The notes beneath the pieces are model-generated. The model ran no database searches. It was not told the origin of the DNA and was given only the letters and a program-made list of their open reading frames with translations. Both the position numbers and the translations under genes were made by a program. Below are positions 1-64,000 of a DNA stretch of 64,000 bases, in pieces (position 1 is the stretch's first letter; the number at the start of each line of letters is the position of its first letter). This stretch comes from a virus (taxonomy: Duplodnaviria; Caudoviricetes): positions 2,098 to 66,097 of the IMG/VR virus record IMGVR_UViG_3300050138_000573; one strand, given 5' to 3'.

Positions 1-176
1 ACATGGATCCGGAGGAGCGCGCCTACCTGCTTAACCTCGGCTGGCCGGCAGTGTGCACGCGTTACGAAACCGAACAGCCCGAGCACTTCGCCCTCTTCAA
101 CCAATAACTTTCCTGTCGTAAGGACTGCCGCCGAAAGCGCGAGGAGCGCCGGCAGGCCGCGCGACGGACAAACAAA

Positions 177-569
177 ATGAAAACGCCATGCATAGTAAGC
201 GCCGGTGCCCTAACAACGGACGGTTATCGGCAGGTGTGGATTGGTGGCAAACTGTGTTTGGCGCATCGCGTTGCTTATGAGAAAGCACACGGCCCAATTC
301 CTGCCGGCCTGCAAATCGATCACCTTTGCCGCAATCGCGCCTGCGAAAATCCCGAGCATTTGGAAGCGGTCACGCCGGCCGAGAACATCCATCGCGGGCA
401 GGGATTGGCGGCGATTAACAAACGAAAAACCCATTGTAAGCGCGGGCACGAATTGGCCGGCGCGAATCTGTACCTTTACCCGGATGGCCGACGCTCATGC
501 ATTACGTGTGAGAAGGCTAACCGGGAAGCTAGAAACCTCCGCAATTCGCGGACCTCGGATCAGAGGTAA
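177..569 (+). CDS. HNH homing endonuclease with C-terminal Zn-finger
   Basis: AHRVAY...IDHLCRNRACENPEHLEAVT...EN HNH motif; KTHCKRGH...CITC tail. Confidence 0.9.
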   Translation: MKTPCIVSAGALTTDGYRQVWIGGKLCLAHRVAYEKAHGPIPAGLQIDHLCRNRACENPEHLEAVTPAENIHRGQGLAAINKRKTHCKRGHELAGANLYLYPDGRRSCITCEKANREARNLRNSRTSDQR

Positions 570-583
570 AACGATAACCAAAA

Positions 584-1039
584 ATGAGCACCCAAAAAGC
601 CAAGTTTGAACTGATCGCCCGCTTGCGAAACCTAGGTTTCACGTATGAGGAAGCTTTCGCGCTGCGCCGCATTGAAATGACGTTGCACCGCTGGGCCGAG
701 CTGGAGTGCGGCGACGAATATAATCGCTGCATTGAGCGCGACGAAGCGACGGGCAAACCGTTTATGACCTACGATGCCGGACAAAACGGCAAGCGCGGGC
801 GCTACTCGATCGCCGACCGCGAGGCCGGCGCGTTGCGGCGCCTTAAAATCATCCTGGAAGCGTGCAACGCGCGCCATGCCCGGGACCCGCGCAATTCGGA
901 TTACCTGACGGCCTATCATCAGGGCGATTGCCGAGGCTGCATGCTTTACATTCTCACGCGGCAACAGCTCACAGGCGACGAAAACCGCCTGCTGGATGCC
1001 GATCAATATTACACGCGCGGCTTAGCGGTGTGCGCCTAA
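584..1039 (+). CDS. hypothetical phage protein
   Basis: 151-aa ORF in tightly packed + strand run; ends YHQGDCRGCMLYI...YYTRGLAVC. Confidence 0.75.
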   Translation: MSTQKAKFELIARLRNLGFTYEEAFALRRIEMTLHRWAELECGDEYNRCIERDEATGKPFMTYDAGQNGKRGRYSIADREAGALRRLKIILEACNARHARDPRNSDYLTAYHQGDCRGCMLYILTRQQLTGDENRLLDADQYYTRGLAVCA

Positions 1040-1064
1040 CGTCAGTCAAAACCTCGAAAAACCC

Positions 1065-1448
1065 ATGAAAGCAGAATCGATCCAGAAAAAGGACGCGCTG
1101 ACCCTTTGGCGCACGCTGTCAGATAACGCCGAGCTCACGCCGGCTCCGATCCCGTACAAGCACCGCGGCACCACCATCGACGAGGACGGCGTCAGGATTT
1201 GCGGCTCAAAGCCGTTCATCCTGGCAGTCTTGTCGCGCCTGAAACCGTTGCTCGCGTTTGAAAACTGCGACACGCGGCTTGGCATTTCCTTTTCCGAAAT
1301 CACGGATAAGGACACGCAAGAAGTGATCGCCGGCAAATTCCGTTGCTCGGTGCAAGTGCACGAGCGCGGCGACGAAGCGCGCCACTTTAACCACCTCGTG
1401 CAACGGCGCACGGGCACAAGCATGATTTTGACGGGGGTGGAATCATGA
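1065..1448 (+). CDS. hypothetical protein
   Basis: 127-aa ORF, ATGA-coupled to next gene. Confidence 0.7.
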   Translation: MKAESIQKKDALTLWRTLSDNAELTPAPIPYKHRGTTIDEDGVRICGSKPFILAVLSRLKPLLAFENCDTRLGISFSEITDKDTQEVIAGKFRCSVQVHERGDEARHFNHLVQRRTGTSMILTGVES

Positions 1449-1627
1449 GCACCCATCCGTCACACCGGCCGCGCTACGCCGTGGCCTTTTACCGCACCGA
1501 CAAACGGCCGCGCGTCTTCCACTTCCGCTCCTGGGACGTGGCGCTTGACGCCGCGGACCGCTTTGCGGACAGACTGCATGCCGTCGCCATGATCCACGAA
1601 ATGCCGGTAAAACCCCTCGCGCGATGA
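1445..1627 (+). CDS. hypothetical protein
   Basis: ATGA overlaps at both ends. Confidence 0.6.
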   Translation: MSTHPSHRPRYAVAFYRTDKRPRVFHFRSWDVALDAADRFADRLHAVAMIHEMPVKPLAR

Positions 1628-1938
1628 ACGCACAACTCGACATCTTCGGCGCCGACGAAACGGCCGTGCGCTCATTCCCGCCGCACCTCGATCCGGCACG
1701 CGTGCACGACTACGACATCCAGCGCGAGGCGGACACAGACCACGTGGCCGCGGTTGTCGCTGGGGTGTTGCCAGTCGGCGCGCTGGGTAACAATCGCGAC
1801 GTGTGGCTCGTCCAGGTGCTCGACAAAGACCGCGAAATCCTCGCGTCCTTTCCCTTCGCCACCTACGAGCAGGCATTTGCCAAGCTCAGCGAACTGCGGG
1901 ACACCGTGGATCTCAACCGTCAGCAAACCCTGTTTTAA
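1624..1938 (+). CDS. hypothetical protein
   Basis: ATGA-coupled 104-aa ORF. Confidence 0.65.
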   Translation: MNAQLDIFGADETAVRSFPPHLDPARVHDYDIQREADTDHVAAVVAGVLPVGALGNNRDVWLVQVLDKDREILASFPFATYEQAFAKLSELRDTVDLNRQQTLF

Positions 1939-1942
1939 TCCC

Positions 1943-2227
1943 ATGAAAATCGACATCTCAAAACTCAACAAGGCCGTGATCCTCGCGAGCCTTTACAACC
2001 ACGCGAAGCCGCAAGGCACCGAAGCCGCGCAGCACACGGCCGACATGAGCAAAGTCCAGGCCGAGGCCATCATCGCCGGCCAAAAGGAAACTTATTTCGA
2101 GTTTCTCAACGGCCGCGGGCTGAAGGTCGATCTCGTTGGCCCGGAAATGGACACCGAGCGATACGACCAGGACAACGGGCCCGGCGCGGCCTTCGCGGCG
2201 CTCCGCCACCTGCTTCCGCAACCTTAA
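1943..2227 (+). CDS. hypothetical phage protein (MKIDISKLNKAVILASLYN...)
   Basis: ATG 4 nt after previous stop; 94 aa, protein-like composition. Confidence 0.7.
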   Translation: MKIDISKLNKAVILASLYNHAKPQGTEAAQHTADMSKVQAEAIIAGQKETYFEFLNGRGLKVDLVGPEMDTERYDQDNGPGAAFAALRHLLPQP

Positions 2228-2234
2228 TAACCCT

Positions 2235-2792
2235 ATGAAACCAATCAAACCCATCTGGCAGAGTCTAATCGCGATGATTATCATCATCATTGTCGGCGCG
2301 CTCGCGCTCTGTCTCGTGTCGGCTGCACTCGCTGATCTCACGCCAACCGAGGCGCGCGCCAATCTGCAGGCCGCAGTGAACCAGATTGCCGCCGAACAGG
2401 CCGCGGCCGCGCAACGCGCCAAGCTGCTCGCCGCCCGCAAGGCGAAGGCCGAGCAAAAGGCGCAGGACCGTGCCGACCAGCACCAGGCCGCGGTCGCGGC
2501 GCAACAGGAGGCGCAGAACGCGCGCGCCGAGGCCGAACGCGCGCGGCTGGCCCAGGCGGCGTGGATCGCGGCCGAACCCGCGCGGCGCCGTGAAGCGGAG
2601 CGGCAGCAGGCGATGATCGCGGCCTGGCGGGCGCAGCTCGCGCATACGCCGAACATCATCATTTTCTATCGCGCCGGCAGGGTGATTATCTCGGTGAACG
2701 GCAAGTGCCGCGTGTGCACGAGCCAGGTCGAGGCCGAGCAGTTGGCCGATCGCGTGCGCCATGATTGGGCCGAGGATATGGGGCTAAAATGA
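2235..2792 (+). CDS. membrane-anchored Ala/Gln-rich coiled-coil protein
   Basis: N-terminal hydrophobic LIAMIIIIIVGALALCLVSAALA followed by AQ-rich helix. Confidence 0.7.
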   Translation: MKPIKPIWQSLIAMIIIIIVGALALCLVSAALADLTPTEARANLQAAVNQIAAEQAAAAQRAKLLAARKAKAEQKAQDRADQHQAAVAAQQEAQNARAEAERARLAQAAWIAAEPARRREAERQQAMIAAWRAQLAHTPNIIIFYRAGRVIISVNGKCRVCTSQVEAEQLADRVRHDWAEDMGLK

Positions 2793-2941
2793 TCCTGCGC
2801 TACTTTGCCTTCGTCGCCTGCTGCGTCCTGTTTCATCCCGCCGTGCGCCTGATGGTGGTGCTGCTGCGCGTGGCGGATTCATGGTGGTATGAAAAAAGAG
2901 TTGACCGCCGGCGACGGGCGGCGCATTTCACACGCGTATGA
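2789..2941 (+). CDS. small hydrophobic protein (50 aa, not in ORF track)
   Basis: MILRYFAFVACCVLFHPAVRLMVVLLRV...; ATGA overlaps at both ends. Confidence 0.5.
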   Translation: MILRYFAFVACCVLFHPAVRLMVVLLRVADSWWYEKRVDRRRRAAHFTRV

Positions 2942-3315
2942 AAAAGTACTGGCTACTCCAATTCCTGATTTTCGCATGGCTCCTGTTCGGCTTCTGGGAT
3001 TGTGTAGCAGGGCAGCCGATCAAGTATGTCCTCCAGGATTTCTTTGTGGCTGGCGTCGGGCTTTGTATGCTCGTGGCTTTCCGGGATCGGGATCGCGCGG
3101 TCGAACTCCTGGAGGCAGCGCACAGCGGAAAGTGGCTCATCTGGAGTGTGGAGCACGCCGCTTGGTGGAAGCCGGACGAGAACGATTACACGGCATGCAA
3201 GGCTGAGGCGGGACGCTATTCGTTCATGGACGCGCTGGCGATCGTGCGGCGCGGGAATCACTTTGCTTCGCCCGATGAACCGCACGAGGCGATGGTCAAG
3301 GAGGACGAGGAATGA
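2938..3315 (+). CDS. hypothetical membrane protein
   Basis: two hydrophobic segments then WLIWSVEHAAWWKP; preceded by TTGACC at 2901. Confidence 0.7.
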   Translation: MKKYWLLQFLIFAWLLFGFWDCVAGQPIKYVLQDFFVAGVGLCMLVAFRDRDRAVELLEAAHSGKWLIWSVEHAAWWKPDENDYTACKAEAGRYSFMDALAIVRRGNHFASPDEPHEAMVKEDEE

Positions 3316-3455
3316 GTCGCATCGAAGTCATCAGGTGCCTGATCTGGACCAGCGCCGTGACGCTGATCCTTTGCGGCGCGTTCTTCATCGATTGGCGCGT
3401 TGGCATGATCGTATTGGGCATTGGCCTTTACCGCTTTTCGTGGGTCATATCATGA
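3312..3455 (+). CDS. small membrane protein (47 aa, not in ORF track)
   Basis: MSRIEVIRCLIWTSAVTLILCGAFFIDWRVGMIVLGIGLYRFSWVIS; ATGA-coupled on both sides. Confidence 0.55.
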   Translation: MSRIEVIRCLIWTSAVTLILCGAFFIDWRVGMIVLGIGLYRFSWVIS

Positions 3456-3652
3456 ACCGCCCCGTTGACATCCACACGCGCGCCGAGCAACTCGTGCGCG
3501 AGTCCCGCGGCGAGATGACGAAGCTCGAAGCCTATCGCAAACTCTCGCGCCGCGGGCGTGAGGCAAGACAGCGGCGCCGCGGCTACTCGCAACAGGGCGT
3601 GCTGCACCCCACCCAGGCCGATCGCTCGGCGTTCTGGTATCTCGACAAATGA
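3452..3652 (+). CDS. small basic hypothetical protein
   Basis: MNRPVDIHTRAEQL..., coupled to neighbours. Confidence 0.6.
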   Translation: MNRPVDIHTRAEQLVRESRGEMTKLEAYRKLSRRGREARQRRRGYSQQGVLHPTQADRSAFWYLDK

Positions 3653-3897
3653 AAATCTACAAATATCCGATTCAAATCGTGTCCGAACAGGACATCGAAA
3701 TGCCTTACGCGGCCGAGATCATCCATGCCGGTTTGGATCCTACAGGACAACCGTGCATCTGGGCCGTCGTCAATCCCGGGTTCGATCCGAAGCCGCGCCG
3801 AATCTTTGTTGTCGGCACGGGCCGGGAGTTTGAGACATGGGAACGGCACCTCGGAAGCTTCCTACAGGATCAATTTGTCTGGCACGTTTTCCAGTGA
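3649..3897 (+). CDS. conserved small phage protein (IYKYP...IFVVGTG...FVWHVF type)
   Basis: recognisable phage motif pattern; ATGA overlap. Confidence 0.75.
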   Translation: MKIYKYPIQIVSEQDIEMPYAAEIIHAGLDPTGQPCIWAVVNPGFDPKPRRIFVVGTGREFETWERHLGSFLQDQFVWHVFQ

Positions 3898-4475
3898 AAA
3901 TCCCGCTCATCATCCGCGATGACGGCACGGCGTATCGGCTGACGCTGCACGAAGATCACCCCCCGTTCCCAGAGCTGGGCACAGAGGAAAACGGCTTTGT
4001 GCTTCACTCGGTCTCCACAGCCCCGGTCGGAAATATGGAAACCAACTGGCTGCTCCATGAGGAATTCAGGAAGCCTGCAGAAGCAGATTTGCTCGCCGGC
4101 TACGCGCATGTCGTCAGGGAACGCGACGACCTCGCAGAGTGGAAGCGGCAATATCTCGAGGTCGAACACTGGTGGCAGGAAGTCGATGACTACATTCGCA
4201 AGCTCCCCAGCGAATTTACGCTGGGGCAAAGCATCGCCAAGATCGCGCTGCGCATGCTGAAGGAGCGCGACGCATTGAAGGAGCAATACGCCAGCTATCG
4301 CACCGGCACGCATTACCCGAATGAGCCCCTGCCCGACATCCAGTGGGATGGTCCGAAGGAGCGTGAAGAACTCGCGAGGCTCGCAGCGGATTATTTGGAC
4401 ACGCAACCTAGCCAGATCCTCGAAGTCAGGCGCCCGACTTTCGTGCGCATCTGGAAAGCCCTCCTGCGCAAATGA
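3894..4475 (+). CDS. hypothetical protein
   Basis: GTGA overlap with previous stop; 193 aa. Confidence 0.65.
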   Translation: MKIPLIIRDDGTAYRLTLHEDHPPFPELGTEENGFVLHSVSTAPVGNMETNWLLHEEFRKPAEADLLAGYAHVVRERDDLAEWKRQYLEVEHWWQEVDDYIRKLPSEFTLGQSIAKIALRMLKERDALKEQYASYRTGTHYPNEPLPDIQWDGPKEREELARLAADYLDTQPSQILEVRRPTFVRIWKALLRK

Positions 4476-4585
4476 CCAACCGTGAGTTTGAGCGCATCTG
4501 CCGGCTGCTGGGAATCGGGGCATGGATCCTGATCTTGGCGGGGCTGGCGCTGGCTGTGATCTCGGTGCTCGCGGTTTGCACGTAG
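4472..4585 (+). CDS. small single-TM protein (37 aa, not in ORF track)
   Basis: MTNREFERICRLLGIGAWILILAGLALAVISVLAVCT; ATGA overlap. Confidence 0.5.
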   Translation: MTNREFERICRLLGIGAWILILAGLALAVISVLAVCT

Positions 4586-4601
4586 AAATCATTTTCACGA
4601 A

Positions 4602-4910
4602 ATGAAGCACGTTTTCGAAGGCGACATCACTGGCGAATCCTACGACAAAGTAGGGCATCAATTTCTCGGCGGCATGATTGCAGATGAATGGGCGGCCAAA
4701 TTAGGCGAGCGCTTGGCTCGTGCCGAGGCGGTTAAGCGGGAGAATCAAGCCATGCTGGGCATCATCATGGCCTTGGTAAAACGGGCGGGCGGCGAGGTGC
4801 GGTTGAGCGACTTGGAGTTGACCGAAATGATGGATCCCAAATGTGAGCTGTTGACCCATCGGGATGATGCGCACGCCGAGGTCGTTTTTCGCTACAGACT
4901 CAAGCTGTAA
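4602..4910 (+). CDS. hypothetical protein
   Basis: 102-aa ORF flanked by 13-bp direct repeat AAATCATTTTCAC. Confidence 0.65.
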   Translation: MKHVFEGDITGESYDKVGHQFLGGMIADEWAAKLGERLARAEAVKRENQAMLGIIMALVKRAGGEVRLSDLELTEMMDPKCELLTHRDDAHAEVVFRYRLKL

Positions 4911-4914
4911 ATCA

Positions 4915-4944
4915 TTTTCACAACTGCGTGAAAAAGAGTTGACG
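4915..4944 (+). promoter_or_regulatory. palindrome TTTTCAC-N6-GTGAAAA abutting a -35-like TTGACG
   Basis: intergenic inverted repeat 4915-4934; TTGACG 4939-4944. Confidence 0.45.
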
Positions 4945-4980
4945 GCGACGCGGGAGCGGAGCAAACCACAATTCCTGCCT

Positions 4981-5532
4981 ATGAAAATCTACGCCAAGTG
5001 CTCCGCTGAGGTTCTGGCCAAAGTAAGCGCCATGATCGAAAAGTTTCACCCCACCCTGAGCGGTGTGGGTATCAAAATCGCCTGTCTGTCCGTTGCCAAC
5101 ACCGACGAAGATGAGCCGGCCCTGTTGCTGCACGGCTATCCCTGCGCGGCCGTCGTGCGGCTCCTGGGCGCGAAGGATCGCGTGCGCGGCATCGGTGACG
5201 CCGAGATCGTTTTCGACGAGGCGGTGTTCAATGACATGGAGGAGGCCGAACAGAATGCGCTCATCGACCACGAGCTCTGTCACCTCGACGTGAAGCGGAA
5301 GCCAAAGACCGGCAAGCCCATTTTCGATTGCTACAAGCGGCCGGCGCTCACGATGAAACTGCATGACCGGCAGTTCGGCTGGTTCGACGAGGTGGCGAAG
5401 CGCCACGGCTCCGCATCGCTGGAGTGCAAGCAGGCGATGGGCTTGGTGCTCTCGGGCAAGCAGGTCTATTTCAATTTCGACCTCAAAACGAAGCTGGGCG
5501 ACGGCGTGAAAGCCGAAGTCAAGCTGATGTGA
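4981..5532 (+). CDS. putative phage metallopeptidase
   Basis: ALIDHELCHL (HExxH) and downstream HD motif. Confidence 0.75.
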   Translation: MKIYAKCSAEVLAKVSAMIEKFHPTLSGVGIKIACLSVANTDEDEPALLLHGYPCAAVVRLLGAKDRVRGIGDAEIVFDEAVFNDMEEAEQNALIDHELCHLDVKRKPKTGKPIFDCYKRPALTMKLHDRQFGWFDEVAKRHGSASLECKQAMGLVLSGKQVYFNFDLKTKLGDGVKAEVKLM

Positions 5533-6137
5533 TGAAACACAGCCGCGGAGATTCGCATCCGATTCTGGACCTGTTTTTCTGGTCCTACGTGCACGAGCGC
5601 GAGAATTGGGTAACTGCTTCTGTTTTAAGGAAGCGCCGCGAGCGCAGCAATGAACTCCAAAAGGGCTACGCGATTACTGATCGAGCCAAACGAAATGCGC
5701 GTTTGCGTGATTACAATCGGCGCAATCCAGGCGCACGCAAAGCTCGCCGCGCTGCTTGGCGAATCGCGAATCCTGACAAGTGGCGCGTTTATCAAGCGCG
5801 GCACATGGCGAAAAAACGCGCCGCAAATGTTCTGTTCCGACTCCAAGGCATCCTTGGTTGTCGCATTCGGGCCGCGCTGAACGGGTTTGGTGTGCGGAAA
5901 AGCAGTAGAACTTTCCAGATCCTCGGCTGCACGCCCCAATTCCTGCGTGGCTATCTTGAGCGCCAATTCAAGCCCGGTATGTCTTGGGATCGCCGTGGCG
6001 ACATTCATATCGATCATCGCAAGCCGCTCTCATCCGCGAAGAGCAAAGCGGAACTGATGCGGTTGTGTCACTACACGAATTTGCAGCCCCTCTGGCGTTG
6101 GGAAAACCTCGCCAAATCCGACAAATTTTCAGCCTAA
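5532..6137 (+). CDS. HNH-family endonuclease-like protein
   Basis: HIDHRKPLS...CHYTNLQPLW..EN..K motif. Confidence 0.75.
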   Translation: MKHSRGDSHPILDLFFWSYVHERENWVTASVLRKRRERSNELQKGYAITDRAKRNARLRDYNRRNPGARKARRAAWRIANPDKWRVYQARHMAKKRAANVLFRLQGILGCRIRAALNGFGVRKSSRTFQILGCTPQFLRGYLERQFKPGMSWDRRGDIHIDHRKPLSSAKSKAELMRLCHYTNLQPLWRWENLAKSDKFSA

Positions 6138-6148
6138 CCAAAAATAAT

Positions 6149-7303
6149 ATGCCCGAAGAATCCTCACTCGCAGTTCAACCGGAGCCTTTTGTGAAGGCAT
6201 CCACGATCCTTGGCCATGCTCTCGGCATGGAAACCGGGATGCTCATCGACACGCTCAAGGCGCAGTTTTTCAAGAACGTGAAGCCCGAACAGGTGAGCGA
6301 TGCGCAACTCGCCACGGTCATTGCGGTCGCGAATGCGCTGCGTCTCAATCCACTGCTACCAGGCCAGCTTTATCCGTATCCCGAACGGTCGGGCGGGGTC
6401 ACAATAATGCTCGGCCCTGACGGGATTTATACGCTCCTCGCGAACAATTCCGACATCGTGGCCACGAAGGAGGGCGGCCCCGCTTGGTGGGTGGAGCACG
6501 GGAAGGATGCGGCCGGCAAGGAGACATGCACCGCGTTCATCAACCATCGCATGAAGGGACTTCTCAAGAAAACCATTTGGGTTGATGAGTGGGTCGTGGC
6601 GACAAATCCGAATTGGGCCTCAAGAAAAAAACATATGTCGGAAATCCGTGCGCTGAAACAATGCGCGCGCCAAGTGGTGCACGGCATCCCGCCAGACATG
6701 GATGAGAAGCGGTTGGGCGACATGCTCAACGTCACTGAGTCCGATCAGCCCGAGACCGTGAAGCGCGCCGACGCCCCGCCCAAAGCCGCGACGACCGGCG
6801 CCGCTGCCGCCATGAAGGTGAAGATGGGAAAAACGCGCGGCAAAGAGGTCGAGGTCACGAATGTCGTCGAGGGGGATTTCCGCATGGACCCATCGAAGCT
6901 GGCCGAACCCGTCACCACGCTGGGCGACAAGGAATCGCGCACGTTCGTCTGCACTATCAACGAGTTCACGACCGCCTGGATCGACTCGGGGGGCGCCTCG
7001 CATCCGTCCGTGCGCGTGACGCTCGACGGCGGATTCAAGGGCGCGGCTATTCACCTGGGCGGAGCGAAGGCAAATCCAGAGGAGGGCAAGCCGCCGGTCG
7101 CGGATCCTACGTACCAGCTCGACAAACCTGTGGAGATCAAACTCACGGGCCGCGCGCGCAAGGCGAAGCTGGTCGATGGCAAAGAGGTGCCTCAGCCGGC
7201 GGCAATTCTGGTCGAGAGCGTGAAGATCGCGGAGGCTGCTGCGCCGGAAAAGCCGCCCGAGACTCCCGCGCCTGAACCCGCCAAGAACGAATCGGTGGAC
7301 TGA
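6149..7303 (+). CDS. RecT/Bet-like single-strand annealing protein with extended C-terminus
   Basis: VANALRLNPL..QLYPYP..GGV..MLGPDG and W..RKKHM..IRALKQCAR Bet-type motifs. Confidence 0.8.
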   Translation: MPEESSLAVQPEPFVKASTILGHALGMETGMLIDTLKAQFFKNVKPEQVSDAQLATVIAVANALRLNPLLPGQLYPYPERSGGVTIMLGPDGIYTLLANNSDIVATKEGGPAWWVEHGKDAAGKETCTAFINHRMKGLLKKTIWVDEWVVATNPNWASRKKHMSEIRALKQCARQVVHGIPPDMDEKRLGDMLNVTESDQPETVKRADAPPKAATTGAAAAMKVKMGKTRGKEVEVTNVVEGDFRMDPSKLAEPVTTLGDKESRTFVCTINEFTTAWIDSGGASHPSVRVTLDGGFKGAAIHLGGAKANPEEGKPPVADPTYQLDKPVEIKLTGRARKAKLVDGKEVPQPAAILVESVKIAEAAAPEKPPETPAPEPAKNESVD

Positions 7304-7473
7304 TGAAGTCACACGACAAGATGGCTTACGGGTGCCTTTGGCTCGCCCTGTGCATGCTCGCTGCCGCGGTCCTGATGCTGATAATCTGGGTCATCGCGCT
7401 CGGCTTTAGCGAATCATCCACGCCCCGGAAACACACCAATACCCATCACCGCTGGACCGCCTACTACTGCTGA
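7303..7473 (+). CDS. small single-TM protein (56 aa, not in ORF track)
   Basis: TGATG overlap; CLWLALCMLAAAVLMLIIWVIALG. Confidence 0.5.
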   Translation: MKSHDKMAYGCLWLALCMLAAAVLMLIIWVIALGFSESSTPRKHTNTHHRWTAYYC

Positions 7474-7474
7474 C

Positions 7475-8299
7475 ATGAGCGAAGCCCTATTAGTCATCAC
7501 GAAGCCGATCCCGACTCCGATGGAGTTGGTGCCCGGCTCTTTCGTCGCCGACTTGGCCGACGCCGAGGCGATGGTCGCAAAGCTGGTCATCAGCGACGCC
7601 TCCACCGCCCAAGCCGCCGCCTATCTCCAACAGCGGCTCACGAAGGCCGGCACGGCGCTCGAGAAAGCGCGCGCTGACCTGAAGGCGCCACTTCTGGTTG
7701 CCGGCAAGCTGATCGACGAGACGGCCAAGGGCCCAGCCCTGCGCATCGAAGCGTGCAAGACCACGCTCAAGCGCGCCCAGGTGGCCTACGATGAGGAGCA
7801 ACGCCGCATTGCCGCCGAAACCGAGAAGAAGCGCCAGGCCGAGATCCGGGCCGCCGAGGAAGTGCGCCTGAAGGAACTGAAGCGGCTGCAGGACATCGCG
7901 GATGCCGAGGCCCGCGAAAACAAGCGGATCGCCGACGAACTCGCGGCGAAGACGCCCTACATCGGCCCGAAGGATGCCGAGGACGACCTCGACCTGGCCG
8001 ACGACACGCCGCCGCCGATCGAAAAGACCGAGACCCAGAAGGCGATCGAGGCGCTGAAGTACGCGCCGCTACCTGTGGCGCCGGCTGTGGTGCAACCGAA
8101 GACGCAAGGACTCGCGTTTCGCACCACGCTCAAGATCGCGAGCGTGGACGTGAACCTGCTGCCGGAGACCTTTGTCACGAAGACGGCGAACCTAGTCGCC
8201 CTGCGGGCGGTTTACACGTCCCCTTGGAAAGAGGGGCAGGTGCTGCCGGAGTGTCCTGGCGTGAAGTTTGAGGTCGAACGGAATCCGATCACCCGATGA
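7475..8299 (+). CDS. coiled-coil protein of recombination module
   Basis: long E/K/A/R helix; located next to annealase. Confidence 0.7.
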   Translation: MSEALLVITKPIPTPMELVPGSFVADLADAEAMVAKLVISDASTAQAAAYLQQRLTKAGTALEKARADLKAPLLVAGKLIDETAKGPALRIEACKTTLKRAQVAYDEEQRRIAAETEKKRQAEIRAAEEVRLKELKRLQDIADAEARENKRIADELAAKTPYIGPKDAEDDLDLADDTPPPIEKTETQKAIEALKYAPLPVAPAVVQPKTQGLAFRTTLKIASVDVNLLPETFVTKTANLVALRAVYTSPWKEGQVLPECPGVKFEVERNPITR

Positions 8300-8748
8300 C
8301 TCCCGACCCCGTACCGCCCGCCCCCGTCCGCGCCGACACGCAAGAGCTTGTGGCAACTCCATGCATCTTCCGCCCCGGTCGATTCGCGGGCGACGGCAAG
8401 AGCTACAGTCGGTCAGAGCGCAACGGCATCAAAGTGCCGACCCATAAAATGATTTACGAGGGCAAGTTCGGTTCTGTCCCTCACGGGCTAAACGTCTGTC
8501 ACCGCTGCAACAACAAGGGGTGCATTAACATCGATCACCTATATTTGGCGACGCAGAGCCAAAACATTCGCGACGCCTACCGCGACGGAGTTGCTATAAG
8601 TGGCAACACAAAGAAGACCAAATGCACGCGCTGCGGCGGACCGTATGAGTACAAAAAGAACGGCAAACGATTCTGTCGGCAGTGCGCGGCAATTCACACC
8701 GCCAAGTATCGAGCAAAACGGCGGATGGCCACACGAGGTGAATTATGA
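8296..8748 (+). CDS. HNH homing endonuclease
   Basis: VCHRCNNKGCINIDHLYLATQSQN; C-terminal CxxC pairs. Confidence 0.88.
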   Translation: MTPDPVPPAPVRADTQELVATPCIFRPGRFAGDGKSYSRSERNGIKVPTHKMIYEGKFGSVPHGLNVCHRCNNKGCINIDHLYLATQSQNIRDAYRDGVAISGNTKKTKCTRCGGPYEYKKNGKRFCRQCAAIHTAKYRAKRRMATRGEL

Positions 8749-9458
8749 ACCTACCACTAGAGTCCCGCAACACGGTTGGATGCTCGGCTGAAGAAATCCA
8801 GCTCCACGTTTTCGCCTGCCACGAAGAAATACACCGCCTGAAGGCCGCCCTGACCGCGCAACAAGGGCTGCCCGAGGTGGTGGCGGAGCTAGAGGTGGAG
8901 CGAATGAAAGCGGCTGCCGTGATGACCGCGAGCATTCAGAACACCGAGCGCACCGTCAAAGACCGCATCACACAGGGACACCCGTACTGGTCGCAGGGTT
9001 ACGCCGACGTTTGCCGAGCGGTAGACCGGGAGATGGAGCTACGTGCCGAGCGCGACGACCTCCGCTCCAAACTGGCGGAGAGCGAGAAGGAGGTGGAGCA
9101 ACTCAAAGGTGCCATCGCTCTCGGGCAATATAACTGCGACGCGGTTTACGATGATTTGCGCGATGAGCGAGACTTGGCGCGGGCAGAGACGGCGGCACTC
9201 AAGTTCACCATCGTCACCACCATCGGCGGGACGGTCGAAGGCGCACCGACTCACGAACTCAACTACCTGCAACGGTTACGCGAGCTAGTCGCCACCGAGC
9301 AGGAGCGCGACGCCGCCGTTGCTGCCTTGAGGGTGATTCGGGGGCCGCTCGCCGAGTACGTTCACGGCGACGAGGAGATTCCGCCCCACAAGCTCAACGA
9401 CATGCTGACCATCTGCGACCACGCCCTCGCCGCCACGCCTAACAAGGGGGAGAAGTAG
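8745..9458 (+). CDS. hypothetical coiled-coil protein
   Basis: 237 aa, ATGA-coupled. Confidence 0.65.
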   Translation: MNLPLESRNTVGCSAEEIQLHVFACHEEIHRLKAALTAQQGLPEVVAELEVERMKAAAVMTASIQNTERTVKDRITQGHPYWSQGYADVCRAVDREMELRAERDDLRSKLAESEKEVEQLKGAIALGQYNCDAVYDDLRDERDLARAETAALKFTIVTTIGGTVEGAPTHELNYLQRLRELVATEQERDAAVAALRVIRGPLAEYVHGDEEIPPHKLNDMLTICDHALAATPNKGEK

Positions 9459-10136
9459 ATGAGCGCGATGGCCGTTCACTATTCCTCTGCGACGGATCTT
9501 TGGGAGACTCCGCAGGCGTTCTTCGATGAACTAAACGCCATATTCGGTTTCGGGTTAGACGTGTGCGCAACGCCGGAGAACGCGAAATGCCCGCGCTATT
9601 TCACCAAGGAGACGGATGGGCTTGCCCAAGAGTGGAAGGGCGTTTGCTGGATGAACCCGCCTTATGGCCGAGAAATCGGTCAATGGATGGCCAAGGCGTA
9701 CCGGTCGGCCCTGTCCGGCGCTACTGTCGTCTGTCTCGTGCCGGCCCGCACCGATACCGTTTGGTGGCACGATTATGCCGCAAAGGGCGAAGTGCGCTTC
9801 GTTAAAGGGCGGCTCAAGTTTGGCGATGCCAAGAACTCAGCTCCGTTTCCATCTGCCGTTATTGTTTTCAGACCCCCCATGATGAGACCAGAAATCTATA
9901 AATTGTTATCCGATAACCGGCCCCTGCCAAGTGGCACTCGCATCAAGACAACATACGGCGGCGTCTACACGGGCGGCGACCACGCTCTCTTGCCCGCTGC
10001 GCTGGAGTCCGCGAACAGATGCCCGAACCACCTGAGCGACTATTGCCCGTTTTGGATTCTCGGATGGAAAGACCTTCACAACGATCTATTCATCCCCGAC
10101 TCAGTACTGTCTAGTCGTAACCCAACTCATTCATGA
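9459..10136 (+). CDS. dam: phage N6-adenine DNA methyltransferase (Dam-like) with C-terminal extension
   Basis: WETPQ..F, LDVCA..EN, WMNPPYG, LVPARTDT.WW, GRLKF, APFPS motifs. Confidence 0.92.
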   Translation: MSAMAVHYSSATDLWETPQAFFDELNAIFGFGLDVCATPENAKCPRYFTKETDGLAQEWKGVCWMNPPYGREIGQWMAKAYRSALSGATVVCLVPARTDTVWWHDYAAKGEVRFVKGRLKFGDAKNSAPFPSAVIVFRPPMMRPEIYKLLSDNRPLPSGTRIKTTYGGVYTGGDHALLPAALESANRCPNHLSDYCPFWILGWKDLHNDLFIPDSVLSSRNPTHS

Positions 10137-10336
10137 AAGACTCACCCACCCCGCCACGCAGTGAGCCTGCGCCCAAGGTCCAAGCACCGCCCCCGCCTGA
10201 GCCGCCGGAGTGTACGAAGGACAACTGCCGCAACTGCCCGAACATGAAGTCGACCGTTTCGACTTGGGATTGGGAACGGTACGAGTGCCCGGTGTGCGGG
10301 CTGACCTACAAGATCTACGAGGAGGATATGAAATGA
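10133..10336 (+). CDS. small Zn-ribbon protein
   Basis: CRNC...CPVC. Confidence 0.6.
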   Translation: MKDSPTPPRSEPAPKVQAPPPPEPPECTKDNCRNCPNMKSTVSTWDWERYECPVCGLTYKIYEEDMK

Positions 10337-10719
10337 CCTTCAAACAAGCTCAGCAGGCTGGTGTCGTGGGTATGATGCCGCACGACCCGCCCGCCCCTGC
10401 CAGCGAAGGCCGTAGCGAGGAGCTGCGGAAACAGATAAAGGGCTGTCTGGCGGACCTTGTGCTGGAGGACCAATCGACCATCGAAGAGACAGCGGACGAC
10501 ATCCTCGCCCTGCTCGCCGCCCACTACCCGGGCGCGGGGGTGGAGAGCGCGAGGCTCGATTGGCTGGAGAACTACTGGATTCGCCTCAATGATGATCCGG
10601 TCGTCTATGGGTGGAAATCCCAAGGCGGAGCCAATATGGCCGACCTACGCCAAGCCATCGACGCAGCCATGGCCCAGAGCGCCGGGCGGGACGACGGCAG
10701 GGGAGGGAAGGCGGAATGA
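10333..10719 (+). CDS. hypothetical protein
   Basis: ARLDWLE...LRQAIDAAM phage motif; ATGA overlap. Confidence 0.65.
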   Translation: MTFKQAQQAGVVGMMPHDPPAPASEGRSEELRKQIKGCLADLVLEDQSTIEETADDILALLAAHYPGAGVESARLDWLENYWIRLNDDPVVYGWKSQGGANMADLRQAIDAAMAQSAGRDDGRGGKAE

Positions 10720-10931
10720 ACGCTGACGTGGATCGTGAGCGGGAGGCCACATATTTTGCAATGCACCTACTCGTTCCAACGGTCATGTTGCGCGCAGAAC
10801 TCAACAAACTGGGAGGTCTCGATGTCGTTGACGACGATGACAAAACCCTGCGCGAACTCGCCCGTAAATTCAAAGTGAGCAAAACAATCATCGCTTTTCG
10901 TATTGCCGAGGAAGCCACCAAATCGCGATGA
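10716..10931 (+). CDS. stand-alone C-terminal fragment of ImmA/IrrE metallopeptidase family
   Basis: REREATYFAMHLLVP...LARKFKVS..IIAFRI; no HExxH. Confidence 0.6.
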   Translation: MNADVDREREATYFAMHLLVPTVMLRAELNKLGGLDVVDDDDKTLRELARKFKVSKTIIAFRIAEEATKSR

Positions 10932-12118
10932 AACCGCGTATTCGCGCCAGCTCCTTACCCCAGTTGCTCAACTGCCACGGCAGCAGGACGCTGATCCCGC
11001 TCGTGAAAAAGCGTGAGGGTGGCGAGGGATGGGAGGGGACGATGGGGCATTGGACGGTGGCTGACCGGCTGATAAAAGAAAGCGGCGCCAAGACGCCAAC
11101 AGACTTCCTTTCAAAGCCTGACGTGCCCGAAGGCTACACGCTGCCAAAGATGAGCGAATGGGTAGCCCCGTGGATTCTGCGCCAGGTGGCCGAGGATTTC
11201 CCGCCGACTTACGCCCTCGAGGTCGAGGGCTATTTCGAGGCGGAGTTCGATCGTTTCATCCTGACCGGCCGCATGGACATCAACGGCGTCAACGCCGAGG
11301 GCACGGATTTCATCGGCGCTGATGAGAAATGGGGTTACAAGCCGGTGATCGCCGCCGATCTCAACGACCAGATCCTTGGTTACCTCGGGCTCGCGAAAAA
11401 GAATTACCCAAAGCTCACCAGCGCGAAATTCAAACTCTACCAGCCGCGCAACTCCGAAGAGGACGGGTTTCAACGCGTGTCATCCGTGTCGCTCGACGGC
11501 GAGCAGTTGAATGATTGTGTCACTTTTCTCAATGATCGCATCAATGCCGCGCTCGACGACCCGATGACCGTCAACTCGGGCATGCTGCAGTGCTCCTGGT
11601 GCCCAGCGGCCGCCGCTCGTCTCATTGACGGCGAAGGCTCCCTTGTCTGCCCTGCTATCCGCCAAGAATTTGAAAACATGAAAGCCATCCTCACCCCTCA
11701 ATTTCTCGCCACAATCAAGACTGACGCGCCCGACGCGACGCTGGTCGATCTCCTCATTGCCTCGCGCACCGTCAACCGCGCCGTCGAGGACGTGGAGGCG
11801 ATCCTGCATGAGCGGCTCGCGGCCAATGGCAGCGCCACGGCCACGGACGGCACGCGCGTCACGCAGAAGATCACAGGCGGTGCCTACAAGGTCACGAATC
11901 CCGAGGGCGCGTGGGAAGCGGTCAACAGTCTCGTGCCGCCGGCGCGCATGCCGTTCGTCGTGAAGTATTCGACCACGGAAATCGTTGATGAGATCGCCGA
12001 TGCTCAGAAGATCCCAAAGGGCGGAAAGGCTGCGGTCACTGGAAAAACAGTGTTCGACTCTGTGGTGAGACCGCACATGGAACAGTCGCAGAGAAAGCTG
12101 TTCGTTTTTGCCCCATGA
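10928..12118 (+). CDS. Cas4-like PD-(D/E)XK exonuclease (DUF2800-type)
   Basis: IRASSL...CHGS, EGTMGH, LTGRMD...DEKWG, QCSWCP...CP. Confidence 0.8.
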   Translation: MKPRIRASSLPQLLNCHGSRTLIPLVKKREGGEGWEGTMGHWTVADRLIKESGAKTPTDFLSKPDVPEGYTLPKMSEWVAPWILRQVAEDFPPTYALEVEGYFEAEFDRFILTGRMDINGVNAEGTDFIGADEKWGYKPVIAADLNDQILGYLGLAKKNYPKLTSAKFKLYQPRNSEEDGFQRVSSVSLDGEQLNDCVTFLNDRINAALDDPMTVNSGMLQCSWCPAAAARLIDGEGSLVCPAIRQEFENMKAILTPQFLATIKTDAPDATLVDLLIASRTVNRAVEDVEAILHERLAANGSATATDGTRVTQKITGGAYKVTNPEGAWEAVNSLVPPARMPFVVKYSTTEIVDEIADAQKIPKGGKAAVTGKTVFDSVVRPHMEQSQRKLFVFAP

Positions 12119-12501
12119 GCGATTGGATCTACAAAATCTTCGCGCGACGCCTTGAGGACCGCGACGTTTTTCAAATCGGCGATGGGCTGAGAGCGAGTTC
12201 CCCTCCGCGCATCGAGACATTGGCTGCGGAATTTGGAGAGAATTGGCAGGTCTGGGCAGTGGCCTTCCCGGCCGAACACCCGCACGCTCAACTTCAACGC
12301 CGGCTCAACTCCCGTGCGATCCACGCCCGCGCCATGACTGCTTCCGGCCGCCGCAAGGCCGATGGCGATTTCCTGCTCAACGACATCAAGATCAAGCACG
12401 CCGAGCGCGCGAGCATCAACGACCTGCTTTCGCGACCGCAGAAACGTGAGGCAATTCAACCCGCGCTCCTCGCGCCGCCTGCGCCGCCTGATGAAATCTA
12501 G
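12115..12501 (+). CDS. hypothetical protein
   Basis: 128 aa, ATGA-coupled. Confidence 0.6.
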   Translation: MSDWIYKIFARRLEDRDVFQIGDGLRASSPPRIETLAAEFGENWQVWAVAFPAEHPHAQLQRRLNSRAIHARAMTASGRRKADGDFLLNDIKIKHAERASINDLLSRPQKREAIQPALLAPPAPPDEI

Positions 12502-12919
12502 CGGCATACCATTCGCCAAACTTCCTGCACGTGTGCAGAAACTCGTGCTGGCGCAGGATGCGAAGCCTGTAGTGCCGACACCGAATCTGGACAGGATGAT
12601 CCGGCAGAGCAGCGGGACCGCAGTGCAGGTTCCTGTTGGGCATTTCGCCGCATTTGGGCTGCCAGAACCAGAGAGAGAACACCGTTTTGATCCTCCGAGG
12701 AAATGGCGATTCGACTTCGCGTGGCCCACAAAAAAAATAGCCCTTGAGGTCGAGGGGGGAGTCTGGACGGGAGGGCGCCATACGCGCGGCGGAGGCTTCA
12801 TGAAGGACATGGAGAAATACAACCAAGCGGCTATTATCGGTTGGAGGGTTGTCCGCTGTGTGCCAAGTGAGGTGAAAGGTCTTGCTACCATTGCGATGAT
12901 TGAAAGACTCCTCGCATGA
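12491..12919 (+). CDS. Vsr/DUF559-like PD-(D/E)XK endonuclease
   Basis: EHRFDPPRKWRFDFAWP..KIALEVEGG.W..GRH...DMEKYN.A...GW. Confidence 0.85.
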   Translation: MKSSGIPFAKLPARVQKLVLAQDAKPVVPTPNLDRMIRQSSGTAVQVPVGHFAAFGLPEPEREHRFDPPRKWRFDFAWPTKKIALEVEGGVWTGGRHTRGGGFMKDMEKYNQAAIIGWRVVRCVPSEVKGLATIAMIERLLA

Positions 12920-13389
12920 ACCCCAAGGCGTTTCGTGAGAGATTGATCGAAAGATTTATGCGCCGAGTGCGGAAGACCAAAAAGTGCTGGATATGGATGG
13001 GTTCGCTAAATAAAGGTTACGGGAAATTCACCATAGGCAGAAAGAACGTGGCTGCACATCGGTTCTCGTATGAACACTTCATAGGTAAAATGCCGCGCGG
13101 CTTGGTGACGCACCATAACTGCTTCAATACGCGCTGCGTCAACCCGAAGCATCTTGAGGCAGTTACCCAACGAGAAAATTTGATGCGATCTGACACTTTC
13201 CAAGCTAGGAACGCCGCAAAAACGCACTGCATTCACGGGCATCCGCTTAGCGGGGCGAATCTTCTCAAAAGGAAAAACGCTCGTGGATGCCGGGAGTGCA
13301 GCCTCGTAGCGAAAGAGCACAAGCGGCGCAAAGAAGGCCGCAAGGTTCGAGGCCGCTACCTGACGTTTGTAGAAAAAAAGCTACCATGA
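12916..13389 (+). CDS. HNH homing endonuclease with Zn-finger
   Basis: CWIWMG..NKGYG, AHRFSY, HNCFNTRCVNPKHLEAVT..EN, KTHCIHGH; paralog of 177-569. Confidence 0.9.
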   Translation: MNPKAFRERLIERFMRRVRKTKKCWIWMGSLNKGYGKFTIGRKNVAAHRFSYEHFIGKMPRGLVTHHNCFNTRCVNPKHLEAVTQRENLMRSDTFQARNAAKTHCIHGHPLSGANLLKRKNARGCRECSLVAKEHKRRKEGRKVRGRYLTFVEKKLP

Positions 13390-13898
13390 CCCGCATGCCT
13401 ACCTTGCCCCAAATCCTGATCGCCGGCGCCCTGGTCCTCGTTCTCTGGGGCTGGCTCTGGTTGAACGCACCCGACGCCAAGGCCCAAGAAATCGTGTGGC
13501 ATGGCTATCAGCCGCCGGTGAACGTGTCGTGGGAGATACTCGCGCTCGCCAGCGCCGAGGGTTGGGATTCGGTGAACAGGCCAATTGGTGCGGCTGGTGA
13601 GCGCGGGCGGCTTCAGTTCACCGAAGCACGCTGGTCTGAACTCAGCATAAAACCATTTCGCTGGGCCGACTCGCGGCAGAATTTCGCGATCAAGGAGACG
13701 CATCGCGTCGAGACGGTGCACGTGCTGGACCTGATTCGAAAATGCGGAAAACTGCATCGACGCGCGACGCCCTATCTCGTTGCCGCCTTGCACTGTGCTG
13801 GCTACGAGGCGGTCGCGAGTGGCCACATCGCAGCAATGAAATCGGATTTCGCCGTGCGTGCAGCTGCGGTGTATCACGATCTGGAAACGAAACCGTGA
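13386..13898 (+). CDS. lysozyme/lytic-transglycosylase-like protein with N-terminal TM segment
   Basis: ALASAE...GAAGERGRLQF...W motif resembling lysozyme-fold catalytic Glu and GxxQ; hydrophobic N-terminus. Confidence 0.55.
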   Translation: MTRMPTLPQILIAGALVLVLWGWLWLNAPDAKAQEIVWHGYQPPVNVSWEILALASAEGWDSVNRPIGAAGERGRLQFTEARWSELSIKPFRWADSRQNFAIKETHRVETVHVLDLIRKCGKLHRRATPYLVAALHCAGYEAVASGHIAAMKSDFAVRAAAVYHDLETKP

Positions 13899-14098
13899 CG
13901 GCGGATGAATACCGCGAAACTTGCGACGAGTTTCGCAGACTGGTGGGCGATGGCTCGCTCAATACGGTGCTGCGGACGGCGGCGCTGGCCTGCCAGGAGG
14001 CGCGCGCGGCGCTGATGCGCGCCGGCAAAGGCGATCCCGCGCTCGATCGCCTGCTTCACGATGTCCAACACCGGCTCGAGCAGGAGGCGCATGAGTGA
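13895..14098 (+). CDS. hypothetical protein
   Basis: GTGA overlap; 67 aa. Confidence 0.55.
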   Translation: MTADEYRETCDEFRRLVGDGSLNTVLRTAALACQEARAALMRAGKGDPALDRLLHDVQHRLEQEAHE

Positions 14099-15809
14099 GG
14101 AACTCGAGCTTGATTTGGTTGAACCTTGGTCGCCATCGGCCACTCGGAATCTGCGCGAATACCAGGTTGCCTGCGTGAAGGCAGTGCAGGAAGGGTGGAA
14201 ACAGTTTTCGCGACAGCTTTGCGTCATCGAGGGAGGCGGTGGGAAAACGATCTGCTTCAGCCATCTGACGAAAGACGAGGTGGCACGCGGCGGCCGCGTG
14301 CTGATCCTCGCCCACACCGACGAACTACTGGAGCAGGCGATCGACAAGCTCTTCCGCGCCACCGGCATCACGGCCGACAAGGAAAAAGCCGACCAGCACG
14401 CCAGCCTGAGCGCGCGGGTGGTCGTCGCATCGATCCAGACCCTCTCGCGCGAGAATCGCCTGCTGAATTTCCCCGACGACCATTTTACCGAGGTCCATCA
14501 GGACGAGGCACATCGAAGTCTCGCCCCGTCATTCCTGCGCGTCCTCAATTACTTCCACTTCGGCGTCGAGTCGCTGCACGAAGGCTGGAAGCCGCCCGAA
14601 CCCGGCGCGCCATACAAGCACAAGGCGCGGATCTGCGGCTGGACGGCAACGCCAAGCCGCGGTGACGCGCGCAGTCTTGGGGAATTCTACCAAAATGTTG
14701 CTTATCAATGGACTCTGCTCGAGGCCGTGCACGACGGCTACCTCGCCCGGCCAATCGTGAAGCAAATCCCCCTTCAACTCGACATGAGAGGCATCAAAAC
14801 AAGCCGTTCTGGGGGCCAAGGCGCCGACCTTGACTTGGGTGAGGTCACGAGCCGCATCACGCCGTTCCTGCGGCTTATCGCCAAGGAAATCGCCATCCAC
14901 GCCCCCAAATTGAAGACGGTGGTGTTTATGCCATCGATCGAAACGGCCCGGCTGCTGGCCCAGGCGATTTGCGACGAGGGATTGGCCGGCCAGTTCGTCT
15001 CCGGCGAGTGCCCGGATCGTGCCGAGAAGATTCTGGCCTTCCGCGCCGCCGGGCCGGGGACGGTCATTTGCAATGCCATGCTGATCGTCGAGGGCTTTGA
15101 TGTTCCCGACATCACCGCCGTCTGTCTGCTGCGGCCAACGAAAATCTGGGGTTTTTACAAGCAGGCAGTGCTGCGCGGCAGCCGGACGCTGCCCGGGGTG
15201 ATCGATGGGCTCACGACACGCGAGGCGCGGCTCGCGGCGATCGCGCGGTCGGCTAAGCCCTTTTTTACAATTCTCGACTTCCTCTGGCTGTCAGACCGGA
15301 TGGATCTCATCTGCCCGTTCGACTTGGTGACGACGAACCAAGGGGTGCGCGACATCATGGCCGTGATGTCGGGCGACGACCTCGTGGCGATGGAGGCCCA
15401 GGCCGAGAAGGACTTCCTCGCCGCGCTGATGAAGGAGGCGAAGAAGCACGCGAAAAAAGCCTCGAGGACCATCGATCCGATTGCTTTGGCGGTCACGGTG
15501 GGCGATACGGCCTTGGCGCTCTGGCAGCCTGAGACTGCCTGGGACGAACTCCCGCCGACCACCGGACAACTTGCGTTCCTCCAACGTCAGCACCTTGACG
15601 TGTCCGCGATCAAGCACCGCGGGTTCGCGCAGCGCCTCGTGCTTCGCCTGCTTACCCGGTTCAAGGCCGGCCTATGTAGCTACGAGCAAATTGTGTTTCT
15701 CCGCCGAATGGGCATCCCCGAGGATCAGACCGTGATGCTGACGCGCGCCCAGGCATCCGCCGCGATCGATTCACGCAAGAAGGAATTAGACGCCCGCCGA
15801 TTGCGATAA
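14091..15809 (+). CDS. superfamily 2 DEAH-box helicase
   Basis: LREYQ, GGGKT, DEAH, TAT, EGFDVP, LRPTK...Q...RG.R motifs. Confidence 0.93.
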   Translation: MSEELELDLVEPWSPSATRNLREYQVACVKAVQEGWKQFSRQLCVIEGGGGKTICFSHLTKDEVARGGRVLILAHTDELLEQAIDKLFRATGITADKEKADQHASLSARVVVASIQTLSRENRLLNFPDDHFTEVHQDEAHRSLAPSFLRVLNYFHFGVESLHEGWKPPEPGAPYKHKARICGWTATPSRGDARSLGEFYQNVAYQWTLLEAVHDGYLARPIVKQIPLQLDMRGIKTSRSGGQGADLDLGEVTSRITPFLRLIAKEIAIHAPKLKTVVFMPSIETARLLAQAICDEGLAGQFVSGECPDRAEKILAFRAAGPGTVICNAMLIVEGFDVPDITAVCLLRPTKIWGFYKQAVLRGSRTLPGVIDGLTTREARLAAIARSAKPFFTILDFLWLSDRMDLICPFDLVTTNQGVRDIMAVMSGDDLVAMEAQAEKDFLAALMKEAKKHAKKASRTIDPIALAVTVGDTALALWQPETAWDELPPTTGQLAFLQRQHLDVSAIKHRGFAQRLVLRLLTRFKAGLCSYEQIVFLRRMGIPEDQTVMLTRAQASAAIDSRKKELDARRLR

Positions 15810-15848
15810 GGGCTTGAAACTGTCGGCGTTCGTGGAAGATATGTGGCA

Positions 15849-16259
15849 ATGACAGAAAATGTCACAATCGCCTGCATTGCAGCCGGAGGCGCGATCATCG
15901 GTATAGCACCGGCCACGATTTTAGCTTGGGCGTCCCTCCGTACCTCCAAGGCCAACTCGATCAAAGCGGATGACAACGCCGCCAAGGTCGATGCGGTCGC
16001 GGGAAAGGTCGATGCGGTCGCGGTGAAAACGGACGCCGTTTCGGAGAAGGCGGATGCCGTCGCGGTGAAGGCCGACACGCTCCTCGGTAAAACCACGGAG
16101 ATCAAGTTGCAGACCGATGGGCATTTGACCGAGATGGCGAAACAGCTCGCGGAAGCCAACGCGCGCGTTGCGTCGATGGAGAAACTCGTCGGTCAGGTGA
16201 GCCAGTTAGTCCAAGGCAACCAAGTGGCACGCGCGGCTAGAGCGAAAAAGAAGAACTGA
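15849..16259 (+). CDS. membrane protein with heptad (xxKxDAV) repeats; possible holin/lysis accessory
   Basis: N-terminal TM; 21-bp tandem repeats at ~15984-16077. Confidence 0.65.
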   Translation: MTENVTIACIAAGGAIIGIAPATILAWASLRTSKANSIKADDNAAKVDAVAGKVDAVAVKTDAVSEKADAVAVKADTLLGKTTEIKLQTDGHLTEMAKQLAEANARVASMEKLVGQVSQLVQGNQVARAARAKKKN

Positions 16260-16438
16260 CGACCGATCGGTAGGTCATTACCCCGTTGCCGCAGACTTGC
16301 TTTTCCCCTTCAATTTCAGGACTCTCCGCCGTGAAGGTCTATCTTTTCGACAACTGCAATGTCAAATTTTCACCGAAACGCCCGGCTCACTTCGCTTGGA
16401 CTATCGGCCCAGTATCCAACAAAAAACAAGGCTCTAAA

Positions 16439-16759
16439 ATGGACATCGTACTAACCAATGAACAGCAGGTGAACGTGAAACTCAACCCGGTGTCGGCCAA
16501 GGGCCACGCCGAGGCGCTCGACGGCATTCCGGTTTGGGCGGTCGTTTCAGGCTCGTGCACCATCATCCCCTCGGCCGACGGCCTTTCGTGCCTCATCGTT
16601 TCCGCGGACGTTCCCGGCGACTCCGAAATCTCCGTCTCGGCCGATGCCGATCTCGGCGCCGGCGTCGTCAACATCTCGGACGCGATCCGCGTCACCGTCA
16701 ACGGCGCGCAGGCCGCGAGCCTCGGGCTCACGCAGGACCCGGCGACGCTTAAGCCGTAA
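16439..16759 (+). CDS. small beta-rich (Ig-like) protein; paralog of the N-terminus of 18379-20517
   Basis: gapless alignment, 64/106 identical residues by hand. Confidence 0.75.
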   Translation: MDIVLTNEQQVNVKLNPVSAKGHAEALDGIPVWAVVSGSCTIIPSADGLSCLIVSADVPGDSEISVSADADLGAGVVNISDAIRVTVNGAQAASLGLTQDPATLKP

Positions 16760-16794
16760 TCCCGCAGTCATCACCGAAATAATTATTCCCGCTC

Positions 16795-17193
16795 GTGGAC
16801 TACGACGAATTCAAGCGCCGGCACGAGGAAGAATATGGGGATAGCTGGGCGCTATTCCTGATCTTCAAGCAAAACGTATATATCGCCCAACAACTCGAAA
16901 TCATCATGTCTCAAAACTCTGATATTATCGCCGCGGCGACCACGCTCTCGACCGCCTCTGACGCTCTAAGCGCCAAGGTCGATACTCTCACGGCTGCGGC
17001 GGACGCAGTCCTTGCTGCCGCCCAAAACGGCGACCTGACGGCCGCCACGCCCGCCGGTACGGCTGCGCTCGCCGCCATGCAGGCTTCCTCCACGACCGCC
17101 GGCGCCGCTGGCGACAAGGTGGATGCCGAAGTCGCGAAGCTCGACGCGGTGCTCCCCACGCCGGCCCCCGCAGGTGCCCCGGCCAGCCCGTAA
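16795..17193 (+). CDS. Ala-rich coiled-coil protein
   Basis: 132-aa ORF followed by a terminator. Confidence 0.65.
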   Translation: MDYDEFKRRHEEEYGDSWALFLIFKQNVYIAQQLEIIMSQNSDIIAAATTLSTASDALSAKVDTLTAAADAVLAAAQNGDLTAATPAGTAALAAMQASSTTAGAAGDKVDAEVAKLDAVLPTPAPAGAPASP

Positions 17194-17215
17194 TCTTAGC
17201 AACCCCAACCTCAAC

Positions 17216-17241
17216 GCCCGGACTAAACTCCGGGCTTTTTT
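17216..17241 (+). terminator. rho-independent terminator
   Basis: GCCCGGA-ctaaac-TCCGGGC-TTTTTT. Confidence 0.75.
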
Positions 17242-17244
17242 CAA

Positions 17245-17439
17245 ATGTCCGTTCTGGGCCTCATCATTATCCTGTTTCTCCTCGGCCTGCTCTGCTGGGT
17301 GGTCTATCGCTTTGCGCCCATTCCTGCGGGCTTCAAGACGTTGATTTATTTCGTCCTGATGGCTATCGCCATCCTGCTCGTGCTCCAGGCGTTTGGCCTG
17401 CTCGGCAGTTTGAACATGCAAGTGCCCCACGTTCGCTGA
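17245..17439 (+). CDS. Thivi_2564-like two-TM membrane protein
   Basis: LIIILFLLGLLCWVV.RFAPIP..FK.LI..V...AILLVLQAFGLLG pattern. Confidence 0.7.
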   Translation: MSVLGLIIILFLLGLLCWVVYRFAPIPAGFKTLIYFVLMAIAILLVLQAFGLLGSLNMQVPHVR

Positions 17440-17442
17440 ACA

Positions 17443-17479
17443 CAAAAAGGCCGCACCTTTTTCGGGCGCGGCTTTTTTG
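17443..17479. terminator. bidirectional terminator between converging arms
   Basis: AAAAA-GGCCGCACC-loop-GGGCGCGGC-TTTTTT at the + / - convergence point. Confidence 0.85.
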
Positions 17480-17497
17480 TGCCTGGACGGCGGGATG

Positions 17498-17923
17498 TTA
17501 CTTTTTCGGCGCGGGATCGCTGAATCCACGGCGAACCTGAAAGTTCGCGGTCACGGGAAGCGGTTTCCCGGCCTGCTTCAGCGCGACGCCAGCCTGATAA
17601 TCTTTCTCGTCCTGGGTCAGCGGCGCGGGCTTGGCTCCTGCGGCCGGCGCCGGAGCGCCGGGCGGCACGACAGCCGCGGGGGCCTCGGCCTCGATCGTCA
17701 CGTGGATTTCGCTGCCCTTTTGCAGCCCGGACGACGGCGCGAACGGCTTGTCGAGTGTGAGATCAAGACCGCCGGATCCACCATACAGATGCGCCGCCCG
17801 CGGATGGGCGGCCGTGTTGAACGGCAAAGTTTCTGTGACAGCTTTGGCGGTGATTTTCTGACCGCCGGCGGTGTTACCCGCGACTTCCGTGACCTGCATT
17901 TTGACTCGGATAAGTGTGTTCAT
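17498..17923 (-). CDS. hypothetical protein
   Basis: MNTLIRVKMQV...; upstream TAGAAC-17-TACTCT promoter-like element. Confidence 0.7.
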   Translation of the reverse strand: MNTLIRVKMQVTEVAGNTAGGQKITAKAVTETLPFNTAAHPRAAHLYGGSGGLDLTLDKPFAPSSGLQKGSEIHVTIEAEAPAAVVPPGAPAPAAGAKPAPLTQDEKDYQAGVALKQAGKPLPVTANFQVRRGFSDPAPKK

Positions 17924-17990
17924 GGCACACTCAGAGTAAGGCAAAACCCCCGCCGGTTCTATGGGGTCTTGCCAGTATTAGGCGTTTTTC

Positions 17991-18311
17991 TCAGCGACTC
18001 GTGGAGCTCGTGCTCCCACGGGTATCCCGGAAATCCCGCCTGGCGTCCGACCGCTGAAGCTGTTCCACGCCGGTCGCCACCTTGATGAGCACGTCATGGT
18101 CGAGTGCGCGTGCCACGGAAATTTCTTTCACCGTCTCGCTATTTGTTCGCGCATCGGATTTTAGATCGGCGTAAGCCACGCCCGCGGCCAACGCCACGCC
18201 GAGAATGTAGATCAGCGTCCGCTGCGACATTTTGACCGCCACCTCATCTCCGATGGTAAGGTGTTCGCCGTGCGTGCCCCGGATATGCGTCATGAAGAAA
18301 GGTTTTTTCAT
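17991..18311 (-). CDS. single-TM coiled-coil protein (holin-like candidate)
   Basis: TLIYILGVALAAGVAY hydrophobic segment. Confidence 0.55.
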   Translation of the reverse strand: MKKPFFMTHIRGTHGEHLTIGDEVAVKMSQRTLIYILGVALAAGVAYADLKSDARTNSETVKEISVARALDHDVLIKVATGVEQLQRSDARRDFRDTRGSTSSTSR

Positions 18312-18378
18312 GTTCCGGGCTATTTGCAATGGATTTGGGACTACCGGGAAGTCGGCAGAAAAAGTTCTCGGCATACGG

Positions 18379-20517
18379 TCAGTTGACGTTGCTGCCGCTG
18401 AACCGGAAGGGAGCGCCTTTGATGGCCAGCACCCCAGCGCATTCGAATGCGTCGGCACCGGTGGCTCCCATGGGGTATGATGCGCCGCTGCCCGTCTGGT
18501 CGAGCAAGGGGCCGTAGCGATAGTTGAGAATCTGCCGCCCGCCGAAGTCGGCCACCGTCAGGATGGGGACCTCAACGGAATGGGTATCCGAAACCTCGAG
18601 ATGAACCGGATCAACCATCCTCGGGTCCTTGATCGTGAGGAGAACGGTGACCGGTGTGTTGGCGACGCTGCCGCCCCAGCCCGGGGTTTTGCCCCAAGAA
18701 GAGAGCCGGATGAGGGACCTATCGCCGCGGGAGACGGCCCAGAAGCCGCTACCCTTCTTGTCGTAGGCGAGACAGGTCACGTTGGGCCCGACCTTGAGTG
18801 AAGGCGTCACCGTGCTCGGCGTGCCATCCGCGTTGAAGAAGCTGAGCGTCCCATCGGGCGATGCGATGGTCGTCATCGCGAGACCGTCATTGGACATTAG
18901 GACCGCCGTGGGATTGGTTACATCCACCGTCTTGGTGATGGTCGGCGTCCAAGCGGGCTTTGCGTCAAAGCCGAACGGAAACTGTGTCGTGTCAGCGAGG
19001 TTGTAAACCGAGTAAAACGGGTTTCCCGGGTTCTGGTACTTCGTCGCATCGTAGTTCGCCTGCGTCGTGAAGTATTGGTTGAAGAGCCCCATGAACAAAG
19101 CTGTCAGGTCAAGGAAGCAGGCTTTGTTCTCGTACTTGGCGATCACCACCGCGGCGCCCGTCCGCGAGACGTAGCCCGAGTTGTTGCCGGCATATCCGCC
19201 GCCGCCGGTGTTGAAGTTGTCCCGGTCAGCCTGCACGTTCAGGTCATACTGCTCAAGCGAGCCTGCATTGCCGTCGGTCTTGTTGCTGATCGGATTGTGA
19301 TTGTACGGGCCACCGATAGCAGAAATGCCGGTCGGGAACACGAAGGGCAGATCGACGTAACCCAGAATCTTCATCCCGGTGAAGACGGCCGGATTCGGCA
19401 GGCCCGGATGAGCGACGGGCCAATCGGCCGGGAAGCCGGGGCTCTTCGCGCTGATTTGCAAATCCTGACCACCCCAGAGGGCGATGAAACAGACTTGGCC
19501 CACCATGCGGTCAGTGTCGATGACCGTGACCACCGCGAACTCATTGCGGCTCGTGATGGCGATGGCGGTCGGCTTTTTGTTCGCGGGTAGCTGCAATGCG
19601 GCCCAATCCGAGAACGCTGTAACGGTGCCGGCGGTCATAATCAACCCCTTGGAGAAGAGAATCAGACCGGAATTAGCGTAGCCAGCAGGTCCGCGCGCCA
19701 CCCCAATCGGCAAGCCAATATCCAGTTTGCCGTTCAACACCGCCAAACACGTAGCGACGTTGCTATCCGGGCTGGAATCGCCATTCCCGGTGTTGATCGG
19801 AGCCTCAGTAAAAATGGCGTGGTCCCACTCGTAGATGTGAACACAATCGATGCCGATGCTCTCGTTATCGTTGGGGCTAACCGGCGGGGAAACCAGCGCG
19901 GCGGTCGCGTCGGACTTGTAGAGCAGCTGCCCCTGCGTTGAGGAGAAGTCGCCGGCCGCAACCGTCGCGGGGCCTCCCAAGCCCTCGCTCCAGGCACTGC
20001 GCTTATCAATCGTGACGCCCGTGATGGGCACCAAGGGGCGCAGGTAAACATCCGGGAATGTCTCGGGCGTGGGATGATAGAAGGTGTAGTTCTGCCCCAG
20101 CCGCGTGTTGTAGCCAGCCAAGGTGACATCGGACAGTTCCGCCATGATGGCAGCGGCGTCCGTGGGAATAGGGGGCGGTGGCAGCGTAATAACGACATCC
20201 CCTTTGTACGTCGGCGCATCCTGCGTCAGACCGAGGACCGCAGCTTGCGCTCCCACCACCGTCACGCGAAGCGCCTCTGAGAGCGTCACGGCTCCAGTCC
20301 CCACGCCCAAAGTCACCGACACATTGAGTTCCGAATCGCCCGGCAAATCGCCCGAAACGATCATGCATGACAATCCATCCGCGGCCGGAACCACCGTGCA
20401 TGAACCACTCGCGACCGCCCAGACCGGGATGGCATTCAGCGAGCCCGGCTTGCCTTTGCTATCGACCGGATGGAGGTAGAGCTTGACCTGCTGTTCGTTG
20501 GTGATCGTGAGGTTCAT
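18379..20517 (-). CDS. Ig-like N-domain + Pro linker + probable beta-propeller domain
   Basis: N-terminal 106 aa paralogous to 16439-16759; LPPPPIP linker; repeated PTAIAIT/PTGISA/PTAVLM strands. Confidence 0.75.
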   Translation of the reverse strand: MNLTITNEQQVKLYLHPVDSKGKPGSLNAIPVWAVASGSCTVVPAADGLSCMIVSGDLPGDSELNVSVTLGVGTGAVTLSEALRVTVVGAQAAVLGLTQDAPTYKGDVVITLPPPPIPTDAAAIMAELSDVTLAGYNTRLGQNYTFYHPTPETFPDVYLRPLVPITGVTIDKRSAWSEGLGGPATVAAGDFSSTQGQLLYKSDATAALVSPPVSPNDNESIGIDCVHIYEWDHAIFTEAPINTGNGDSSPDSNVATCLAVLNGKLDIGLPIGVARGPAGYANSGLILFSKGLIMTAGTVTAFSDWAALQLPANKKPTAIAITSRNEFAVVTVIDTDRMVGQVCFIALWGGQDLQISAKSPGFPADWPVAHPGLPNPAVFTGMKILGYVDLPFVFPTGISAIGGPYNHNPISNKTDGNAGSLEQYDLNVQADRDNFNTGGGGYAGNNSGYVSRTGAAVVIAKYENKACFLDLTALFMGLFNQYFTTQANYDATKYQNPGNPFYSVYNLADTTQFPFGFDAKPAWTPTITKTVDVTNPTAVLMSNDGLAMTTIASPDGTLSFFNADGTPSTVTPSLKVGPNVTCLAYDKKGSGFWAVSRGDRSLIRLSSWGKTPGWGGSVANTPVTVLLTIKDPRMVDPVHLEVSDTHSVEVPILTVADFGGRQILNYRYGPLLDQTGSGASYPMGATGADAFECAGVLAIKGAPFRFSGSNVN

Positions 20518-20548
20518 GACGGGTTAGACCGGGTGGCGCTGGGCTAGT

Positions 20549-21031
20549 TCAAGGCGTCTTAGTGCTTCGAACTCCCCGCCAATATCCAATGCCATCCAGC
20601 AGCCCATTGGAAAAATCCGTGATGGCTGTGGTTGCCACGACTTGATCGACGGTGGGCGCTTTCCCGCCATTCAGGGAGGCATTACTCTGAATGACACCAG
20701 AGAGGAAAGCAGCGGCCTGCTCGAGTTTGCTCGAGTCAGCCGGAACCAATTTCGCGAGGAGCGTGCTGTTGACCGAGAGTTTCTGGATTTCACCGGAGAG
20801 CACACCCATGTCGGTCGAGGTGAGTTTACCGCTGTTGATCTGCGGCAGCTTCGCAGCCACGTCCTGGATCGTGGCAACCAGTGTGGCGTCGTGGTTGAGA
20901 TTGTCCGAGGCGGCGGCATAGCCGGCGGCGTAGATGCCGGTCGCGGCCATCTGCTGCGGAGTTTGGGAGACACAGGCGGTGAAGACGAACGCGCAGAGCG
21001 CGGCGAGGAGACTGGCGAGTTGGATTTTCAT
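20549..21031 (-). CDS. lipoprotein (possible spanin or exclusion protein)
   Basis: MKIQLASLLAALCAFVFTA-C lipobox-like signal. Confidence 0.7.
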   Translation of the reverse strand: MKIQLASLLAALCAFVFTACVSQTPQQMAATGIYAAGYAAASDNLNHDATLVATIQDVAAKLPQINSGKLTSTDMGVLSGEIQKLSVNSTLLAKLVPADSSKLEQAAAFLSGVIQSNASLNGGKAPTVDQVVATTAITDFSNGLLDGIGYWRGVRSTKTP

Positions 21032-21255
21032 GGTTGGGAAGTGTCTTTGGGTTTGGCGGATAGTTCGGCCTGATAGTCCTGGGCGATGACCTTGGGGAGA
21101 TTCTCACCGAAAAAGAAGCTTTTCACAATACGTACAAGACCTCCCCCGTTGCGCACCGAACTGATGAAGGAGCCGAGCAACTTGAGCGCGACGACAACCT
21201 CCATGATCCGGAGCTGCATCGCTTGGGAAAGCCCGGCAAGGTCGGGGGTGTCCAT
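21028..21255 (-). CDS. small membrane protein (holin candidate)
   Basis: 75 aa, hydrophobic core, overlaps neighbours. Confidence 0.6.
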   Translation of the reverse strand: MDTPDLAGLSQAMQLRIMEVVVALKLLGSFISSVRNGGGLVRIVKSFFFGENLPKVIAQDYQAELSAKPKDTSQP

Positions 21256-21683
21256 TATTTCTTCGGTTCGCCTGGCAGGAGGTACTGCCGCAGGACAGCG
21301 AGCGTGGCCGGCTTGATTTTCGACGCCGTGATCTCGTCGTCAGTCAGTTTGAAGCGCGTGAGTTCGACGGTGATCTCGTTGTTCTGGTTCGCCTCGGCCT
21401 CGGCCTGGTAGGCGACGAACTCGGGATCAAGGACAGTCATCTTGGCATCCAGCTTGTGACGTTTTTGCGCGGCCTGCTGCCCTTTGCCGTAGGCTTCGAC
21501 CTTCGGTTTCAGCGAGTTGATGTCATCGGCGGCGATCGTGGTGTTGGAAGCGGTGAGGCCGGCGTCGATGCTCAAGAGTGCGGCTAGGAGTTGGTCAGCC
21601 TGGGTGTTCGTCAGCTTGATCGGCTCTGCTTTGGCCGCGACGGTGAAAACGCAAAGGGCGAGAAGGAGAACGATTTTTTTCAT
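21255..21683 (-). CDS. signal-peptide-bearing protein downstream of fibre (chaperone candidate)
   Basis: MKKIVLLLALCVFTVAAKA-EP Sec signal; helical body. Confidence 0.7.
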   Translation of the reverse strand: MKKIVLLLALCVFTVAAKAEPIKLTNTQADQLLAALLSIDAGLTASNTTIAADDINSLKPKVEAYGKGQQAAQKRHKLDAKMTVLDPEFVAYQAEAEANQNNEITVELTRFKLTDDEITASKIKPATLAVLRQYLLPGEPKK

Positions 21684-21748
21684 CCAGCCGTGAATGGGCT
21701 TTTTCACAGCGGAAGGAAAGGAAAAAAGCGTCTAGCGCGGAAATGGCT

Positions 21749-24700
21749 TTATTGGGCCACACAAATTTTGTACGCGACTCCGCCAACATCCACTTGAATG
21801 TATCTCGTCGAGTCGAAAACCGTGGCGGTTGTGACCAAGATGCCGAGTTTCCATACTCCCGCTGTGCCACCAGAAGGAGCGCCGGACGTATAGGAGGCAG
21901 CGGTAATTTTCCCGGTCAGAAAATTGTCATCCGAACCCGCCTGATAGATGCCCCAATGCGTCGTAGCCGTGGCACCAGCAGCGATGTAAAGTTGATATGA
22001 GGTATTGAGGCCGCTCGTTCCCGTGACGGTGGGAGTGTTGATGACGTAGGAGAAGGCGAGCAAGCCAGTCAGACCTCCGCTCGTTGTCGCGAAGATAGAG
22101 GTGTTTTGCATTCCTGATAACGTATCGCTGTTGGCAGCTGCGGTGAGCGTGGGCTGCGCAAAAATGCCAATGCTTGAGCCGGCGCTTGTCGTCGCCGCTG
22201 GCGAGATCACTACCGGAATACGGGCAGTCGGCGATGCGCCGACACCTAATTGTGCCGCGACCACGGAACCGCCCGCGTTCACATTGCCGCCGCCGATGCC
22301 AACTGAGGTGGCTGAAGTACCGACCGTAGCAGCTACGATAAGACCACCGGTGATCGAGGAGACAGCACTCGTAGCGTCGATAAGAGCAAGCGTATGGTTT
22401 CGGGTGAAAATGGCGTTCGTTCCTTGAATCGGGGGGGACATGCCAACGGTGAACGCATCCGTGAAAGTCTGAGAAGCTCCGGCTGACGCGTAGGTCGGGC
22501 CACCGAAAAAAACTTCCCGCTGAAGACCAACCGTTCCGGTCGTCGCCCATGTCCTCGTCCCGGTGATTATGCGCCATCCGATCGATTCCGTCGAGGCCGT
22601 GATTCCAGTATCCGTCGGGGTGGTTGTGGACCAATAAGCCGCGACCCCTGAGGAACGTGCTGTCGGAGCAAAGGTGCTGGTGCCAGTGAATATCTGGGTC
22701 GTGCCTAGTCCGGCCACGGTAGCCGAGGCTGCGGGAAATGTCATTACGGTGGCGTCGGTTCCGGCCAGCGTAATCGTGTTTTGAAACGTCAGCGTTTTCG
22801 CTGCCGTCCCTGTCAGTGTGTAGCTTCCGGTCGTGAAGGTATTGCCGTTAAATGTCGTGCCCGAGATTGCGCCCCCAGCTGTGATCGTGCCACCGGCATT
22901 GATATTGCCTCCGCCAATGCCGACCGAAGTGGCCGAGGTCCCTACCGTTGCGGCAACAATCAAGCCGCCTGTAATTGAAGATGCGGCACTCGTAGAATCG
23001 ATGACGGCCAGCGTGTGACCGCGGGTGAAGATGGCATTCGACCCAGCAATTGGTGGTGACATGCCCACCGTGAAGGCGTCGGTAAAGGTCTGAGAAGCTC
23101 CGGCTGACGCGTAGGTCGGGCCACCGAAAAAAACTTCCCGTTGGAGACCGACCGTACCCGTGGTTGCCCAAGTGCGTGTGCCAGTCGCAATGCGCCAACC
23201 GATCGATTCCGAAGATGCAGTAATTCCAGTATCGGTAGGAATGTTGACCAAAAAATACGGGGCTGTGCCCGATGACCTCGCCGTTGGCGTCCAAGTGTGG
23301 ATGCCGGTCCAGGTCGGAGAATCGCCCAGAGCCACGCCGCCGGTTGATGCGGCCCAGGTCGTGTTACCCGAGCCGTCCGTCTGGAGAAACCAGAGATTGG
23401 TTCCTGCCGTGCTCGGCAACTTCAGTGTCCAGAATCCCGCCGCATCTGCGGTCGTGACCGTCACGACGCCAGAGGTCGTTCCGGCTATCTTCAGCAAGCC
23501 GGTCGCGCTGCTGGCGAGGCCCAGGGTCAGCGATTTGGTGAATTGGACAATGTTCGCGCGCAGCCCGTAAAGATTCGTCAGCGTGGCATTCGTGCCCTGA
23601 ATCGGGTCCGCGATGTCCACGTTGATCGCGGTGGTAAAAGTCGTGGCCGCAACCGCGGTAATAGTGTTCGCGCCAAAGACGTGCTCACGCTGCAGGGCGA
23701 CCGACCCCGTGGCCCATTGGCGCGTGCCGGCCGTAAAATTGACACCAATCGATTCCGTCGTGGCTGTGATCGCAGTGTCCGCCGGCATGGTCACCGTCAG
23801 GTAGGACGCGGCACTGGCGTTGCGCAGGGTCGGTACAAGGACATTGGCCGCGGTTGTCGTAAGAAGAGTGCCTGAACTCGGCAGTGTGAGCGACGTGTTG
23901 CCGGTGATCGTAAACGTGGTGGTGAACGCCCCTGAGAAGGTCACGCTTCCGCCGATCGTGATTAAGCTCGAGCCGTTGTTGACGCCCGTGCCGCCGTAGG
24001 TGCCAGTGACTACCGACCCTTGCCAGGCGCCGGTCCCGATAACGCCAACCGTTGTCAGCGAAGAGGTGACCACCGTGTTAGCGATCGTTGTCCCGGTCAG
24101 GTTTGCCGCATCCACTCCAATCGTGATCGGGATCGTGCCATCGAAATCGACGCCGTTGATTGCCCGAGCTGTTTGGAGAGCCGTCGCCGTCCCGGCATTG
24201 CCAGTGATGTTCGTCTGGTCGCCCGTGTTCGTGCCCGAGAGAGTCGCATTCCCTGAAAGAGTCAGCGTCCGGCTGGAGGTGCCGCCGGCGATGGTGAAGC
24301 CCGTGGACTGCGCCGCCAGCGTCAGCCCATTGACCGTGGAGGGCGTGATGGCGCCAAGGGTAAGCGTGATGGCTGGCGTGGTCGTGGCGTTCGCTACCGA
24401 GCCGGAAACGCCGTTCGCCGTGACGACAGAGACGGTTGTCACACTGCCTGACCCACCTGTGGCCGTCAGGCTGCCGCCAGACAGGGTAAGTCCCGAGCCT
24501 ACGGTAATCTCTTGGATCGCGCCGGTTGAGGCCGTGGTGCGGCCAAGTAGCCGCGCTGTGCTCATCGTCAAGCCCGAGGTCGTGGTCGCACCTGGCGCCA
24601 CGTAGTCGGTCGCCGCGGCGGCAATCGAAGGCACGCCAGTCGTGGTCGTGTTCTTCAGGATGCCTGTGGCCAACCCGCCGAGCGACGTGCCATTGATTTT

Positions 24701-25249
24701 CGTTACCGTGACCGCGATCGAAGTGCCCCCGCTTCCGCTGGCGTCGCCAGAAAGTGTGATCGTCTGGTTGGCTGTGAGATACGTGCTTGTGTCGATGATG
24801 AGCGTACCGTTCGCGCTCGAGGTTTTCACGAAGCCGTTCGTCGTCAGATTGGAAAGGCGGGTAATGACCTGCGCCGGATTCACGGTCACCGTGCCTGCGC
24901 TGTTTGTCAGGCCCGTCGAGAAGGTGAGGCTGCTCTGCTTGCCGGCCAATGCCGCCACGAGGTCGGCCTGATTGCTCAGGACGCCGCCGATGCTCCCCCA
25001 GTTGACCGACCCGCCCGAGCTCGTCGCGCTGAGAACGTTTCCAACAAGAGACAAATTGGCACCCAGCGTGATGTCCGCCGGCCGCACGCTGCTGTTGAAG
25101 CCGAGCAGGCTGTTGGCGACGGGCGTGACAAAGCGATCAACGTAGGCTGGTGGGCTGGCCGACGTGGCCTGGCTGATCTTCACATCGTTGACGGCAATGC
25201 CGAAGGCTGACGCGGCGGCCGCGAGGAACAGAGCGAGAATCTTCTTCAT
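21749..25249 (-). CDS. tail-fibre/adhesin-like T/G/S/A-rich protein with Sec signal peptide
   Basis: MKKILALFLAAAASAFG; fibre-like motifs (WGSIGG.LSNQ.DL, GNAGTATALQTARAINGV.FDG, SGTNTGDQ); internal duplication. Confidence 0.8.
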   Translation of the reverse strand: MKKILALFLAAAASAFGIAVNDVKISQATSASPPAYVDRFVTPVANSLLGFNSSVRPADITLGANLSLVGNVLSATSSGGSVNWGSIGGVLSNQADLVAALAGKQSSLTFSTGLTNSAGTVTVNPAQVITRLSNLTTNGFVKTSSANGTLIIDTSTYLTANQTITLSGDASGSGGTSIAVTVTKINGTSLGGLATGILKNTTTTGVPSIAAAATDYVAPGATTTSGLTMSTARLLGRTTASTGAIQEITVGSGLTLSGGSLTATGGSGSVTTVSVVTANGVSGSVANATTTPAITLTLGAITPSTVNGLTLAAQSTGFTIAGGTSSRTLTLSGNATLSGTNTGDQTNITGNAGTATALQTARAINGVDFDGTIPITIGVDAANLTGTTIANTVVTSSLTTVGVIGTGAWQGSVVTGTYGGTGVNNGSSLITIGGSVTFSGAFTTTFTITGNTSLTLPSSGTLLTTTAANVLVPTLRNASAASYLTVTMPADTAITATTESIGVNFTAGTRQWATGSVALQREHVFGANTITAVAATTFTTAINVDIADPIQGTNATLTNLYGLRANIVQFTKSLTLGLASSATGLLKIAGTTSGVVTVTTADAAGFWTLKLPSTAGTNLWFLQTDGSGNTTWAASTGGVALGDSPTWTGIHTWTPTARSSGTAPYFLVNIPTDTGITASSESIGWRIATGTRTWATTGTVGLQREVFFGGPTYASAGASQTFTDAFTVGMSPPIAGSNAIFTRGHTLAVIDSTSAASSITGGLIVAATVGTSATSVGIGGGNINAGGTITAGGAISGTTFNGNTFTTGSYTLTGTAAKTLTFQNTITLAGTDATVMTFPAASATVAGLGTTQIFTGTSTFAPTARSSGVAAYWSTTTPTDTGITASTESIGWRIITGTRTWATTGTVGLQREVFFGGPTYASAGASQTFTDAFTVGMSPPIQGTNAIFTRNHTLALIDATSAVSSITGGLIVAATVGTSATSVGIGGGNVNAGGSVVAAQLGVGASPTARIPVVISPAATTSAGSSIGIFAQPTLTAAANSDTLSGMQNTSIFATTSGGLTGLLAFSYVINTPTVTGTSGLNTSYQLYIAAGATATTHWGIYQAGSDDNFLTGKITAASYTSGAPSGGTAGVWKLGILVTTATVFDSTRYIQVDVGGVAYKICVAQ
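22270..23290 (-). repeat. internal duplication of ~135 codons, copies offset by 621 bp
   Basis: PTARSSG...TRTWATTGTVGLQREVFFGGPTYASAGASQTFTDAFTVGMSPPI...GGGN.NAGG occurs twice; ~54-bp identical DNA at 22467 and 23088. Confidence 0.9.
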
Positions 25250-25250
25250 T

Positions 25251-25532
25251 TTAGGAACTGGCTTTGAACCAGGCTTTAACATTGGTGACCGGATCGTAGT
25301 CCGTAGGCCGCACTACGCCGTCCTGGGTGTCGGTCGAGTTTGCGAAGAGTTTCCAGACCTGCTCCGTGCCGTCGTCCGCATTGATCCACGCGCGGATCGC
25401 CCCCGGCAGCAGATTCGTCGTCGCGACAGCCGCCAAGTCTGTAAGACTGGTAATGCCGACATCCCACTTCGCCGCGGTGCCGCCGGCGGTGCCGGGCGGG
25501 TTGTAGATGGCTGTGCCGGGACGGGTTTTCAC
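25251..25532 (-). CDS. small virion-associated protein
   Basis: 93 aa; VVRPTDYD...N.K.W motif; immediately upstream of fibre. Confidence 0.65.
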   Translation of the reverse strand: MKTRPGTAIYNPPGTAGGTAAKWDVGITSLTDLAAVATTNLLPGAIRAWINADDGTEQVWKLFANSTDTQDGVVRPTDYDPVTNVKAWFKASS

Positions 25533-25535
25533 GGG

Positions 25536-25802
25536 TCAGTACGCCAGCACTTTTCCCGACGCCAGGGTGAAGCTCGTGATGTCGCCGTAGAAGGTGGCGC
25601 CGGCGGGCAGCACCACGCCTGAGAGATCCCCGCCGACATTGTTGGCGGTGATCGCGAGCACGGCTGCCGCCACCGCGGTAATCTGGCTATAACTGCCGGC
25701 GTGGGCAGCGGTGTCGGTGACGTAAATGCCACCCTGCGGGCCCGCGAGGGCGACGAGAAGTGCCTTGGTTTTGTTTGATCCGAATCGATTGGGTGCGCTC
25801 AT
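25536..25802 (-). CDS. small virion-associated protein
   Basis: 88 aa; LPAG...YG..TSFTLASGKVLAY. Confidence 0.65.
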   Translation of the reverse strand: MSAPNRFGSNKTKALLVALAGPQGGIYVTDTAAHAGSYSQITAVAAAVLAITANNVGGDLSGVVLPAGATFYGDITSFTLASGKVLAY

Positions 25803-25815
25803 GATGATGGGTGGG

Positions 25816-26700
25816 TTAGAAGCCGACTGGGCTGTAAACTCGATTGTTTGGGGACTGCTGCGCCGGTTGCGAGCGCAGGAAGACGGTCGCGGCCAAGGCG
25901 CTCTCCTTCACGGTATTGTCGTCTTCCTTGGACCGTGACGCCCAAACGAGCGTGTCCATCAGCGCGCGAAAGGCCAAGGGCATGAGTGCGGTCTCGATAA
26001 ACTGGTCCGGCACCGGGATAGTCGAGGCTGTGATGTAGTCGTTCAGCGTAAGCCGCTTCGCCCAGTAGGCGATCGGAACGGTGACGGAGTAGGCGCGATC
26101 CGGCGCCGGCGCGAAGCGCAGCACGAGGAGCGGCTCGTTGCCCTGAGAGTTGCCGAGGGGCTGCGTCCACCAGACCGCAGGACGGCCGACGTTCTGCTCC
26201 CACGGCCAGAGGGTGCCGCCAAAGGCCGGGACGATCTCGCCCTGGCCGAAAAGAAAACCGGCCTGCTGGTTGGCGAATTTCGGGTTGCCGACGATGCGAT
26301 CAAAGGGATACCGCTCCGAATACACCGCATCGCCGTAGATGGTCCCATTGACCGTGCCGGTCTCGCCCAAATAGGGATTCAGCACGCGGTCGGTCGCGAT
26401 AATCATGTTCCACGCGGGATCCCCGTCCAAGACCACCGTGCGGCCAAACTGCGCCGGCGTGAACACGTCCGAGGAAAGCAGGTTCGAATTGTTCGTCACG
26501 GCCAAGGTGACTGCTTGCGGCGCCGGCAGGAGGAAGCCTTCGGGCAGCGTCTTGAAAAAGGTGGGCAGCGCGTTGTAAACCTGGTTCAGCGCGGCATTCG
26601 CGGCTTGCACGAGGTCGATCTGCTCGGCCATCGAGAGCTTCGTGAAGTCGCCGGCGCGCGCCCGGCGCCCAATGCGGGACAGGAGTTGAATCGTTGTCAT
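25816..26700 (-). CDS. head-tail adaptor/tail-tubular-like protein
   Basis: RPAVWW...LRFAPAPDRAY.V...Y and IPVPD..E..L adaptor motifs; position after capsid. Confidence 0.6.
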   Translation of the reverse strand: MTTIQLLSRIGRRARAGDFTKLSMAEQIDLVQAANAALNQVYNALPTFFKTLPEGFLLPAPQAVTLAVTNNSNLLSSDVFTPAQFGRTVVLDGDPAWNMIIATDRVLNPYLGETGTVNGTIYGDAVYSERYPFDRIVGNPKFANQQAGFLFGQGEIVPAFGGTLWPWEQNVGRPAVWWTQPLGNSQGNEPLLVLRFAPAPDRAYSVTVPIAYWAKRLTLNDYITASTIPVPDQFIETALMPLAFRALMDTLVWASRSKEDDNTVKESALAATVFLRSQPAQQSPNNRVYSPVGF

Positions 26701-27416
26701 GCGTCAATTCTCCGGGGTGGTTTGTCTGGGATGACCGCGTTGGGGAACCCGCCGACATCAGCCAGGGTCTTCGTCGCGCGATCGTAATCGCGCTGAAGGC
26801 CGGGCATGATGTCGGGACGGCTGAAGAGGAATGAGTTCGTGACCAGCATGCGCGCGACCGGCAGGAAGACCGATTCGCAGTAGTTTTGCGCCACCGGCAG
26901 AATCGCGGTGCCGGCGGAGAAATCGTTGATGTCGTAGGTCGGCGCGTCGTGCACCACGTCCACGTAGAGATCGCCGGCGATGGACGGGCGCGGTGCCAAC
27001 CAGATTTTCACCTGGTTGATGTCGCCGGAATTTCCGTTCCTGACGTTCTCCACCCAATAGGCGAACGGGTCGCCTTCAGCGGTCCCTTGGTCTGAAACGC
27101 CAAGGTAGATGCGGTCAAATTGGTCGAGCTCGCCGCGGCTCTCGAGCGCGCGCAGCGGCGTCTCATCATTCCACCGGGCCGGCCCGATGACCGTCTGCAC
27201 GTCCTGCGGCAGCGTGAAAAATGCGGTGCCCGCCACGAAGGTCAGCACCACCTCTTCGCGGGTGAAGAAATCCTCGCCCGCCGTTTGGAGGATCTGCAGC
27301 GACCCGTTGATTGCGATCAGGCAATCCTGAAGAGCCAAGGCAGGAGCCAGCGAGGCATCCTCGTACCCCAATTTTGAGAGCAAATCATCCCTGACTTGGG
27401 CGATTGTTAGGGGCAT
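26697..27416 (-). CDS. head-tail adaptor-like protein
   Basis: TIAQVRDDL...GDP.AYWV...IWLAPRP; position after capsid. Confidence 0.6.
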   Translation of the reverse strand: MPLTIAQVRDDLLSKLGYEDASLAPALALQDCLIAINGSLQILQTAGEDFFTREEVVLTFVAGTAFFTLPQDVQTVIGPARWNDETPLRALESRGELDQFDRIYLGVSDQGTAEGDPFAYWVENVRNGNSGDINQVKIWLAPRPSIAGDLYVDVVHDAPTYDINDFSAGTAILPVAQNYCESVFLPVARMLVTNSFLFSRPDIMPGLQRDYDRATKTLADVGGFPNAVIPDKPPRRIDA

Positions 27417-27419
27417 TGC

Positions 27420-27791
27420 TCATGCGGCTGACGCGGCTTTCACCCCTGGCTTTTTCTTGAGCCGGTCGGGAGCAAGGCGCTTGATGACCTCCTCGGCCAT
27501 CTCGAGCGTGATCTCTTCGGCGGAAATGGTAGCCACAGGCACAGGCGGCGGAGCAACTGGCGGGGCGGGCGGCGGAACTTCGGCGGCGGGCGCGGACGCC
27601 ACGAGAATCACCTTGGGATTCAGATCGCGGTAACGCTCCAGGGCTTTCTCAACCTGCTCGTTGAACTCAGCCTCGTCGATCTCGCGGCCCAGGAAGATGA
27701 ACTTCCGGTAGCCCTCGGACCACTTGAACTCCTGTCGATGGTAGCCGTAAATGAGCGGTCTGCCTCCGACTGCGATAATGAATTTGGACAT
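27420..27791 (-). CDS. hypothetical protein
   Basis: MSKFIIAVGG..., 123 aa with Pro-rich linker. Confidence 0.6.
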   Translation of the reverse strand: MSKFIIAVGGRPLIYGYHRQEFKWSEGYRKFIFLGREIDEAEFNEQVEKALERYRDLNPKVILVASAPAAEVPPPAPPVAPPPVPVATISAEEITLEMAEEVIKRLAPDRLKKKPGVKAASAA

Positions 27792-27847
27792 AAAGTAAGG
27801 GATGGCCGGTATTGAGCCGGCCACCCGATGAATCACAACTGCGCAGT

Positions 27848-29332
27848 TTAGACAATCACCGGCAGCCCCAACTCGGGGTAGCTGATGGCGCTGCGAAGGC
27901 GGACGTAGCCCGGATATTTGTTCGAGACGTTCTTGCGGAGCGCCTGACCGAAGACCGAGGTGATATACTTGCGGGTTTCGAAGCCGCCATCCACCACCCA
28001 CTGCGACCGCTGATTGCGCATCGAGCCGTAACCGCGGATGACCGCCGAGGCGCCCATCATCACGGTGTCACCAATCGGCACACCGTAGCTGTTGCAGAGC
28101 AGGATCGTCGAACCGATGGGGTGGACATTCGTGTGGCGACCAGCCCAGACGCCGGCGTTCCAAGTGACATTGCCGACCGTGACCAGTGAGACTGGACCGT
28201 TCTGCACGGACGACAAACGCTGGTTGACCGTGATGAGATTGCCCGTGTTGCCGGTCGTGTAGCCGTACATGCCGACGTTGCCCGGATCAACCAAAGCGTT
28301 CTTTGGGTTGACGATGAGCAAATACTGCTGGGTCGTGCCCGGCGTGAAGATGTCATTCGGCAGGAATTCGAAGGCGTAGTTCGGGAAGAACCGGAAATAC
28401 TGGATGTTCGTCTTCGCCGCAGCCGCGGCCGAGCCGCCGCCGAGGATGTTGAACGCCGCAGTGCCGGCCGCGATCGCGGCGCCCGTGAACGCCTTCGCGT
28501 TGAACCAGGAACCCACCGGGCCGTAGCCGTCGTGGTCGATCGGGTTGTATTCGCGGATGGAGTGCCCGTCGAGTTCGGCGTAGCCGCCCGAGAAGAGCGG
28601 ATTCTCGTCGTACTTTTCACGGGGCATCGCGTCTTTCATGATGAGCTTGTAGTCTGAATCCTGCTTGAGCGAGAAGAGGCCCGGGGTCGTGCCGACCACG
28701 AGATACTTCATGACCGGCGTGCCACGAATCGTGGCCACTTCGCAGGGCATGCCGCCGAGGGGCTTCAAAGCCTGCCCCATCAGGAGGATGTCGTCGTAGG
28801 TCAGACCGTCCGCGGTCTTGAGCAGGCTTTCGTCGGAGACGCCTCCGCCGATGAGCAGATTCTCCGGCCCACCCTTGAGCACAAACGTCATGCCGAGACG
28901 GGCGCTCTTTTCGCGCCCCATCCACTTGCCGAGTTCCTCGGCCTGGCCGCTCGCGAGTTCGCCCTGCATGCCCATATACTCATCGGTGCGCTGCGTGATT
29001 GAAGTGGCGTTGCGGAGGTAGTCCGCGTCCACTTCGTTCGAATTGATGATGTCTTCCTCGAAGTCAGCTTCGTCATTGAAGAGATCATCGCCCGACTTGC
29101 CGGGACCGTAGTAGCCGGCGCGGGACGTGATGCGGAATTTGAGACCCTTGCCAACCGACGTGTCGTTGATGACACGAACGGACGAGTTTTTCGACGTGCC
29201 TTCGAACTGCGCGAAGAAATCCTCGGTTTGGTCGCAAATATCGACCGTTTTCTGCCAGAGAATGCGAACTGATTCAGGCGAGAGTGCTTCCATCGCCGCG
29301 CCCGTGTTGGGCGTACCCATTTGCCAAGACAT
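27848..29332 (-). CDS. major capsid protein (DUF4043/N4-gp56-like)
   Basis: 494 aa after scaffold; DTSVGKG.K.....AG..GPG..GD, LRNA, NPLFSG....LDG..I, ..G..A..RGYG motifs. Confidence 0.8.
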   Translation of the reverse strand: MSWQMGTPNTGAAMEALSPESVRILWQKTVDICDQTEDFFAQFEGTSKNSSVRVINDTSVGKGLKFRITSRAGYYGPGKSGDDLFNDEADFEEDIINSNEVDADYLRNATSITQRTDEYMGMQGELASGQAEELGKWMGREKSARLGMTFVLKGGPENLLIGGGVSDESLLKTADGLTYDDILLMGQALKPLGGMPCEVATIRGTPVMKYLVVGTTPGLFSLKQDSDYKLIMKDAMPREKYDENPLFSGGYAELDGHSIREYNPIDHDGYGPVGSWFNAKAFTGAAIAAGTAAFNILGGGSAAAAAKTNIQYFRFFPNYAFEFLPNDIFTPGTTQQYLLIVNPKNALVDPGNVGMYGYTTGNTGNLITVNQRLSSVQNGPVSLVTVGNVTWNAGVWAGRHTNVHPIGSTILLCNSYGVPIGDTVMMGASAVIRGYGSMRNQRSQWVVDGGFETRKYITSVFGQALRKNVSNKYPGYVRLRSAISYPELGLPVIV

Positions 29333-29405
29333 TGTGAGAAGAGATTAAGTTTTCCCGGCTGCCTGCCAGGGGAGGGCATAATCGCTACGTCTTGGCCGAA
29401 CCTGT

Positions 29406-30581
29406 TTAACCTGCGATACCCAGCTCTTTCTGGATTTTTCTCAGGTCGCCCATGTTCTTGATGCCTTCAAACTTAGCGGTTTCTGCTTGGACTGTCGCTG
29501 CGGATGCTGGAGTTGTCCGACTACCACCGGACGGCAGGATTCCTTTCTTGGCGGCGGGTGCGACCGGGGTTGCGGGCGCTGCGGCCTTGGCCGGCGCGGC
29601 TCCCTTTCTACGCGGCGCGATTTTGAGTTCGCGCCCCACCATCTGTGCGATGATACGCGCCTTGTCCGGGTCGTAGTAGGTTTGATCGTTCGTGGCCTTC
29701 ATGGTGGCCTCGATTTCGATCATCCGCTTATGACCCTCGCTTTTGGCGTCGCTCACAAAATCATATAGTTCAGCCGCTTGTGCTTCCGACTGAGAGAATC
29801 TCTCGTCGTATTGCACCTGCTCCTGAACCCGTGCTTGTTCACCCTGGCGAACGAGATCGGAACGGTGGCGGTCGAGCCGCCGAATCTGCCGGTCAATCTT
29901 GTCGCTATCCTCGAAGCGTAGATCAGTGATCGCCTTGGTCCGCTCTTCCTCGAGCCTGGCGGTGGCGGAATCAACCGCGTCCACAGTCTGGGGGAGATCG
30001 GCGTTGGGCTTGGGGGCGGCGGGTGTCGCGGTGGCAGCTTCGGGCTGTACCCCAAGCTGATTGCGGGCGGCGGCCGTCGCTTCATCCCATGTCATGTCCC
30101 GATTGCGCTGCAAATACGCAGCGGCCAACCGGCCAACCTGATCGTCCTCTCTGGGCCGGATCCGAATTTTCTTTGCCGTGCTGGGGGTGACAGGGCCATC
30201 AGCCTCGTCTCCCTCAGCGGGTTCTTCATCGGGTTCGGCGGGTGTTTCAGCTTCAGCGGCCGGCTCTTCTGCAGCGGGCTCGGCGGGAGTTTCCTCCGCG
30301 GCGGGTGCCTCGTCTGCCTTTTTTGCCGGGGCGGGTTTCCCATCATCCTCGGCGGCGGCTGGCTTTTTGCTGTCGGCATTAACGGGCGGCTTGTTGAGGT
30401 TCCGCAGCTTTTCAGTCGCGCTCCTCAACTCGGCCGGCGTTTTCGCCTCACGAACTTCCTTGTTAAAAGTTTCCTGCTTTTCTGTCAATGAACTGGGAGC
30501 GGCTGGCGCTTCCGTGGTAGCAACTGTCGGTTCTGCGGGAGCAGTAACCGGGGCAGAACCCTCGGCGGCTGTTGAACTCAT
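29406..30581 (-). CDS. capsid scaffolding protein
   Basis: A/E/P-rich N-half, coiled coil, directly upstream of MCP; TTGACT 36 nt before ATG. Confidence 0.7.
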   Translation of the reverse strand: MSSTAAEGSAPVTAPAEPTVATTEAPAAPSSLTEKQETFNKEVREAKTPAELRSATEKLRNLNKPPVNADSKKPAAAEDDGKPAPAKKADEAPAAEETPAEPAAEEPAAEAETPAEPDEEPAEGDEADGPVTPSTAKKIRIRPREDDQVGRLAAAYLQRNRDMTWDEATAAARNQLGVQPEAATATPAAPKPNADLPQTVDAVDSATARLEEERTKAITDLRFEDSDKIDRQIRRLDRHRSDLVRQGEQARVQEQVQYDERFSQSEAQAAELYDFVSDAKSEGHKRMIEIEATMKATNDQTYYDPDKARIIAQMVGRELKIAPRRKGAAPAKAAAPATPVAPAAKKGILPSGGSRTTPASAATVQAETAKFEGIKNMGDLRKIQKELGIAG

Positions 30582-30694
30582 GGATGGCTTTTCGTGCAAA
30601 ACGACACAGACAGTCAACGCCATAATGGCCCACTCGCCCGAGGGGTGGGCGAAATGGCGTTGCGGAATGCCCGAATTTCGGATTCCCCTCAGCC

Positions 30695-31177
30695 GTGGAC
30701 GCTGCATTTCAGATCGGAGTTTACTCGATTACAAACCGAGCAAACGGCAAACGATATGTGGGCGTCACCTCGATTGATTTCCGAGTACGATGGCATCAAC
30801 ACAGAATTGATCTTCGCAAAGGAAGACACTGCAATAAGGGGCTTCAGGCGGATTGGAATAAAGTCGGCGAGAGCTCTTTCGAGTTTGCGATTCTCGAGGT
30901 CTGCTCGGCCGCTGACTGCAAATCAAAGGAGCAGGCTGCAATCCGTGATCTCAACGCTAGGAATCCCAACTTTGGATATAACATTGGGACGACCTATCAT
31001 AAATGCACGCCGGAGCGCGCACACGCAACGAGCGTCAGGTTTCGCGCGTGGTGGTCGGATCCCAATAATCGCGAGCAGTACAAAATTAACCAAACGCGGC
31101 GGTTGGCGCTCGGTCGATGGATTAAACGCCACCTCGGCATGAAACCCTCAACCATTGACTGGGAAGTAGCTGCATGA
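30695..31177 (+). CDS. GIY-YIG homing endonuclease
   Basis: GVYSITNRANGKRYVG...RW..H...L....H.N..LQ.DWN, FEFAILE, GYNI. Confidence 0.88.
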   Translation: MDAAFQIGVYSITNRANGKRYVGVTSIDFRVRWHQHRIDLRKGRHCNKGLQADWNKVGESSFEFAILEVCSAADCKSKEQAAIRDLNARNPNFGYNIGTTYHKCTPERAHATSVRFRAWWSDPNNREQYKINQTRRLALGRWIKRHLGMKPSTIDWEVAA

Positions 31178-33027
31178 AGATCGACCTCCAAAATCGCGCA
31201 CCGACTGTCACGCGCCTGCACGACTTTCGGCAGCGTGTGGAACGAAAGTGGGACGTGCTCAATTTCGTTCCGAAAACTCCACAGGAAATTTTGGACACCT
31301 GCTGGCTTCCGCTCGGCAGCGTCGATGACGAATATACGGATTGTTATCTCGTCGATCAAAAGGTGGTCGGCGAATTGGGTCCGTATGAAGATCCACAGAA
31401 AGAGCCGCCAGTCCTGTTGCGCGTGTACGAGCAACTCGATGGCCTTAACGAAACGCTCGTCGGTTCGCCGGACGTAATCATCGGTCAAGACGGATTAACG
31501 ATCGTCACGCTGCATTACTTACAACTCGAGCTAGGCACGGCGATCTACAAAATTCCAGGCACTGCCGTTTGTCCTGCACCGCACGACAACTGTGTTTTGC
31601 GTGATGAAAAACGTACTGACGATGGGACCCTCAGAACAATCGACAGGACGTACATATCGAGTGGCCTGATTTCCGAAACCGACGAGATCCACAACAACGG
31701 CGCGTTGTTGATGAAAACTTTGGTGTATGTAAACGAGACCGCGCCAACGCCGAGTGGCTATACGTTGATTTCGACAAAGACTGAGTATCCGGGCGGCCTG
31801 CCTGTGACCACCACGGTCTGGGCCAAAGGCACCGGGCAGGTTTCCTACCAGACCGAGTATCGGCTTTCACCTGACCAGGGCACGACTGGCGTGACCGTGA
31901 CGACGATCAAATATCTGACGACGCCATTGGTGAATGCCAATCCAATCACACCACCCGCGAGCTCGGTTGAAATCTCTGTGACCTACGAGGAATCAGAAGG
32001 GCATCGCGTGTGGACGGCGATCTACGCGTCAGGTCAGGGTACCATCGCGACTGACCTATCCATCGAGAATTTCGGGAAACTCGTTCTCTACAATATCACT
32101 TCGATCAACGCGCCGCCGAGCGCGCCGGCGCCGACCATCGGTGGCACGGTCACGCTAATCAAATCGTCGCAGCGCAACGGCACGCGTTTCGAGGACGGCA
32201 CCGTGATGTACGACTACGATTGGGCTGAGGGCCAGGGCGTCATCGACCAGCGCATCCAGACGCGCGATGGCGGGCTGAGGCTTGAGACGTGGGTTTCGCT
32301 CGGCGTTGCCTACGATCCCAGCTTCATGCTGCCTTTGGGTATTCTGGTGATGAAGGACCAGGAATTGGTCCGCGGCACGATGCGTTTTACCGTGTCGTGT
32401 ATGCAAAACGCGGCCGGCACCGATCCGACTGTTGGCACCGCACTTCAGTTTAACGACAAGCACCCGTTCCGCTATCCCGGCCGGGCGAAGGCTTATGTGA
32501 AGTCGTTCATCGCGATCGCGCCGGATGCCACTTCGTTCACCGCCCACGCCTACGATGTCTTTCTGTCGCCGCCGGTGGACCTCGAGGTGGATGCCACGGT
32601 TGATGTGACCTACGCCACTGACTCCACGCTTTCGCTTGGCACCGCGTTCTGGAATCCGGATAGCTGGGCGACGGTGGTGGCGGCGTGGGAAACCTACGAC
32701 ATCCGCCCGATCTCGGTCGTCCAGACCCACACCGGCTATCGTGCGGTCAGCCCCGGCCTGGTGCTCAACTTCACGGCCGGCACGGAAATCTCCAGCGGTG
32801 GTACAGTCATCCTCACCGGCGTTAATACGAGTTGTATGGGCCAGCGCGTTTACGGCACATCATCGGGATCGATCGTCGTGTACGGTGGTCCCCCAGCCCC
32901 GGATTATCGAACTTGGTATCTCGCCGCGCGCGTTGAACTGGCGTTCACCGGCCTTGATGGCACGCAGTATTTCCGCAAGACGCTCGTTTCCGCAACCATT
33001 CCAGGCCAGAGTGCGCTGCCTGTTTGA
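31174..33027 (+). CDS. 617-aa Thr/Gly-rich beta-protein, probable virion/tail component
   Basis: composition typical of structural proteins; 6 Cys; no signal peptide. Confidence 0.7.
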   Translation: MKIDLQNRAPTVTRLHDFRQRVERKWDVLNFVPKTPQEILDTCWLPLGSVDDEYTDCYLVDQKVVGELGPYEDPQKEPPVLLRVYEQLDGLNETLVGSPDVIIGQDGLTIVTLHYLQLELGTAIYKIPGTAVCPAPHDNCVLRDEKRTDDGTLRTIDRTYISSGLISETDEIHNNGALLMKTLVYVNETAPTPSGYTLISTKTEYPGGLPVTTTVWAKGTGQVSYQTEYRLSPDQGTTGVTVTTIKYLTTPLVNANPITPPASSVEISVTYEESEGHRVWTAIYASGQGTIATDLSIENFGKLVLYNITSINAPPSAPAPTIGGTVTLIKSSQRNGTRFEDGTVMYDYDWAEGQGVIDQRIQTRDGGLRLETWVSLGVAYDPSFMLPLGILVMKDQELVRGTMRFTVSCMQNAAGTDPTVGTALQFNDKHPFRYPGRAKAYVKSFIAIAPDATSFTAHAYDVFLSPPVDLEVDATVDVTYATDSTLSLGTAFWNPDSWATVVAAWETYDIRPISVVQTHTGYRAVSPGLVLNFTAGTEISSGGTVILTGVNTSCMGQRVYGTSSGSIVVYGGPPAPDYRTWYLAARVELAFTGLDGTQYFRKTLVSATIPGQSALPV

Positions 33028-33029
33028 AT

Positions 33030-33464
33030 ATGGCATCTGAAGATGATATTCCCACTCCGCCATTTGTTAAGCCTGTCTCGCAGAGGGACAGCTTTCAGGA
33101 TGACAGTGCGGACTACAACGAGCAGCCACCTGCCGATGTGCCGTCACCCGGCGGAACCTATGTCAGTGGCTATATAAAATCCACGACGCCCGAGGATCAT
33201 CAGCGGCGCGTGCCGAATGTGCCGTTCTCGGTGCCGGTTTCGAAGAAGAATCGGCTCGTGCCCAGGTATGAGGTAGAGGGCACCCCGGCGGCATCGAACA
33301 ACACTGATTCCAGTTCATCGGGCGGCGGGGGTGGCGGGGGCGGCACGCCTGATCCATCGATCCTCACCCAGCTTCAGATTTTCCAGAGCATGTTCGATTG
33401 CTTTAACATCGTGTGCGACGAATCCGGCACCTTGTCCTGGTCGTTCGATTGCGACGACTCGTAA
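33030..33464 (+). CDS. acidic protein with Gly linker and Cys-containing C-terminus
   Basis: ...DCFNIVCDESGTLSWSFDCDDS; stop abuts next ATG. Confidence 0.65.
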   Translation: MASEDDIPTPPFVKPVSQRDSFQDDSADYNEQPPADVPSPGGTYVSGYIKSTTPEDHQRRVPNVPFSVPVSKKNRLVPRYEVEGTPAASNNTDSSSSGGGGGGGGTPDPSILTQLQIFQSMFDCFNIVCDESGTLSWSFDCDDS

Positions 33465-34358
33465 ATGCCCACTTCCGGCACCACTGACAACCCGTGCGTC
33501 TGCTGCGCGGGTCTCATTCCCATATCGATGCTGTGCCGTCAACGCGGGGGCACCGCTTCGTTGGTGGGATGCTCAGCCTACACATCACCAAGCAGCCCAC
33601 CAAAGAAATATCGGCGCGCACAACTTTCCGGTTCATCAACCTCGGACGAATGGACTAACCAGTTTTGCTCCGGGCCGTTTGATGCGGGAACAGTAACGTG
33701 TGTTTATACTGGATTTATTCAATATGATGCGGGCACCGGACTTCCGACGACGGGAGGTTCGACGGTTTGCAACGGCGTCCCTATCGGCACCGGCGCTGCA
33801 TGCGGCACTTTTGCGGAACAGTGCAATGTCACCTACACCTACACGCCCACAACAGCCACGCGTGTCGATACCGCTAACTGTTGCATTCAACCTAACGGGA
33901 ATTACCTGAAATCACGCGCGTCTGCCGAGAGTTTTGTCGCGACACTCTCCGATGAAGACACGAACGATGACGCGATTGCCCGCCTGCTCGCTGGCGCCGG
34001 CGGAACGTGGGGCGGCTGGAGTGCAACAGCCAACGATGGATCGGCCTGCGCGCCTTCGGTGTGCTGCTTGGCGCAGTGGTCGATTCGCACGACAGGGTTC
34101 GACATCGCCTACAACGAAGCGCAATTCCGTGTTGACGGGACTTCGGCAGGGCTAACCCCCCTCACCAACTACACCATCAAGGTCGATATTTACCGGCGCG
34201 TGTCCGGTTCTCTCGGCGCCTACACGCTTTTCGAAACTCAAGACTTTCCGATCACTACGGATGCTGATGGCAACTTCGCCTTTTTTGATGGCGACGTGCC
34301 GAACGATGAGGGGTTTCAAACTTTTTCGTCCCGAGCTTACGCGGTCCTGGCGCCATGA
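33465..34358 (+). CDS. cysteine-rich protein (15 Cys), putative disulfide-bonded virion protein
   Basis: CVCC, NCC, VCC clusters; no signal peptide. Confidence 0.8.
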   Translation: MPTSGTTDNPCVCCAGLIPISMLCRQRGGTASLVGCSAYTSPSSPPKKYRRAQLSGSSTSDEWTNQFCSGPFDAGTVTCVYTGFIQYDAGTGLPTTGGSTVCNGVPIGTGAACGTFAEQCNVTYTYTPTTATRVDTANCCIQPNGNYLKSRASAESFVATLSDEDTNDDAIARLLAGAGGTWGGWSATANDGSACAPSVCCLAQWSIRTTGFDIAYNEAQFRVDGTSAGLTPLTNYTIKVDIYRRVSGSLGAYTLFETQDFPITTDADGNFAFFDGDVPNDEGFQTFSSRAYAVLAP

Positions 34359-34789
34359 TCCGTCTGCCATCAAAGATTACGCTCCACGCGCCGCACCTCG
34401 CGGGGAAGCCCTTGATGCAGGGTCCCAATCTGCCGGTGCCCGTCGTCGCAGCCAAGCCTGCGATCAGGGGCAAAATCCCCAACACGCCTTCGACCTGGCC
34501 TGAACTTCATAAACGCGCGCTGTCGCACGAGGGAAAGAATGACCTGTTGTGGTTGATGATGTTTGGTGCACGCATTGCGGGTAGCTGCGCCTGTCGCGAG
34601 AGTTGGAAAAAGGAGCTCATGATGCTGCCTCCGGACTTCAAAAACTATTTCTTCTGGTCGGTGGCGATTCACAACATGGTCAATGTGCGGTTGGGCAAAC
34701 CGCAGGTGAACGTCGATGAGGCGCGGAAAATCTGGGCTACCCCATCCCCGGCTGCCCCTGTCCTCCCTGAGCTGCCGGCTGCGTCGTGA
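34355..34789 (+). CDS. Erv/ALR-family FAD-dependent sulfhydryl oxidase-like protein
   Basis: WPELH helix, SCACRESW dithiol, FFWSVAIHNMVNVRLGKP (WxxxxHNxVN FAD motif). Confidence 0.8.
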   Translation: MIRLPSKITLHAPHLAGKPLMQGPNLPVPVVAAKPAIRGKIPNTPSTWPELHKRALSHEGKNDLLWLMMFGARIAGSCACRESWKKELMMLPPDFKNYFFWSVAIHNMVNVRLGKPQVNVDEARKIWATPSPAAPVLPELPAAS

Positions 34790-35054
34790 GGATCTGCCGG
34801 CACGCGGTTTCGTCCTCGACCATCATCGTGTCGATGAGCCAGTCGTATTCCAGCAGGATGAGCCGAAGAGCCTCGCGCTTGTCCTTATCCACCTTGGTCG
34901 GCGGATCGTGCAGAAAGCTCCGTGCACACGAATCCCGCCGTTGTTTCACCCGCCGCAGCCAATAGGCGTTGAACGCCTCGGCCTCCCGCAACGTCCGGAT
35001 GTAATTCAGGTCGCGCTGCGCGTGCTGCTTGGAGCGGAGGGGTTCGTTGCTCAC
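34737..35054 (-). CDS. hypothetical protein
   Basis: GTGA-coupled to GT9; converges on and overlaps the oxidase gene. Confidence 0.55.
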   Translation of the reverse strand: MSNEPLRSKQHAQRDLNYIRTLREAEAFNAYWLRRVKQRRDSCARSFLHDPPTKVDKDKREALRLILLEYDWLIDTMMVEDETACRQILTTQPAAQGGQGQPGMG

Positions 35055-36184
35055 GTGACGAGTTTGAGTTCAAACTTTTTCGCGATCCGTTCCAGCCGTT
35101 CCACGATCGTCTCCGGCTTGATCGACTCAAGCACTTCGCACAGGCCGCGCGCTTTACTCGGGCAGTTGTCGGGAAAATAATTCCGCTTGGTCGGGATAGC
35201 GTGGTGAAAGCACGGCGCGCACTTCCCACTGCCACTGAGCGCCACGGTCGTAGGGCAGTAGCGTGTGCGGAGATCAGCGGGGAACGGCCCATAGAGACCG
35301 ACCGCGGGGATGCTGAGGGCGCCGGCGATGTGCAACAGGGCCGAGTCCGCGCCGAGGAACACGTCGGCATTGTTGATAACGGCACAGCTTTGGCGAAAAG
35401 TCAGGCCGGCGGCCGCGAGATTGCGGAGGGATGCCGTCTCCTCGATTTTGATCTCACCTTTCTGGCCCATCAGGAAGACCTCCCAGCCTTTCTTCACGAG
35501 TTTATCGACTACCTCGCCCATTTTTTGGATTGGGTAGGTGCGGCAGTGGGCGCTCGTGCCGACCTGGATGCAGATACGCCGCGAGCCAACCACGCGCGGA
35601 TACTGCTCCATGACCCAGATGGACTCATTCTCGGTGACGGCGTAGGCCGGCTTCTTGTCGAGGATTGCCGGCGGCCCTTTGCCGAGCAGCGACAGATCGC
35701 GCACGCTGCCCTTGAGCCCGGTGATTTCGGCGAAGAGGTCAGTCATGTGCAGTTGCTTCGCGCGCGGATTGCGCTCGATCGCGTTCTCGAAAATAACCTG
35801 CGCATCGTAGCTGTTGAAAGCGGCCGCGGGCACCGGGTCTTGGATGATTTCATCGATGAACGGCAAATTCTGAAGAACCTGCTGGTAGTGCTTCATGGTC
35901 GCCACCCCGATGAAACACTTCGGCCAGCGCCGCTTGATCTCGCGAAGCACGGGCGTCAGCAGCACCAGGTCGCCAAAGCCACCGATCCGCACGAACAGGA
36001 CGCGTTTTCCGTTCCAGTCCTTGTCCTCGTCGAATAGCTTCCCCATGTCCACGGCGCGCATCGTACCACCGCCGGCGTGCGTCACGAGTTGGGCAGCCGA
36101 CAGATCCTCGGTAATGTATTCCCCAGCGGGGATGACGTAGCTCGGCGTGAAAACAACCGGGTCTTTGAGAGTCAGGTGGTGCAT
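35051..36184 (-). CDS. glycosyltransferase family 9 (heptosyltransferase-like)
   Basis: RIGGFGDLVLLTPVLREIK..WP; FLGADSALLHIAGAL.IP.VGLYGP; CAPC. Confidence 0.9.
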   Translation of the reverse strand: MHHLTLKDPVVFTPSYVIPAGEYITEDLSAAQLVTHAGGGTMRAVDMGKLFDEDKDWNGKRVLFVRIGGFGDLVLLTPVLREIKRRWPKCFIGVATMKHYQQVLQNLPFIDEIIQDPVPAAAFNSYDAQVIFENAIERNPRAKQLHMTDLFAEITGLKGSVRDLSLLGKGPPAILDKKPAYAVTENESIWVMEQYPRVVGSRRICIQVGTSAHCRTYPIQKMGEVVDKLVKKGWEVFLMGQKGEIKIEETASLRNLAAAGLTFRQSCAVINNADVFLGADSALLHIAGALSIPAVGLYGPFPADLRTRYCPTTVALSGSGKCAPCFHHAIPTKRNYFPDNCPSKARGLCEVLESIKPETIVERLERIAKKFELKLVT

Positions 36185-36492
36185 GAGTATTTTGCGCGCG
36201 GATAGGCGACGAGGAATGAGATGTTTATGCCAAAGATGTAGAATTGGAGAGCATGATAGCGCAGCGGCGGCTCAACCCCGTCGTAAATCACAAACCGTGA
36301 GCGGAGGAAACGCCGGGTTCCACGAACAAGTTTAACTTGGTCTGGAGGCGCCGGATTTTCGCATCTTTGGCTCGCTGCGATCTGCAATGAGATTTGCGGT
36401 CGGTATTTCTTGGCTCCGCTTACCGTCCTCCAAGTCGCGTTGGACAGATTATACTGCTTGAGCCACCGATAGGGCCTTGTCGCTTCCATCAT
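36172..36492 (-). CDS. hypothetical protein
   Basis: 106 aa; TTGACC 36 nt upstream of ATG, matching other promoters. Confidence 0.45.
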   Translation of the reverse strand: MMEATRPYRWLKQYNLSNATWRTVSGAKKYRPQISLQIAASQRCENPAPPDQVKLVRGTRRFLRSRFVIYDGVEPPLRYHALQFYIFGINISFLVAYPRAKYSCTT

Positions 36493-36696
36493 TCCGGTGA
36501 AATCACTCCCAAACGCTCACCCGGTCAATCCTTTTTCACAGCCTAATGAATTTGCCAACATGCCGGATTATCCGGCCGAGAGGCCCGCGTGGCGGGGAAA
36601 ACCGCCCCTCATATCCCGTCCGGCATGGATTTGCCTTAACCATTCAGTTACCAGCCGTCTGCGTCGCAGCGCACCTGCGTAGATGTTGGTTAAAGA

Positions 36697-39195
36697 TCAG
36701 GGAGCGTTCCCGGGCGCGGCCGCGCCCGGCTGCGCCGTCTGGCTCAACTTCGTTGGAAACTTCGTTGAACCCCCGGCGCCGGCGTCGCCCAGTTTCGCGC
36801 CACCAGCGGGCTTCGCGTTGCCATCGGCGCCCGGTGACTCCGGCGGCGGTGAAGCGGCGGCGGTCATCAGGTCTTCCTTCACGCCAATCTCGCCCATGAT
36901 GGCCATGCGCTCTGTGGGGTTCAGCTCCCCGATCTTCGCCGTGACCGCGACCGTGGACTTCGTAGCTTCCTCCGGTGGCGGTGGCGGCGGTGCCGGCGGG
37001 ACGGGAACGATGGTCGTTTCGGCGTTCGTCTTGGGCGAAAGCGCGCGAATCTGATCCCGGTAGAATGGAGCCACGCGGGTCTGCACTTCGGGCGGAAGCA
37101 GGTAGAATTTCTCGACGATCGCGGCGGCGGCGGATGCCTGCTGCACATTCTGCTGGTTCTTGTGCGTGGTCAGGGAGATTGTGCACTTCATCTTTAGTCC
37201 GCGCACATCGTCGGGTGAAATTTTGTCGATGCCCTGGGTATCACCCTCGAGGTAGGTGAATGCTTCCTCGGGGTTGATGTTCGCCAGGGTCACATCGATT
37301 TCACGATTGAGGAGCCGCGTCATCGGGCTCTCGAGATCGGACACGATCGGCTGGAACAGTTCGTCGCCGGATTTCTGCACTTCGACGATGCCGGTCGCGA
37401 GCTTGGACGACTGCATGCCCGCGGCCTGGTCGTCGTTCGCGTTGCTCACCCCGCTCTCATTCATGAGGAGCTGAATGAAGAACTGGATCATCTTCTGGAT
37501 GTCCTCGAACTTGATGTCGTTGAGATAGACCACGGAGAGCACGTCCTCGGCCTTCATGCCGGCCTTCTTCGTGTAGCTGCCGCCCCAGTTCATCTTGAGG
37601 TTCGGGTCGCGGTCGCCTTCGAGTGTATTGGTCGGCGTCCAGAAATCGACGCGGCCACTGCGGCTCTGGCTGAAATTCCAGCGGTTCACCAGCAGGTCCA
37701 CGATCGTCTGGTAGGACTCAAAGAGTTCCATAATCCCTTGGCCGTACCACCGGCCCTGCACAGGGTTGATGCGGATGACCTCGATTGGGCGCAATCCGTC
37801 CGTCGTCACGTTGGCCACATGGTCGTAAAAGATAGGTGCGCGGCTCACGCGGTCGCAGATCAGCATGATGTTTTCCGCGATGCCGTCATTGTTCGCGTCG
37901 AACCATATATAGAACTCGGCAAACTCGGCGACCGGACCTGACGAATCGGCGTTGCTCGGGACGGGCGTGTAATTCTCGTTCGGGCGGATCGCGAGGCTCT
38001 CGGCCGCTTTCGGAGCGGAGGTGTTCGACTCGAGCTTTTTGACGAGCGCCATCATCTTTTGCGCCACGGCCTTTCGCTGGTCGGTGGTGTCATCGATCAT
38101 GCCGCGCTTCACGACGAGATCGACGAACTCGGCCACCTGCTTGTCATAGAGGTGGCAGCAGCAGTCGGCGGTCTGCACGCTCTTCGCGGTCAGCGGGCAG
38201 AGGAAGTCCTTGTAATAAATGACTTCGCTGCGTGCTCCTTCGAAGAGCACCTGGCGGCGATTGAGCGTGGAATTTTGCCAGATCGGATTATCGGGTTTCG
38301 GGGTCACGCCATCTTTCGCCAAGACCTGCGTGCCGGCGCCATCCTCGGCATCCTTCCACTGATCGTCGTCCTGAGTGATGACATCACCCTTTGCGTCGCG
38401 CACCGGCTGTCCATCCACGTCATGCAGCACCACGGCATCGGTATCAAAAATCTGATCGCGCACGACATAGCTCGTTTTGACCGCACACTCACCCAGCACC
38501 AGCGCCACGCTGATCGCTTCCTCCTTGTCGTCGCGGGAGTCGGCCTGAGCCAACTTGTAACGGCAGAAACGCTCGATTTTGTCCGCGAGTTCCTCGTCCA
38601 CCGGATCACCACTACCCGGCGTCGGGTCCACCGAAAACCACGGGTTACCACCGAAAAAGGCATTGATCGCGCGGGCGATCATCTGGCGGCAAATGCGGCG
38701 CACCACCGGGACCGCGATGTTCGACGACATGAAAATGTTGTCCAAGCCCATCGTCCACGGGCGCCACGAGACATCGTTCATGAAGGTCGCATCGAACCGC
38801 GACCGCTTGCCGAGGAAGGTGCTCGCCTGCAGGAAGCCCTGCGCGGCTGAAATCATGTTCGGCGCCGGCGCGAGGTTCGCCCACCATGTCGGCTGAAGCG
38901 TCTGGTCGCGGCCCGCCTCGTTTCCCATATCCATCAACCGCTTGAACGCGTAGTCGATCATCTTCGTCTCTTGGTCCCTCGTCAGCTTTAACTGGGTCTG
39001 GAACGGCACGAGCGGTGCATTCTGATCCACTGGGTCGCCCAACGCCTTCGTCGCCTTGTCGATGAACGGCGCATCATCCGGCGGGGGCGGCGGGGGAGGG
39101 GACGGCGGCTGGTCCGGAACCTGAGACGGGTCTTGGGCGGGGGCCCGCGGGGGCGCCACTGTCGTCTCGGGATCATCCTGGGGAACGTCTGGCAT
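36697..39195 (-). CDS. portal protein
   Basis: 832 aa; ALVLGECAVK, DFLCP..A.S...AD, GRWYG.G..E, N.SGVS...ATGI podovirus-portal-like motifs. Confidence 0.75.
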   Translation of the reverse strand: MPDVPQDDPETTVAPPRAPAQDPSQVPDQPPSPPPPPPPDDAPFIDKATKALGDPVDQNAPLVPFQTQLKLTRDQETKMIDYAFKRLMDMGNEAGRDQTLQPTWWANLAPAPNMISAAQGFLQASTFLGKRSRFDATFMNDVSWRPWTMGLDNIFMSSNIAVPVVRRICRQMIARAINAFFGGNPWFSVDPTPGSGDPVDEELADKIERFCRYKLAQADSRDDKEEAISVALVLGECAVKTSYVVRDQIFDTDAVVLHDVDGQPVRDAKGDVITQDDDQWKDAEDGAGTQVLAKDGVTPKPDNPIWQNSTLNRRQVLFEGARSEVIYYKDFLCPLTAKSVQTADCCCHLYDKQVAEFVDLVVKRGMIDDTTDQRKAVAQKMMALVKKLESNTSAPKAAESLAIRPNENYTPVPSNADSSGPVAEFAEFYIWFDANNDGIAENIMLICDRVSRAPIFYDHVANVTTDGLRPIEVIRINPVQGRWYGQGIMELFESYQTIVDLLVNRWNFSQSRSGRVDFWTPTNTLEGDRDPNLKMNWGGSYTKKAGMKAEDVLSVVYLNDIKFEDIQKMIQFFIQLLMNESGVSNANDDQAAGMQSSKLATGIVEVQKSGDELFQPIVSDLESPMTRLLNREIDVTLANINPEEAFTYLEGDTQGIDKISPDDVRGLKMKCTISLTTHKNQQNVQQASAAAAIVEKFYLLPPEVQTRVAPFYRDQIRALSPKTNAETTIVPVPPAPPPPPPEEATKSTVAVTAKIGELNPTERMAIMGEIGVKEDLMTAAASPPPESPGADGNAKPAGGAKLGDAGAGGSTKFPTKLSQTAQPGAAAPGNAP

Positions 39196-39229
39196 CGGAT
39201 AGGTGGGTTAAGGATGAACGGCGGCGAAA

Positions 39230-42200
39230 TCAATCTGTTCCGGTGCGCTGGAGTTGCGGCGGCATGCGGTGAAGGGCCTGCAGCGCCCGCTGTCCGAGTT
39301 GCATCCGACTCTGTTTGGCGCGAATGTAGGTCGCGCGTTGCTCAGGATTGAGGGTGCGAATGAACTCGGTTTCGCGGCCCTTTTGCCCGGTGAAAGGATG
39401 GCTCGCCCATTGTTTGAAATGCTTCTCGATTTGTGCAGGCGTCTTTTTCTGTAGCAGCGTCTCGAGTTCCTTCCTCATGTCGTCGGGGTTATTGCGGCGG
39501 GCCGCTGCCGTCATGTCGGTGAAATCGCCGGCGTAAAACTCGGCGGAAGGTGTGATCTTCTTCGTGCTGTTGAAGTCGCGCGCCAGTGAACTCATGCGCT
39601 GTTCGGGCGACGGCGCGGTGTCGGTCTTGAGACCCATCGATTGCATGGCCTGCTTCTGGAACTGGCCGGGAAAGTCCTCAGTGTTGCCGCCTGTCGCGAG
39701 TCCTTTTGCCGCCGCCGTAAGTGCCGAGCCGCCGATCGGCAGCGGGACGGCAGATTTCGCCACTTCTTTCGGCAGGTCCTCCGGCTTGATCTTCTGGCCC
39801 GTGCCGGTCTCTTTGAACATGGCGGTCCAAATTGGCCGGGCCGCGACCGAGACGCGTCCGCGGGCGTAATCAAGAAACGGCTGCCAGGCATTCCCGCTGC
39901 GTTCGTAACGCGTGAGCAGGAGGTGCGAGACCTCAGCCATAATGCCGAGGGGGTTGAGGAAAAAGCCCGAACTCTTTCCACCCACCTTGTCGGGGATCCA
40001 TGCCGAGAGTTTCGAACCCCACTCTTCCTCGGGGTTCTGCCAGGTGAATTTGCCGCGGGTCATCTGATTCACGATCTGGTTGGCTGCGAAAATTCCGAGC
40101 GCGCCGGTCACCATCTGCCGACCAAGGAAGCCCATCGCGAGCCGCTTACCGCGGACGGCATCAAGCGCGCTTTTGCCAATCTGGCTGACGCCTCCTACCT
40201 CTGATTTGATGAGCCCTTCATTCCAGCCGGGAGCGAGTGCAGCGAGACGCGAGATGTCTTGGGCGCTGCGGGACTTGAACCAGCCCTGCCGTCCGATGTT
40301 ACCAAACCGCGTATTGAGATCCTTGGCGACCTGCCGGGCAACCTGGTCCTGCGATAGTTCGGGGTAGGCTTTGCTCTGCCGGTTGTATTCGATTGAACCG
40401 ACTTCCTGCATCGCGCCGCGCGTGAACTTTTCGAAGATGAATTTGTTGAGCGTGCCGAGGCCGGGGACGCTCCGAATCAGTTCTTGGTGCATCGCGTCGC
40501 CCACCTGCCCGATGTTGTAGCCATTTCGAATGAGCCGGTTCGTGGTCGCCTTCTGTTCGATCAAGTGTGGCAGCGCCTTCGGATCAATCTCCCCGTTCTT
40601 CGCCATCGTGGCCAGTTCACTCGGGCTGTGGTCGAGGATGTTAAGGCCCTTCGCGTAACTCGGGATTGGGAGACGGGGATCGGTCAAGCTCGCCGCCTTC
40701 GCAATCGCCTCGTAGGTCGCGACGCGGCCCAAGTGATACGTGTCGGCCACCAGTGCGATCGACTTGCCCGCCGCATTGAGTTTGAGCGTCGTTTTGAGAA
40801 CCTGATTGTGCTGGAAAAAGCTGGGATTGGTCAGCGCCCCGATGATGCCGCGGTATTCTTTCTTCACCGCGATGGGCACCTGACCGCCGAGAAATTCGTT
40901 TTTGTAGCCCGGCGGTTCCTGATAGTAGGTGCTGCCATCCGCACGTTCAACCCGGGCCGGCTTCACGACGATGGGCTTCTTGGACGCCGGATCGATGTAG
41001 TTGTGCAGCGAGTCCTGCCACATGCGCGCGGCGACGCCGGTTTCGCCGGCGCTGATCCGGCTGCTCAGCAGCGTAAGCGCGTCGAGGGTCTTTGGGTTCG
41101 TGCCGGCTGAAATCGAATCGGCGTGCGTATCAAAGACGCGATTCTTGCGGCTGGAGGCGCCGGTCGGCGACATGCCGGCGCCGGTTTCGCCATCCAAAAC
41201 CTTCTCGAGCCAAGTGCCATCCTCGATGTCCTGCGCGTGCATGACATAGTTGTTGCGCTTGAGGGTGGGCATCCCGATGGCCTGTTCGCGTTCGGCCTGC
41301 GCGTCCGTGAGTGCTTTGTAGAGATCAGCTGCCGGCTGCATTTTGGCGTGGTTCTCTTTCGCGAAATCGATGGCCGCGATGGCGCGCGCCTTCCACTTGG
41401 GGTCGGCCTTGGTCGATGCCTCGAGCTTTGCCTTCATGGCGTCCAAGGCTTTGATGCCACCTTCGCCGGCCTCAACGTGCATGCCGATGGCATCGCCGGC
41501 GAGCGGCGGCTTCACGTCTTTGCCCAGCGCACGCTTCAGGGCGTTGTCCACGCTGGTTTCGGCTTCGCGGCCGGTCTGCTTCGCCATGTTTTCGCCGGCT
41601 TCTCTCGTATAAACCAGAGTGTCCTTGATGTCGCCCCTCTGCGACGCATCGTTCCAGGCTTTGACGATTTTCGACTTGGATGCTTCAGCTTGGGGCGACG
41701 AGATGACGGCGGCAGCTTTCTGGTCGGCTTTGGCCTTCGCGTCGTCCTGAGCGATCCGGTTGCGCTCGTTTTTTGCCTCCCGCTCAAGCTGAGCTGGAGA
41801 CCATGTGACTGATTTGTTGGATTCTTGGAGGCTCTGCAGGTGCGCCTGAACACGATCTTCGACGCTGCCAGCTTCGGCTTTCGGTGCCTCTGCGGTGCCA
41901 TGCACGCTCGCGTGCGCATCGCGGATGGCCTTCTCGAGCCGTGCTTGGTCCGCCGTGGTCGCGCCGGGATATGCAGCCTTGAGTCGCGTCACCGCCAGTT
42001 TGACCATGTGCGCGAGCTCGCGACCGGCCTTCACCCCAAGGATGGCCAAGTCGAGCGCACTGTCGTAGGCGGTAGCGAGTCCCGTGGGATCACCCAGCAC
42101 CTTGCCGCTGCCGGGTTTGTTGATCTTCGCGTTGTTGAGCGCGTCGATCAGCTTGTCTGAAAGTTTCTTCGGCTCATCGGTCACACCAAGTTGGCCGCGG

Positions 42201-45200
42201 CGCAGCTTGCCGACCGCGTTGATGATCTCAGCGGGGGTGGCATCAGCCAGCGGCTTCCCGTTGATTTCCTTCACGCCGGCGTCGGTGAGTTCCGCGGCGC
42301 GTTCGGCGCGCGACATCTGTGCCGGCGGCTTGCGCGTGTCGTCGTCCATCGATTTCCGCGGCGCCTCGGTGGTGGTCGGCTCCGGCTCGGCTTTCTTGGC
42401 GGCGGATTCGCGTGCGGCATTATTTGCCTTGTCCATCGCCGTCGGCGCGGTGCTCCGGGTTTCCTCGGGCGCGAACATTTCCGGCCCTTTATCAGCGGCA
42501 GCCTTTGGTGCTTCCGGCGCCTTTACTTCCTCGCCTGCCAAGTTGAACGGTGTCTTGTCGCCAAGCAGTTCTCCCTTCGCTGGCGCGGCGGCCTCTCCCT
42601 CGGGAGCGAAATCCGTGCTGAGTTTCCCGCCCTTGATCTTGCCCTTGTCAGGAAAGATGCGGGTGCCTGCCGGGACTGTGCGGGTGATGCCGTCCTCGAT
42701 CGTCACATTTCCGTGCTCGTCAATGTCCTTCACCGTGAACTTTTCGCCGTTCACCTCGAAGTGGTTGCCGACCGCGAGCTGGTCCACGGTCACGGGTTTG
42801 TTGTCCCGCAGCCACTCTTTCTTCTGTTCACCCGAGAAAAATGCGCGCTCGAATTTATCGAGATACTCGCCGCGCTTCTGCTGCGCGCGATCGCTCTGCA
42901 TCGCCATCCGTTCCTTCTGGCGCATGACCACGGCCTTGCGAATCTCACTGTTGAGCGATTCAACCGTGCCATCAGGGATAAGTCCTTGGGCGTGGAGGTC
43001 CTGTGCAAGCGTGTCGGGCTTCACGCCGTCCTTGCGCAGTAGCCGTGCGGCCACGCCGGGCAGGGCTTGGTCATCGTATTCACCACCAGGGTTTTTGGCA
43101 GATGCCCGGGTTTTGATGCCGCCGGCCTGCTCGACGTGGTTCAAGATGTCGAAGTTGCCGCGCGGGGTGTTGCCGATACCAATTACCTTGGCTTTTGGCT
43201 CATATTTGCCTCTATTGGCGGTGCCGGAGCCCTCCTGGCCTGCAGCCGGGACAGCCGCCGCAGCGCCTTTTGCGCTGGGTTGGGGTTCAGCCTGGTTTAC
43301 GACGGGCTGTTCCCCAGCCGAGGCTGTCGGTTGATCCTTGGTCTGGAATTCGGAGGCATCCGCAACGTGATAGCCGCCTTGAGCCATACGCACCTCGATC
43401 TTTCCATCTGGCATGATGCGCGTGACTTTTCCAATGCGCGCGCTTGGGCCATGAAGTCCGGGTACCGTGAATTTCACGGTCTGTCCAACGCCGGGTTTCG
43501 CTACTTCCGGCCGAACAGCTTCCTCACCTTTAGCTTCGGGTTGTGTTCCTGCCGCTCGAACGACGGGCTTTCCGCCCTCTCGTGGCGCGGACTCTCCTCC
43601 GGCCCCGGCGGTTGCTTTCTCGCCTGCGACAGCGCCACCGCCACGGACTGTTTCTGTGCCGTTTTCGCTCCGAACTTGTTCGCTGTTTTTTGAAACGTCG
43701 GTCCCTTGTGGAACTCGCGGATGTTCTGACTCACGATTTTGGGGCTGCTGCCCTTCAGTAGTGGCATTGGATGGTTCTCCTTTTTGGGTTTTATCTTTGG
43801 CAATGGCTGCCTTGATTTCGTCGAGAGTGTACGTGCCTTTCTCGAGGGATTCCGGCACATCGGGCAGTTCGTGACCGAGTTCTTTCAGTAACCGCAGGTT
43901 CGTCGAGCCGTAGGTCCGCACCTTGTCCGACTTGGACTCGGGTGCATTGGGACTCGACAGATCGACCTGCATCACTCGGCTATGGCCTTCCGGCACCGCC
44001 TCACGCGGATAGACGTTGTAGTGGTATGTCGTGTCCTTATCGGCTATGCCGGCCTTGATCCCGGCGAGTTTGGTGGGGCCGGCCTTCTGCGCCTCCGGTC
44101 CCGGCGCGGGTTCGGTCGGCTCATTTTTGGCGGGCGCGCCGGGCTCTTCGGGCGGCGTCCCTTTCTCTTGCGCGGCCAAATCTTCCTTCAGCTTTGCGCC
44201 GCCCTCGCCGGATTTGCGCAGCCGGTCGGCAGCGGTGAGTTCGTTTTCGATGGCTTCGCGTCGCATCGTGAGTGCGTCGTGCCGGGCCTGAGTCCTGGCC
44301 TCGGGGAGTTCCACGCCCAGCGCCTTCTGCCGGTCGGCTTCCGCCGCCGCTTCTTTGGCGGATTTCGCGGGCTGGCTGTCTTTGAGCTTTTGAATTTCCG
44401 CCGCTGCCTCGGCCTCTTGGCCGGTCTTCGTGACGTGATCCTGCCACTCGGCGTCGAGTCGCTTCAGGTCGGCGCGCAGTTCAGTCGCGCGGCGCTCAGG
44501 ATCCACCACAAGCGGATTTTTCTGATACTTCGCCTCTTTCTTCAGTTCGTCGTGCCAGGCGTCGATGTCCTTGCCGGCGCGTGTCGCCAGGATTTCGCCG
44601 CGGCTCTTCCCGGTCGAATCCTGAATCTGATCCACGAGTTTTTGCGCGGACTCCTCCTTCGCGGCGGCGCGGCGGTTAAGCTCCTCGTGCGCCTTGAAAG
44701 CCTGCGCGGATTCCTCCGCGGACTTCGCCGGCGGAGGGACATCAGCCTTCCCCTTCTCCGCATCTGGCACGAGGGTCTTGGCGGACTCGGCCGCGCTCTT
44801 CGGCGCGCCTTCACCCGTCGGCTTGAATGGCTCGGCGGCTGGCGCGGGCTCGACCGGCGCGGCGGCCGGTGGCGGAGTCTCAGACTGCGGGGCTGGCGGT
44901 TCTTCCGGCGCGTGAGCACCGCGGGGAGAGAGCGCCTGGATTGCGCCGAGTCCGGTCGCGGCACCGGCCACACCTTCCATCGCAGGGCGTCCCTCAGCGA
45001 CGTTGCTCGCTGCGGCTGACGTGCCGCCAAGGACCGCCCCCTCCGTGGCCTGCGCGACGCGGTTCGTGAGGAATTTCGTGAGCGCATTGCCCGCGATTTT
45101 ATCGACGATCAGTTTGCTCGTAGCCTTCTGCAGCGGCTTCGGAAGCAGTGCGAAAAGAGCGGCTTGGACACCGCCGGAAAGGAGCGCGCGATTCACGGCC

Positions 45201-47647
45201 ATTTTCGCCGCTTGGTCCGGCCTCATGCCCTTGGCGATGGCGTTCTGATAGATGGGTTCCATCGACTGTCCTGCCGTCTGCAGGCCGATCGTGAGCGGCG
45301 CCGCGGGCCCGCTGGCAACGAGCGGCGCGAATCCGCCGGCGCCCTTCGCCGCTTCGTTCAACGCTTGGCTGACCATCCCCTCGTCCTCGTGAGGATTTTT
45401 CGCGTAGGTCTCCTTGGCCGCGGCGTCGATGAAACTGCCCATCTGGAAAAGCGGATCCCGCTGCGTTGCCGCCATCGTGGTCCCATCCGGGCCATTGAGA
45501 TCGTTCGCCACGCGAACGGCGCCCATTGGGCTGGGGCCCGGAAGCACGCTATGCGCAAGCGCCATGCCCTTCATGACCCCGGCGCCGCCTTCGGCCGCAG
45601 CCTCGGCCAGCGACTTGCCAGCGCCCTTGATCTTGTCCCAGAACGTCGGATCGCGGGTGACATCCGTGACGCGCTGCTGCTGCTCCGGCGTGAGCCGCGC
45701 AAAACGCTGCGTGCTCAATGAGGTCAGGTAATCCTGCTCCTTCTGCAATCCGTCGCGTACCTTGCCGTCGAGTTGGGTCTTCGGGTCGTTGAGCGTCGAA
45801 TTGATGTCGTCGAGGCGATTCTTGATTTTGACGAGCGAGTTCGGCTGCACCGGACCCTGGCCGGACCCGTAGCGTTTCGCCATGTCCGACATCGAGACCT
45901 CGCCGATATTTTTCACGCCGCGGGCAGCTTGCGCGAAGGGCTCGCTGGCCAGTGTGGGATCGATCTTCCCAGCCGGTGACCCTGCGGGCGGCGTGATCGC
46001 CGCGCCCGGAACCGGCTTCGGTGCTGCGGCACCAGCAACAGGCTGCGCAGCCGGAGCTGGTGAGGTCGCACTCTGTCCGACCATCGTGAGTTTGCTTGGT
46101 GTGCCCGTGGCGGGATCTCCGCCAACACCGGCCTCCTGCGCCGGATCGTATTTCTGGGGGAGTTCCGGGCCGGATGCGAAAAGACCAGGTTGCCCTGGGA
46201 CTGGTGCACCCACGGGCAGCCGGGTGCCGGAAGTCTTCACGAGTTCGTCGTGCGAGGCACGCGGGAGTGGCGCGGGCTGGCCCGGTTGCGTTGCCGCCAT
46301 GCCGCCGTATTTCGAGATGGCATTCGCGTAGGTCTGCTTCGCCTGCTGGATGGATTGCAGGGTTGGATCCTTACTCCATTCGGTTTCCGGAACGCCTTTC
46401 GTTTTCAGGATGAGTTTGCGCTCTGATTCGGCGTCGAGATAGCCGTCGTGCCCAGCCTTTGCCTTGAAGATGGCGAGTCCGAGCGTGGCATTGCGGCGGG
46501 TCAGCTCCAATGAACCGCCCGCCTTCGTCGTCGCGTCGATGGCGTCCTTCTGTTTGGTGTAGCCATCGAGTTGCGCCTGCAGCGCGTTCATCTTGTTCGT
46601 CTCCGCGATCGCTGCGGCGGTCGGTTTAGCGCCAAAACCCATAATGCCGCCCTCCGTCGCTTTCATCGTGTTCGGATCAAGCGCCTCAATCTTGGCGTTC
46701 GTGTCGTCGATCTGTGACTGGAGAGCGCCTGATTGCTGCTTCGCCGCTTCGTGCGTCGCGATGGCGTTTCCCGCCTCATCTTCCATTGGCTTGATCGCCT
46801 CCTTCCACATTGCCGAATTCCTCTCCGCCACTGCGCGATGCGCCGTCCGCGCGATTCGCGGATCAGCGTGATTCATCAGCTTGTCCATGTCGCCGGCGGC
46901 CGTGAGGGTCCCGTCCGGCATCTTGTAATAAAGCTGGTTGTCGCTTGTGTCTGTCGGCGCAATCAGCGGCGCAGGCTTGTATTGCCGCTGGCCGTAGCGA
47001 TCGACCTTTGTGAGCGTTGGTTCGCCGGTCTGGGGATGGATGCCTTCCTCCCAGCCGGTCCCATGAAAGAGCGCGCGGCCGGTGCCGGTCTCGAGCACGG
47101 GCTGCACGTTGCCGGCGCCGTCGCGATAGAACTGCTGGCCGCTCGCGCGCATCTGCGCCTCGGTCTTCGCGTTATTCGTCCGCTGCGTGTAAAGATTCTG
47201 CGACTGGGCCTCGCCGGCCTGCCGGTCAGCGGCGATCTCCGCATCCCGGTATTGCTTGGGCGTGATGACCGGGCCGTTTGGTGAGACCGGCTGGGAGTTC
47301 GAATAGGCGTCCTTCCAGGCTGAGGTCGCCGTGTTCAGCAGGGCCGCGCGCGCCGCGGCGTGCCGCTCAGTTGCATCTGCGGCCAGCGGCTCGGCCGGCA
47401 TTCCGGGTTCGGGCGGTTGGATTTCCGGCGGCGGTGTGTCGCTCGGCTCTGGCACTTGAGCCGGGGGCGCGTCTGAACCGCGTGGCACCTGATTCCCACG
47501 ACGGCTGAAACCGAGTGCGCGCCCGTGATTGATGACCGGGGGCGGCGGTGGCGGGCCGGCCGGATTGATGACCGGCGTACCCTCGGGCACCGGCGCCGTT
47601 GCTACGTTGCCTTGCTCCTGATCCGTCTGGTCAATGTCGTCGGCCAT
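39230..47647 (-). CDS. giant (2805 aa) internal virion/DNA-ejection-type protein
   Basis: single long ORF between TerL and portal; A/P/G/E-rich, helical C-terminus. Confidence 0.8.
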   Translation of the reverse strand: MADDIDQTDQEQGNVATAPVPEGTPVINPAGPPPPPPVINHGRALGFSRRGNQVPRGSDAPPAQVPEPSDTPPPEIQPPEPGMPAEPLAADATERHAAARAALLNTATSAWKDAYSNSQPVSPNGPVITPKQYRDAEIAADRQAGEAQSQNLYTQRTNNAKTEAQMRASGQQFYRDGAGNVQPVLETGTGRALFHGTGWEEGIHPQTGEPTLTKVDRYGQRQYKPAPLIAPTDTSDNQLYYKMPDGTLTAAGDMDKLMNHADPRIARTAHRAVAERNSAMWKEAIKPMEDEAGNAIATHEAAKQQSGALQSQIDDTNAKIEALDPNTMKATEGGIMGFGAKPTAAAIAETNKMNALQAQLDGYTKQKDAIDATTKAGGSLELTRRNATLGLAIFKAKAGHDGYLDAESERKLILKTKGVPETEWSKDPTLQSIQQAKQTYANAISKYGGMAATQPGQPAPLPRASHDELVKTSGTRLPVGAPVPGQPGLFASGPELPQKYDPAQEAGVGGDPATGTPSKLTMVGQSATSPAPAAQPVAGAAAPKPVPGAAITPPAGSPAGKIDPTLASEPFAQAARGVKNIGEVSMSDMAKRYGSGQGPVQPNSLVKIKNRLDDINSTLNDPKTQLDGKVRDGLQKEQDYLTSLSTQRFARLTPEQQQRVTDVTRDPTFWDKIKGAGKSLAEAAAEGGAGVMKGMALAHSVLPGPSPMGAVRVANDLNGPDGTTMAATQRDPLFQMGSFIDAAAKETYAKNPHEDEGMVSQALNEAAKGAGGFAPLVASGPAAPLTIGLQTAGQSMEPIYQNAIAKGMRPDQAAKMAVNRALLSGGVQAALFALLPKPLQKATSKLIVDKIAGNALTKFLTNRVAQATEGAVLGGTSAAASNVAEGRPAMEGVAGAATGLGAIQALSPRGAHAPEEPPAPQSETPPPAAAPVEPAPAAEPFKPTGEGAPKSAAESAKTLVPDAEKGKADVPPPAKSAEESAQAFKAHEELNRRAAAKEESAQKLVDQIQDSTGKSRGEILATRAGKDIDAWHDELKKEAKYQKNPLVVDPERRATELRADLKRLDAEWQDHVTKTGQEAEAAAEIQKLKDSQPAKSAKEAAAEADRQKALGVELPEARTQARHDALTMRREAIENELTAADRLRKSGEGGAKLKEDLAAQEKGTPPEEPGAPAKNEPTEPAPGPEAQKAGPTKLAGIKAGIADKDTTYHYNVYPREAVPEGHSRVMQVDLSSPNAPESKSDKVRTYGSTNLRLLKELGHELPDVPESLEKGTYTLDEIKAAIAKDKTQKGEPSNATTEGQQPQNRESEHPRVPQGTDVSKNSEQVRSENGTETVRGGGAVAGEKATAGAGGESAPREGGKPVVRAAGTQPEAKGEEAVRPEVAKPGVGQTVKFTVPGLHGPSARIGKVTRIMPDGKIEVRMAQGGYHVADASEFQTKDQPTASAGEQPVVNQAEPQPSAKGAAAAVPAAGQEGSGTANRGKYEPKAKVIGIGNTPRGNFDILNHVEQAGGIKTRASAKNPGGEYDDQALPGVAARLLRKDGVKPDTLAQDLHAQGLIPDGTVESLNSEIRKAVVMRQKERMAMQSDRAQQKRGEYLDKFERAFFSGEQKKEWLRDNKPVTVDQLAVGNHFEVNGEKFTVKDIDEHGNVTIEDGITRTVPAGTRIFPDKGKIKGGKLSTDFAPEGEAAAPAKGELLGDKTPFNLAGEEVKAPEAPKAAADKGPEMFAPEETRSTAPTAMDKANNAARESAAKKAEPEPTTTEAPRKSMDDDTRKPPAQMSRAERAAELTDAGVKEINGKPLADATPAEIINAVGKLRRGQLGVTDEPKKLSDKLIDALNNAKINKPGSGKVLGDPTGLATAYDSALDLAILGVKAGRELAHMVKLAVTRLKAAYPGATTADQARLEKAIRDAHASVHGTAEAPKAEAGSVEDRVQAHLQSLQESNKSVTWSPAQLEREAKNERNRIAQDDAKAKADQKAAAVISSPQAEASKSKIVKAWNDASQRGDIKDTLVYTREAGENMAKQTGREAETSVDNALKRALGKDVKPPLAGDAIGMHVEAGEGGIKALDAMKAKLEASTKADPKWKARAIAAIDFAKENHAKMQPAADLYKALTDAQAEREQAIGMPTLKRNNYVMHAQDIEDGTWLEKVLDGETGAGMSPTGASSRKNRVFDTHADSISAGTNPKTLDALTLLSSRISAGETGVAARMWQDSLHNYIDPASKKPIVVKPARVERADGSTYYQEPPGYKNEFLGGQVPIAVKKEYRGIIGALTNPSFFQHNQVLKTTLKLNAAGKSIALVADTYHLGRVATYEAIAKAASLTDPRLPIPSYAKGLNILDHSPSELATMAKNGEIDPKALPHLIEQKATTNRLIRNGYNIGQVGDAMHQELIRSVPGLGTLNKFIFEKFTRGAMQEVGSIEYNRQSKAYPELSQDQVARQVAKDLNTRFGNIGRQGWFKSRSAQDISRLAALAPGWNEGLIKSEVGGVSQIGKSALDAVRGKRLAMGFLGRQMVTGALGIFAANQIVNQMTRGKFTWQNPEEEWGSKLSAWIPDKVGGKSSGFFLNPLGIMAEVSHLLLTRYERSGNAWQPFLDYARGRVSVAARPIWTAMFKETGTGQKIKPEDLPKEVAKSAVPLPIGGSALTAAAKGLATGGNTEDFPGQFQKQAMQSMGLKTDTAPSPEQRMSSLARDFNSTKKITPSAEFYAGDFTDMTAAARRNNPDDMRKELETLLQKKTPAQIEKHFKQWASHPFTGQKGRETEFIRTLNPEQRATYIRAKQSRMQLGQRALQALHRMPPQLQRTGTD
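43501..43767 (-). CDS. overprinted small basic protein nested in the giant gene (alternate frame)
   Basis: AAAGGAGAACCATCCA-ATG RBS; MPLLKGSSPKIVSQNIREF...KQSVAVALSQAR matches a common small phage protein pattern. Confidence 0.7.
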   Translation of the reverse strand: MPLLKGSSPKIVSQNIREFHKGPTFQKTANKFGAKTAQKQSVAVALSQARKQPPGPEESPRHERAESPSFERQEHNPKLKVRKLFGRK

Positions 47648-47656
47648 GGCGGGGGG

Positions 47657-48448
47657 TCAATCCCCCGCATAGCTCATTGGCGCAGGGGCGCGAGTCAGGG
47701 GGGTGCGTTGCGGCGACGGCTTGGATCCGAAAAGACCTTTCACGTAAGAATCATACATCCCGGCCGAGTGCGGGTTGGTGAAGCTGCGCATGTAGCTGCC
47801 TTCGCCGCCAACGTGAGTAGCCGGATTTGGCTGCGCGCCGCCGTAGGATGCCGATGGCGATGGTTGCCACGGCTGCATCGGTTGATTCGTGATCGGCGGA
47901 ATCCGCGCAATCGGGCTCATGTTGGCGAATCCCGGAGCAGGCGGTGGCGTGAACGGGGCGCTCTGGCCGGGCATGACGGAACTGACATCGCCGCCCAAGG
48001 GATTCGCGCGCTCGGTCTGCGGCGGTGGCGGCGGCTGCGCGGCGACCTGCGGCGCCATCGCGGGAGTCATACCGCTGACGGCGCCGGGTCGGGGCATGCC
48101 GTTGTCAGGACCCCAGGCGAGCATGTTCACGCCGCCGGGGTGGTTTGCAGTCTGGTCGAAATTTGCGCCGGGTGCGGCAATTCCGTTCGCGCGGCCGTAA
48201 GCCAGAAGATCGGTACTACCGTCCGGGCCCGGCTGACCCGGCGCGGGCGGCGCAGCGGGAGCGGCGGTGGGAGCCGGCGGCTGCATGCCTGGAATCGGCG
48301 CAAACCCACGCTGCGGCATTCCTTGATTCATTACCGGGCTCGCGGCACCGGGGGGCGGTTGAAAAACCCCCGCACGTCCCGCGACTGGAGCGCCAACCGG
48401 GAGGCGCGCACCTGTTCTCGTAAGACCACGTGGTTTCGGCATGTTCAT
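47657..48448 (-). CDS. Pro/Gly/Met-rich low-complexity protein
   Basis: ORF fills the gap between TerL and the giant gene. Confidence 0.65.
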   Translation of the reverse strand: MNMPKPRGLTRTGARLPVGAPVAGRAGVFQPPPGAASPVMNQGMPQRGFAPIPGMQPPAPTAAPAAPPAPGQPGPDGSTDLLAYGRANGIAAPGANFDQTANHPGGVNMLAWGPDNGMPRPGAVSGMTPAMAPQVAAQPPPPPQTERANPLGGDVSSVMPGQSAPFTPPPAPGFANMSPIARIPPITNQPMQPWQPSPSASYGGAQPNPATHVGGEGSYMRSFTNPHSAGMYDSYVKGLFGSKPSPQRTPLTRAPAPMSYAGD

Positions 48449-48493
48449 GCGACGGCTGAATCCTCTTGGCCGTCGCAATGCAAAAAGCAAGTT

Positions 48494-50329
48494 TTATGAG
48501 AACGCTGATCCTAATCCTGCCGGCTTAGTTTCGAGGTTTTGCAGGTCTGGGGGCAGACCGAATCCGCCGCGGTTGGGCATGTAGGTCATCGCCTGGTCGA
48601 TGAGCAGCAGACCAAGCGCGATCGCAATCACATCGTCGTCCTTGCTGCCCTCGCCGGCCTCTGATCGGCCGTTCATCTTCACGATGAAATTCTCGCATTC
48701 CTCGATTGCGTCGGGATCAAAGATGTCGATGCCGTCGCCCGGCGTATCGAACTCGCGGATGGCTTGCGCAAGACATTCGACCAGGGTTTCGCGCGTCTTT
48801 TCGTTCGTGATGTAGCCAAGCGCCTTCGTCTTCTTAAACTCAAGCTGGTTGAAAATCTCACGCATGTAGAGATTCGCGCCGCGCTGTTTCAGGAGTTCGG
48901 TCAGGCCGCGGTCCATGTTCATCTCGATCGCGATCATGCACCCCATGTGGCCGCCGTAGAAGCGCGCCAGTTTCCACGCGACATCCTCAAGCACGTCGAT
49001 GTCGAAACGGCATTTGATGATGCGAGCGACGGCCGCCGTGCGGTTCCACTTGCCGCTGCCATCCCAGTACCCCTGGCGCAGAATGTGCGCGCCATGGTAG
49101 TCGGGATCCACGCTGCCGGTCTGCGTCGCGCCGGTCATCGGGTCGATCGCGAGGATGTATTTTCGCCCGGGCTGCGGCCTCTCGTAGATGATGATGTTTG
49201 ATTCGCCGCGCTCAGTGGGGCGAAAGGCGATCGTCCTCGACTTCGTTTCCTCGAGCACTCCGGGCATCGCCACGCGCAGCCCCATCCTTTTCCGCAATAC
49301 GGAAAGCCCGGCAGCGTTGAAACGCCGATTGCCGGATTTCATGAAGGCGTCCTGCCAAGAATGGGGATAATCCCGGTCAAAAATCTGCTTGTCGCCTTTG
49401 CACTCTTCCTTGATTGCCCACCGGCGCCAGGCCAGTTGCTCCCACATATCGTAGTCTTGGACGCTCTTCCCGAGGTGCGGGGTGCCAGCATCGTCGTCGT
49501 GCCGGTAGCGTTCGATCAGCATGCGTTCGCCCGAATACCATTCCTCGTCGTCGATCGTTTTTTCGAGCTGGAATTTCTCGGCAGGAGTCAGCCGCATCGC
49601 GGAATCTTGAAACTCGAACCACGGAGCAAACACGCGCACCACGTCGCCCGGCTTCAGGTCGATCTTGCCGCTCAGATAATCCTCGGCATCGACTGCGGGC
49701 AACCACCGTTCAAAAAATGGCCCGGAGGCACCTTCAGCTGTGGACTCAAGAATGACGATTGTATCGGGGAGCAGCGGCACGCACTTCAGGATGTTCGCGA
49801 GCACATCGCCGGCGTTGGCGATGCCGTAGCGGGCCCAGCGCGCGACCTCCGTGGCGTGAAGAATTTGATTCGTCCCGGCGATGCCGGCCTGGGCGTCACC
49901 AGCGGTTTCCTGTTTCAGCCGGCTGCCGTTTGACCAGTTGCCAGTCTTCGAATCGATCTTGCCGGTGTTCCCCCAATCGAAAACGTCATTGTTCTGGTAG
50001 GTTTGGAGCATGCTCCAGATTTCCGAGGTCTGGCTGTATTGCCCTCCGATGACAACCGCTGAAGCCGACATCTTGCGCATGTAGTGGTAGTCGAGCGCGC
50101 TAAAGAAAGTTGTGCTGCCTTTTTGCCGCGGCTTCAGCCCGATGATGCGAATCGGCAGTTTATCCGCCTCCATTTTTGCCACGACTTTCTGCACAAGGCG
50201 CTGGAGATAGTTCATCTGCGGCCGCATGAGTCCCTTGCTTCTGTCCTTCGGCCAAATCCTGCCCATCGTCTCGAACCACACGCCGGCGTTGGAACGGATG
50301 GCTTCCTTGAGTATGGCTTGTTCGCTCAT
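48494..50329 (-). CDS. terL: terminase large subunit
   Basis: LKPRQKGST Walker A region, LHATEVARW, ILESTAEG, YILAIDP, AIEMN, DDDVIA.AL nuclease motif. Confidence 0.93.
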   Translation of the reverse strand: MSEQAILKEAIRSNAGVWFETMGRIWPKDRSKGLMRPQMNYLQRLVQKVVAKMEADKLPIRIIGLKPRQKGSTTFFSALDYHYMRKMSASAVVIGGQYSQTSEIWSMLQTYQNNDVFDWGNTGKIDSKTGNWSNGSRLKQETAGDAQAGIAGTNQILHATEVARWARYGIANAGDVLANILKCVPLLPDTIVILESTAEGASGPFFERWLPAVDAEDYLSGKIDLKPGDVVRVFAPWFEFQDSAMRLTPAEKFQLEKTIDDEEWYSGERMLIERYRHDDDAGTPHLGKSVQDYDMWEQLAWRRWAIKEECKGDKQIFDRDYPHSWQDAFMKSGNRRFNAAGLSVLRKRMGLRVAMPGVLEETKSRTIAFRPTERGESNIIIYERPQPGRKYILAIDPMTGATQTGSVDPDYHGAHILRQGYWDGSGKWNRTAAVARIIKCRFDIDVLEDVAWKLARFYGGHMGCMIAIEMNMDRGLTELLKQRGANLYMREIFNQLEFKKTKALGYITNEKTRETLVECLAQAIREFDTPGDGIDIFDPDAIEECENFIVKMNGRSEAGEGSKDDDVIAIALGLLLIDQAMTYMPNRGGFGLPPDLQNLETKPAGLGSAFS

Positions 50330-50733
50330 GCGGGGTTCCTCTTGAGGACGGGATCGACTGCCGGTTCAAACTCAAAGCGCGAGTAGAAGCCGGCGGCGTC
50401 TCGGGTTGCGAGCACGCAGACCGTGTTTTTCACGTCCGGGTGCGTCACGATTGCCTGCATCAGCTTCGTGCCCACGCCGCGGCGCTGCCAGTCCTCGATC
50501 ACAAAAAAGTCCACGATGCTCGAAAACATCGTCTTGTCTGTGACGACCCGCGCGAAGGCGATCGGCTGAATCAATTCCATCTCTTCGACCCAGAAGCAGA
50601 GCGAGTTCTCCACGCCTTTGCGAATGCGTTCCTCAGTCAACCACCAACCCCAGTACGTTGTCCGCAGCTTCTCGATGAGCCACGGGAAGTCGTCCGGGTT
50701 TGTCTGCGTGCTAATGCGAAGATTGAGTTTCAT
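50326..50733 (-). CDS. GNAT acetyltransferase
   Basis: FARVVTD, WQRRGVGTKLM, AAGFYSRF. Confidence 0.9.
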   Translation of the reverse strand: MKLNLRISTQTNPDDFPWLIEKLRTTYWGWWLTEERIRKGVENSLCFWVEEMELIQPIAFARVVTDKTMFSSIVDFFVIEDWQRRGVGTKLMQAIVTHPDVKNTVCVLATRDAAGFYSRFEFEPAVDPVLKRNPA

Positions 50734-51427
50734 CGGCTTTCAATTTCGTGACCACCTCGCGCCGCATCTGGATCAATCGGGCCGTTGGGTTGAGCGCCAC
50801 GTCCCCGCCATCATACCCCTCTTTCGCAGGATGGCGTTCCCCGCCGTAGCCGATGTGGTCCACGAATGAAACTCGGGAGACCGTGAACCGATTCCCAAGG
50901 AGCGCGGGAATTTCCCAGTCGAAATGCTGGAGGACGGGGATGTAGTCCTTGAATCCTTCCACCTGCGCGCGGGTCAGGAGATAACTGATGCCTGGCGCGA
51001 CACCGCGGAAAATGACTTCCTTCGCCGGATCATCCTCGATCGTGTTCCCCTGAAGCCGCACGTGCGCCTGCGTGTTGTAGAGGCAAACTGCGCCACCGTA
51101 TTCCTGCTGCAAACGCAGTCCGTGACTGCGCCAGGTGGGATCGTGCATCGCATCGAGGTCGGTGAAATAGAGGTGCGTGAACTCAATTCGGTTCAGGAAT
51201 TCTTTGAGATGGTTTCGACGCTGCGCCTGAATCCCGATGTTCCGGCCATCGACCACCACATCGGCGCCGCACCCATGCAGGAACTCGGAACCGTACTCGC
51301 TCGACCCATCGTTGTAGCACACCATCTCGTCGCCCTTCACCGCGCCGGCCTTGACCGTCGGAAGGCAGAGTTCGGCGATGGCCCGGCGATTGCGGCATGG
51401 TATGCAAATGTAGAGGCGCGCGTTCAT
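50711..51427 (-). CDS. glycosyltransferase family 2-like
   Basis: ICIPCRNR, YNDGSSE, YFTDLD (DxD), VDHIG. Confidence 0.8.
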   Translation of the reverse strand: MNARLYICIPCRNRRAIAELCLPTVKAGAVKGDEMVCYNDGSSEYGSEFLHGCGADVVVDGRNIGIQAQRRNHLKEFLNRIEFTHLYFTDLDAMHDPTWRSHGLRLQQEYGGAVCLYNTQAHVRLQGNTIEDDPAKEVIFRGVAPGISYLLTRAQVEGFKDYIPVLQHFDWEIPALLGNRFTVSRVSFVDHIGYGGERHPAKEGYDGGDVALNPTARLIQMRREVVTKLKADETQSSH

Positions 51428-51428
51428 G

Positions 51429-52160
51429 TTACCAAGTTTTGAGTCCGTCAGTCGCCGCGCGCGGATTGAGCTCGCGGAAAAGTTTTTCGCCCACCCGGTA
51501 GGCCACGGCCGAATTCTGCTTGGCATACGTGTTATCCCAAGGAACGGTTTTCGTGTGATAATGGTGTTGATGCAGAAACACGATCTGCCGCGCTTGAATG
51601 AAATACGATTTGCCGTCGCGTTCGTTGCGTAGGGCGCGATATGTCCAATGGTCGTCACTCCAGACTGACAAAAATTGCGGGTTCAAAAAGTAACCTTCCA
51701 TCGCCATGTAGTCCCGCGAGCAGATCGCCGTCACACAAAGAGCGTCTTTTCGGTAGCCATCGCTGACGGCGATGCAGAATGGTTTTCCCTCTTTTTGCAG
51801 ACGTTCATTACCTGAAATAACATCCATGAGCATCGCGTCCCATTTATCCGCCGGCTCGATGTCATCCGATGCCTGCACGAGTAGCTTGCCTGAGCAAACC
51901 TGCGCCGCCGCGTTCCACGCCGCCGCCGAGCCGAGCGCGTCCGAAGCCACCGTATGGTATCTAGCAAACTTGAGGCGCGGGGCATGTGCGAGCAGGTGCA
52001 TGTCCAATGGGAAACGGGTATCGTCGTCGCTGTTCACCGATAAAATATACTCCACTTTCTCAGGGTGCTGCGCGCGGTCATGGAATAGCAGCATCGCGGC
52101 GATGGCCTTTTCCGGCCGGCCGAGGGTGGCGTGGAGCACGCTGAAGGTGATGTCGGTCAC
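51429..52160 (-). CDS. glycosyltransferase family 2-like
   Basis: SVLHAT.GRP, AAWNAAA, QASDD, SVWSDD..T, HQH; GTGA-coupled start. Confidence 0.75.
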   Translation of the reverse strand: MTDITFSVLHATLGRPEKAIAAMLLFHDRAQHPEKVEYILSVNSDDDTRFPLDMHLLAHAPRLKFARYHTVASDALGSAAAWNAAAQVCSGKLLVQASDDIEPADKWDAMLMDVISGNERLQKEGKPFCIAVSDGYRKDALCVTAICSRDYMAMEGYFLNPQFLSVWSDDHWTYRALRNERDGKSYFIQARQIVFLHQHHYHTKTVPWDNTYAKQNSAVAYRVGEKLFRELNPRAATDGLKTW

Positions 52161-52858
52161 GGGCAAAGTTTCCTCCGCGCGTATTCGTAAACGCATTGAT
52201 CTTTTACCCCGTGCAAAAGCACTGGCTTCACCTCCCCGCCGTCGCGGTGAGTTTCGATCTGCTCGTCGGTCAGCGCCGTTTCCTTCCAGCGGTTGCAAAT
52301 CAGGTTCGTCACATGCCAGTGGTCTTTGACGTAGGGGGCGATTGCGCAGTCCCAAGCCAAGTCCTTCGGGACATTGTTGAAATCGACGAGGCGTGCGAAA
52401 TCAGGCCGGACCGCGCAATTCCCATTGATGTGGCCGCCGCCGCCATCGCGCCACGTCCCCATCATCCACTTGCCCGCCGCAAGCGCAATTTTCCACTCGG
52501 CCATCAACTGATCGATCCAGTCTCTCTGGATCGGGATGCAATCAGGCTCGAGCAGTAGCACGCCATCGATTTCATTCCAGCCGGCATAAAGCCACCGGCG
52601 CAGAATTTCGTCGAGCGCAGCTTTGGCCATAAAGTTGGGGCCGGCCGGCCAGCCTTTGGGTGCGCCAACAACTGCGTAATCATAGACCATCATCCCGCGT
52701 AACAGTCGGATGTTCTCCCACGAAGGTCCGGCTTCTGCCGTGTGAACGCAGAGAAAATAAACGTCGTCACGCCAGCCGCCCTCGATGTCGGCGATCAATC
52801 GCATCAGGCGCATGGCGTCCGCCTTGTCGCCCTCATGATACTGGAGCGCGATGACCAT
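52157..52858 (-). CDS. glycosyltransferase-like (GT-A, ExD) protein
   Basis: GWPAGPN, LLEPDCIP, HINGN, LLHGVKD; paralog of the middle domain of 53510-55786. Confidence 0.6.
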   Translation of the reverse strand: MVIALQYHEGDKADAMRLMRLIADIEGGWRDDVYFLCVHTAEAGPSWENIRLLRGMMVYDYAVVGAPKGWPAGPNFMAKAALDEILRRWLYAGWNEIDGVLLLEPDCIPIQRDWIDQLMAEWKIALAAGKWMMGTWRDGGGGHINGNCAVRPDFARLVDFNNVPKDLAWDCAIAPYVKDHWHVTNLICNRWKETALTDEQIETHRDGGEVKPVLLHGVKDQCVYEYARRKLCP

Positions 52859-53508
52859 CACTTTGTTAGCGTCCATCCCTTGCATGCTTTGACTTGGCTG
52901 TGGAGTAACCGATGGAAGTACGATCTGCTTACTTCAATTTTCTCACAGAATGCGGCGCGATTCGTTCCAACGTGCCGCGTCCCATCGGGTCCGGTCACAT
53001 CATAAGGGAGACAATGGGCACCCGATGTCGCGGCGATATGCTTTGCTGTGAGTTTACGCCCCATTCTCTCTGCGGAATACCGCGCCCTTCTCTCTGGATC
53101 ATTCCATATTTTTAGCTGGCCCAGTCGCATTTTCTCTATCGTCGCCAGTGAAAACGTGTGCCCGGGGCAGCGAAGCGCGCTCCTGACGATGTTGTAGCAA
53201 TTCGGATCATCCACGAATTGCTTCACGAAACCCTCTTCCCTCTCTAGTAGCACCCGTCTTGGGCAGGTTTCGAGCACGACAAAGATGAAATCGTTTTCAT
53301 TGTTCTTAGTAAACGATCGCTGGAGATGCCCATTGGCGTGACACCCAACCCTTAGTTCGGCCCTGTGCCGATAGAATCTTTTGTAGAAGTTCGTCGTAGA
53401 GCCGATGTAAAACTTCCCTGATGTGGTGTTCACGAGACAGTAGATGCCGCTCACCTTCTGAAGCGTGAGTGCGAACGGACTCGAGAATTCGTGCAGTGCT
53501 TGGACCAT
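52858..53508 (-). CDS. GIY-YIG homing endonuclease
   Basis: SGIYCLVN..SGKFYIGST..F.KR..H..L..G.H.N.HLQ; YNI. Confidence 0.9.
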   Translation of the reverse strand: MVQALHEFSSPFALTLQKVSGIYCLVNTTSGKFYIGSTTNFYKRFYRHRAELRVGCHANGHLQRSFTKNNENDFIFVVLETCPRRVLLEREEGFVKQFVDDPNCYNIVRSALRCPGHTFSLATIEKMRLGQLKIWNDPERRARYSAERMGRKLTAKHIAATSGAHCLPYDVTGPDGTRHVGTNRAAFCEKIEVSRSYFHRLLHSQVKACKGWTLTK

Positions 53509-53509
53509 T

Positions 53510-55786
53510 TTATTTCACGTGAAACGCCGGCGCCTTCCCCTGCATGATCGCCTCCGCTATTTTCTCGTAGCGCTTTATTCCTGAATGGGTCCAGAATTCG
53601 CAAAGGAAATCCCGATCATAGCGGTAGATTGCTTGCCACGACGTATTGGGATCAATGCCACACATGCGCCCATCTTCTTCTCGGTCGTAATCAACAAAGT
53701 GATATTTGTCTGGAAAATCTCTGATCGCGATCGCCGCAAGCGCGGGAAATTCTGCAAAATGTTGCGGAAAGGCATTCTGTCCCGACAGCACATAGTCGTC
53801 GAAGCTCTGGCCGGTGTGCGTTTCAACCATCTCGCGCAGTCGTCGGTAGGTCTCACGCCGATGTGCGTTCGGATGTTTGGTCATGCCCTCCCACTCAGGC
53901 GTGAAGCCTAACGCGCGCTCAACCGCTCCCTGCCAAAACAAGCGATTTTCATTTCTCTTCCCACAGTCAGCGTATCGTTCACGAACCAATATCGGCTTCC
54001 CATTCTGCATGAAATCCGCCGGCGTGCATTGCCGCCAGAACATGCAGTCCGCATCGAGGTGCAGGATGTAATCAGCCTCCGGGCAGATTTCGTCCGCCCG
54101 GCATTTCTGAATCAAATGTCCGAGATGCCCCTTGTCGGGGATCTCATCGAAGAAGTGAAACTTCACTCCTTTTTTTGCCCAATCAAAGAGGTGTTTTTCT
54201 GAGTTTGGTACAACGAGCGTGACGCCGTGAAAGCCGGCGGTGAACATCGAGATCGACCGCAGGCAGTAGCGCAGAAACTCCGTGTCGCGCTGGTGGGTCA
54301 CGATCAGGATTTCCATCCGGTCGCCAGGCGCGTGTTCGATGCGCAGGCTGGGCCTTACTTCGTTGCGTTGCGCAAGCACTCTTTTCTGGGCCTCGTAGGT
54401 CGAGGCGCACAAAGCCGGCGCGAGCGGGATCAGTGGTTGGTTGGCCCGCAGACAGAGGACATCAATCAAACTTCCGTCCTTGCACTGATGGAACAGTGCG
54501 GTCTCCGGCTTGATGTTCTTCTGAGCCCACGCCTCTGTAATCGGCAGCGGCGGGCGCCAGATTTGCTGAATGGTCTTCGCGTAGTGCGCCCGCGGCAGGA
54601 TGTCGTGAGCGCAGAGGGAATCGAAACCACATTCTTCCTGGCCCATCGCTGCCAGCGACGGCGCCAACTTACGCCAGTTTGGGTGATAGACTGCGTTGCC
54701 TGTGAGGTGCGGGATGTCGCCTGCGCGCTGCACGTCGCCCATGAAGGGCCGACCGCAGGCGCGGTACTCGGCGAGGATCTGTCCATACCACCCTTGTCTC
54801 ATTGGGACGGTATCGGCCTCGGCCCACAACATCGCGCGCCCGGGAAATTCTTTCTCACAATACTCTAGCGCTCCCTTGAACATCTGATTCGGAGATCCGA
54901 AGTAACCGATTTCTTCCAAACCACTGCATATCTCCGGCACAATCTGGAGTGGTTCGGCTGCATCACCTAATTGCTCGAACTGTTCACTCGTCAGCGCGGG
55001 TGTTGACCAGACTACCAGTGGGAATTTCTCTCTACCGTCCATGCCAGATGTCTCAGGGATGGCCAGTGAAGCCACCCACTTCAGCCACTTCATCGCTAGG
55101 TTCCAGTCAAAACGGGCGACCGGCAGCACCACCACAAGATCGAGCGCAGTGTTGTCCGTGTAAACCGGCCGCGTCAGTTTGCCGGCTTGACTGGCGGCGC
55201 GAAATTTCTGGTCGGCTTCTTCCGTCTTGATGAACCACCAGGACGTGCACCACGTCACGTGTGGGCGAACGCCGATGATCTCGACCAGATCCATCACGGC
55301 GGTCAGCGCATCGCTATTCGTGTCCTTGTCGTAGCGCGTGAAGAAATCATGACCGGAGAAGATACCGCCGATCTTCACCTTTGGCCACCAGGCCGCGATG
55401 TCCGCCTGTATGAACGGAAGCGCGTGATTGCCGTCGAGGTAAACCCAAACAAGTTCGCCGTCCTCAAATTTGGGGACGGCGTTGAGGCTCATCATCCGCA
55501 GCAGGTGGCAGCGTGGGTGGCGCCCGATGTTGCTTTTCACCTGCTCGAAAACGCTGTTCATGTCGTGCTTGTTCGCGCCGTCAAAATACACGTCCTCCGG
55601 CTGGTTGACCCACGGATCGATGCAGTAGAGTTCACCCTTCCACGTTTTCAGAATGTCGGTCGCATAGGCGCCAAAGAGCGTGCCAACCTCCACGCCCTTC
55701 CCGGTCAAACCCCGGGCATTGAGGAAGTCGCCGATCTGGTCGCGCATCGAGAGCGTGCGCAGGGCTGGCTGGGGGATGAGTGTCAC
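53510..55786 (-). CDS. three-domain SAM methyltransferase + two glycosyltransferase-like domains
   Basis: GVEVGT..G, IDPW, VYLDGNH, WWPKVK.GG..SGHD; WAEAD.VP; HLDADC. Confidence 0.8.
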   Translation of the reverse strand: MTLIPQPALRTLSMRDQIGDFLNARGLTGKGVEVGTLFGAYATDILKTWKGELYCIDPWVNQPEDVYFDGANKHDMNSVFEQVKSNIGRHPRCHLLRMMSLNAVPKFEDGELVWVYLDGNHALPFIQADIAAWWPKVKIGGIFSGHDFFTRYDKDTNSDALTAVMDLVEIIGVRPHVTWCTSWWFIKTEEADQKFRAASQAGKLTRPVYTDNTALDLVVVLPVARFDWNLAMKWLKWVASLAIPETSGMDGREKFPLVVWSTPALTSEQFEQLGDAAEPLQIVPEICSGLEEIGYFGSPNQMFKGALEYCEKEFPGRAMLWAEADTVPMRQGWYGQILAEYRACGRPFMGDVQRAGDIPHLTGNAVYHPNWRKLAPSLAAMGQEECGFDSLCAHDILPRAHYAKTIQQIWRPPLPITEAWAQKNIKPETALFHQCKDGSLIDVLCLRANQPLIPLAPALCASTYEAQKRVLAQRNEVRPSLRIEHAPGDRMEILIVTHQRDTEFLRYCLRSISMFTAGFHGVTLVVPNSEKHLFDWAKKGVKFHFFDEIPDKGHLGHLIQKCRADEICPEADYILHLDADCMFWRQCTPADFMQNGKPILVRERYADCGKRNENRLFWQGAVERALGFTPEWEGMTKHPNAHRRETYRRLREMVETHTGQSFDDYVLSGQNAFPQHFAEFPALAAIAIRDFPDKYHFVDYDREEDGRMCGIDPNTSWQAIYRYDRDFLCEFWTHSGIKRYEKIAEAIMQGKAPAFHVK

Positions 55787-56550
55787 AATGGTCGGCAGAG
55801 CCAGTCCCACCGCGGCGGTTCGCCCCACATCGTCAGTTCATATCCGCGGTCGCGGATGACTTTCTCCAAATCCGCGGGCGTGAAGCCGCGCTTGGCGAGC
55901 GCCTCGGCATACATCTCGACAAAAAGCCACGGCCGGCACCGCGCGATGGTCTCGCTCGCGCCGATGATCGTCGGGATTTCCGCGCCCTCCACATCGATCT
56001 TCATCAGTTTGCACGCGGGCAGCTTGAGTTCGTCAATTCGCGCCGTGGCAAACGATGTCGGCCCATCGTCCGGGGTGACGCTGCGCATCCCGAAGTTCGG
56101 GCCCGGGCAATCGTAAACCAACTTCACCCGCTCGCCGTTGCCGGTTGGCCGATTGTAAATCGTGACGCCCGGATTATTCCGGTTGTTGAAGACCGCGCAG
56201 ACGTAGGCATCAAAGAAGGGTTCGAACGCATGTACCTCGCCGGCGCCGGCCTTGAACAAAGCCTCGGCCGTGTCGCCGATGAACGCTCCGGCGTCCACGC
56301 ACACATCGCCCATCTGCAGGCCGATCGCCTTGGCGAGTTTCGGCATGTCGCCATCGATGTCGAGGGTCTTCATGGCCTCAGACCGCGGCGGTTGGTTGCA
56401 GTCGCCCTCGATGCACAGGGCGCCAAAGCTCAGCCGGCGGAGATGGATGACGTTGGGGTTGCTCACAGGGGTTGGGGTGTCGTTGGTTGCGCGCAGCCGT
56501 TCATCCTCCTGCTTGTCCTCGAGCCAGCGCGCCTTTTGCTCATCGTTCAC
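55783..56550 (-). CDS. FkbM-family methyltransferase
   Basis: VDAGAFIG, AFEP, LMKIDVEGAE..I.GA..TI...RP..FVE. Confidence 0.88.
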   Translation of the reverse strand: MNDEQKARWLEDKQEDERLRATNDTPTPVSNPNVIHLRRLSFGALCIEGDCNQPPRSEAMKTLDIDGDMPKLAKAIGLQMGDVCVDAGAFIGDTAEALFKAGAGEVHAFEPFFDAYVCAVFNNRNNPGVTIYNRPTGNGERVKLVYDCPGPNFGMRSVTPDDGPTSFATARIDELKLPACKLMKIDVEGAEIPTIIGASETIARCRPWLFVEMYAEALAKRGFTPADLEKVIRDRGYELTMWGEPPRWDWLCRPL

Positions 56551-56762
56551 AGGAACAAGGCGGGCTTCGGCAGTTGCAGCGCCGCCACGAGCTTCACGTA
56601 AACCGGCAGGCTCGGCCAATGCCTCGCCCACTCGATGTTCGCCAGGGTGCGCGGGTCGATGCCGACCATCCCGGCCACTTCATACTGTTTGAAACGCAGC
56701 AGTTGCCGCTGCGCGCGGACGGCTTTGCCGAAACGGATCAGTTCTTTTTTCTCGGGCGTCAT
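56547..56762 (-). CDS. XRE-family HTH regulator
   Basis: FGKAVRAQR...KQYEVA..VGI...TLANIE. Confidence 0.8.
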   Translation of the reverse strand: MTPEKKELIRFGKAVRAQRQLLRFKQYEVAGMVGIDPRTLANIEWARHWPSLPVYVKLVAALQLPKPALFL

Positions 56763-56872
56763 TTGTATTTGGGCCCCCTGTTCTTCCCTTGGGTGAGCAG
56801 GTAGCGGGCGATTTTATGCAGGCCGGATTTCGACACGCGACGCCCGGATTTGGATTTGCAGGATTTGCTCAT
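56759..56872 (-). CDS. 37-aa basic mini-protein coupling the two HTH genes (not in ORF track)
   Basis: MSKSCKSKSGRRVSKSGLHKIARYLLTQGKNRGPKYK; ATGA overlap on both sides. Confidence 0.5.
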   Translation of the reverse strand: MSKSCKSKSGRRVSKSGLHKIARYLLTQGKNRGPKYK

Positions 56873-57123
56873 TTGAGTGCCTTCGCCACGAGCCGCGCCT
56901 TCTCCAGCGTCCACTCGCGCTTGCCGTGCTCGAGATAGAAGAGGGTCCCCTGGCCGATGCCCGTCATGTACGCGACTTGCTTCAGGATGAGTCCCTTTGC
57001 GAGCCGGCGCTTCCGCACATCGGCGGAAAAGTCTTTCCAGAGTTGGGCCACGCGGGTCTGGTGCTCGCCGTGCTCGCGGATGGCGCGGTCAAGCCAGCGG
57101 ATGTGGTCGGTCAGGTCGGGCAT
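56869..57123 (-). CDS. XRE-family HTH regulator
   Basis: VRKRRLAKGLILKQVA..TGI....L.YLEHGKREW. Confidence 0.8.
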   Translation of the reverse strand: MPDLTDHIRWLDRAIREHGEHQTRVAQLWKDFSADVRKRRLAKGLILKQVAYMTGIGQGTLFYLEHGKREWTLEKARLVAKALK

Positions 57124-57216
57124 GTCGCTGCGCAGAATTCACACGCCTATGAAAATGCCAAGCAGAAAAAGTTGGCCTGTGAACAAGTTAATCTTGCGAG
57201 AAGAGGTCAGAGCGAA

Positions 57217-57345
57217 TTGACATTTCCTCACCCCAGTCATGTCAGACCTCCATCGTTCCAATTTGCCGCCACCCGAGTCAAAGCGCGTAAGGGGTTACGC
57301 GGAGGTCTGTTTTCTTTGGCGTTGAGGGTGGCGGCATTCTTTTTC
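57217..57345 (+). promoter_or_regulatory. TTGACA promoter plus structured leader/attenuator-like element
   Basis: TTGACA at 57217; three complementary pairs; T-tract before ATG 57348. Confidence 0.55.
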
Positions 57346-57347
57346 CC

Positions 57348-57797
57348 ATGCCCCTATTAAATTACACTACGCAGATCGATGCCGAGCGAACCGTGGCCGA
57401 GATCGAAAAAGCTCTTTCTCTCGCTGGCGCCTCGGCGATCATGAAGGAGTTTGATCCGGTGACGAATCAGCCGAGTACGCTGACTTTCAAGATTATGACG
57501 AGCCATGGGTCCTTGGCCTTCAAACTGCCGGCACGAGTGGAAAACGCAGTCAAGATTCTCAATCGCCAAGCCTGCGGTGGGAAAATCCCTCGTCGTTTTG
57601 AGAACAATCGCGAGCAAGCGATTCGCGTCGCGTGGCGCATAGTGCGTGAATGGACCTTGGCCCAGTTGGCTCTCATCGAACTTGAGCAGGCCGAGGCAAC
57701 GGAACTGTTTTTGCCCTTCGCGACTGGCCGGGATGGCCGCACTCTTTATGAGCGGATGGATGAACTGAAGTCGTCTGGATTACTCGCGCTAAAATGA
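57348..57797 (+). CDS. conserved hypothetical phage protein
   Basis: LLNYTT.I...T..EI...L...GA..I; QA.RVAWRI...W..AQ.A.IE; FLPF. Confidence 0.8.
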   Translation: MPLLNYTTQIDAERTVAEIEKALSLAGASAIMKEFDPVTNQPSTLTFKIMTSHGSLAFKLPARVENAVKILNRQACGGKIPRRFENNREQAIRVAWRIVREWTLAQLALIELEQAEATELFLPFATGRDGRTLYERMDELKSSGLLALK

Positions 57798-58003
57798 CCG
57801 ACAAAGCCGCCATCGCCAAACTGCTCGACGAGGTGAAGTGGGAAGCGATCCCCGAACCGACGTACATGAATCCGGGCGAACTCTACGCGACGCATTTCGG
57901 CCACATCGAAATCAACGGCCTGAGCCTGAGAGTGCACCAGCTCAGCGACGGTACGCGCGTCATCACCACCGAGTCGATCGCCAAACTTTTTGGAGTCGAA
58001 TGA
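57794..58003 (+). CDS. hypothetical protein
   Basis: YATHFG.IEI.G..LRV..L.DG.RVI; ATGA-coupled. Confidence 0.65.
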   Translation: MTDKAAIAKLLDEVKWEAIPEPTYMNPGELYATHFGHIEINGLSLRVHQLSDGTRVITTESIAKLFGVE

Positions 58004-58767
58004 GCGATGGACTCACCCACCTCGACCTCTTCACCGGCATCGGAGGCTTCGCGCTCGCTGCTGCTCGCGCCGGCTTCGCGACCGTCGCCTTCAGTGAAAT
58101 CGAACCCTTCGCCTGCCGGGTCCTCGTCGAGCGATTCCCCGGAATCCCAAACCTCGGGGACATCACGCGTATCACCGACGCCACGCTTGGCCCGGTCCTT
58201 GCGCTTACGGGCGGGGTTCCATGCCAGCCTGCAAGCCTCATTGGGCAACAACTCGGCACCGATGATGAGAGATGGCTTTGGCCTGACGCCCTCCGATGCG
58301 TTGGCCTCTTTCGACCCGGCTACGTGCTCTTTGAAAACCCACCAGCAATCCTTACCCTTGAATCTGGGCGGCCCTTCGCTGGAATCCTCGGTGGACTGGC
58401 CGCGCTCGGGTATGATGTGTGGTGGGACTGCCTACCCGCTGCCGCCTTTGGCGCGGGACATTACCGAAACCGAGTCTGGATTTTTGCTGCCCACCCCGAC
58501 CGCACGAGACTGGAAGGATTCACCGGGAATGGCCCGGCGCTCGGGCGACAGGAATCGCACGGATCAGTTGCCGCGCCGAATCTACGAGATCGAAAACTCA
58601 CGGAAAGGCGATGGTATGCTCAATCCGGCATTCAGCCTGTGGTTGATGGGATACCCGGATGGCTGGCTGAATTGCAATTACACGCGGTCGGCAACGCGAT
58701 CGTCCCGCAAGTCGCGGAACCCTTCTTCCGCTGGATCCGGCAAATCGAAGGAGACCGCCTGACATGA
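58000..58767 (+). CDS. dcm: C5-cytosine DNA methyltransferase, alpha-type chain
   Basis: DLFTGIGG (I), GVPCQP.S (IV), FENP (VI), HYRNRVWI (VIII), GNAIVPQVA (X); motif IX absent. Confidence 0.9.
   Translation: MSDGLTHLDLFTGIGGFALAAARAGFATVAFSEIEPFACRVLVERFPGIPNLGDITRITDATLGPVLALTGGVPCQPASLIGQQLGTDDERWLWPDALRCVGLFRPGYVLFENPPAILTLESGRPFAGILGGLAALGYDVWWDCLPAAAFGAGHYRNRVWIFAAHPDRTRLEGFTGNGPALGRQESHGSVAAPNLRDRKLTERRWYAQSGIQPVVDGIPGWLAELQLHAVGNAIVPQVAEPFFRWIRQIEGDRLT
58007..58762 (+). CDS. overlapping +1-frame beta-type chain of the C5 methyltransferase
   Basis: WPRSGMM, LLPTPTARDWK, LNPAFSLWLMGYPDGW (motif IX-like); start uncertain. Confidence 0.7.
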   Translation: MDSPTSTSSPASEASRSLLLAPASRPSPSVKSNPSPAGSSSSDSPESQTSGTSRVSPTPRLARSLRLRAGFHASLQASLGNNSAPMMRDGFGLTPSDALASFDPATCSLKTHQQSLPLNLGGPSLESSVDWPRSGMMCGGTAYPLPPLARDITETESGFLLPTPTARDWKDSPGMARRSGDRNRTDQLPRRIYEIENSRKGDGMLNPAFSLWLMGYPDGWLNCNYTRSATRSSRKSRNPSSAGSGKSKETA

Positions 58768-58970
58768 GCCATCCAGCCCAAGCCAGATACGGCGCCTGCA
58801 CGGCAATCAATAAACACGGGCAGCCGTGTGGGCTTCCGATCGTGCGCGGCGGGCGCTGCGGCTATCACCAGCCGGAGGAGATTGAAAAGAGGCTGCTCGC
58901 CAAGCTGCGCCGCAATGGGCGCGAGCGGGACGTTATCACCGAGGAACTACGTAAACTCCAAATGCCATGA
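58764..58970 (+). CDS. small Cys/His protein
   Basis: CTAINKHGQPC...CGYH. Confidence 0.6.
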   Translation: MSHPAQARYGACTAINKHGQPCGLPIVRGGRCGYHQPEEIEKRLLAKLRRNGRERDVITEELRKLQMP

Positions 58971-60715
58971 GCGAATCCCTCGACCTCGCTGACGATCCGC
59001 CCTTGAATCCGGTCACACCGGAATCAAAGCCCTCGTTCACGCCCGGCAGGCTGAAAAAAAATCCCATCCGCTATCCCGTCGAGGAGCCGGTGGTTGAGTC
59101 TCACGCGCCGCTGGAGGAGCCAAGGTGGTCCGGCCGTCCGGCGTTTCAGGACGAGCCCGTGCGTCCGCTCATCCAGCGCGAGGCCGCGCGCGTGCTACCC
59201 TACTCCTCCGAGTCCGAGGAATACCTGCTATCCTGCATCCTGCTCGACGGCCGGGAGACGATCGGCCGCTGCATCGCGTCCCACCTGCCGGCCGCCGCCT
59301 TCTACTCGCCCGCCAACCGCCTGATCTACGAGAAACTCGTGGACATGGCCGGCCGCATGGAGACGGTCGATACCGCGGTACTCGCCCAGGAATTGATCGC
59401 GTCAAAGCAACTCGAAGCGGTCGGCGGGTATCCGTATCTGGTAAAGATTTCCTCAGCCAGCCCGACCACCGCGCAGGCGGCGTACTTCATCAAGAAACTG
59501 AACGACCTCTGGACGCTGCGCGAGATGATCCGCGTGTCCACGGCCGCCGCCGAGCGCGCCTACCAGCCGAATGTCGATCTCCCCGAGTTCATGGCGCAGG
59601 TGCGGCACGAGGTCGATTTCATCACGAGCCAGGGGTTGAACGGCAGCCCAACGAGCAACGCGTATTCCGTCTGGCAGCCGGCCGCGTTCCGCGCGTATCA
59701 GCCGCCCCCCAACCTCGACATCCTGGGCGGGGGCTACATTCGCCGGCGCCAACTCACGACGCTCATCGGCCCGCCGGGCGTCGGCAAGTCGCGCCTCTCC
59801 CTCTGGCTCGCCTGCCTGCACATCACAGGCCGCGAATTCTTCGGCGTGCCGACGCTCAACGGGCCGGCGAAGTGGCTGTTCTTCGGGAACGAGAATGACC
59901 CCACCCGCCAGAAAACCGACCTCGAGTGGTTCTACAAAAGTTTCACCAAAGCCGAGCAGGACTTGATCGACCAAAATCTTTTCCTCCACGTGATCGACCA
60001 GCCGGACGATGGCATCATCACCCTCGCCGATCCTGATGCGTGCGCCAAACTCCACGCGACCCTCGCCCTCGTGAAACCCGATGTGGTGGTCTTCGACCCA
60101 TGGGGGAACATGATCGAGGGGAATGAAAACGACAACGAGGAGGTGCGCCGCACGCTCAAGATCCTGCTGCGCGCCCTCGCTGTGAATTGCCCGGATGCGG
60201 CCGACCTCGTGATCCACCACGCTCGTACCGGCAAATCGACGGCGATCGAGGCGGGCAACAACTTCTCGGGCGGGTCGCTCGGGAGGGGAAGCAAGGCCCT
60301 CGTCTCAAGCGCGCGCTGCGAACTGGCGCTCTGGCCAGGGCACAGTGAGGACTCGAGCCGCCTGGTGCTGACCTGCGAGAAGGTCAACAACGTGAAGAAG
60401 TTCGAGCCCAAGGGACTCATCTTTGAGCATGGGGTTTATCGCGAGGATCCCGAGTTCAGCGTGCAGGCGTGGCGCGATGACATCGAGGGGGCCCGCGGCG
60501 GCAAGACGCTCACGATCCGGGATGTCGTCGAGTGCGTGCGCGCCGGCAACATGAAAGCCGACGCCATCGCCGCCAAATGCGAGGAGGAGTTTGGCGTGTC
60601 ACGCCGCACGGTCACGACCAGGCTGACCGAGGCGTGCGCCAAGGGCTGGCTCGCGCGCACCGTGCCGTCCGGCTCCTACACGCTTGGGAACGTCCGGATG
60701 GCGCCACCAACATGA
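58967..60715 (+). CDS. replicative helicase: DnaB N-terminal domain fused to RepA/AAA_25 ATPase
   Basis: PYS.ESE..LL..ILLD, FY.PANRLIY, LEAVGG.PYL; GPPGVGKS, VVFDP, IHHAR..K, RGS. Confidence 0.85.
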   Translation: MSESLDLADDPPLNPVTPESKPSFTPGRLKKNPIRYPVEEPVVESHAPLEEPRWSGRPAFQDEPVRPLIQREAARVLPYSSESEEYLLSCILLDGRETIGRCIASHLPAAAFYSPANRLIYEKLVDMAGRMETVDTAVLAQELIASKQLEAVGGYPYLVKISSASPTTAQAAYFIKKLNDLWTLREMIRVSTAAAERAYQPNVDLPEFMAQVRHEVDFITSQGLNGSPTSNAYSVWQPAAFRAYQPPPNLDILGGGYIRRRQLTTLIGPPGVGKSRLSLWLACLHITGREFFGVPTLNGPAKWLFFGNENDPTRQKTDLEWFYKSFTKAEQDLIDQNLFLHVIDQPDDGIITLADPDACAKLHATLALVKPDVVVFDPWGNMIEGNENDNEEVRRTLKILLRALAVNCPDAADLVIHHARTGKSTAIEAGNNFSGGSLGRGSKALVSSARCELALWPGHSEDSSRLVLTCEKVNNVKKFEPKGLIFEHGVYREDPEFSVQAWRDDIEGARGGKTLTIRDVVECVRAGNMKADAIAAKCEEEFGVSRRTVTTRLTEACAKGWLARTVPSGSYTLGNVRMAPPT

Positions 60716-61002
60716 GCCCCGATGTTGACTTGTTCGGGCAGCCGTTTCTTGAGCGCGAGCTGCCCGCGCCAAGCGATGGGAAGCGCAAACCCACTCCGCG
60801 CAAGGGTTATGCCGCGCCGCCCGGCACCGGACCCGCGGGGGAAACCTGCCGCAGTTGCGAACACTATGCCCGCGTCGAGCACGCCAAAGTCTATCTCAAG
60901 TGCGCGCTCGTGAAGGCGCGCTGGACCGGCGGCCCGGGGACCGACATTCTGGCGCGGTCGCCTGCCTGCAAATACTGGGAGAAACCCGTGAGCAACACAT
61001 GA
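60712..61002 (+). CDS. small Zn-binding protein
   Basis: GTGPAGETCRSCEH...KC...PAC..W. Confidence 0.7.
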   Translation: MSPDVDLFGQPFLERELPAPSDGKRKPTPRKGYAAPPGTGPAGETCRSCEHYARVEHAKVYLKCALVKARWTGGPGTDILARSPACKYWEKPVSNT

Positions 61003-61100
61003 AGCCGCCGTCGAACCGCGCCCTCGAGTTCTGCCTGTGGCTGATTGTCGCGGCGCTGGCGGTGTGCCTGGCGCTGCTGCTTTATCTCGAGCTCAAATGA
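60999..61100 (+). CDS. 33-aa single-TM protein
   Basis: ATGA-coupled; FCLWLIVAALAVCLALLLYL. Confidence 0.5.
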   Translation: MKPPSNRALEFCLWLIVAALAVCLALLLYLELK

Positions 61101-61345
61101 CCCCGCGCAGCGAGATGGACTTTGACCGCGAGATCGCGATTCCGCCCGAATGGGGGGCCGAGTTCTACTTGGGCGCACCGGTGCTGGCCTGTTGGAGTCC
61201 GCTCAACAACCCATGGGCCGGGACGGTCACGTTTATGGGCGACGGGGATTGCATCGTGGCTATCGAATGGGCGCATGCCGTCCCAGTCGCGCCGGACATC
61301 CCGCTGTTCACCGTTGGCCAGAAGATCCACTATATCTGGCCATGA
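61097..61345 (+). CDS. hypothetical protein
   Basis: ATGA-coupled; ends ...GQKIHYIWP. Confidence 0.6.
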   Translation: MTPRSEMDFDREIAIPPEWGAEFYLGAPVLACWSPLNNPWAGTVTFMGDGDCIVAIEWAHAVPVAPDIPLFTVGQKIHYIWP

Positions 61346-61599
61346 CCGCGCGCGCCGAGCTCATCTACGACCACGAGCTGCCGATCACGCAGGCCGAGGG
61401 GGCGCCCGAGATGTTCGGCCGCATCGGCGCGATGATGCGCGGCTACGAGGCGGACGGGCGTTTGCTCTGGGTGGCGGTGGTCGAGTGGCTGGGGCAGGGC
61501 GACGCGATCGCGGTCGTGACCTACGCCGTCCCGTATGCCTACGGGCCCGAGACCAAGCCGATCATCCGGGGCGACCGGATCCACGTCATCTGGGCGTGA
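61342..61599 (+). CDS. hypothetical protein, similar C-terminus to 61097-61345
   Basis: ends ...GDRIHVIWA; W.G.GD.I.V pattern shared with upstream ORF. Confidence 0.55.
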   Translation: MTARAELIYDHELPITQAEGAPEMFGRIGAMMRGYEADGRLLWVAVVEWLGQGDAIAVVTYAVPYAYGPETKPIIRGDRIHVIWA

Positions 61600-61798
61600 G
61601 CTGCTTCTGGGCCCGCGGCAGGCGCACGGGGCGCGGCTTTGGGCGAAAGGCATAGATGCCCTGCGTCCCGGCCCACCGCTGGTAGCGGTGCATGTCGATC
61701 GCGTGCTCGAGGGCGCGGAGGATCGGCTCCGCCCTTTTCCCGTATCGCTGCTGGCAGGCCAGCCCCGCGAGGCGCAGTTGTCGTTCGTGGTTGGTCAT
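61586..61798 (-). CDS. hypothetical protein
   Basis: 70 aa, starts 2 nt after the HNH stop. Confidence 0.45.
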   Translation of the reverse strand: MTNHERQLRLAGLACQQRYGKRAEPILRALEHAIDMHRYQRWAGTQGIYAFRPKPRPVRLPRAQKQLTPR

Positions 61799-61800
61799 CG

Positions 61801-62412
61801 TCAGTCGACCGATTCGTTCGCCGGGGGTTCCTCAACCCGCCGCCACCACAGTCCCAGCGCCTTCCACTCGTTCGCCACCGCCCGGCTGACCATCGGGGCG
61901 AACGTCGCGTACTTCTTCCCGAAGTGCGCGCAGGCGGCTTTGACTGACGTGAACTCGAGCACCTTGCCCGCGTTGAACGGATCGGCCAGCGGCCACGCCG
62001 GAAACGCCACGTACCGCTGGCATTGGTTCGGGTGGTTCCTCGGGGACCAGTTGCCGAGCGCCGCGCGGGCGTGCGCCAGGTTCCCCTTGTGCGTCATCCA
62101 CGTCAGGTTGCCCGCCGCGTTGTTCCCCTTGTCCAGATCCTCGTGGTTGACCTCCGGCAGCCCCAGCGGGTTCGGCACAAACGCCAGCGCGACGAGGCGG
62201 TGCACGGACAGCAACCTGAACCCCGCCGGATGCCCCGGGATCACAACCTTCACCTTGCGGTAGTCCGTTTTTCCCGCGCGCGCCGGCCGCAGCATCTTCA
62301 CCGCACCCCTCATCGTCGAATAAACCCGGCCGTCCGCAGTCACGAAATACAGCGGATTTTCGGTGATCGCCTTCGCGCCTTCCGGCAACTTCTCGAGAAT
62401 TTGATGCCTCAT
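61801..62412 (-). CDS. NUMOD4-like/HNH homing endonuclease
   Basis: YFVTADGRVYS, VHRLVALAFVPNP.GLPEVNH.D..K.NN...NL.W.T...N. Confidence 0.9.
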   Translation of the reverse strand: MRHQILEKLPEGAKAITENPLYFVTADGRVYSTMRGAVKMLRPARAGKTDYRKVKVVIPGHPAGFRLLSVHRLVALAFVPNPLGLPEVNHEDLDKGNNAAGNLTWMTHKGNLAHARAALGNWSPRNHPNQCQRYVAFPAWPLADPFNAGKVLEFTSVKAACAHFGKKYATFAPMVSRAVANEWKALGLWWRRVEEPPANESVD

Positions 62413-62499
62413 TTCGGCTAGAGCACAACTACATCACGCAGCACTTGCAAGCTTTCTCTGCCGGCCGTTTTGGACCTCCTTTTTACACCCCTACCTTAA

Positions 62500-62740
62500 A
62501 TCTGCGCAAATCTTGGCAACTGCTTCCAAGAACTGCGCAGACTTGCGTTGTCGCTTGCCATGCCTGTTTTCCGCTGGCAAATGACCATTTCATAACTCAC
62601 CACAGATCACTGGATAGCAAATCTTGGCAACCCTTTTAACCATTTGCCATCGCTGTAACTCCTTATTTACCATCATCTTGCAAAACTTTTTGCTACCGTG
62701 GTAAGGGTCAACTGCGAATCTGCCGAGCAGTTGCCCACCA
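62500..62740. repeat. iteron-like repeats (candidate origin)
   Basis: GCAAATCTTGGCAAC at 62506 and 62617; inverted TGGCAAATG/CATTTGCCA; many TTGC/GCAA cores; lower GC. Confidence 0.5.
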
Positions 62741-63316
62741 CCAGAGGATAAAGTCAAACCTATTTTTCAACTATTTTTCGCCTGCCACTTCTCTCCTCTC
62801 CATCTCTCAGTTTGCCCCACACCCTTGCTCCTTTCCTCGCCACACCTCGAGTTCGATCATGGTCCCTACGCTGATACCCACCTTTCAGCCTGGGCCAAAG
62901 GAACCGCCTCTTCCCACGTTTCGGATCTCTGCCTGCCACCACCAGCCTTCTGCCCGGTGCCACCAGCCCTGGCCCCCACCCACCCCTTTCCGCCGGCCCT
63001 GGATTGGACCCTTTCCCGCGGCCAGATGGGACCCTTTTTAAGAGATTCGAATGTGAGGATGATTTGGACCACGAAGCCGAGCCTGAATCGGGGCATACCC
63101 GGCTACGACTTTTTTTCGAATCGCGCCGCCAGTCTGGACCATCACCCGAGCGCACGACGCGCGGCAAGTGCAACGCGTCAGGATTGCGCGAGACCAAACG
63201 AAATAGCTATTGTACGGCGGCACGTGTGCAAAGCGTTGGGGGCCAGGCGATAGCGCAACGCGCAGAGCGCGGAAACGCCGCGAAATACTCGCCAGATTTC
63301 GCAACTCGTTGGTAAA

Positions 63317-63715
63317 CTACGCCGGAAGCGCCTTCGCCTCAACCTTGGCCAGCTCGGCGCGCATGTAGTCGCGCAACGCCGGCGAGTTCGCCAACGCATC
63401 GGCCATCGAGAAGCCTTTGGCGCCCGCTTCCACGTTCAAATTGACCGTGGACTGCATCGGTAGGCCGTCAGAATAGGCCGCAAGGAACGCCGCTGCTTTC
63501 ATTTGCGTGCCGCTGTCCGGCTCAAAGACCATCTCTTTTTTCTCCTTCGAGAAGTAGTATTTGCGGGCGGTGAGCGCGCGGATCGCGGCGGCAACAATGA
63601 AGCGGCGCAACCCGGCAATGCCGTTGAGAAATGAGCGCATGTCCTTGCTCGCGTCTAAGGATTCGTCGGCCTCAACCAAATCCGCCAGGCGATCAACTGT
63701 ATCGTTTCGTGTCAT
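63317..63715 (-). CDS. terminase small subunit candidate
   Basis: 132-aa helical protein with PD..TQMKAA..L..Y..G.P.Q..NLNV pattern; GAGTTGACA promoter upstream. Confidence 0.4.
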   Translation of the reverse strand: MTRNDTVDRLADLVEADESLDASKDMRSFLNGIAGLRRFIVAAAIRALTARKYYFSKEKKEMVFEPDSGTQMKAAAFLAAYSDGLPMQSTVNLNVEAGAKGFSMADALANSPALRDYMRAELAKVEAKALPA

Positions 63716-63776
63716 TTTGCCTTCATGGTTGCGCGCGCGAGGCTTCGCACATTCTCGCGCTCGCTGTCAACTCGAC

Positions 63777-63792
63777 TGTTCCACGTGGAACA
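63777..63792. promoter_or_regulatory. parS-consensus palindrome TGTTCCACGTGGAACA
   Basis: perfect 16-bp palindrome matching the chromosomal ParB-binding consensus. Confidence 0.75.
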
Positions 63793-64000
63793 ATATGTTA
63801 ACTAAAAAGAATCGCGCAAAGCGTTGATTTAAGTCCAGCGTGCGTTAGTTCCCTCTTTATGAGAGAGAATAAACTCGTGTGAGAAGGGAAATAGGCTTTT
63901 GCTGAGCTCGTTTTAATCCTTACGACGAATGAAAAAATACAATGTTGAGCTTGTTTACACTCCGGTTTCGCCGGAGTTCCCTTGGCAAACCGCCGAGGAG

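Follow-up and report, generated by a model that had tools for sequence, protein, structure and literature searches.

Does a bacteriophage bring its own sulfhydryl oxidase into the bacterial cytoplasm, and would such an enzyme put disulfide bonds into the protein encoded next to it? This question is raised by a stretch of 64,000 nucleotides (hereafter the window) of the virus record IMGVR_UViG_3300050138_000573, in which a reading frame with the motifs of Erv/ALR oxidases follows directly on a gene for a cysteine-rich protein (Table 1). To our knowledge, Erv-type disulfide-forming flavin enzymes have been described until now only from eukaryotes and their large viruses, and a full-text search of the literature found no paper on a phage Erv.

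The record comes from peat and represents a complete phage; its portal and adaptor are of SU10 type, and capsid and terminase are also encoded, which bears out the bacteriophage origin assumed in a preliminary description of the window. Relatives are encoded on at least 350 IMG/VR contigs, but in a sample of 301 genomes from one carrier's phylum, a relative was present in a single genome, that of the carrier itself; the Erv gene is therefore a gene of the phage and not of the host. As to the source, oxygen may be limiting in peat for an O2-dependent oxidase, an observation that counts against the reading preferred below.

Table 1. Features of the Erv locus, with positions in the window
Feature	Positions	Strand	Basis or remark
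GIY-YIG homing endonuclease	30695..31177	+	Pfam GIY-YIG 2.4e-10; phrog_7168 2.4e-19
617-aa protein, 6 Cys	31174..33027	+	homologue in L085 at E=4e-149
146-aa protein, no family assignment	33024..33464	+	3 Cys near C-terminus (C-x4-C...C tail)
297-aa Cys-rich protein, proposed substrate	33465..34358	+	41 homologues, AF2 model, synteny
144-aa Erv/ALR-type sulfhydryl oxidase homologue	34355..34789	+	Pfam PF04777, profile against PDB, Foldseek
Leader motif KITLHAPHLA	34373..34402	+	alignment of 15 N-termini (11 Erv, 4 non-Erv)
W48-x3-H52 (WPELH), helix-1 signature	34496..34510	+	invariant in 96 sequences; aligns with W...LH of pB119L and ALR
CxC (C78-A-C80) in place of FAD-proximal CxxC	34586..34594	+	conservation in homologues
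W101...H106-N107-x-V-N110...K115 (WSVAIHNMVNVRLGKP)	34655..34702	+	aligns with HNxVN of solved Erv enzymes
GT9 (heptosyltransferase-family) glycosyltransferase	35051..36184	-	Pfam PF01075 9.4e-17

An Erv/ALR homologue with the flavin-side signature

The 144-aa protein combines a disordered N-terminal leader (residues ~1-44) with a helical core (residues 48-127) and contains only two cysteines, C78 and C80; the motifs, gene overlap and cysteine counts previously given for this locus were all verified. Sequence comparison identifies it as an Erv/ALR homologue. The Pfam family PF04777 (Evr1_Alr), proposed earlier as a check, matches the single protein with E=3.7e-5, although its 24.5 bits stay below the cut-off of 27.6. 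This cut-off is passed by positional orthologues (L086, 44.7 bits; L091, 38.8; L092, 38.9) as well as by other CxC forms (L045, 37.4; L024, 34.0; L006, 36.4). Moreover, the 96-member family profile (A3) matched 15 solved Erv chains in the PDB with E-values from 1.6e-14 to 1e-8, the best being African swine fever virus (ASFV) pB119L (3gwl, 1.6e-14), with ALR (5e-13), Erv1 and Erv2 also among them. At these values the resemblance goes beyond chance.

The AF2 model of the 144-aa protein, which was built on five sequences, is rough (mean pLDDT 58, core blocks 58-76). It places helices at residues 48-57, 64-74, 79-89, 98-113 and 120-127, forming at this low confidence the four-helix bundle with a short fifth helix, and a Foldseek search with it returned Erv, ALR or QSOX structures at all ranks from 1 to 25 (probability 0.91-1.00, TM by target 0.42-0.58), in agreement with the fold that had been anticipated. 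Among the 96 sequences, W48, H52, C80, W101, H106 and N107 are invariant, and N110 and K115 are conserved to at least 90%. Homology, fold class and conservation of the signature are established by these comparisons. In Erv/ALR enzymes the W-x3-H and H-N-x-V-N...K residues contact FAD, and the 144-aa protein would be predicted to bind this cofactor.

A Pfam score under the threshold, together with the low-complexity, Pro-rich N- and C-terminal thirds, could also point to a chance or decaying Erv-like remnant without function. This is highly improbable and already contradicted by the conservation data, as homologues with 56-76% identity retain every signature residue, 862 cluster representatives fall within E<=1e-3, synteny is kept, and a second peat run contains the stretch as well (0.47 share of sampled words).

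The CxC pair at the flavin-proximal site

At the start of helix 3, where the family has its flavin-proximal CxxC, the window protein carries C78-A-C80, within the sequence SCACRESW (34583-34606). We know of no characterised Erv with a flavin-proximal CxC. In five close homologues both cysteines are invariant and the middle residue is A, D or E. The pair is not restricted to this group: among the 154 nearest cluster representatives, 75 have CxC and 71 CxxC, and the corresponding numbers for 63 Erv reading frames of viral loci are 29 and 27. C-G-E-C, which is also the Erv2 motif, is common among the CxxC relatives, and many viral relatives have C-P-C. Since the first cysteine lies 28 residues before the His of HNxVN in CxC forms and 29 in CxxC forms, the second cysteine is in register between the two.

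Judged from these alignments, CxC is a genuine and widespread active-site variant, and it looks functional because of its conservation (invariant cysteines around a variable middle residue, in many relatives); the pair may take part in catalysis. The suggestion that it marks a distinct subfamily is not supported. CxC and CxxC forms interleave on the tree, with 23 changes versus ~49 in shuffles, and occupy the same genomic slot.

The cysteine-rich neighbour and its downstream slot

The 297-aa protein contains 15 cysteines (5.1%), including an N-terminal CxCC cluster at 33495-33506. Among the 59 window reading frames of 100 aa or more it ranks only 4th in cysteine density, behind three at 177-2662 and 8296-8748, of which at least one codes for an HNH endonuclease. 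Its TGA overlaps the ATG of the Erv gene (gcgccATGAtcc, ATGA). The AF2 model (pLDDT 90.3, pTM 0.81) predicts a mostly beta fold, an Ig-like sandwich with an inserted beta domain, for which the best structural match was to Ig-like adhesin repeats at only Z 6.4. The 297-aa protein is probably exposed on the virion, as a tail-tip, receptor-binding or other component, and it may serve as the substrate of the oxidase.

Its 41 homologues carry 4-23 cysteines each, and eight cysteines of the family are near-invariant. Cysteine counts are odd in 29 of 48 family members and thus show no preference for even numbers; paired gain and loss of columns 120/140, 34/92 and 19/290 is suggestive but confounded by relatedness.

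The leader of the Erv protein follows the consensus hydrophobic-x-hydrophobic-x-H-A/R-P-x-L, which is common to Erv and non-Erv small proteins that fill the same slot in relatives. Thirteen non-redundant loci of the 297-aa family could be evaluated. Erv lies downstream in six of them; in four (L085, L095, L084 and L093) a different small Cys-motif protein that shares the leader takes its place, the one in L085 being DUF6171-like (E=2.7e-4); the remaining three (L083, L089, L090) have no gene in the slot. Five of the Erv-less contigs, which are only 35-64% complete, showed no Erv at any other position. With Erv in 6 of 13 loci, it is not an obligatory partner of the Cys-rich family but dispensable for it.

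This exchange of slot proteins raises an alternative. The 297-aa protein would keep its cysteines reduced or use them to bind metal (Zn or Fe-S), and the slot protein, whether Erv-like or DUF6171-like, would be an assembly chaperone or adaptor that docks through its leader; the Erv fold would then have a structural role, or its oxidase activity would have gone with the CxxC. The four non-Erv loci, which include the close relative of the window phage L085/88 (capsid E=8e-236), fit such a role, as do the mostly odd cysteine counts and a CxCC...C cluster that could equally be a metal site or a disulfide knot; the variable columns, however, come and go in pairs and not in fours. Likewise, the missing CxxC would agree with lost activity, but decay is not expected because, throughout a large family, the flavin-side signature and both CxC cysteines vary little or not at all, and CxC and CxxC forms use the same slot. 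In addition, Erv stands beside many unrelated Cys-rich proteins (up to 9% Cys), a pattern more in keeping with a general oxidase than with a specific chaperone. We consider this alternative unlikely.

Recurrence of the Cys-rich and Erv pair

A member of the 297-aa family immediately precedes Erv in the window and in L094, L086/87, L091, L092 and L010, loci that otherwise have almost no genes in common with the window. Unrelated Cys-rich proteins occupy this position in L027 (414 aa, 18 Cys), L057 (239 aa, 12 Cys), L045 (455 aa, 41 Cys) and L024 (291 aa, 25 Cys). The same order, a Cys-rich gene followed by Erv, is found in all four loci from Planctomycetota/Verrucomicrobiota genomes, where the upstream proteins have 284 aa with 12 Cys, 472 with 20, 931 with 48 and 262 with 21. 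In L062, a 17-Cys domain and Erv are fused in one protein.

For 41 non-redundant Erv loci, the upstream neighbour could be evaluated in 23 cases; these neighbours have a median of 2.3% Cys versus a background of 1.4%, and 7 of the 23 reach 4% Cys compared with 6.2% of 455 background reading frames (Mann-Whitney p=1.8e-4, a value that overstates independence because the loci are interrelated and were called by a crude, longest-ORF greedy procedure). None of ten downstream neighbours reaches 4%. The expectation that homologues adjoin Cys-rich genes holds for this enriched fraction, the four bacterial loci and the fusion, but not for the 16 of 23 upstream neighbours under 4%; in the large 230-aa CPC-type group, neighbours are only moderately Cys-rich (~2%). 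A tape-measure gene often precedes the pair, as in L099 (phrog_8462, 1e-44), L025 (6e-6) and L003 (0.006), and in L085/88 the portal gene stands on one side of the 617-aa and Cys-rich genes and scaffold/capsid on the other. Adjacency and fusion are established as recurrent: in phages, Erv is repeatedly coupled or fused to Cys-rich proteins, often at the distal end of the tail module.

The neighbours that are not Cys-rich also bear on the possibility that an active Erv oxidase has another target, either host thiols (glutathione-like pools, thioredoxin) or the production of H2O2, to reprogramme or kill the host, time lysis or counter defence, its adjacency to the Cys-rich gene reflecting shared late expression. 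An oxidase with neither shuttle disulfide nor recognisable partner would suit such a role. Moreover, L023 and L100 encode fusions of Erv with glycosyltransferases (GT9 + Evr1_Alr in the latter), which indicates that the domain is used in several contexts. This possibility is quite unlikely, given the translational coupling with the Cys-rich gene, the direct fusion in L062, an enrichment in cysteine that concerns the upstream and not the downstream neighbour, and the position of the genes, which lie in virion or tail modules and not in early or lysis ones.

Proposed mechanism

The reading that we prefer, with a probability of about 0.6, is that of a phage-borne cytoplasmic sulfhydryl oxidase that oxidises the 297-aa protein, the two being encoded by a coupled gene pair. 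A minimal flavin oxidase of the Erv/ALR fold would be produced in the cytoplasm of the host at a late stage of infection, alongside the virion proteins; the oxidase and the 297-aa protein would arise from translationally coupled genes, and the former would put disulfide bonds into the latter, possibly docking it via the conserved N-terminal leader. Electrons would pass from substrate thiols to the CxC pair, then to FAD and finally to O2, with C78 as the exchange cysteine and C80 adjacent to the flavin. The reading is weakened because the single protein falls below the Pfam gathering score, its AF2 model is poor and the CxxC is absent.

The cytoplasm is the probable place of action. The 617-, 146-, 297- and 144-aa proteins had been described as signal-less, and a crude Kyte-Doolittle scan agrees: no 19-residue window exceeds 1.5 in any of the four (highest means 0.99-1.49), and a crude check found no charged n-region with a hydrophobic core at their N-termini. 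Furthermore, no thioredoxin, glutaredoxin or DsbA Pfam family was detected at E<=0.001 among 50 window reading frames of 70-450 aa, a search that divergent relays would escape. As the oxidase has no shuttle cysteines and no recognisable thioredoxin-fold partner in the window, it would act directly on its substrate.

Comparison with known systems

ASFV pB119L is, like the window protein, a small single-domain viral protein (~100-140 aa) with W-x3-H and HNxVN and without shuttle cysteines. It differs in having CxxC (C-T-R-C in the alignment) rather than CxC and in a eukaryotic instead of a bacterial host, and the 45-residue N-terminal leader is a feature of the phage protein. pB119L acts on virion proteins in the cytoplasm and has the CxxC protein pA151R as its partner, whereas no partner is recognisable in the window. 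In vaccinia, E10R, A2.5L and G4L form a cytoplasmic disulfide pathway of three components with a thioredoxin-like end member. The likeness lies in a viral Erv oxidase that makes disulfides of virion proteins in a reducing cytoplasm, as proposed here, but the phage lacks a detectable relay of the families searched, and its oxidase gene is coupled, in some relatives fused, to that of the putative substrate.

Yeast Erv1 and Erv2 and human ALR have a flavin-binding helical core to which that of the window protein is homologous. In these cellular enzymes, which work in mitochondria or the ER, a flexible arm bears a second, shuttle disulfide; the phage protein has only two cysteines, spaced CxC. The CPC of Mia40, the CGC of the Erv2 tail and synthetic CGC peptides show CxC pairs cycling as strongly oxidising disulfides, and many viral relatives carry exactly C-P-C at the site. 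However, in Mia40 and the Erv2 tail the CxC is an exchange site away from the flavin, while in the phage protein it replaces the flavin-proximal pair. Finally, DsbA/DsbB (or VKOR) reach the same end result proposed here, disulfides in outward-facing proteins, but are unrelated, located in membrane and periplasm and linked to quinones; the absence of signal peptides and membrane segments in the crude scan likewise sets the window proteins apart from the Dsb system.

Neighbouring genes

The 617-aa protein has no match in Pfam, PHROG or PDB. It is probably a virion protein because its gene directly follows that of the portal in the colinear loci L085/L088 (gene order in L085: giant protein, portal, 617-aa homologue, Cys-rich gene). 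The 146-aa reading frame starts at TTG 33024 in the ORF list, ATG at 33030 being likelier, and has no phmmer match in L085 at E<=1e-3. In L085/L088, no separate gene lies between the 617-aa homologue and the Cys-rich protein (382 aa in L085), which has an extra N-terminal extension of ~90 residues in place of the 146-aa gene; from this position, the 146-aa part may have been fused to it. The inclusion of the 617-aa and 146-aa proteins in the oxidase pathway was not upheld, synteny being what connects either with the oxidase. Upstream, the GIY-YIG endonuclease gene heads the plus-strand island and its stop overlaps the start of the 617-aa gene. On the other side, the GT9 gene is convergent on the Erv gene, a neighbourhood that is kept in L094, L085/88 and L096.

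The phage genome and its plus-strand island

The window covers 64,000 of the 66,097 bases of the IMG/VR record, for which CheckV estimates a completeness of 100%. The element is a tailed phage, with an SU10-type portal (PF23899, 2.1e-19) and SU10 adaptor, a major capsid protein (phrog_334, 1.2e-10), a terminase and a 1177-aa tail-fibre-like protein. Most structural genes lie on the minus strand, and a plus-strand island of five genes, whose starts and stops abut or overlap, is placed between the scaffold/capsid genes and the GT9/portal genes (see the table). The motifs quoted in the preliminary description are all present where it had located them, and its statement that the four proteins from the 617-aa to the 144-aa one are signal-less agrees with hydropathy, which shows neither membrane segments nor signal-like N-termini in them. 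The 617-aa protein has no sequence match in Pfam, PHROG or PDB, and its ESM Atlas model is poor (pLDDT 0.44), with uninformative neighbours at TM<0.4. The stretch is found in peat metagenomes (9 of the 9 listed runs, with no RNA run among them); one of the nine may be its source, a second carries 0.47 of its sampled words, and the others carry small shares.

In the close relatives L085/88 (numbers with L denote loci on other contigs carrying relatives of the Erv or 297-aa protein), the 617-aa and Cys-rich genes follow the portal on the same strand. In the window, this block has the opposite orientation to the portal and has at its head the GIY-YIG gene, whose product may be involved in the rearrangement of the island. 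The 2805-aa protein encoded near the portal has no PHROG match and has a homologue in L085/88 at E=6e-220. A homologue of the 1177-aa fibre-like protein in L003 displays a signal-peptide-like hydrophobic N-terminus.

Coordinates of the features discussed (window positions unless a locus is named)
Feature	Location	Strand	Remarks
Three small ORFs	177-2662 and 8296-8748		Cys 5.3-6.0%
Tail-fibre-like protein	21749-25282		1177 aa
Plus-strand island	30695-34789	+
Island gene 1, GIY-YIG homing endonuclease	30695-31177	+	stop overlaps 617-aa start
Island gene 2, 617-aa protein	31174-33027	+
Island gene 3, 146-aa protein	33024-33464	+
Island gene 4, 297-aa protein	33465-34358	+	15 Cys
Island gene 5, 144-aa protein	34355-34789	+	Erv/ALR homologue
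N-terminal leader	34373-34402	+	Erv protein
GT9 gene	35051-36184		converges on Erv gene
2805-aa protein	39230-47647	-	between terminase and portal; zero Cys
Slot protein	L085 8849-9229		shares leader
Slot protein	L084 8851-9243		shares leader
Slot protein	L093 2701-2934		shares leader
Slot protein	L095 2589-2924		shares leader
617-aa and Cys-rich genes after portal	L085 3580-9229		L085/88
Fibre-like homologue	L003 1083-3149		688 aa
CxC (C-K-C) Erv	L005 6491-6769		92 aa
Erv-GT25 fusion	L023 7428-9254
Erv-GT9 fusion	L100 6763-9924
Erv with C-terminal extension	L045 7824-8930		roughly 230 aa, no Pfam match
Erv with C-terminal extension	L024 5173-6156		roughly 230 aa, no Pfam match

A phage homologue of the Erv/ALR oxidases

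The 144-aa protein had been proposed to be an Erv/ALR sulfhydryl oxidase. Taken alone, it matches Pfam Evr1_Alr at E=3.7e-5 and 24.5 bits, just below the curated 27.6, and solved ALR chains only weakly (best E=0.0076); Erv genes in the same slot of other phages exceed the Pfam cut-off. An exhaustive representative search yields 862 cluster representatives that match the protein at E<=1e-3, 144 at E<=1e-10, and a profile from 96 representatives retrieves 15 solved Erv-family chains at E<=0.01 and no other chains. The best matches are ASFV pB119L (1.6e-14), the closest solved relative of the phage Erv, and human and rat ALR (about 5e-13), with Erv1 (yeast, Arabidopsis) and Erv2 (1e-8) among the further ones. 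The AF2 model, built from five input sequences, is poor (mean pLDDT 58) and contains the five expected helices, and its Foldseek ranks 1-25 are Erv/ALR entries only. The profile and the Foldseek ranks bear out the assignment, and the Erv fold is very probable. Residues W48, H52, C80, W101, H106 and N107 are invariant in the 96 sequences. That the ORF is a non-functional remnant is exceedingly improbable. The protein has the fold and flavin signature of the family and lacks its defining CxxC, and it is therefore a variant rather than a plain family member.

CxC as an alternative active-site state

With C78 and C80 as its only Cys, the Erv protein cannot conceal a CxxC through misalignment. Five homologues (56-76% identity) keep both without exception, with A, D or E as the middle residue. 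At this position the nearest 154 representatives carry CxC in 75 cases and CxxC, often C-G-E-C, in 71, the remaining eight having both motifs (1), neither (3) or no recognisable HNxVN (4); similarly, 63 Erv ORFs in the best 80 of at least 350 viral loci include 29 CxC and 27 CxxC forms. The first Cys precedes the signature His by 28 residues in CxC forms and 29 in CxxC forms, so that the second Cys is fixed and the first lies one residue closer. In solved Erv enzymes, this second Cys is the flavin-side Cys.

On a FastTree phylogeny of 145 core domains with the motif columns removed, noisy at about 85 columns, the CxC/CxxC state changes 23 times, versus a mean of 49 (range 40-57) for shuffled labels; the states are thus clustered, yet do not constitute a single clade. 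In addition, CxC forms in L045, L024 and L006 (C-P-C) surpass the Pfam threshold. In view of the even split, the tree and these Pfam-passing forms, the earlier suggestion of a distinct subfamily survives insofar as CxC is a real variant, present in about half of the representatives, but not as a separate clade, and, from the sequences, CxC is better described as a frequent alternative active-site state inside one viral family. Known CxC disulfides (Mia40 CPC, Erv2 tail CGC) are strained and strongly oxidising, so catalysis by the CxC pair of the Erv protein is plausible by analogy; to our knowledge, no characterised Erv has a flavin-adjacent CxC.

Coupling of Erv to Cys-rich genes and the exchangeable slot

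Members of the 297-aa family lie directly upstream of Erv at five further non-redundant loci. These are L094, in a phage closely related to that of the window; L086/87, on the contigs of L003/4; L091, on the contig of L002; L092; and L010. These loci have almost no other genes in common with the window, and the adjacent Erv is CxC in L094 and CxxC in the other four. Unrelated Cys-rich proteins precede Erv at L027 (414 aa, 18 Cys), L057 (239, 12), L025 (178, 7), L045 (455, 41) and L024 (291, 25). The same is observed at all four Erv loci in bacterial genome assemblies, namely two contigs of one Phycisphaerae MAG, one Tepidisphaeraceae MAG and one Verrucomicrobiaceae MAG (upstream proteins of 284 aa with 12 Cys, 472 with 20, 931 with 48 and 262 with 21). 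Many of these upstream proteins bear a CCC, CxCC or CC-x-C run in their first 10-20 residues, and at L062 a 17-Cys domain is fused via a Ser-rich linker to a C-terminal Erv domain in one protein. With crude longest-ORF gene calls on the best 80 of at least 350 loci, which are phylogenetically related, the same-strand upstream neighbours (23 evaluable, from 41 non-redundant Erv loci) have a median of 2.3% Cys, and 7 of the 23 reach 4%, compared with 1.4% and 6.2% for 455 background ORFs (Mann-Whitney p=1.8e-4); none of the 10 evaluable downstream neighbours does.

Homologues had been expected to lie consistently beside Cys-rich genes. Within the 297-aa family the pairing is not strict: Erv occupies the slot, i.e., the position directly downstream of the Cys-rich gene, in 6 of the 13 non-redundant loci with a readable downstream region. 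A different small protein is found there in four loci: that of L085/88 has a weak DUF6171 match (2.7e-4) and a C-x2-C...C-x2-C-G-C pattern, that of L095 is similar, and those of L084 and L093 have a C-x2-C followed by basic residues. The other three (L083, L089, L090) have nothing comparable. On five of these contigs, 35-64% complete, no Erv was found elsewhere. The Erv proteins and all four substitutes begin with a common leader (hydrophobic-x-hydrophobic-x-H-A/R-P-x-L, then a Pro-rich stretch), irrespective of the C-terminal module, which may be Erv, DUF6171-like or a short CxxC-basic peptide. Since the four substitutes share it, the slot corresponds to a portable leader joined to exchangeable Cys-motif modules, and the leader itself looks like a portable docking or targeting peptide.

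The Cys-rich protein and its virion context

The 297-aa protein has 41 homologues, most with 13-19 Cys per about 295 residues, of which eight are near-invariant, including an N-terminal C-x-C-C...C cluster; a metagenome scan with the family gave 4 loci only. Its AF2 model is confident (pLDDT 90.3) and comprises an Ig-like sandwich with an inserted beta domain. No convincing solved relative emerged from Foldseek on PDB, where all global matches have TM<0.2 and the top rows, insecticidal or enterotoxin beta-proteins (prob<=0.57), do not look related. BFVD gave no match at E<=0.001, and VIA-align wide reached at best a Z of 6.4, in the commonly seen range, with Ig-like adhesin repeats. The ESM Atlas model is poor (pLDDT 0.45), and nothing can be learned from its neighbours, all at TM<0.4. 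Hydropathy, charge and the confident beta-strands of residues 18-32 speak against a signal or lipoprotein peptide at the N-terminus.

The Cys count is odd in 29 of 48 family members, and three pairs of Cys columns co-vary: 120/140 (11 both, 2 single), 34/92 (24 both, 5 single) and 19/290 (6 both, 3 single). Such paired gain and loss is the pattern that disulfide partners would leave, and shared ancestry could yield it too. An unlikely alternative is that the Cys of the 297-aa protein bind metal and the slot protein acts as an adaptor or chaperone, for which the combination of one leader with exchangeable Cys-motif modules provides the main support. As a separate observation, three small ORFs of the window are denser in Cys than the 297-aa protein, and at least one of them is an HNH endonuclease with a zinc-binding loop; Cys density alone is therefore no marker of a disulfide client in this genome.

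At L099, a tape-measure gene (phrog_8462, 1e-44) is followed by three small genes, the gene for a 931-aa, 48-Cys protein and then Erv; tape-measure matches also lie upstream in L025 (6e-6) and L003 (0.006), and four other candidates have no PHROG match. L085/88, closely related to the window phage (capsid E=8e-236, portal 1e-299), show the colinear order giant protein, portal, 617-aa homologue, Cys-rich protein, small slot protein, scaffold and capsid. On the basis of this order and the tape-measure context, the Cys-rich and 617-aa proteins are very probably virion components, and from gene position we infer a tail-tip or receptor-binding role for the former. Moreover, Erv is fused to GT25 in L023 and to GT9 in L100, and the lineage of the window has a GT9 gene convergent with Erv; this suggests that oxidation and glycosylation act on the same client proteins. 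The Erv of L045 and that of L024 have a C-terminal extension.

Proposed pathway

The homology and fold class of the phage Erv, the conservation of its residues and its recurrent adjacency and fusion are directly supported. Beyond these, the reading that we prefer, at a probability of roughly 60%, is that Erv is a cytoplasmic oxidase of the Cys-rich virion protein; for this we infer FAD binding, CxC catalysis, the identity of the client and the location of the enzyme. Late in infection, the coupled genes would give both proteins together in the cytoplasm, where the leader may hold the oxidase on its client. Electrons would pass from client thiols to C78/C80, FAD and O2, and the resulting disulfides would stabilise a virion protein bound for the outside. 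As proposed, the pathway would resemble those by which poxviruses and ASFV form disulfides in the cytoplasm. Of 50 mid-size ORFs examined in the window, none matched a thioredoxin, glutaredoxin or DsbA family, so a poxvirus-like relay is not evident. That Erv is an oxidase with a different redox target is quite improbable. A complex prediction of the 297-aa and Erv proteins with FAD (score 0.03, mark 0.32) speaks neither for nor against their pairing.

A wider, tentative and rather unlikely reading joins these elements into an ER-like cytoplasmic line, in phages of Planctomycetota, Verrucomicrobiota and probably other bacteria, that matures exposed tail-tip proteins. In it, a minimal Erv with a flavin-proximal CxC, a chemistry undescribed for the family, would carry out oxidative folding, glycosyltransferases adjacent to or fused with the oxidase would glycosylate, and the portable leader, also used by DUF6171-like and other Cys-motif modules, would dock the enzyme to the client. 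In a further step, large eukaryotic DNA viruses could owe their Erv to this large phage clade, which has CxC forms on contigs labelled as giant viruses too, or the Erv of both could have a common source.

Distribution and relation to giant viruses

At least 350 IMG/VR contigs carry an Erv relative, and 5 of the best 80 have giant-virus MAG names. Among 301 sampled genomes from the phylum of one carrier, with at most 14 candidates scored per genome, only the carrier itself has Erv; given this disparity, the family is a phage gene, not a host gene. Genome matches point to Planctomycetota and Verrucomicrobiota as hosts, from a scan with one narrow pattern, so that the true range may be wider. By tblastn against 50,697 deposited phage records, the Erv protein has no phage match, the sole hit being Mollivirus, not a phage (43% identity over residues 80-127); at this sensitivity, isolated and deposited phages therefore seem to be without close relatives. 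An IMG/VR scan with the 5-sequence alignment gave L001 only, a CxxC Erv, on a contig whose genes for a DNA primase-helicase-like protein and a multisubunit RNA polymerase identify it as a large eukaryotic virus.

Disulfide formation is generally held to be excluded from the bacterial cytoplasm, and engineered strains with yeast Erv1p are a biotechnological workaround. Poxviruses and ASFV remodel protein redox chemistry in eukaryotic cells, and Erv belongs to the genes regarded as core in large eukaryotic DNA viruses. If the preferred reading is true, phages would do likewise in bacteria, by a natural and widespread solution. It would also yield oxidases of very small size (a core of about 90 residues, two Cys), with putative CxC chemistry, for the production of disulfide proteins in the cytoplasm, and single out, in phages whose hosts have been little studied, a class of tail-tip proteins that are rich in Cys and possibly glycosylated.

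This would bear on the origin of Erv in large eukaryotic DNA viruses (cf. PMC10598087). The available part of that work takes CxxC as the family signature, places the family in a few bacterial groups, including Planctomycetes (Pirellula) and Verrucomicrobiaceae, with no phage link, and argues for a eukaryote-linked acquisition of viral Erv from the absence of bacterial homologues in the relevant branch. In PMC13576161, as far as available, siphovirus tail tubes are disulfide-crosslinked, and the pB119L paper is in its reference list. Neither a bacteriophage Erv nor a CxC Erv turned up in the full-text literature searched, including the available parts of these two and of PMC3509050; the search covered main texts, so a phage Erv listed only in supplements would escape it.

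CxC forms of Erv seem to exist in phages and giant viruses alike. The L005 Erv, on a contig named as a giant-virus MAG (GC 0.29) with repeated F-box-like paralogues typical of large eukaryotic viruses, ranks second among the relatives of the window protein in the best 80 of at least 350 viral loci. The largest group among these 80 consists of Erv ORFs of 224-235 aa (about 230; L006, L008, L016, L018, L020, L033-L042 and others), in which a 130-aa N-terminal domain of no known family precedes a C-P-C Erv domain, often just downstream of a giant protein of 2,000-2,500 aa devoid of Cys and another of roughly 430 aa containing 7-10 Cys.

What the first reader, a model, noticed from the sequence alone, without database searches (positions are those of the whole stretch)
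43501..43785. Overprinted gene with a strong Shine-Dalgarno hidden inside the 2805-aa protein
Seen: on the - strand, AAAAAGGAGAACCATCCA-ATG opens an 88-aa ORF in a different frame of the giant gene: MPLLKGSSPKIVSQNIREFHKGPTFQKTANKFGAKTAQKQSVAVALSQAR. Clear SD motifs are scarce elsewhere in this window. From recall, MPLxKGxSxKxxSxNIxE...KQAVAxAL is a small protein that is usually a stand-alone gene in phage morphogenesis regions. The host frame here is a low-complexity linker (KGEPSNATTEGQQ...). Inference: the giant ORF has read through and engulfed a small gene that is still translated, and standard annotation would miss it.
Basis: partly seen in the sequence, partly recalled or inferred. Interest (0 to 1): 0.8.

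Follow-up and report, generated by a model that had tools for sequence, protein, structure and literature searches.

The report
Small gene nested inside giant phage gene
An 88-residue gene of a widespread family of small basic phage proteins sits, in a different reading frame and with its own start signal, inside a 2805-residue phage gene, looks functional, recurs in other giant phage genes, and is missed by routine annotation.

Summary
Window 43767..43501 (-) is an 88-aa ORF with AAGGAG 9 nt before its ATG. It lies in the +1 frame of the 2805-aa ORF 47647..39230 (-) of a complete 66-kb phage.

It is not a chance ORF. It matches phrog_2423 (E 2.7e-8) and, below threshold, DUF6496. None of 9 other alternative-frame ORFs in the giant gene matches anything.

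More than 45 stand-alone homologues sit between terminase and portal genes. Eight fetched loci carry the same gene nested in giant ORFs of at least four groups with no detectable homology to each other, always in the same relative frame.

Substitutions follow the small frame. Window versus L001 gives 35/52 identical residues in the small frame against 19/51 in the host frame. GC3 also switches to the small frame.

The domain folds as a confident three-helix bundle. It is strongly basic and, where positions were reported or checked, at the N-terminus, sometimes fused in frame to polyvalent-protein domains.

Relatives of the host carry Kinase-PolyVal and ART-PolyVal domains. Gene callers miss the nested copies: 0 of 9 are in a 15-billion-protein collection.

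Translation is inferred, not shown. The route of origin (insertion versus read-through) and the function are open.

The parts
43777..43782 (-). Shine-Dalgarno-like AAGGAG, 9 nt upstream of the nested start codon
43501..43767 (-). Nested ORF, 88 aa plus stop, in the +1 frame of the giant gene (protein P0001)
43615..43767 (-). Residues 1-51: conserved N-terminal domain. The predicted three-helix bundle covers residues 9-51 (pLDDT about 95). Motifs MPLxKG, NIxEFHxGxT and KQxVAVAL.
43504..43614 (-). Residues 52-88: predicted-disordered basic tail ending in KVRKLFGRK. L001 ends in KVRNLFGRP, and similar tails end L015, the stand-alone L002-L004 proteins and the unrelated nested L086 protein.
39230..47647 (-). 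Host gene: 2805-aa giant ORF with no Pfam or PHROG hit of its own. Relatives carry polyvalent-protein domains.
45563..47377 (-). Conserved N-terminal region of the giant protein (about residues 91-695), 30-36% identical to the L001 host
39272..42169 (-). Conserved C-terminal domain of the giant protein (residues 1827-2792), 41% identical to L001 and up to 58% to other relatives
36697..39195 (-). Portal gene directly downstream (PF23899 SU10_portal, E 2.1e-19)
48494..50329 (-). Weak terminase-like gene upstream (phrog_24361, E 4.3e-4). A 277-aa ORF lies between it and the giant gene.

Best explanation
The ORF is a functional, separately initiated gene for a small, strongly basic protein. It has an N-terminal three-helix domain related to phrog_2423/DUF6496 and a short basic tail. 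It is nested out of frame (+1) in the variable middle of a giant, polyvalent-type virion-associated phage gene between the terminase and portal genes. Shown: family membership; the conserved start; purifying selection in the small frame with no amino-acid constraint on the host frame beyond staying open; recurrence of the arrangement. Inferred: ribosomes start internally at the SD and ATG and make an 88-aa product alongside the 2805-aa one. Also inferred: because the domain sits at residue 1 of its protein wherever that was checked, it needs a free N-terminus. It therefore cannot be carried as an in-frame internal module of the giant protein and is carried as a nested gene instead. Most speculative (about 30%): the product is a late, virion- or DNA-associated partner of polyvalent cargo proteins.
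For: Family: phrog_2423 E 2.7e-8. A profile of 50 relatives finds 1596 representatives at E<=1e-3.

Recurrence: 8 of 66 fetched loci carry the gene wholly inside same-strand ORFs of 1383 to 2213 aa, or in ORFs cut by contig ends, always with the same frame offset.

The L001 and L008 hosts are homologues of the window's host.

Selection, window vs L001: nt differences by small-frame codon position are 17/9/27; identity is 35/52 in the small frame against 19/51 in the host frame; in the tail, 7/10 against 2/9.

Selection, L001 vs L008: 8 amino-acid changes in the small frame against 21 in the host frame.

Selection, seven embedded representatives: nt diversity 0.33/0.27/0.50 by small-frame position; mean identity 0.64 against 0.37, small frame higher in 15 of 15 pairs.

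Composition: host-frame GC3 falls from 0.74 over the whole gene to 0.44 in the overlap, while small-frame GC3 is 0.79.

Frame kept open: the host-type frame is open across only 5 of 45 stand-alone copies but across 9 of 9 nested ones.

Start signals: an SD core is present upstream of 37 of 45 stand-alone and 5 of 9 nested copies, against a background of 14.5%. Stops lie 1-5 codons upstream of the ATG in L015, L041 and L065.

Copy number: this is the only copy in a genome rated 100% complete.

Structure: the AF2 model has helices at 9-21, 23-32 and 34-51 with pLDDT about 95.

N-terminal position: 119 of the top 150 representatives start with MP, and all 7 proteins of 500 aa or more have the domain at residue 1.

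Link to polyvalent proteins: in-frame N-terminal fusions carry LPD23 and (below threshold) ART-PolyVal. Host relatives carry Kinase-PolyVal and ART-PolyVal.
Against: There is no direct evidence of translation (no ribosome profiling or proteomics), and the host organism is unknown.

The Pfam DUF6496 score is below the curated cut-off (19.9 against 24 bits).

Most genes of this phage lack an SD (6 of 32), so SD-led initiation may not be the rule in its host. Four of 9 nested copies (L001, L008, L041, L065) lack a clear SD core.

In the L048/L051 pair the few differences do not favour the small frame (6 small-frame against 4 host-frame amino-acid changes).

In the tail, the host-frame peptide (GGESAPREGGKPVVRAAG, EEAVRPEVA) resembles host-frame stretches of close relatives for which I hold no DNA. 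The tail may therefore be under dual constraint, and its GC3 signal is confounded by the Gly/Ala/Glu-rich host peptide.

The gene is dispensable in this phage group. No function is known for any family member.
Confidence: 0.85

Rival explanations
1. Relic: a small gene that became trapped in the giant ORF and is no longer translated. Its intact frame would reflect recent capture or constraint from the host frame.
For: The gene is accessory: 5 related phage records lack it. Four of 9 nested copies have no clear SD core. There is no expression evidence.
Against: The frame is intact, with the family's invariant residues, in all 9 nested copies, across hosts as diverged as 41% identity. Substitutions concentrate at small-frame third positions and are least frequent at host-frame third positions, the opposite of what host-frame constraint would produce. 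The C-terminal tail motif is kept.
Confidence: 0.05
2. Recoding: the small-frame sequence is reached by a ribosomal frameshift. Either a +1 shift from the giant frame gives an N-half-plus-domain fusion, or a -1 shift out of the small frame gives a domain-plus-C-half fusion like the in-frame fusions seen elsewhere. In neither case is it a separate gene only.
For: In-frame fusions of the domain to large proteins exist (L009; P0065, P0083 and others). The host frame is -1 relative to the small frame. In the window the small frame is open for 31 codons upstream of the ATG.
Against: There is no X_XXY_YYZ heptamer in the small frame in 7 of 9 nested ORFs, the window included. Small-frame stops lie 1-5 codons before the ATG in L015, L041 and L065. 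The ATG and M-P-L start are conserved, and the domain was at residue 1 wherever checked. The ORF's own C-terminal motif is conserved right up to the stop. Only canonical -1 heptamers were screened, not +1 sites or RNA structures.
Confidence: 0.05
3. Annotation artefact: the 2805-aa ORF is really two genes with the small gene between them, and the open host frame across the small gene is accidental.
For: At 60% GC, long accidental open frames are common. The host frame across the overlap shows no amino-acid constraint.
Against: There is no stop in 8.4 kb. The window and L001 hosts are single ORFs with both conserved domains, and all 48 relatives are single proteins of 1546-4174 aa. The host-type frame is open in 9 of 9 nested copies against 5 of 45 stand-alone copies, so openness is maintained. 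No start signal for a separate C-terminal gene was looked for.
Confidence: 0.03
4. Chance ORF in a GC-rich gene with a fortuitous SD-like hexamer.
For: AAGGAG occurs 33 times in the window, and SD-plus-ATG pairs occur at several non-gene sites. Alternative-frame ORFs of this length are frequent.
Against: The evidence all argues against it: significant family matches, 65 related loci, and 0 of 9 control ORFs with any hit.
Confidence: 0.01

Closest known systems
Embedded spanin gene pair Rz/Rz1 of phage lambda and its equivalents (recalled; the listing and abstract of PMC6139136 were seen)
   Same: A small gene lies wholly inside a larger gene of the same strand, in the +1 frame, with its own start, and both are expressed late.
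   Different: As I recall it, Rz1 is an overprinted gene whose product is the obligate partner of Rz. Here the nested gene belongs to a family that mostly exists as stand-alone genes, and the host frame, not the nested frame, looks like the by-product. The host is a 2805-aa virion-type protein, and no partnership is shown.
Overprinted genes of small phages (phiX174 B in A, E in D; single-gene lysis genes of RNA phages). phiX174 is recalled; the abstracts of PMC8227390 and PMC7693330 were seen in the listing.
   Same: Two proteins are read from one stretch of DNA in different frames.
   Different: In those cases the embedded frame is the evolutionary novelty, and genome compression is the usual rationale. 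Here the embedded frame is the older, widely distributed family in a 66-kb genome with no evident need for compression.
phrog_2423 / Pfam DUF6496 small phage proteins, e.g. B5BTY3 of Ralstonia phage RSB1 and BcepNY3 gp01
   Same: Same predicted fold and motifs, small size and basic charge. Function is unknown.
   Different: Those are annotated stand-alone genes. The window copy is nested, carries a 37-residue tail, and scores below the DUF6496 gathering threshold.
Polyvalent proteins of phages and conjugative elements (Iyer et al. 2017, PMC5512222; passages read)
   Same: The host gene is giant and encoded beside the portal/terminase module. Its relatives carry Kinase-PolyVal, ART-PolyVal and helicase-methylase modules in a variable middle.
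   Different: The window protein itself has no recognised effector domain. The word 'overlapping' does not occur in that paper's main text, so nested out-of-frame genes are not part of the described architecture.

Membership tests
Pfam DUF6496 (PF20106) | Score at or above the curated gathering threshold (24 bits) | tested here: not met
   The window protein scores 19.9 bits, E 9.5e-4, over residues 7-52. 18 of 50 aligned relatives match at E<=1e-3, best 2.2e-8. I treat it as a related branch, not a certified member.
phrog_2423 | Significant match to the family profile | tested here: met
   E 2.7e-8, 34.7 bits. The best stretch covers only profile positions 1-18 of 52, and PHROGs has no curated cut-off.
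Small-protein family defined here by alignment A3 (MPLxKG...NIxEFHxGxT...KQAVAVAL) | Invariant and near-invariant residues, with the domain beginning at residue 1 | tested here: met
   The window protein is the reference row of A3, and M1, N15, I16, E18, F19, T28, G33, A37, Q40, A43 and A45 are invariant across all 50 rows. 47-65% identical to 48 of the 49 other rows (one at 38%).
Small-protein family (A3) | Position between the terminase large subunit and portal genes | tested here: met
   Stand-alone copies: TerL upstream in L030 and L035, portal-type gene downstream in L043, L030 and L035 (the L043 upstream gene had no hit). Window: terminase-like gene, a 277-aa ORF, the giant gene with the nested ORF, then portal.
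Nested out-of-frame phage genes (Rz1-type architecture) | Entire ORF inside another gene of the same strand in another frame, with its own start codon and ribosome-binding site | tested here: met
Nested out-of-frame phage genes (Rz1-type architecture) | Both products are made, and they act together | not testable with these tools
   No expression or interaction data. No complex prediction was run.
Polyvalent proteins (host gene) | Very large protein encoded with the portal/terminase packaging genes | tested here: met
   criterion taken from passages of PMC5512222
Polyvalent proteins (host gene) | Several recognisable effector domains in one polypeptide | tested here: not met
   0 Pfam and 0 PHROG hits for the window protein. 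Homologues P0009, P0014 and P0048 carry Kinase-PolyVal, ART-PolyVal and helicase plus methylase domains.
Programmed -1 frameshift cassettes | Slippery heptamer X_XXY_YYZ in the upstream frame | tested here: not met
   None in the window ORF, and none in 7 of 9 nested ORFs.

The most novel reading that the evidence does not exclude
The variable middle of giant polyvalent-type virion genes holds a dedicated out-of-frame slot for exchangeable small genes whose products need a free N-terminus. At least two unrelated small-protein families occupy it in relatives of this host: the DUF6496-like family here, and an MPYKS family in L086. Both are in the same +1 frame, and some share a C-terminal ...R-x-L-F-G/S-R/K tail. 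On this reading the giant gene is a two-layer cargo locus: in-frame effector modules plus nested small proteins that are co-expressed with, and perhaps packaged with or escort, the giant protein.
Probability: 0.3. Interest if true: 0.8.

Novelty: new variant of a known kind. Interest (0 to 1): 0.7.

Why it matters
1. It is a well-supported case of a conserved gene hidden inside another gene that gene callers miss systematically: 0 of 9 nested copies are in a 15-billion-protein collection, while the stand-alone control is. Giant phage ORFs should therefore be screened in all frames.

2. It reverses the usual overprinting picture. The embedded frame is the old, widespread family, and the host frame is the unconstrained by-product. 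That says something about how giant polyvalent genes take up foreign sequence without breaking.

3. It gives the first contextual leads for an uncharacterised family with 1596 representative clusters: synteny between terminase and portal, strict N-terminal position, and nested or in-frame association with polyvalent proteins.

Tried and rejected
No relatives in the INPHARED phage collection: tblastn with the peptide and megablast with the giant gene found nothing. A single-sequence scan of viral contigs with the giant protein also found nothing.

Fold search gave no function. There was no PDB match at E<=0.001, and BFVD hits were only uncharacterised family members, at E>=0.1. The Atlas search gave only viral hypothetical/DUF6496 clusters at score 0.84, which is a lead only. 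The giant protein has no sequence relative in the PDB.

Common ancestry of all host genes could not be shown. hhalign probabilities were below 1% between host groups A to D outside the overlap, but the profiles had only 1-2 sequences.

Independent origins could not be shown either. The 52-column tree needs 5 changes of the nested state, 3 of them forced by well-supported branches. The AU test, however, does not reject a single nested clade (p 0.24).

The -1 frameshift idea had no support from slippery sites.

My first regex for the host-frame by-product found only 2 of 48 giants. An HMM of the by-product raised this to 7 of 48. This is an inference from protein sequence only.

The first C-terminal-motif regex was mis-specified and found nothing useful. 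It was corrected.

MAG labels of the 16 genome-contig loci span many phyla, so I draw no host assignment from them.

Not run: complex prediction, the look-up of sequencing runs and read laying. No supplementary files were consulted.
Full report
**Observation**

On the - strand an ATG at 43767 opens an 88-aa ORF that ends at 43501. AAGGAG lies 9 nt upstream of the ATG. The ORF is 3880 nt (3x1293+1) downstream of the giant ORF's ATG at 47647. It is therefore in the +1 frame and overlaps about residues 1294-1382 of the 2805-aa ORF 47647..39230.

The window is almost all of a 66,097-bp virus record that CheckV rates 100% complete. The record holds only this one copy of the peptide. Downstream of the giant gene lies a SU10-type portal gene. 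Upstream lie a 277-aa ORF and a weak terminase-like gene.

SD motifs are indeed rare at this phage's gene starts: 6 of 32 long ORFs have a 4-base core. AAGGAG itself occurs 33 times in the window, so the SD alone proves little.

**Not a chance ORF**

- The peptide hits phrog_2423 at E 2.7e-8. It hits Pfam DUF6496 at E 9.5e-4, below the gathering score.
- None of 9 other same-strand alternative-frame ORFs of at least 60 aa in the giant gene hits any PHROG.
- Scans with the peptide or its alignment fetched 5 viral loci, 60 metagenome loci and 16 loci in MAG contigs.
- A profile of 50 relatives finds 1596 representative clusters at E<=1e-3.

**What the family looks like**

Of the 66 loci from the viral and metagenome scans plus L008, I classified:

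| Class | Loci |
|---|---|
| Complete stand-alone small genes | 45 |
| Nested in a long same-strand ORF | 8 |
| In-frame N-terminal fusion to a 1246-aa protein (L009) | 1 |
| Incomplete | 9 |
| Set aside as partial or doubtful | 3 |

Stand-alone copies sit between TerL and portal where I tested: TerL upstream in 2 of 3 loci and a portal-type gene downstream in 3 of 3. 37 of 45 have an SD core, against a 14.5% background.

The proteins have a median length of 62 aa, median net charge +11 and median pI 10.6. AlphaFold2, run with the 50-sequence alignment, gives helices at 9-21, 23-32 and 34-51 with pLDDT about 95, followed by a low-confidence tail. No solved structure matches.

Among the top 150 representatives, 109 are at most 120 aa and 26 are at least 200 aa. 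119 begin with MP, and all 7 of 500 aa or more carry the domain at residue 1. Two of ten long ones that I scanned carry polyvalent-protein domains after it: LPD23, and ART-PolyVal below threshold.

**The nesting recurs**

L001 and L008 carry a 64-aa homologue in the same +1 offset. L001's host is a 2208-aa ORF and L008's a closely related one cut by the contig end. Both hosts share N- and C-terminal domains with the window's host at 30-41% identity.

L015, L041, L048, L049, L051 and L065 carry it inside ORFs of 1383 to 1907 aa, or in ORFs cut by contig ends. The offset is again the same.

These hosts fall into at least four groups with no detectable homology outside the overlap, by blastp and by shallow hhalign profiles. 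The L015 host matches a virion structural protein family.

In all nine nested copies the host frame reads a similar peptide (...NAT...PEHxGIPQGxN...EVR...GGGGGA). This is simply the shifted reading of the conserved small gene.

**Which frame is under selection**

| Comparison | Result |
|---|---|
| Window vs L001, codons 1-52 | 53 nt differences, 17/9/27 by small-frame position; identity 35/52 small frame vs 19/51 host frame |
| Window vs L001, last ten codons | 7/10 small frame vs 2/9 host frame |
| L001 vs L008 | 8 small-frame vs 21 host-frame amino-acid changes |
| Seven nested representatives | nt diversity 0.33/0.27/0.50 by small-frame position (stand-alone: 0.31/0.26/0.60); mean identity 0.64 vs 0.37; small frame higher in 15 of 15 pairs |
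| GC3 within the window | 0.74 in the giant frame overall; 0.44 in the giant frame over the overlap; 0.79 in the small frame over the overlap |

The host-type frame is open across only 5 of 45 stand-alone genes, and there only for 71-134 aa. It is open across 9 of 9 nested ones. So the host frame is kept open but is otherwise unconstrained.

One pair does not help. L048 vs L051 differ at only 9 nt in the overlap, giving 6 small-frame against 4 host-frame changes. The overlap is, however, more conserved than its flanks: 8 differences in 200 nt against 20-34 in 180-200 nt.

An unbiased all-against-all scan of alternative-frame segments of 22 related giant genes gave 222 pairs. In 29 the alternative frame was at least 15 points more conserved than the host frame. 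The only strong ones were the nested ORF (E 2e-23 and 3e-25). The rest were Arg/Pro/Ser-rich low-complexity matches at non-homologous positions, with E between 1e-3 and 6e-6.

**What the host gene is, and how the arrangement arose**

The C-terminal domain of the window's giant protein has 47 other relatives of 1546-4174 aa. Three that I scanned carry Kinase-PolyVal, ART-PolyVal, or helicase plus methylase domains in the middle. The family therefore fits the polyvalent proteins of Iyer et al. 2017. From that paper I read only the passages returned. It describes such proteins as encoded with portal/terminase genes and probably packaged. The word 'overlapping' does not occur in its main text.

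The nested gene is sporadic in this family:
- The by-product signature is present in 7 of 48 proteins.
- A small-family match is present in 4 of 26 related viral loci: L088 (the same contig as L001), L008, and L103/L104 with a 45-aa short variant.
- Five related records, four of them at least 90% complete, have no copy anywhere. The same search recovered 5 of 5 known carriers.

All 48 relatives are single large proteins, and the window and L001 hosts are single ORFs that carry both conserved domains. I therefore favour entry into, or repeated loss from, the variable middle of an existing giant gene. I do not favour a read-through that engulfed a gene lying between two older genes.

The small-protein tree needs at least 3 changes of state, but a single nested clade is not rejected (p-AU 0.24). 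The number of origins is open. The constant +1 offset is not explained.

**Mechanism**

Independent initiation is the simplest reading. The ATG and the M-P-L start are conserved. There is an SD core in 5 of 9 nested copies. Small-frame stops lie 1-5 codons upstream of the ATG in three loci. Seven of nine nested ORFs have no slippery heptamer.

The domain's N-terminal position wherever it was checked suggests why it is nested rather than fused internally. This is inference.

Function is unknown. My guess, from charge, synteny and the polyvalent links, is a late virion- or DNA-associated small protein. I put that guess at about 30%.

**Annotation and literature**

None of 9 nested proteins is in the 15-billion-protein collection by exact sequence. 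These were the window's 88- and 119-aa readings and the nested ORFs of L001, L015, L041, L065, L051, L049 and L086. The stand-alone L005 protein is present, seen on 18 contigs.

Full-text searches gave the following:
- 'DUF6496': 0 papers.
- 'polyvalent protein' with 'overlapping gene': 1 paper, irrelevant on reading the matching passages.
- Two broader overlapping-gene queries: no title or abstract in the listings describes this arrangement.

Supplements were not available.

**Verdict**

This is a real, conserved, probably translated nested gene.

Noticed in passing
L086:13071-13253 (+), inside the giant ORF L086:9812-17047: A second, unrelated small gene is nested in the same +1 offset of a homologue of the window's host. 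It is 60 aa and starts MPYKSLAQAAYFN..., with GGAGG 8 nt upstream. Small-frame GC3 is 0.84 against 0.62 for the host frame. It has 295 small (33-105 aa) homologues at E<=1e-3, up to about 90% identical. It ends in KKIRRLFSKK, like the window's KVRKLFGRK. Its shifted by-product resembles stretches of P0017, P0027, P0049, P0024, P0008 and P0005.
   Followed up: partly
L103:9573-9710 and L104:9573-9710 (+): A 45-aa short variant (MPLIKKQSKQAHSQNV...KQAVAIAYS...) is nested in the +1 frame of a 1587-aa homologue of the host. It has no Pfam hit.
   Followed up: partly
L105 (host residue ~369) and L108 (host residue ~615), +1 frame: Two nested MP-initiated ORFs of 46 and 51 aa look alike by eye...C.H.PE...G.CPPKKV..EF... 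and both end in PKYH. They may be a third nested family. Not tested further.
   Followed up: no
L009:2701-6441 (+); proteins P0065, P0083, P0109: The small domain also occurs fused in frame at the N-terminus of proteins of 500-1253 aa. P0065 carries LPD23. P0083 carries ART-PolyVal at 29.6 bits, below its 31.2-bit cut-off.
   Followed up: partly
L001:5001-5195 versus L008:749-943: A recombination breakpoint appears to lie inside the nested ORF. All 31 differences fall within the 195-nt ORF. The five 195-nt blocks sampled 195 to 2195 nt downstream show 0 differences, while upstream blocks differ at 35-104 of 195.
   Followed up: partly
L078:5071-5262, L079:5540-5725, L083:68-286: In three MAG contigs the open frame of the downstream gene (509-703 aa) extends back over the whole small gene in the same relative offset. 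Whether that gene really starts upstream of the small gene was not resolved.
   Followed up: no
L068:1070-1273: Only the second half of the domain (...TKAKFGKKKADKQAVAVALSQAR...) matches. The same frame is open for 356 codons upstream, which may be a C-terminal or rearranged occurrence.
   Followed up: no
window 43504-43614 (-), host frame: The host-frame peptide over the tail of the nested ORF (GGESAPREGGKPVVRAAG...EEAVRPEVA) resembles host-frame stretches of P0005, P0007 and P0020. Either the tail region is under dual constraint, or those relatives carry a nested ORF with a similar tail.
   Followed up: no
window 47648-47669 (-): The 22 nt before the giant gene's ATG contain an inverted repeat (GCGGGGG ATTGA CCCCCGC) and no SD.
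   Followed up: no
window 50326-50733 (-) and 53510-55828 (-): A GNAT acetyltransferase gene, and a 772-aa gene with methyltransferase, DUF6492 and weak Stealth_CR2 matches, lie upstream of the packaging genes.
   Followed up: no
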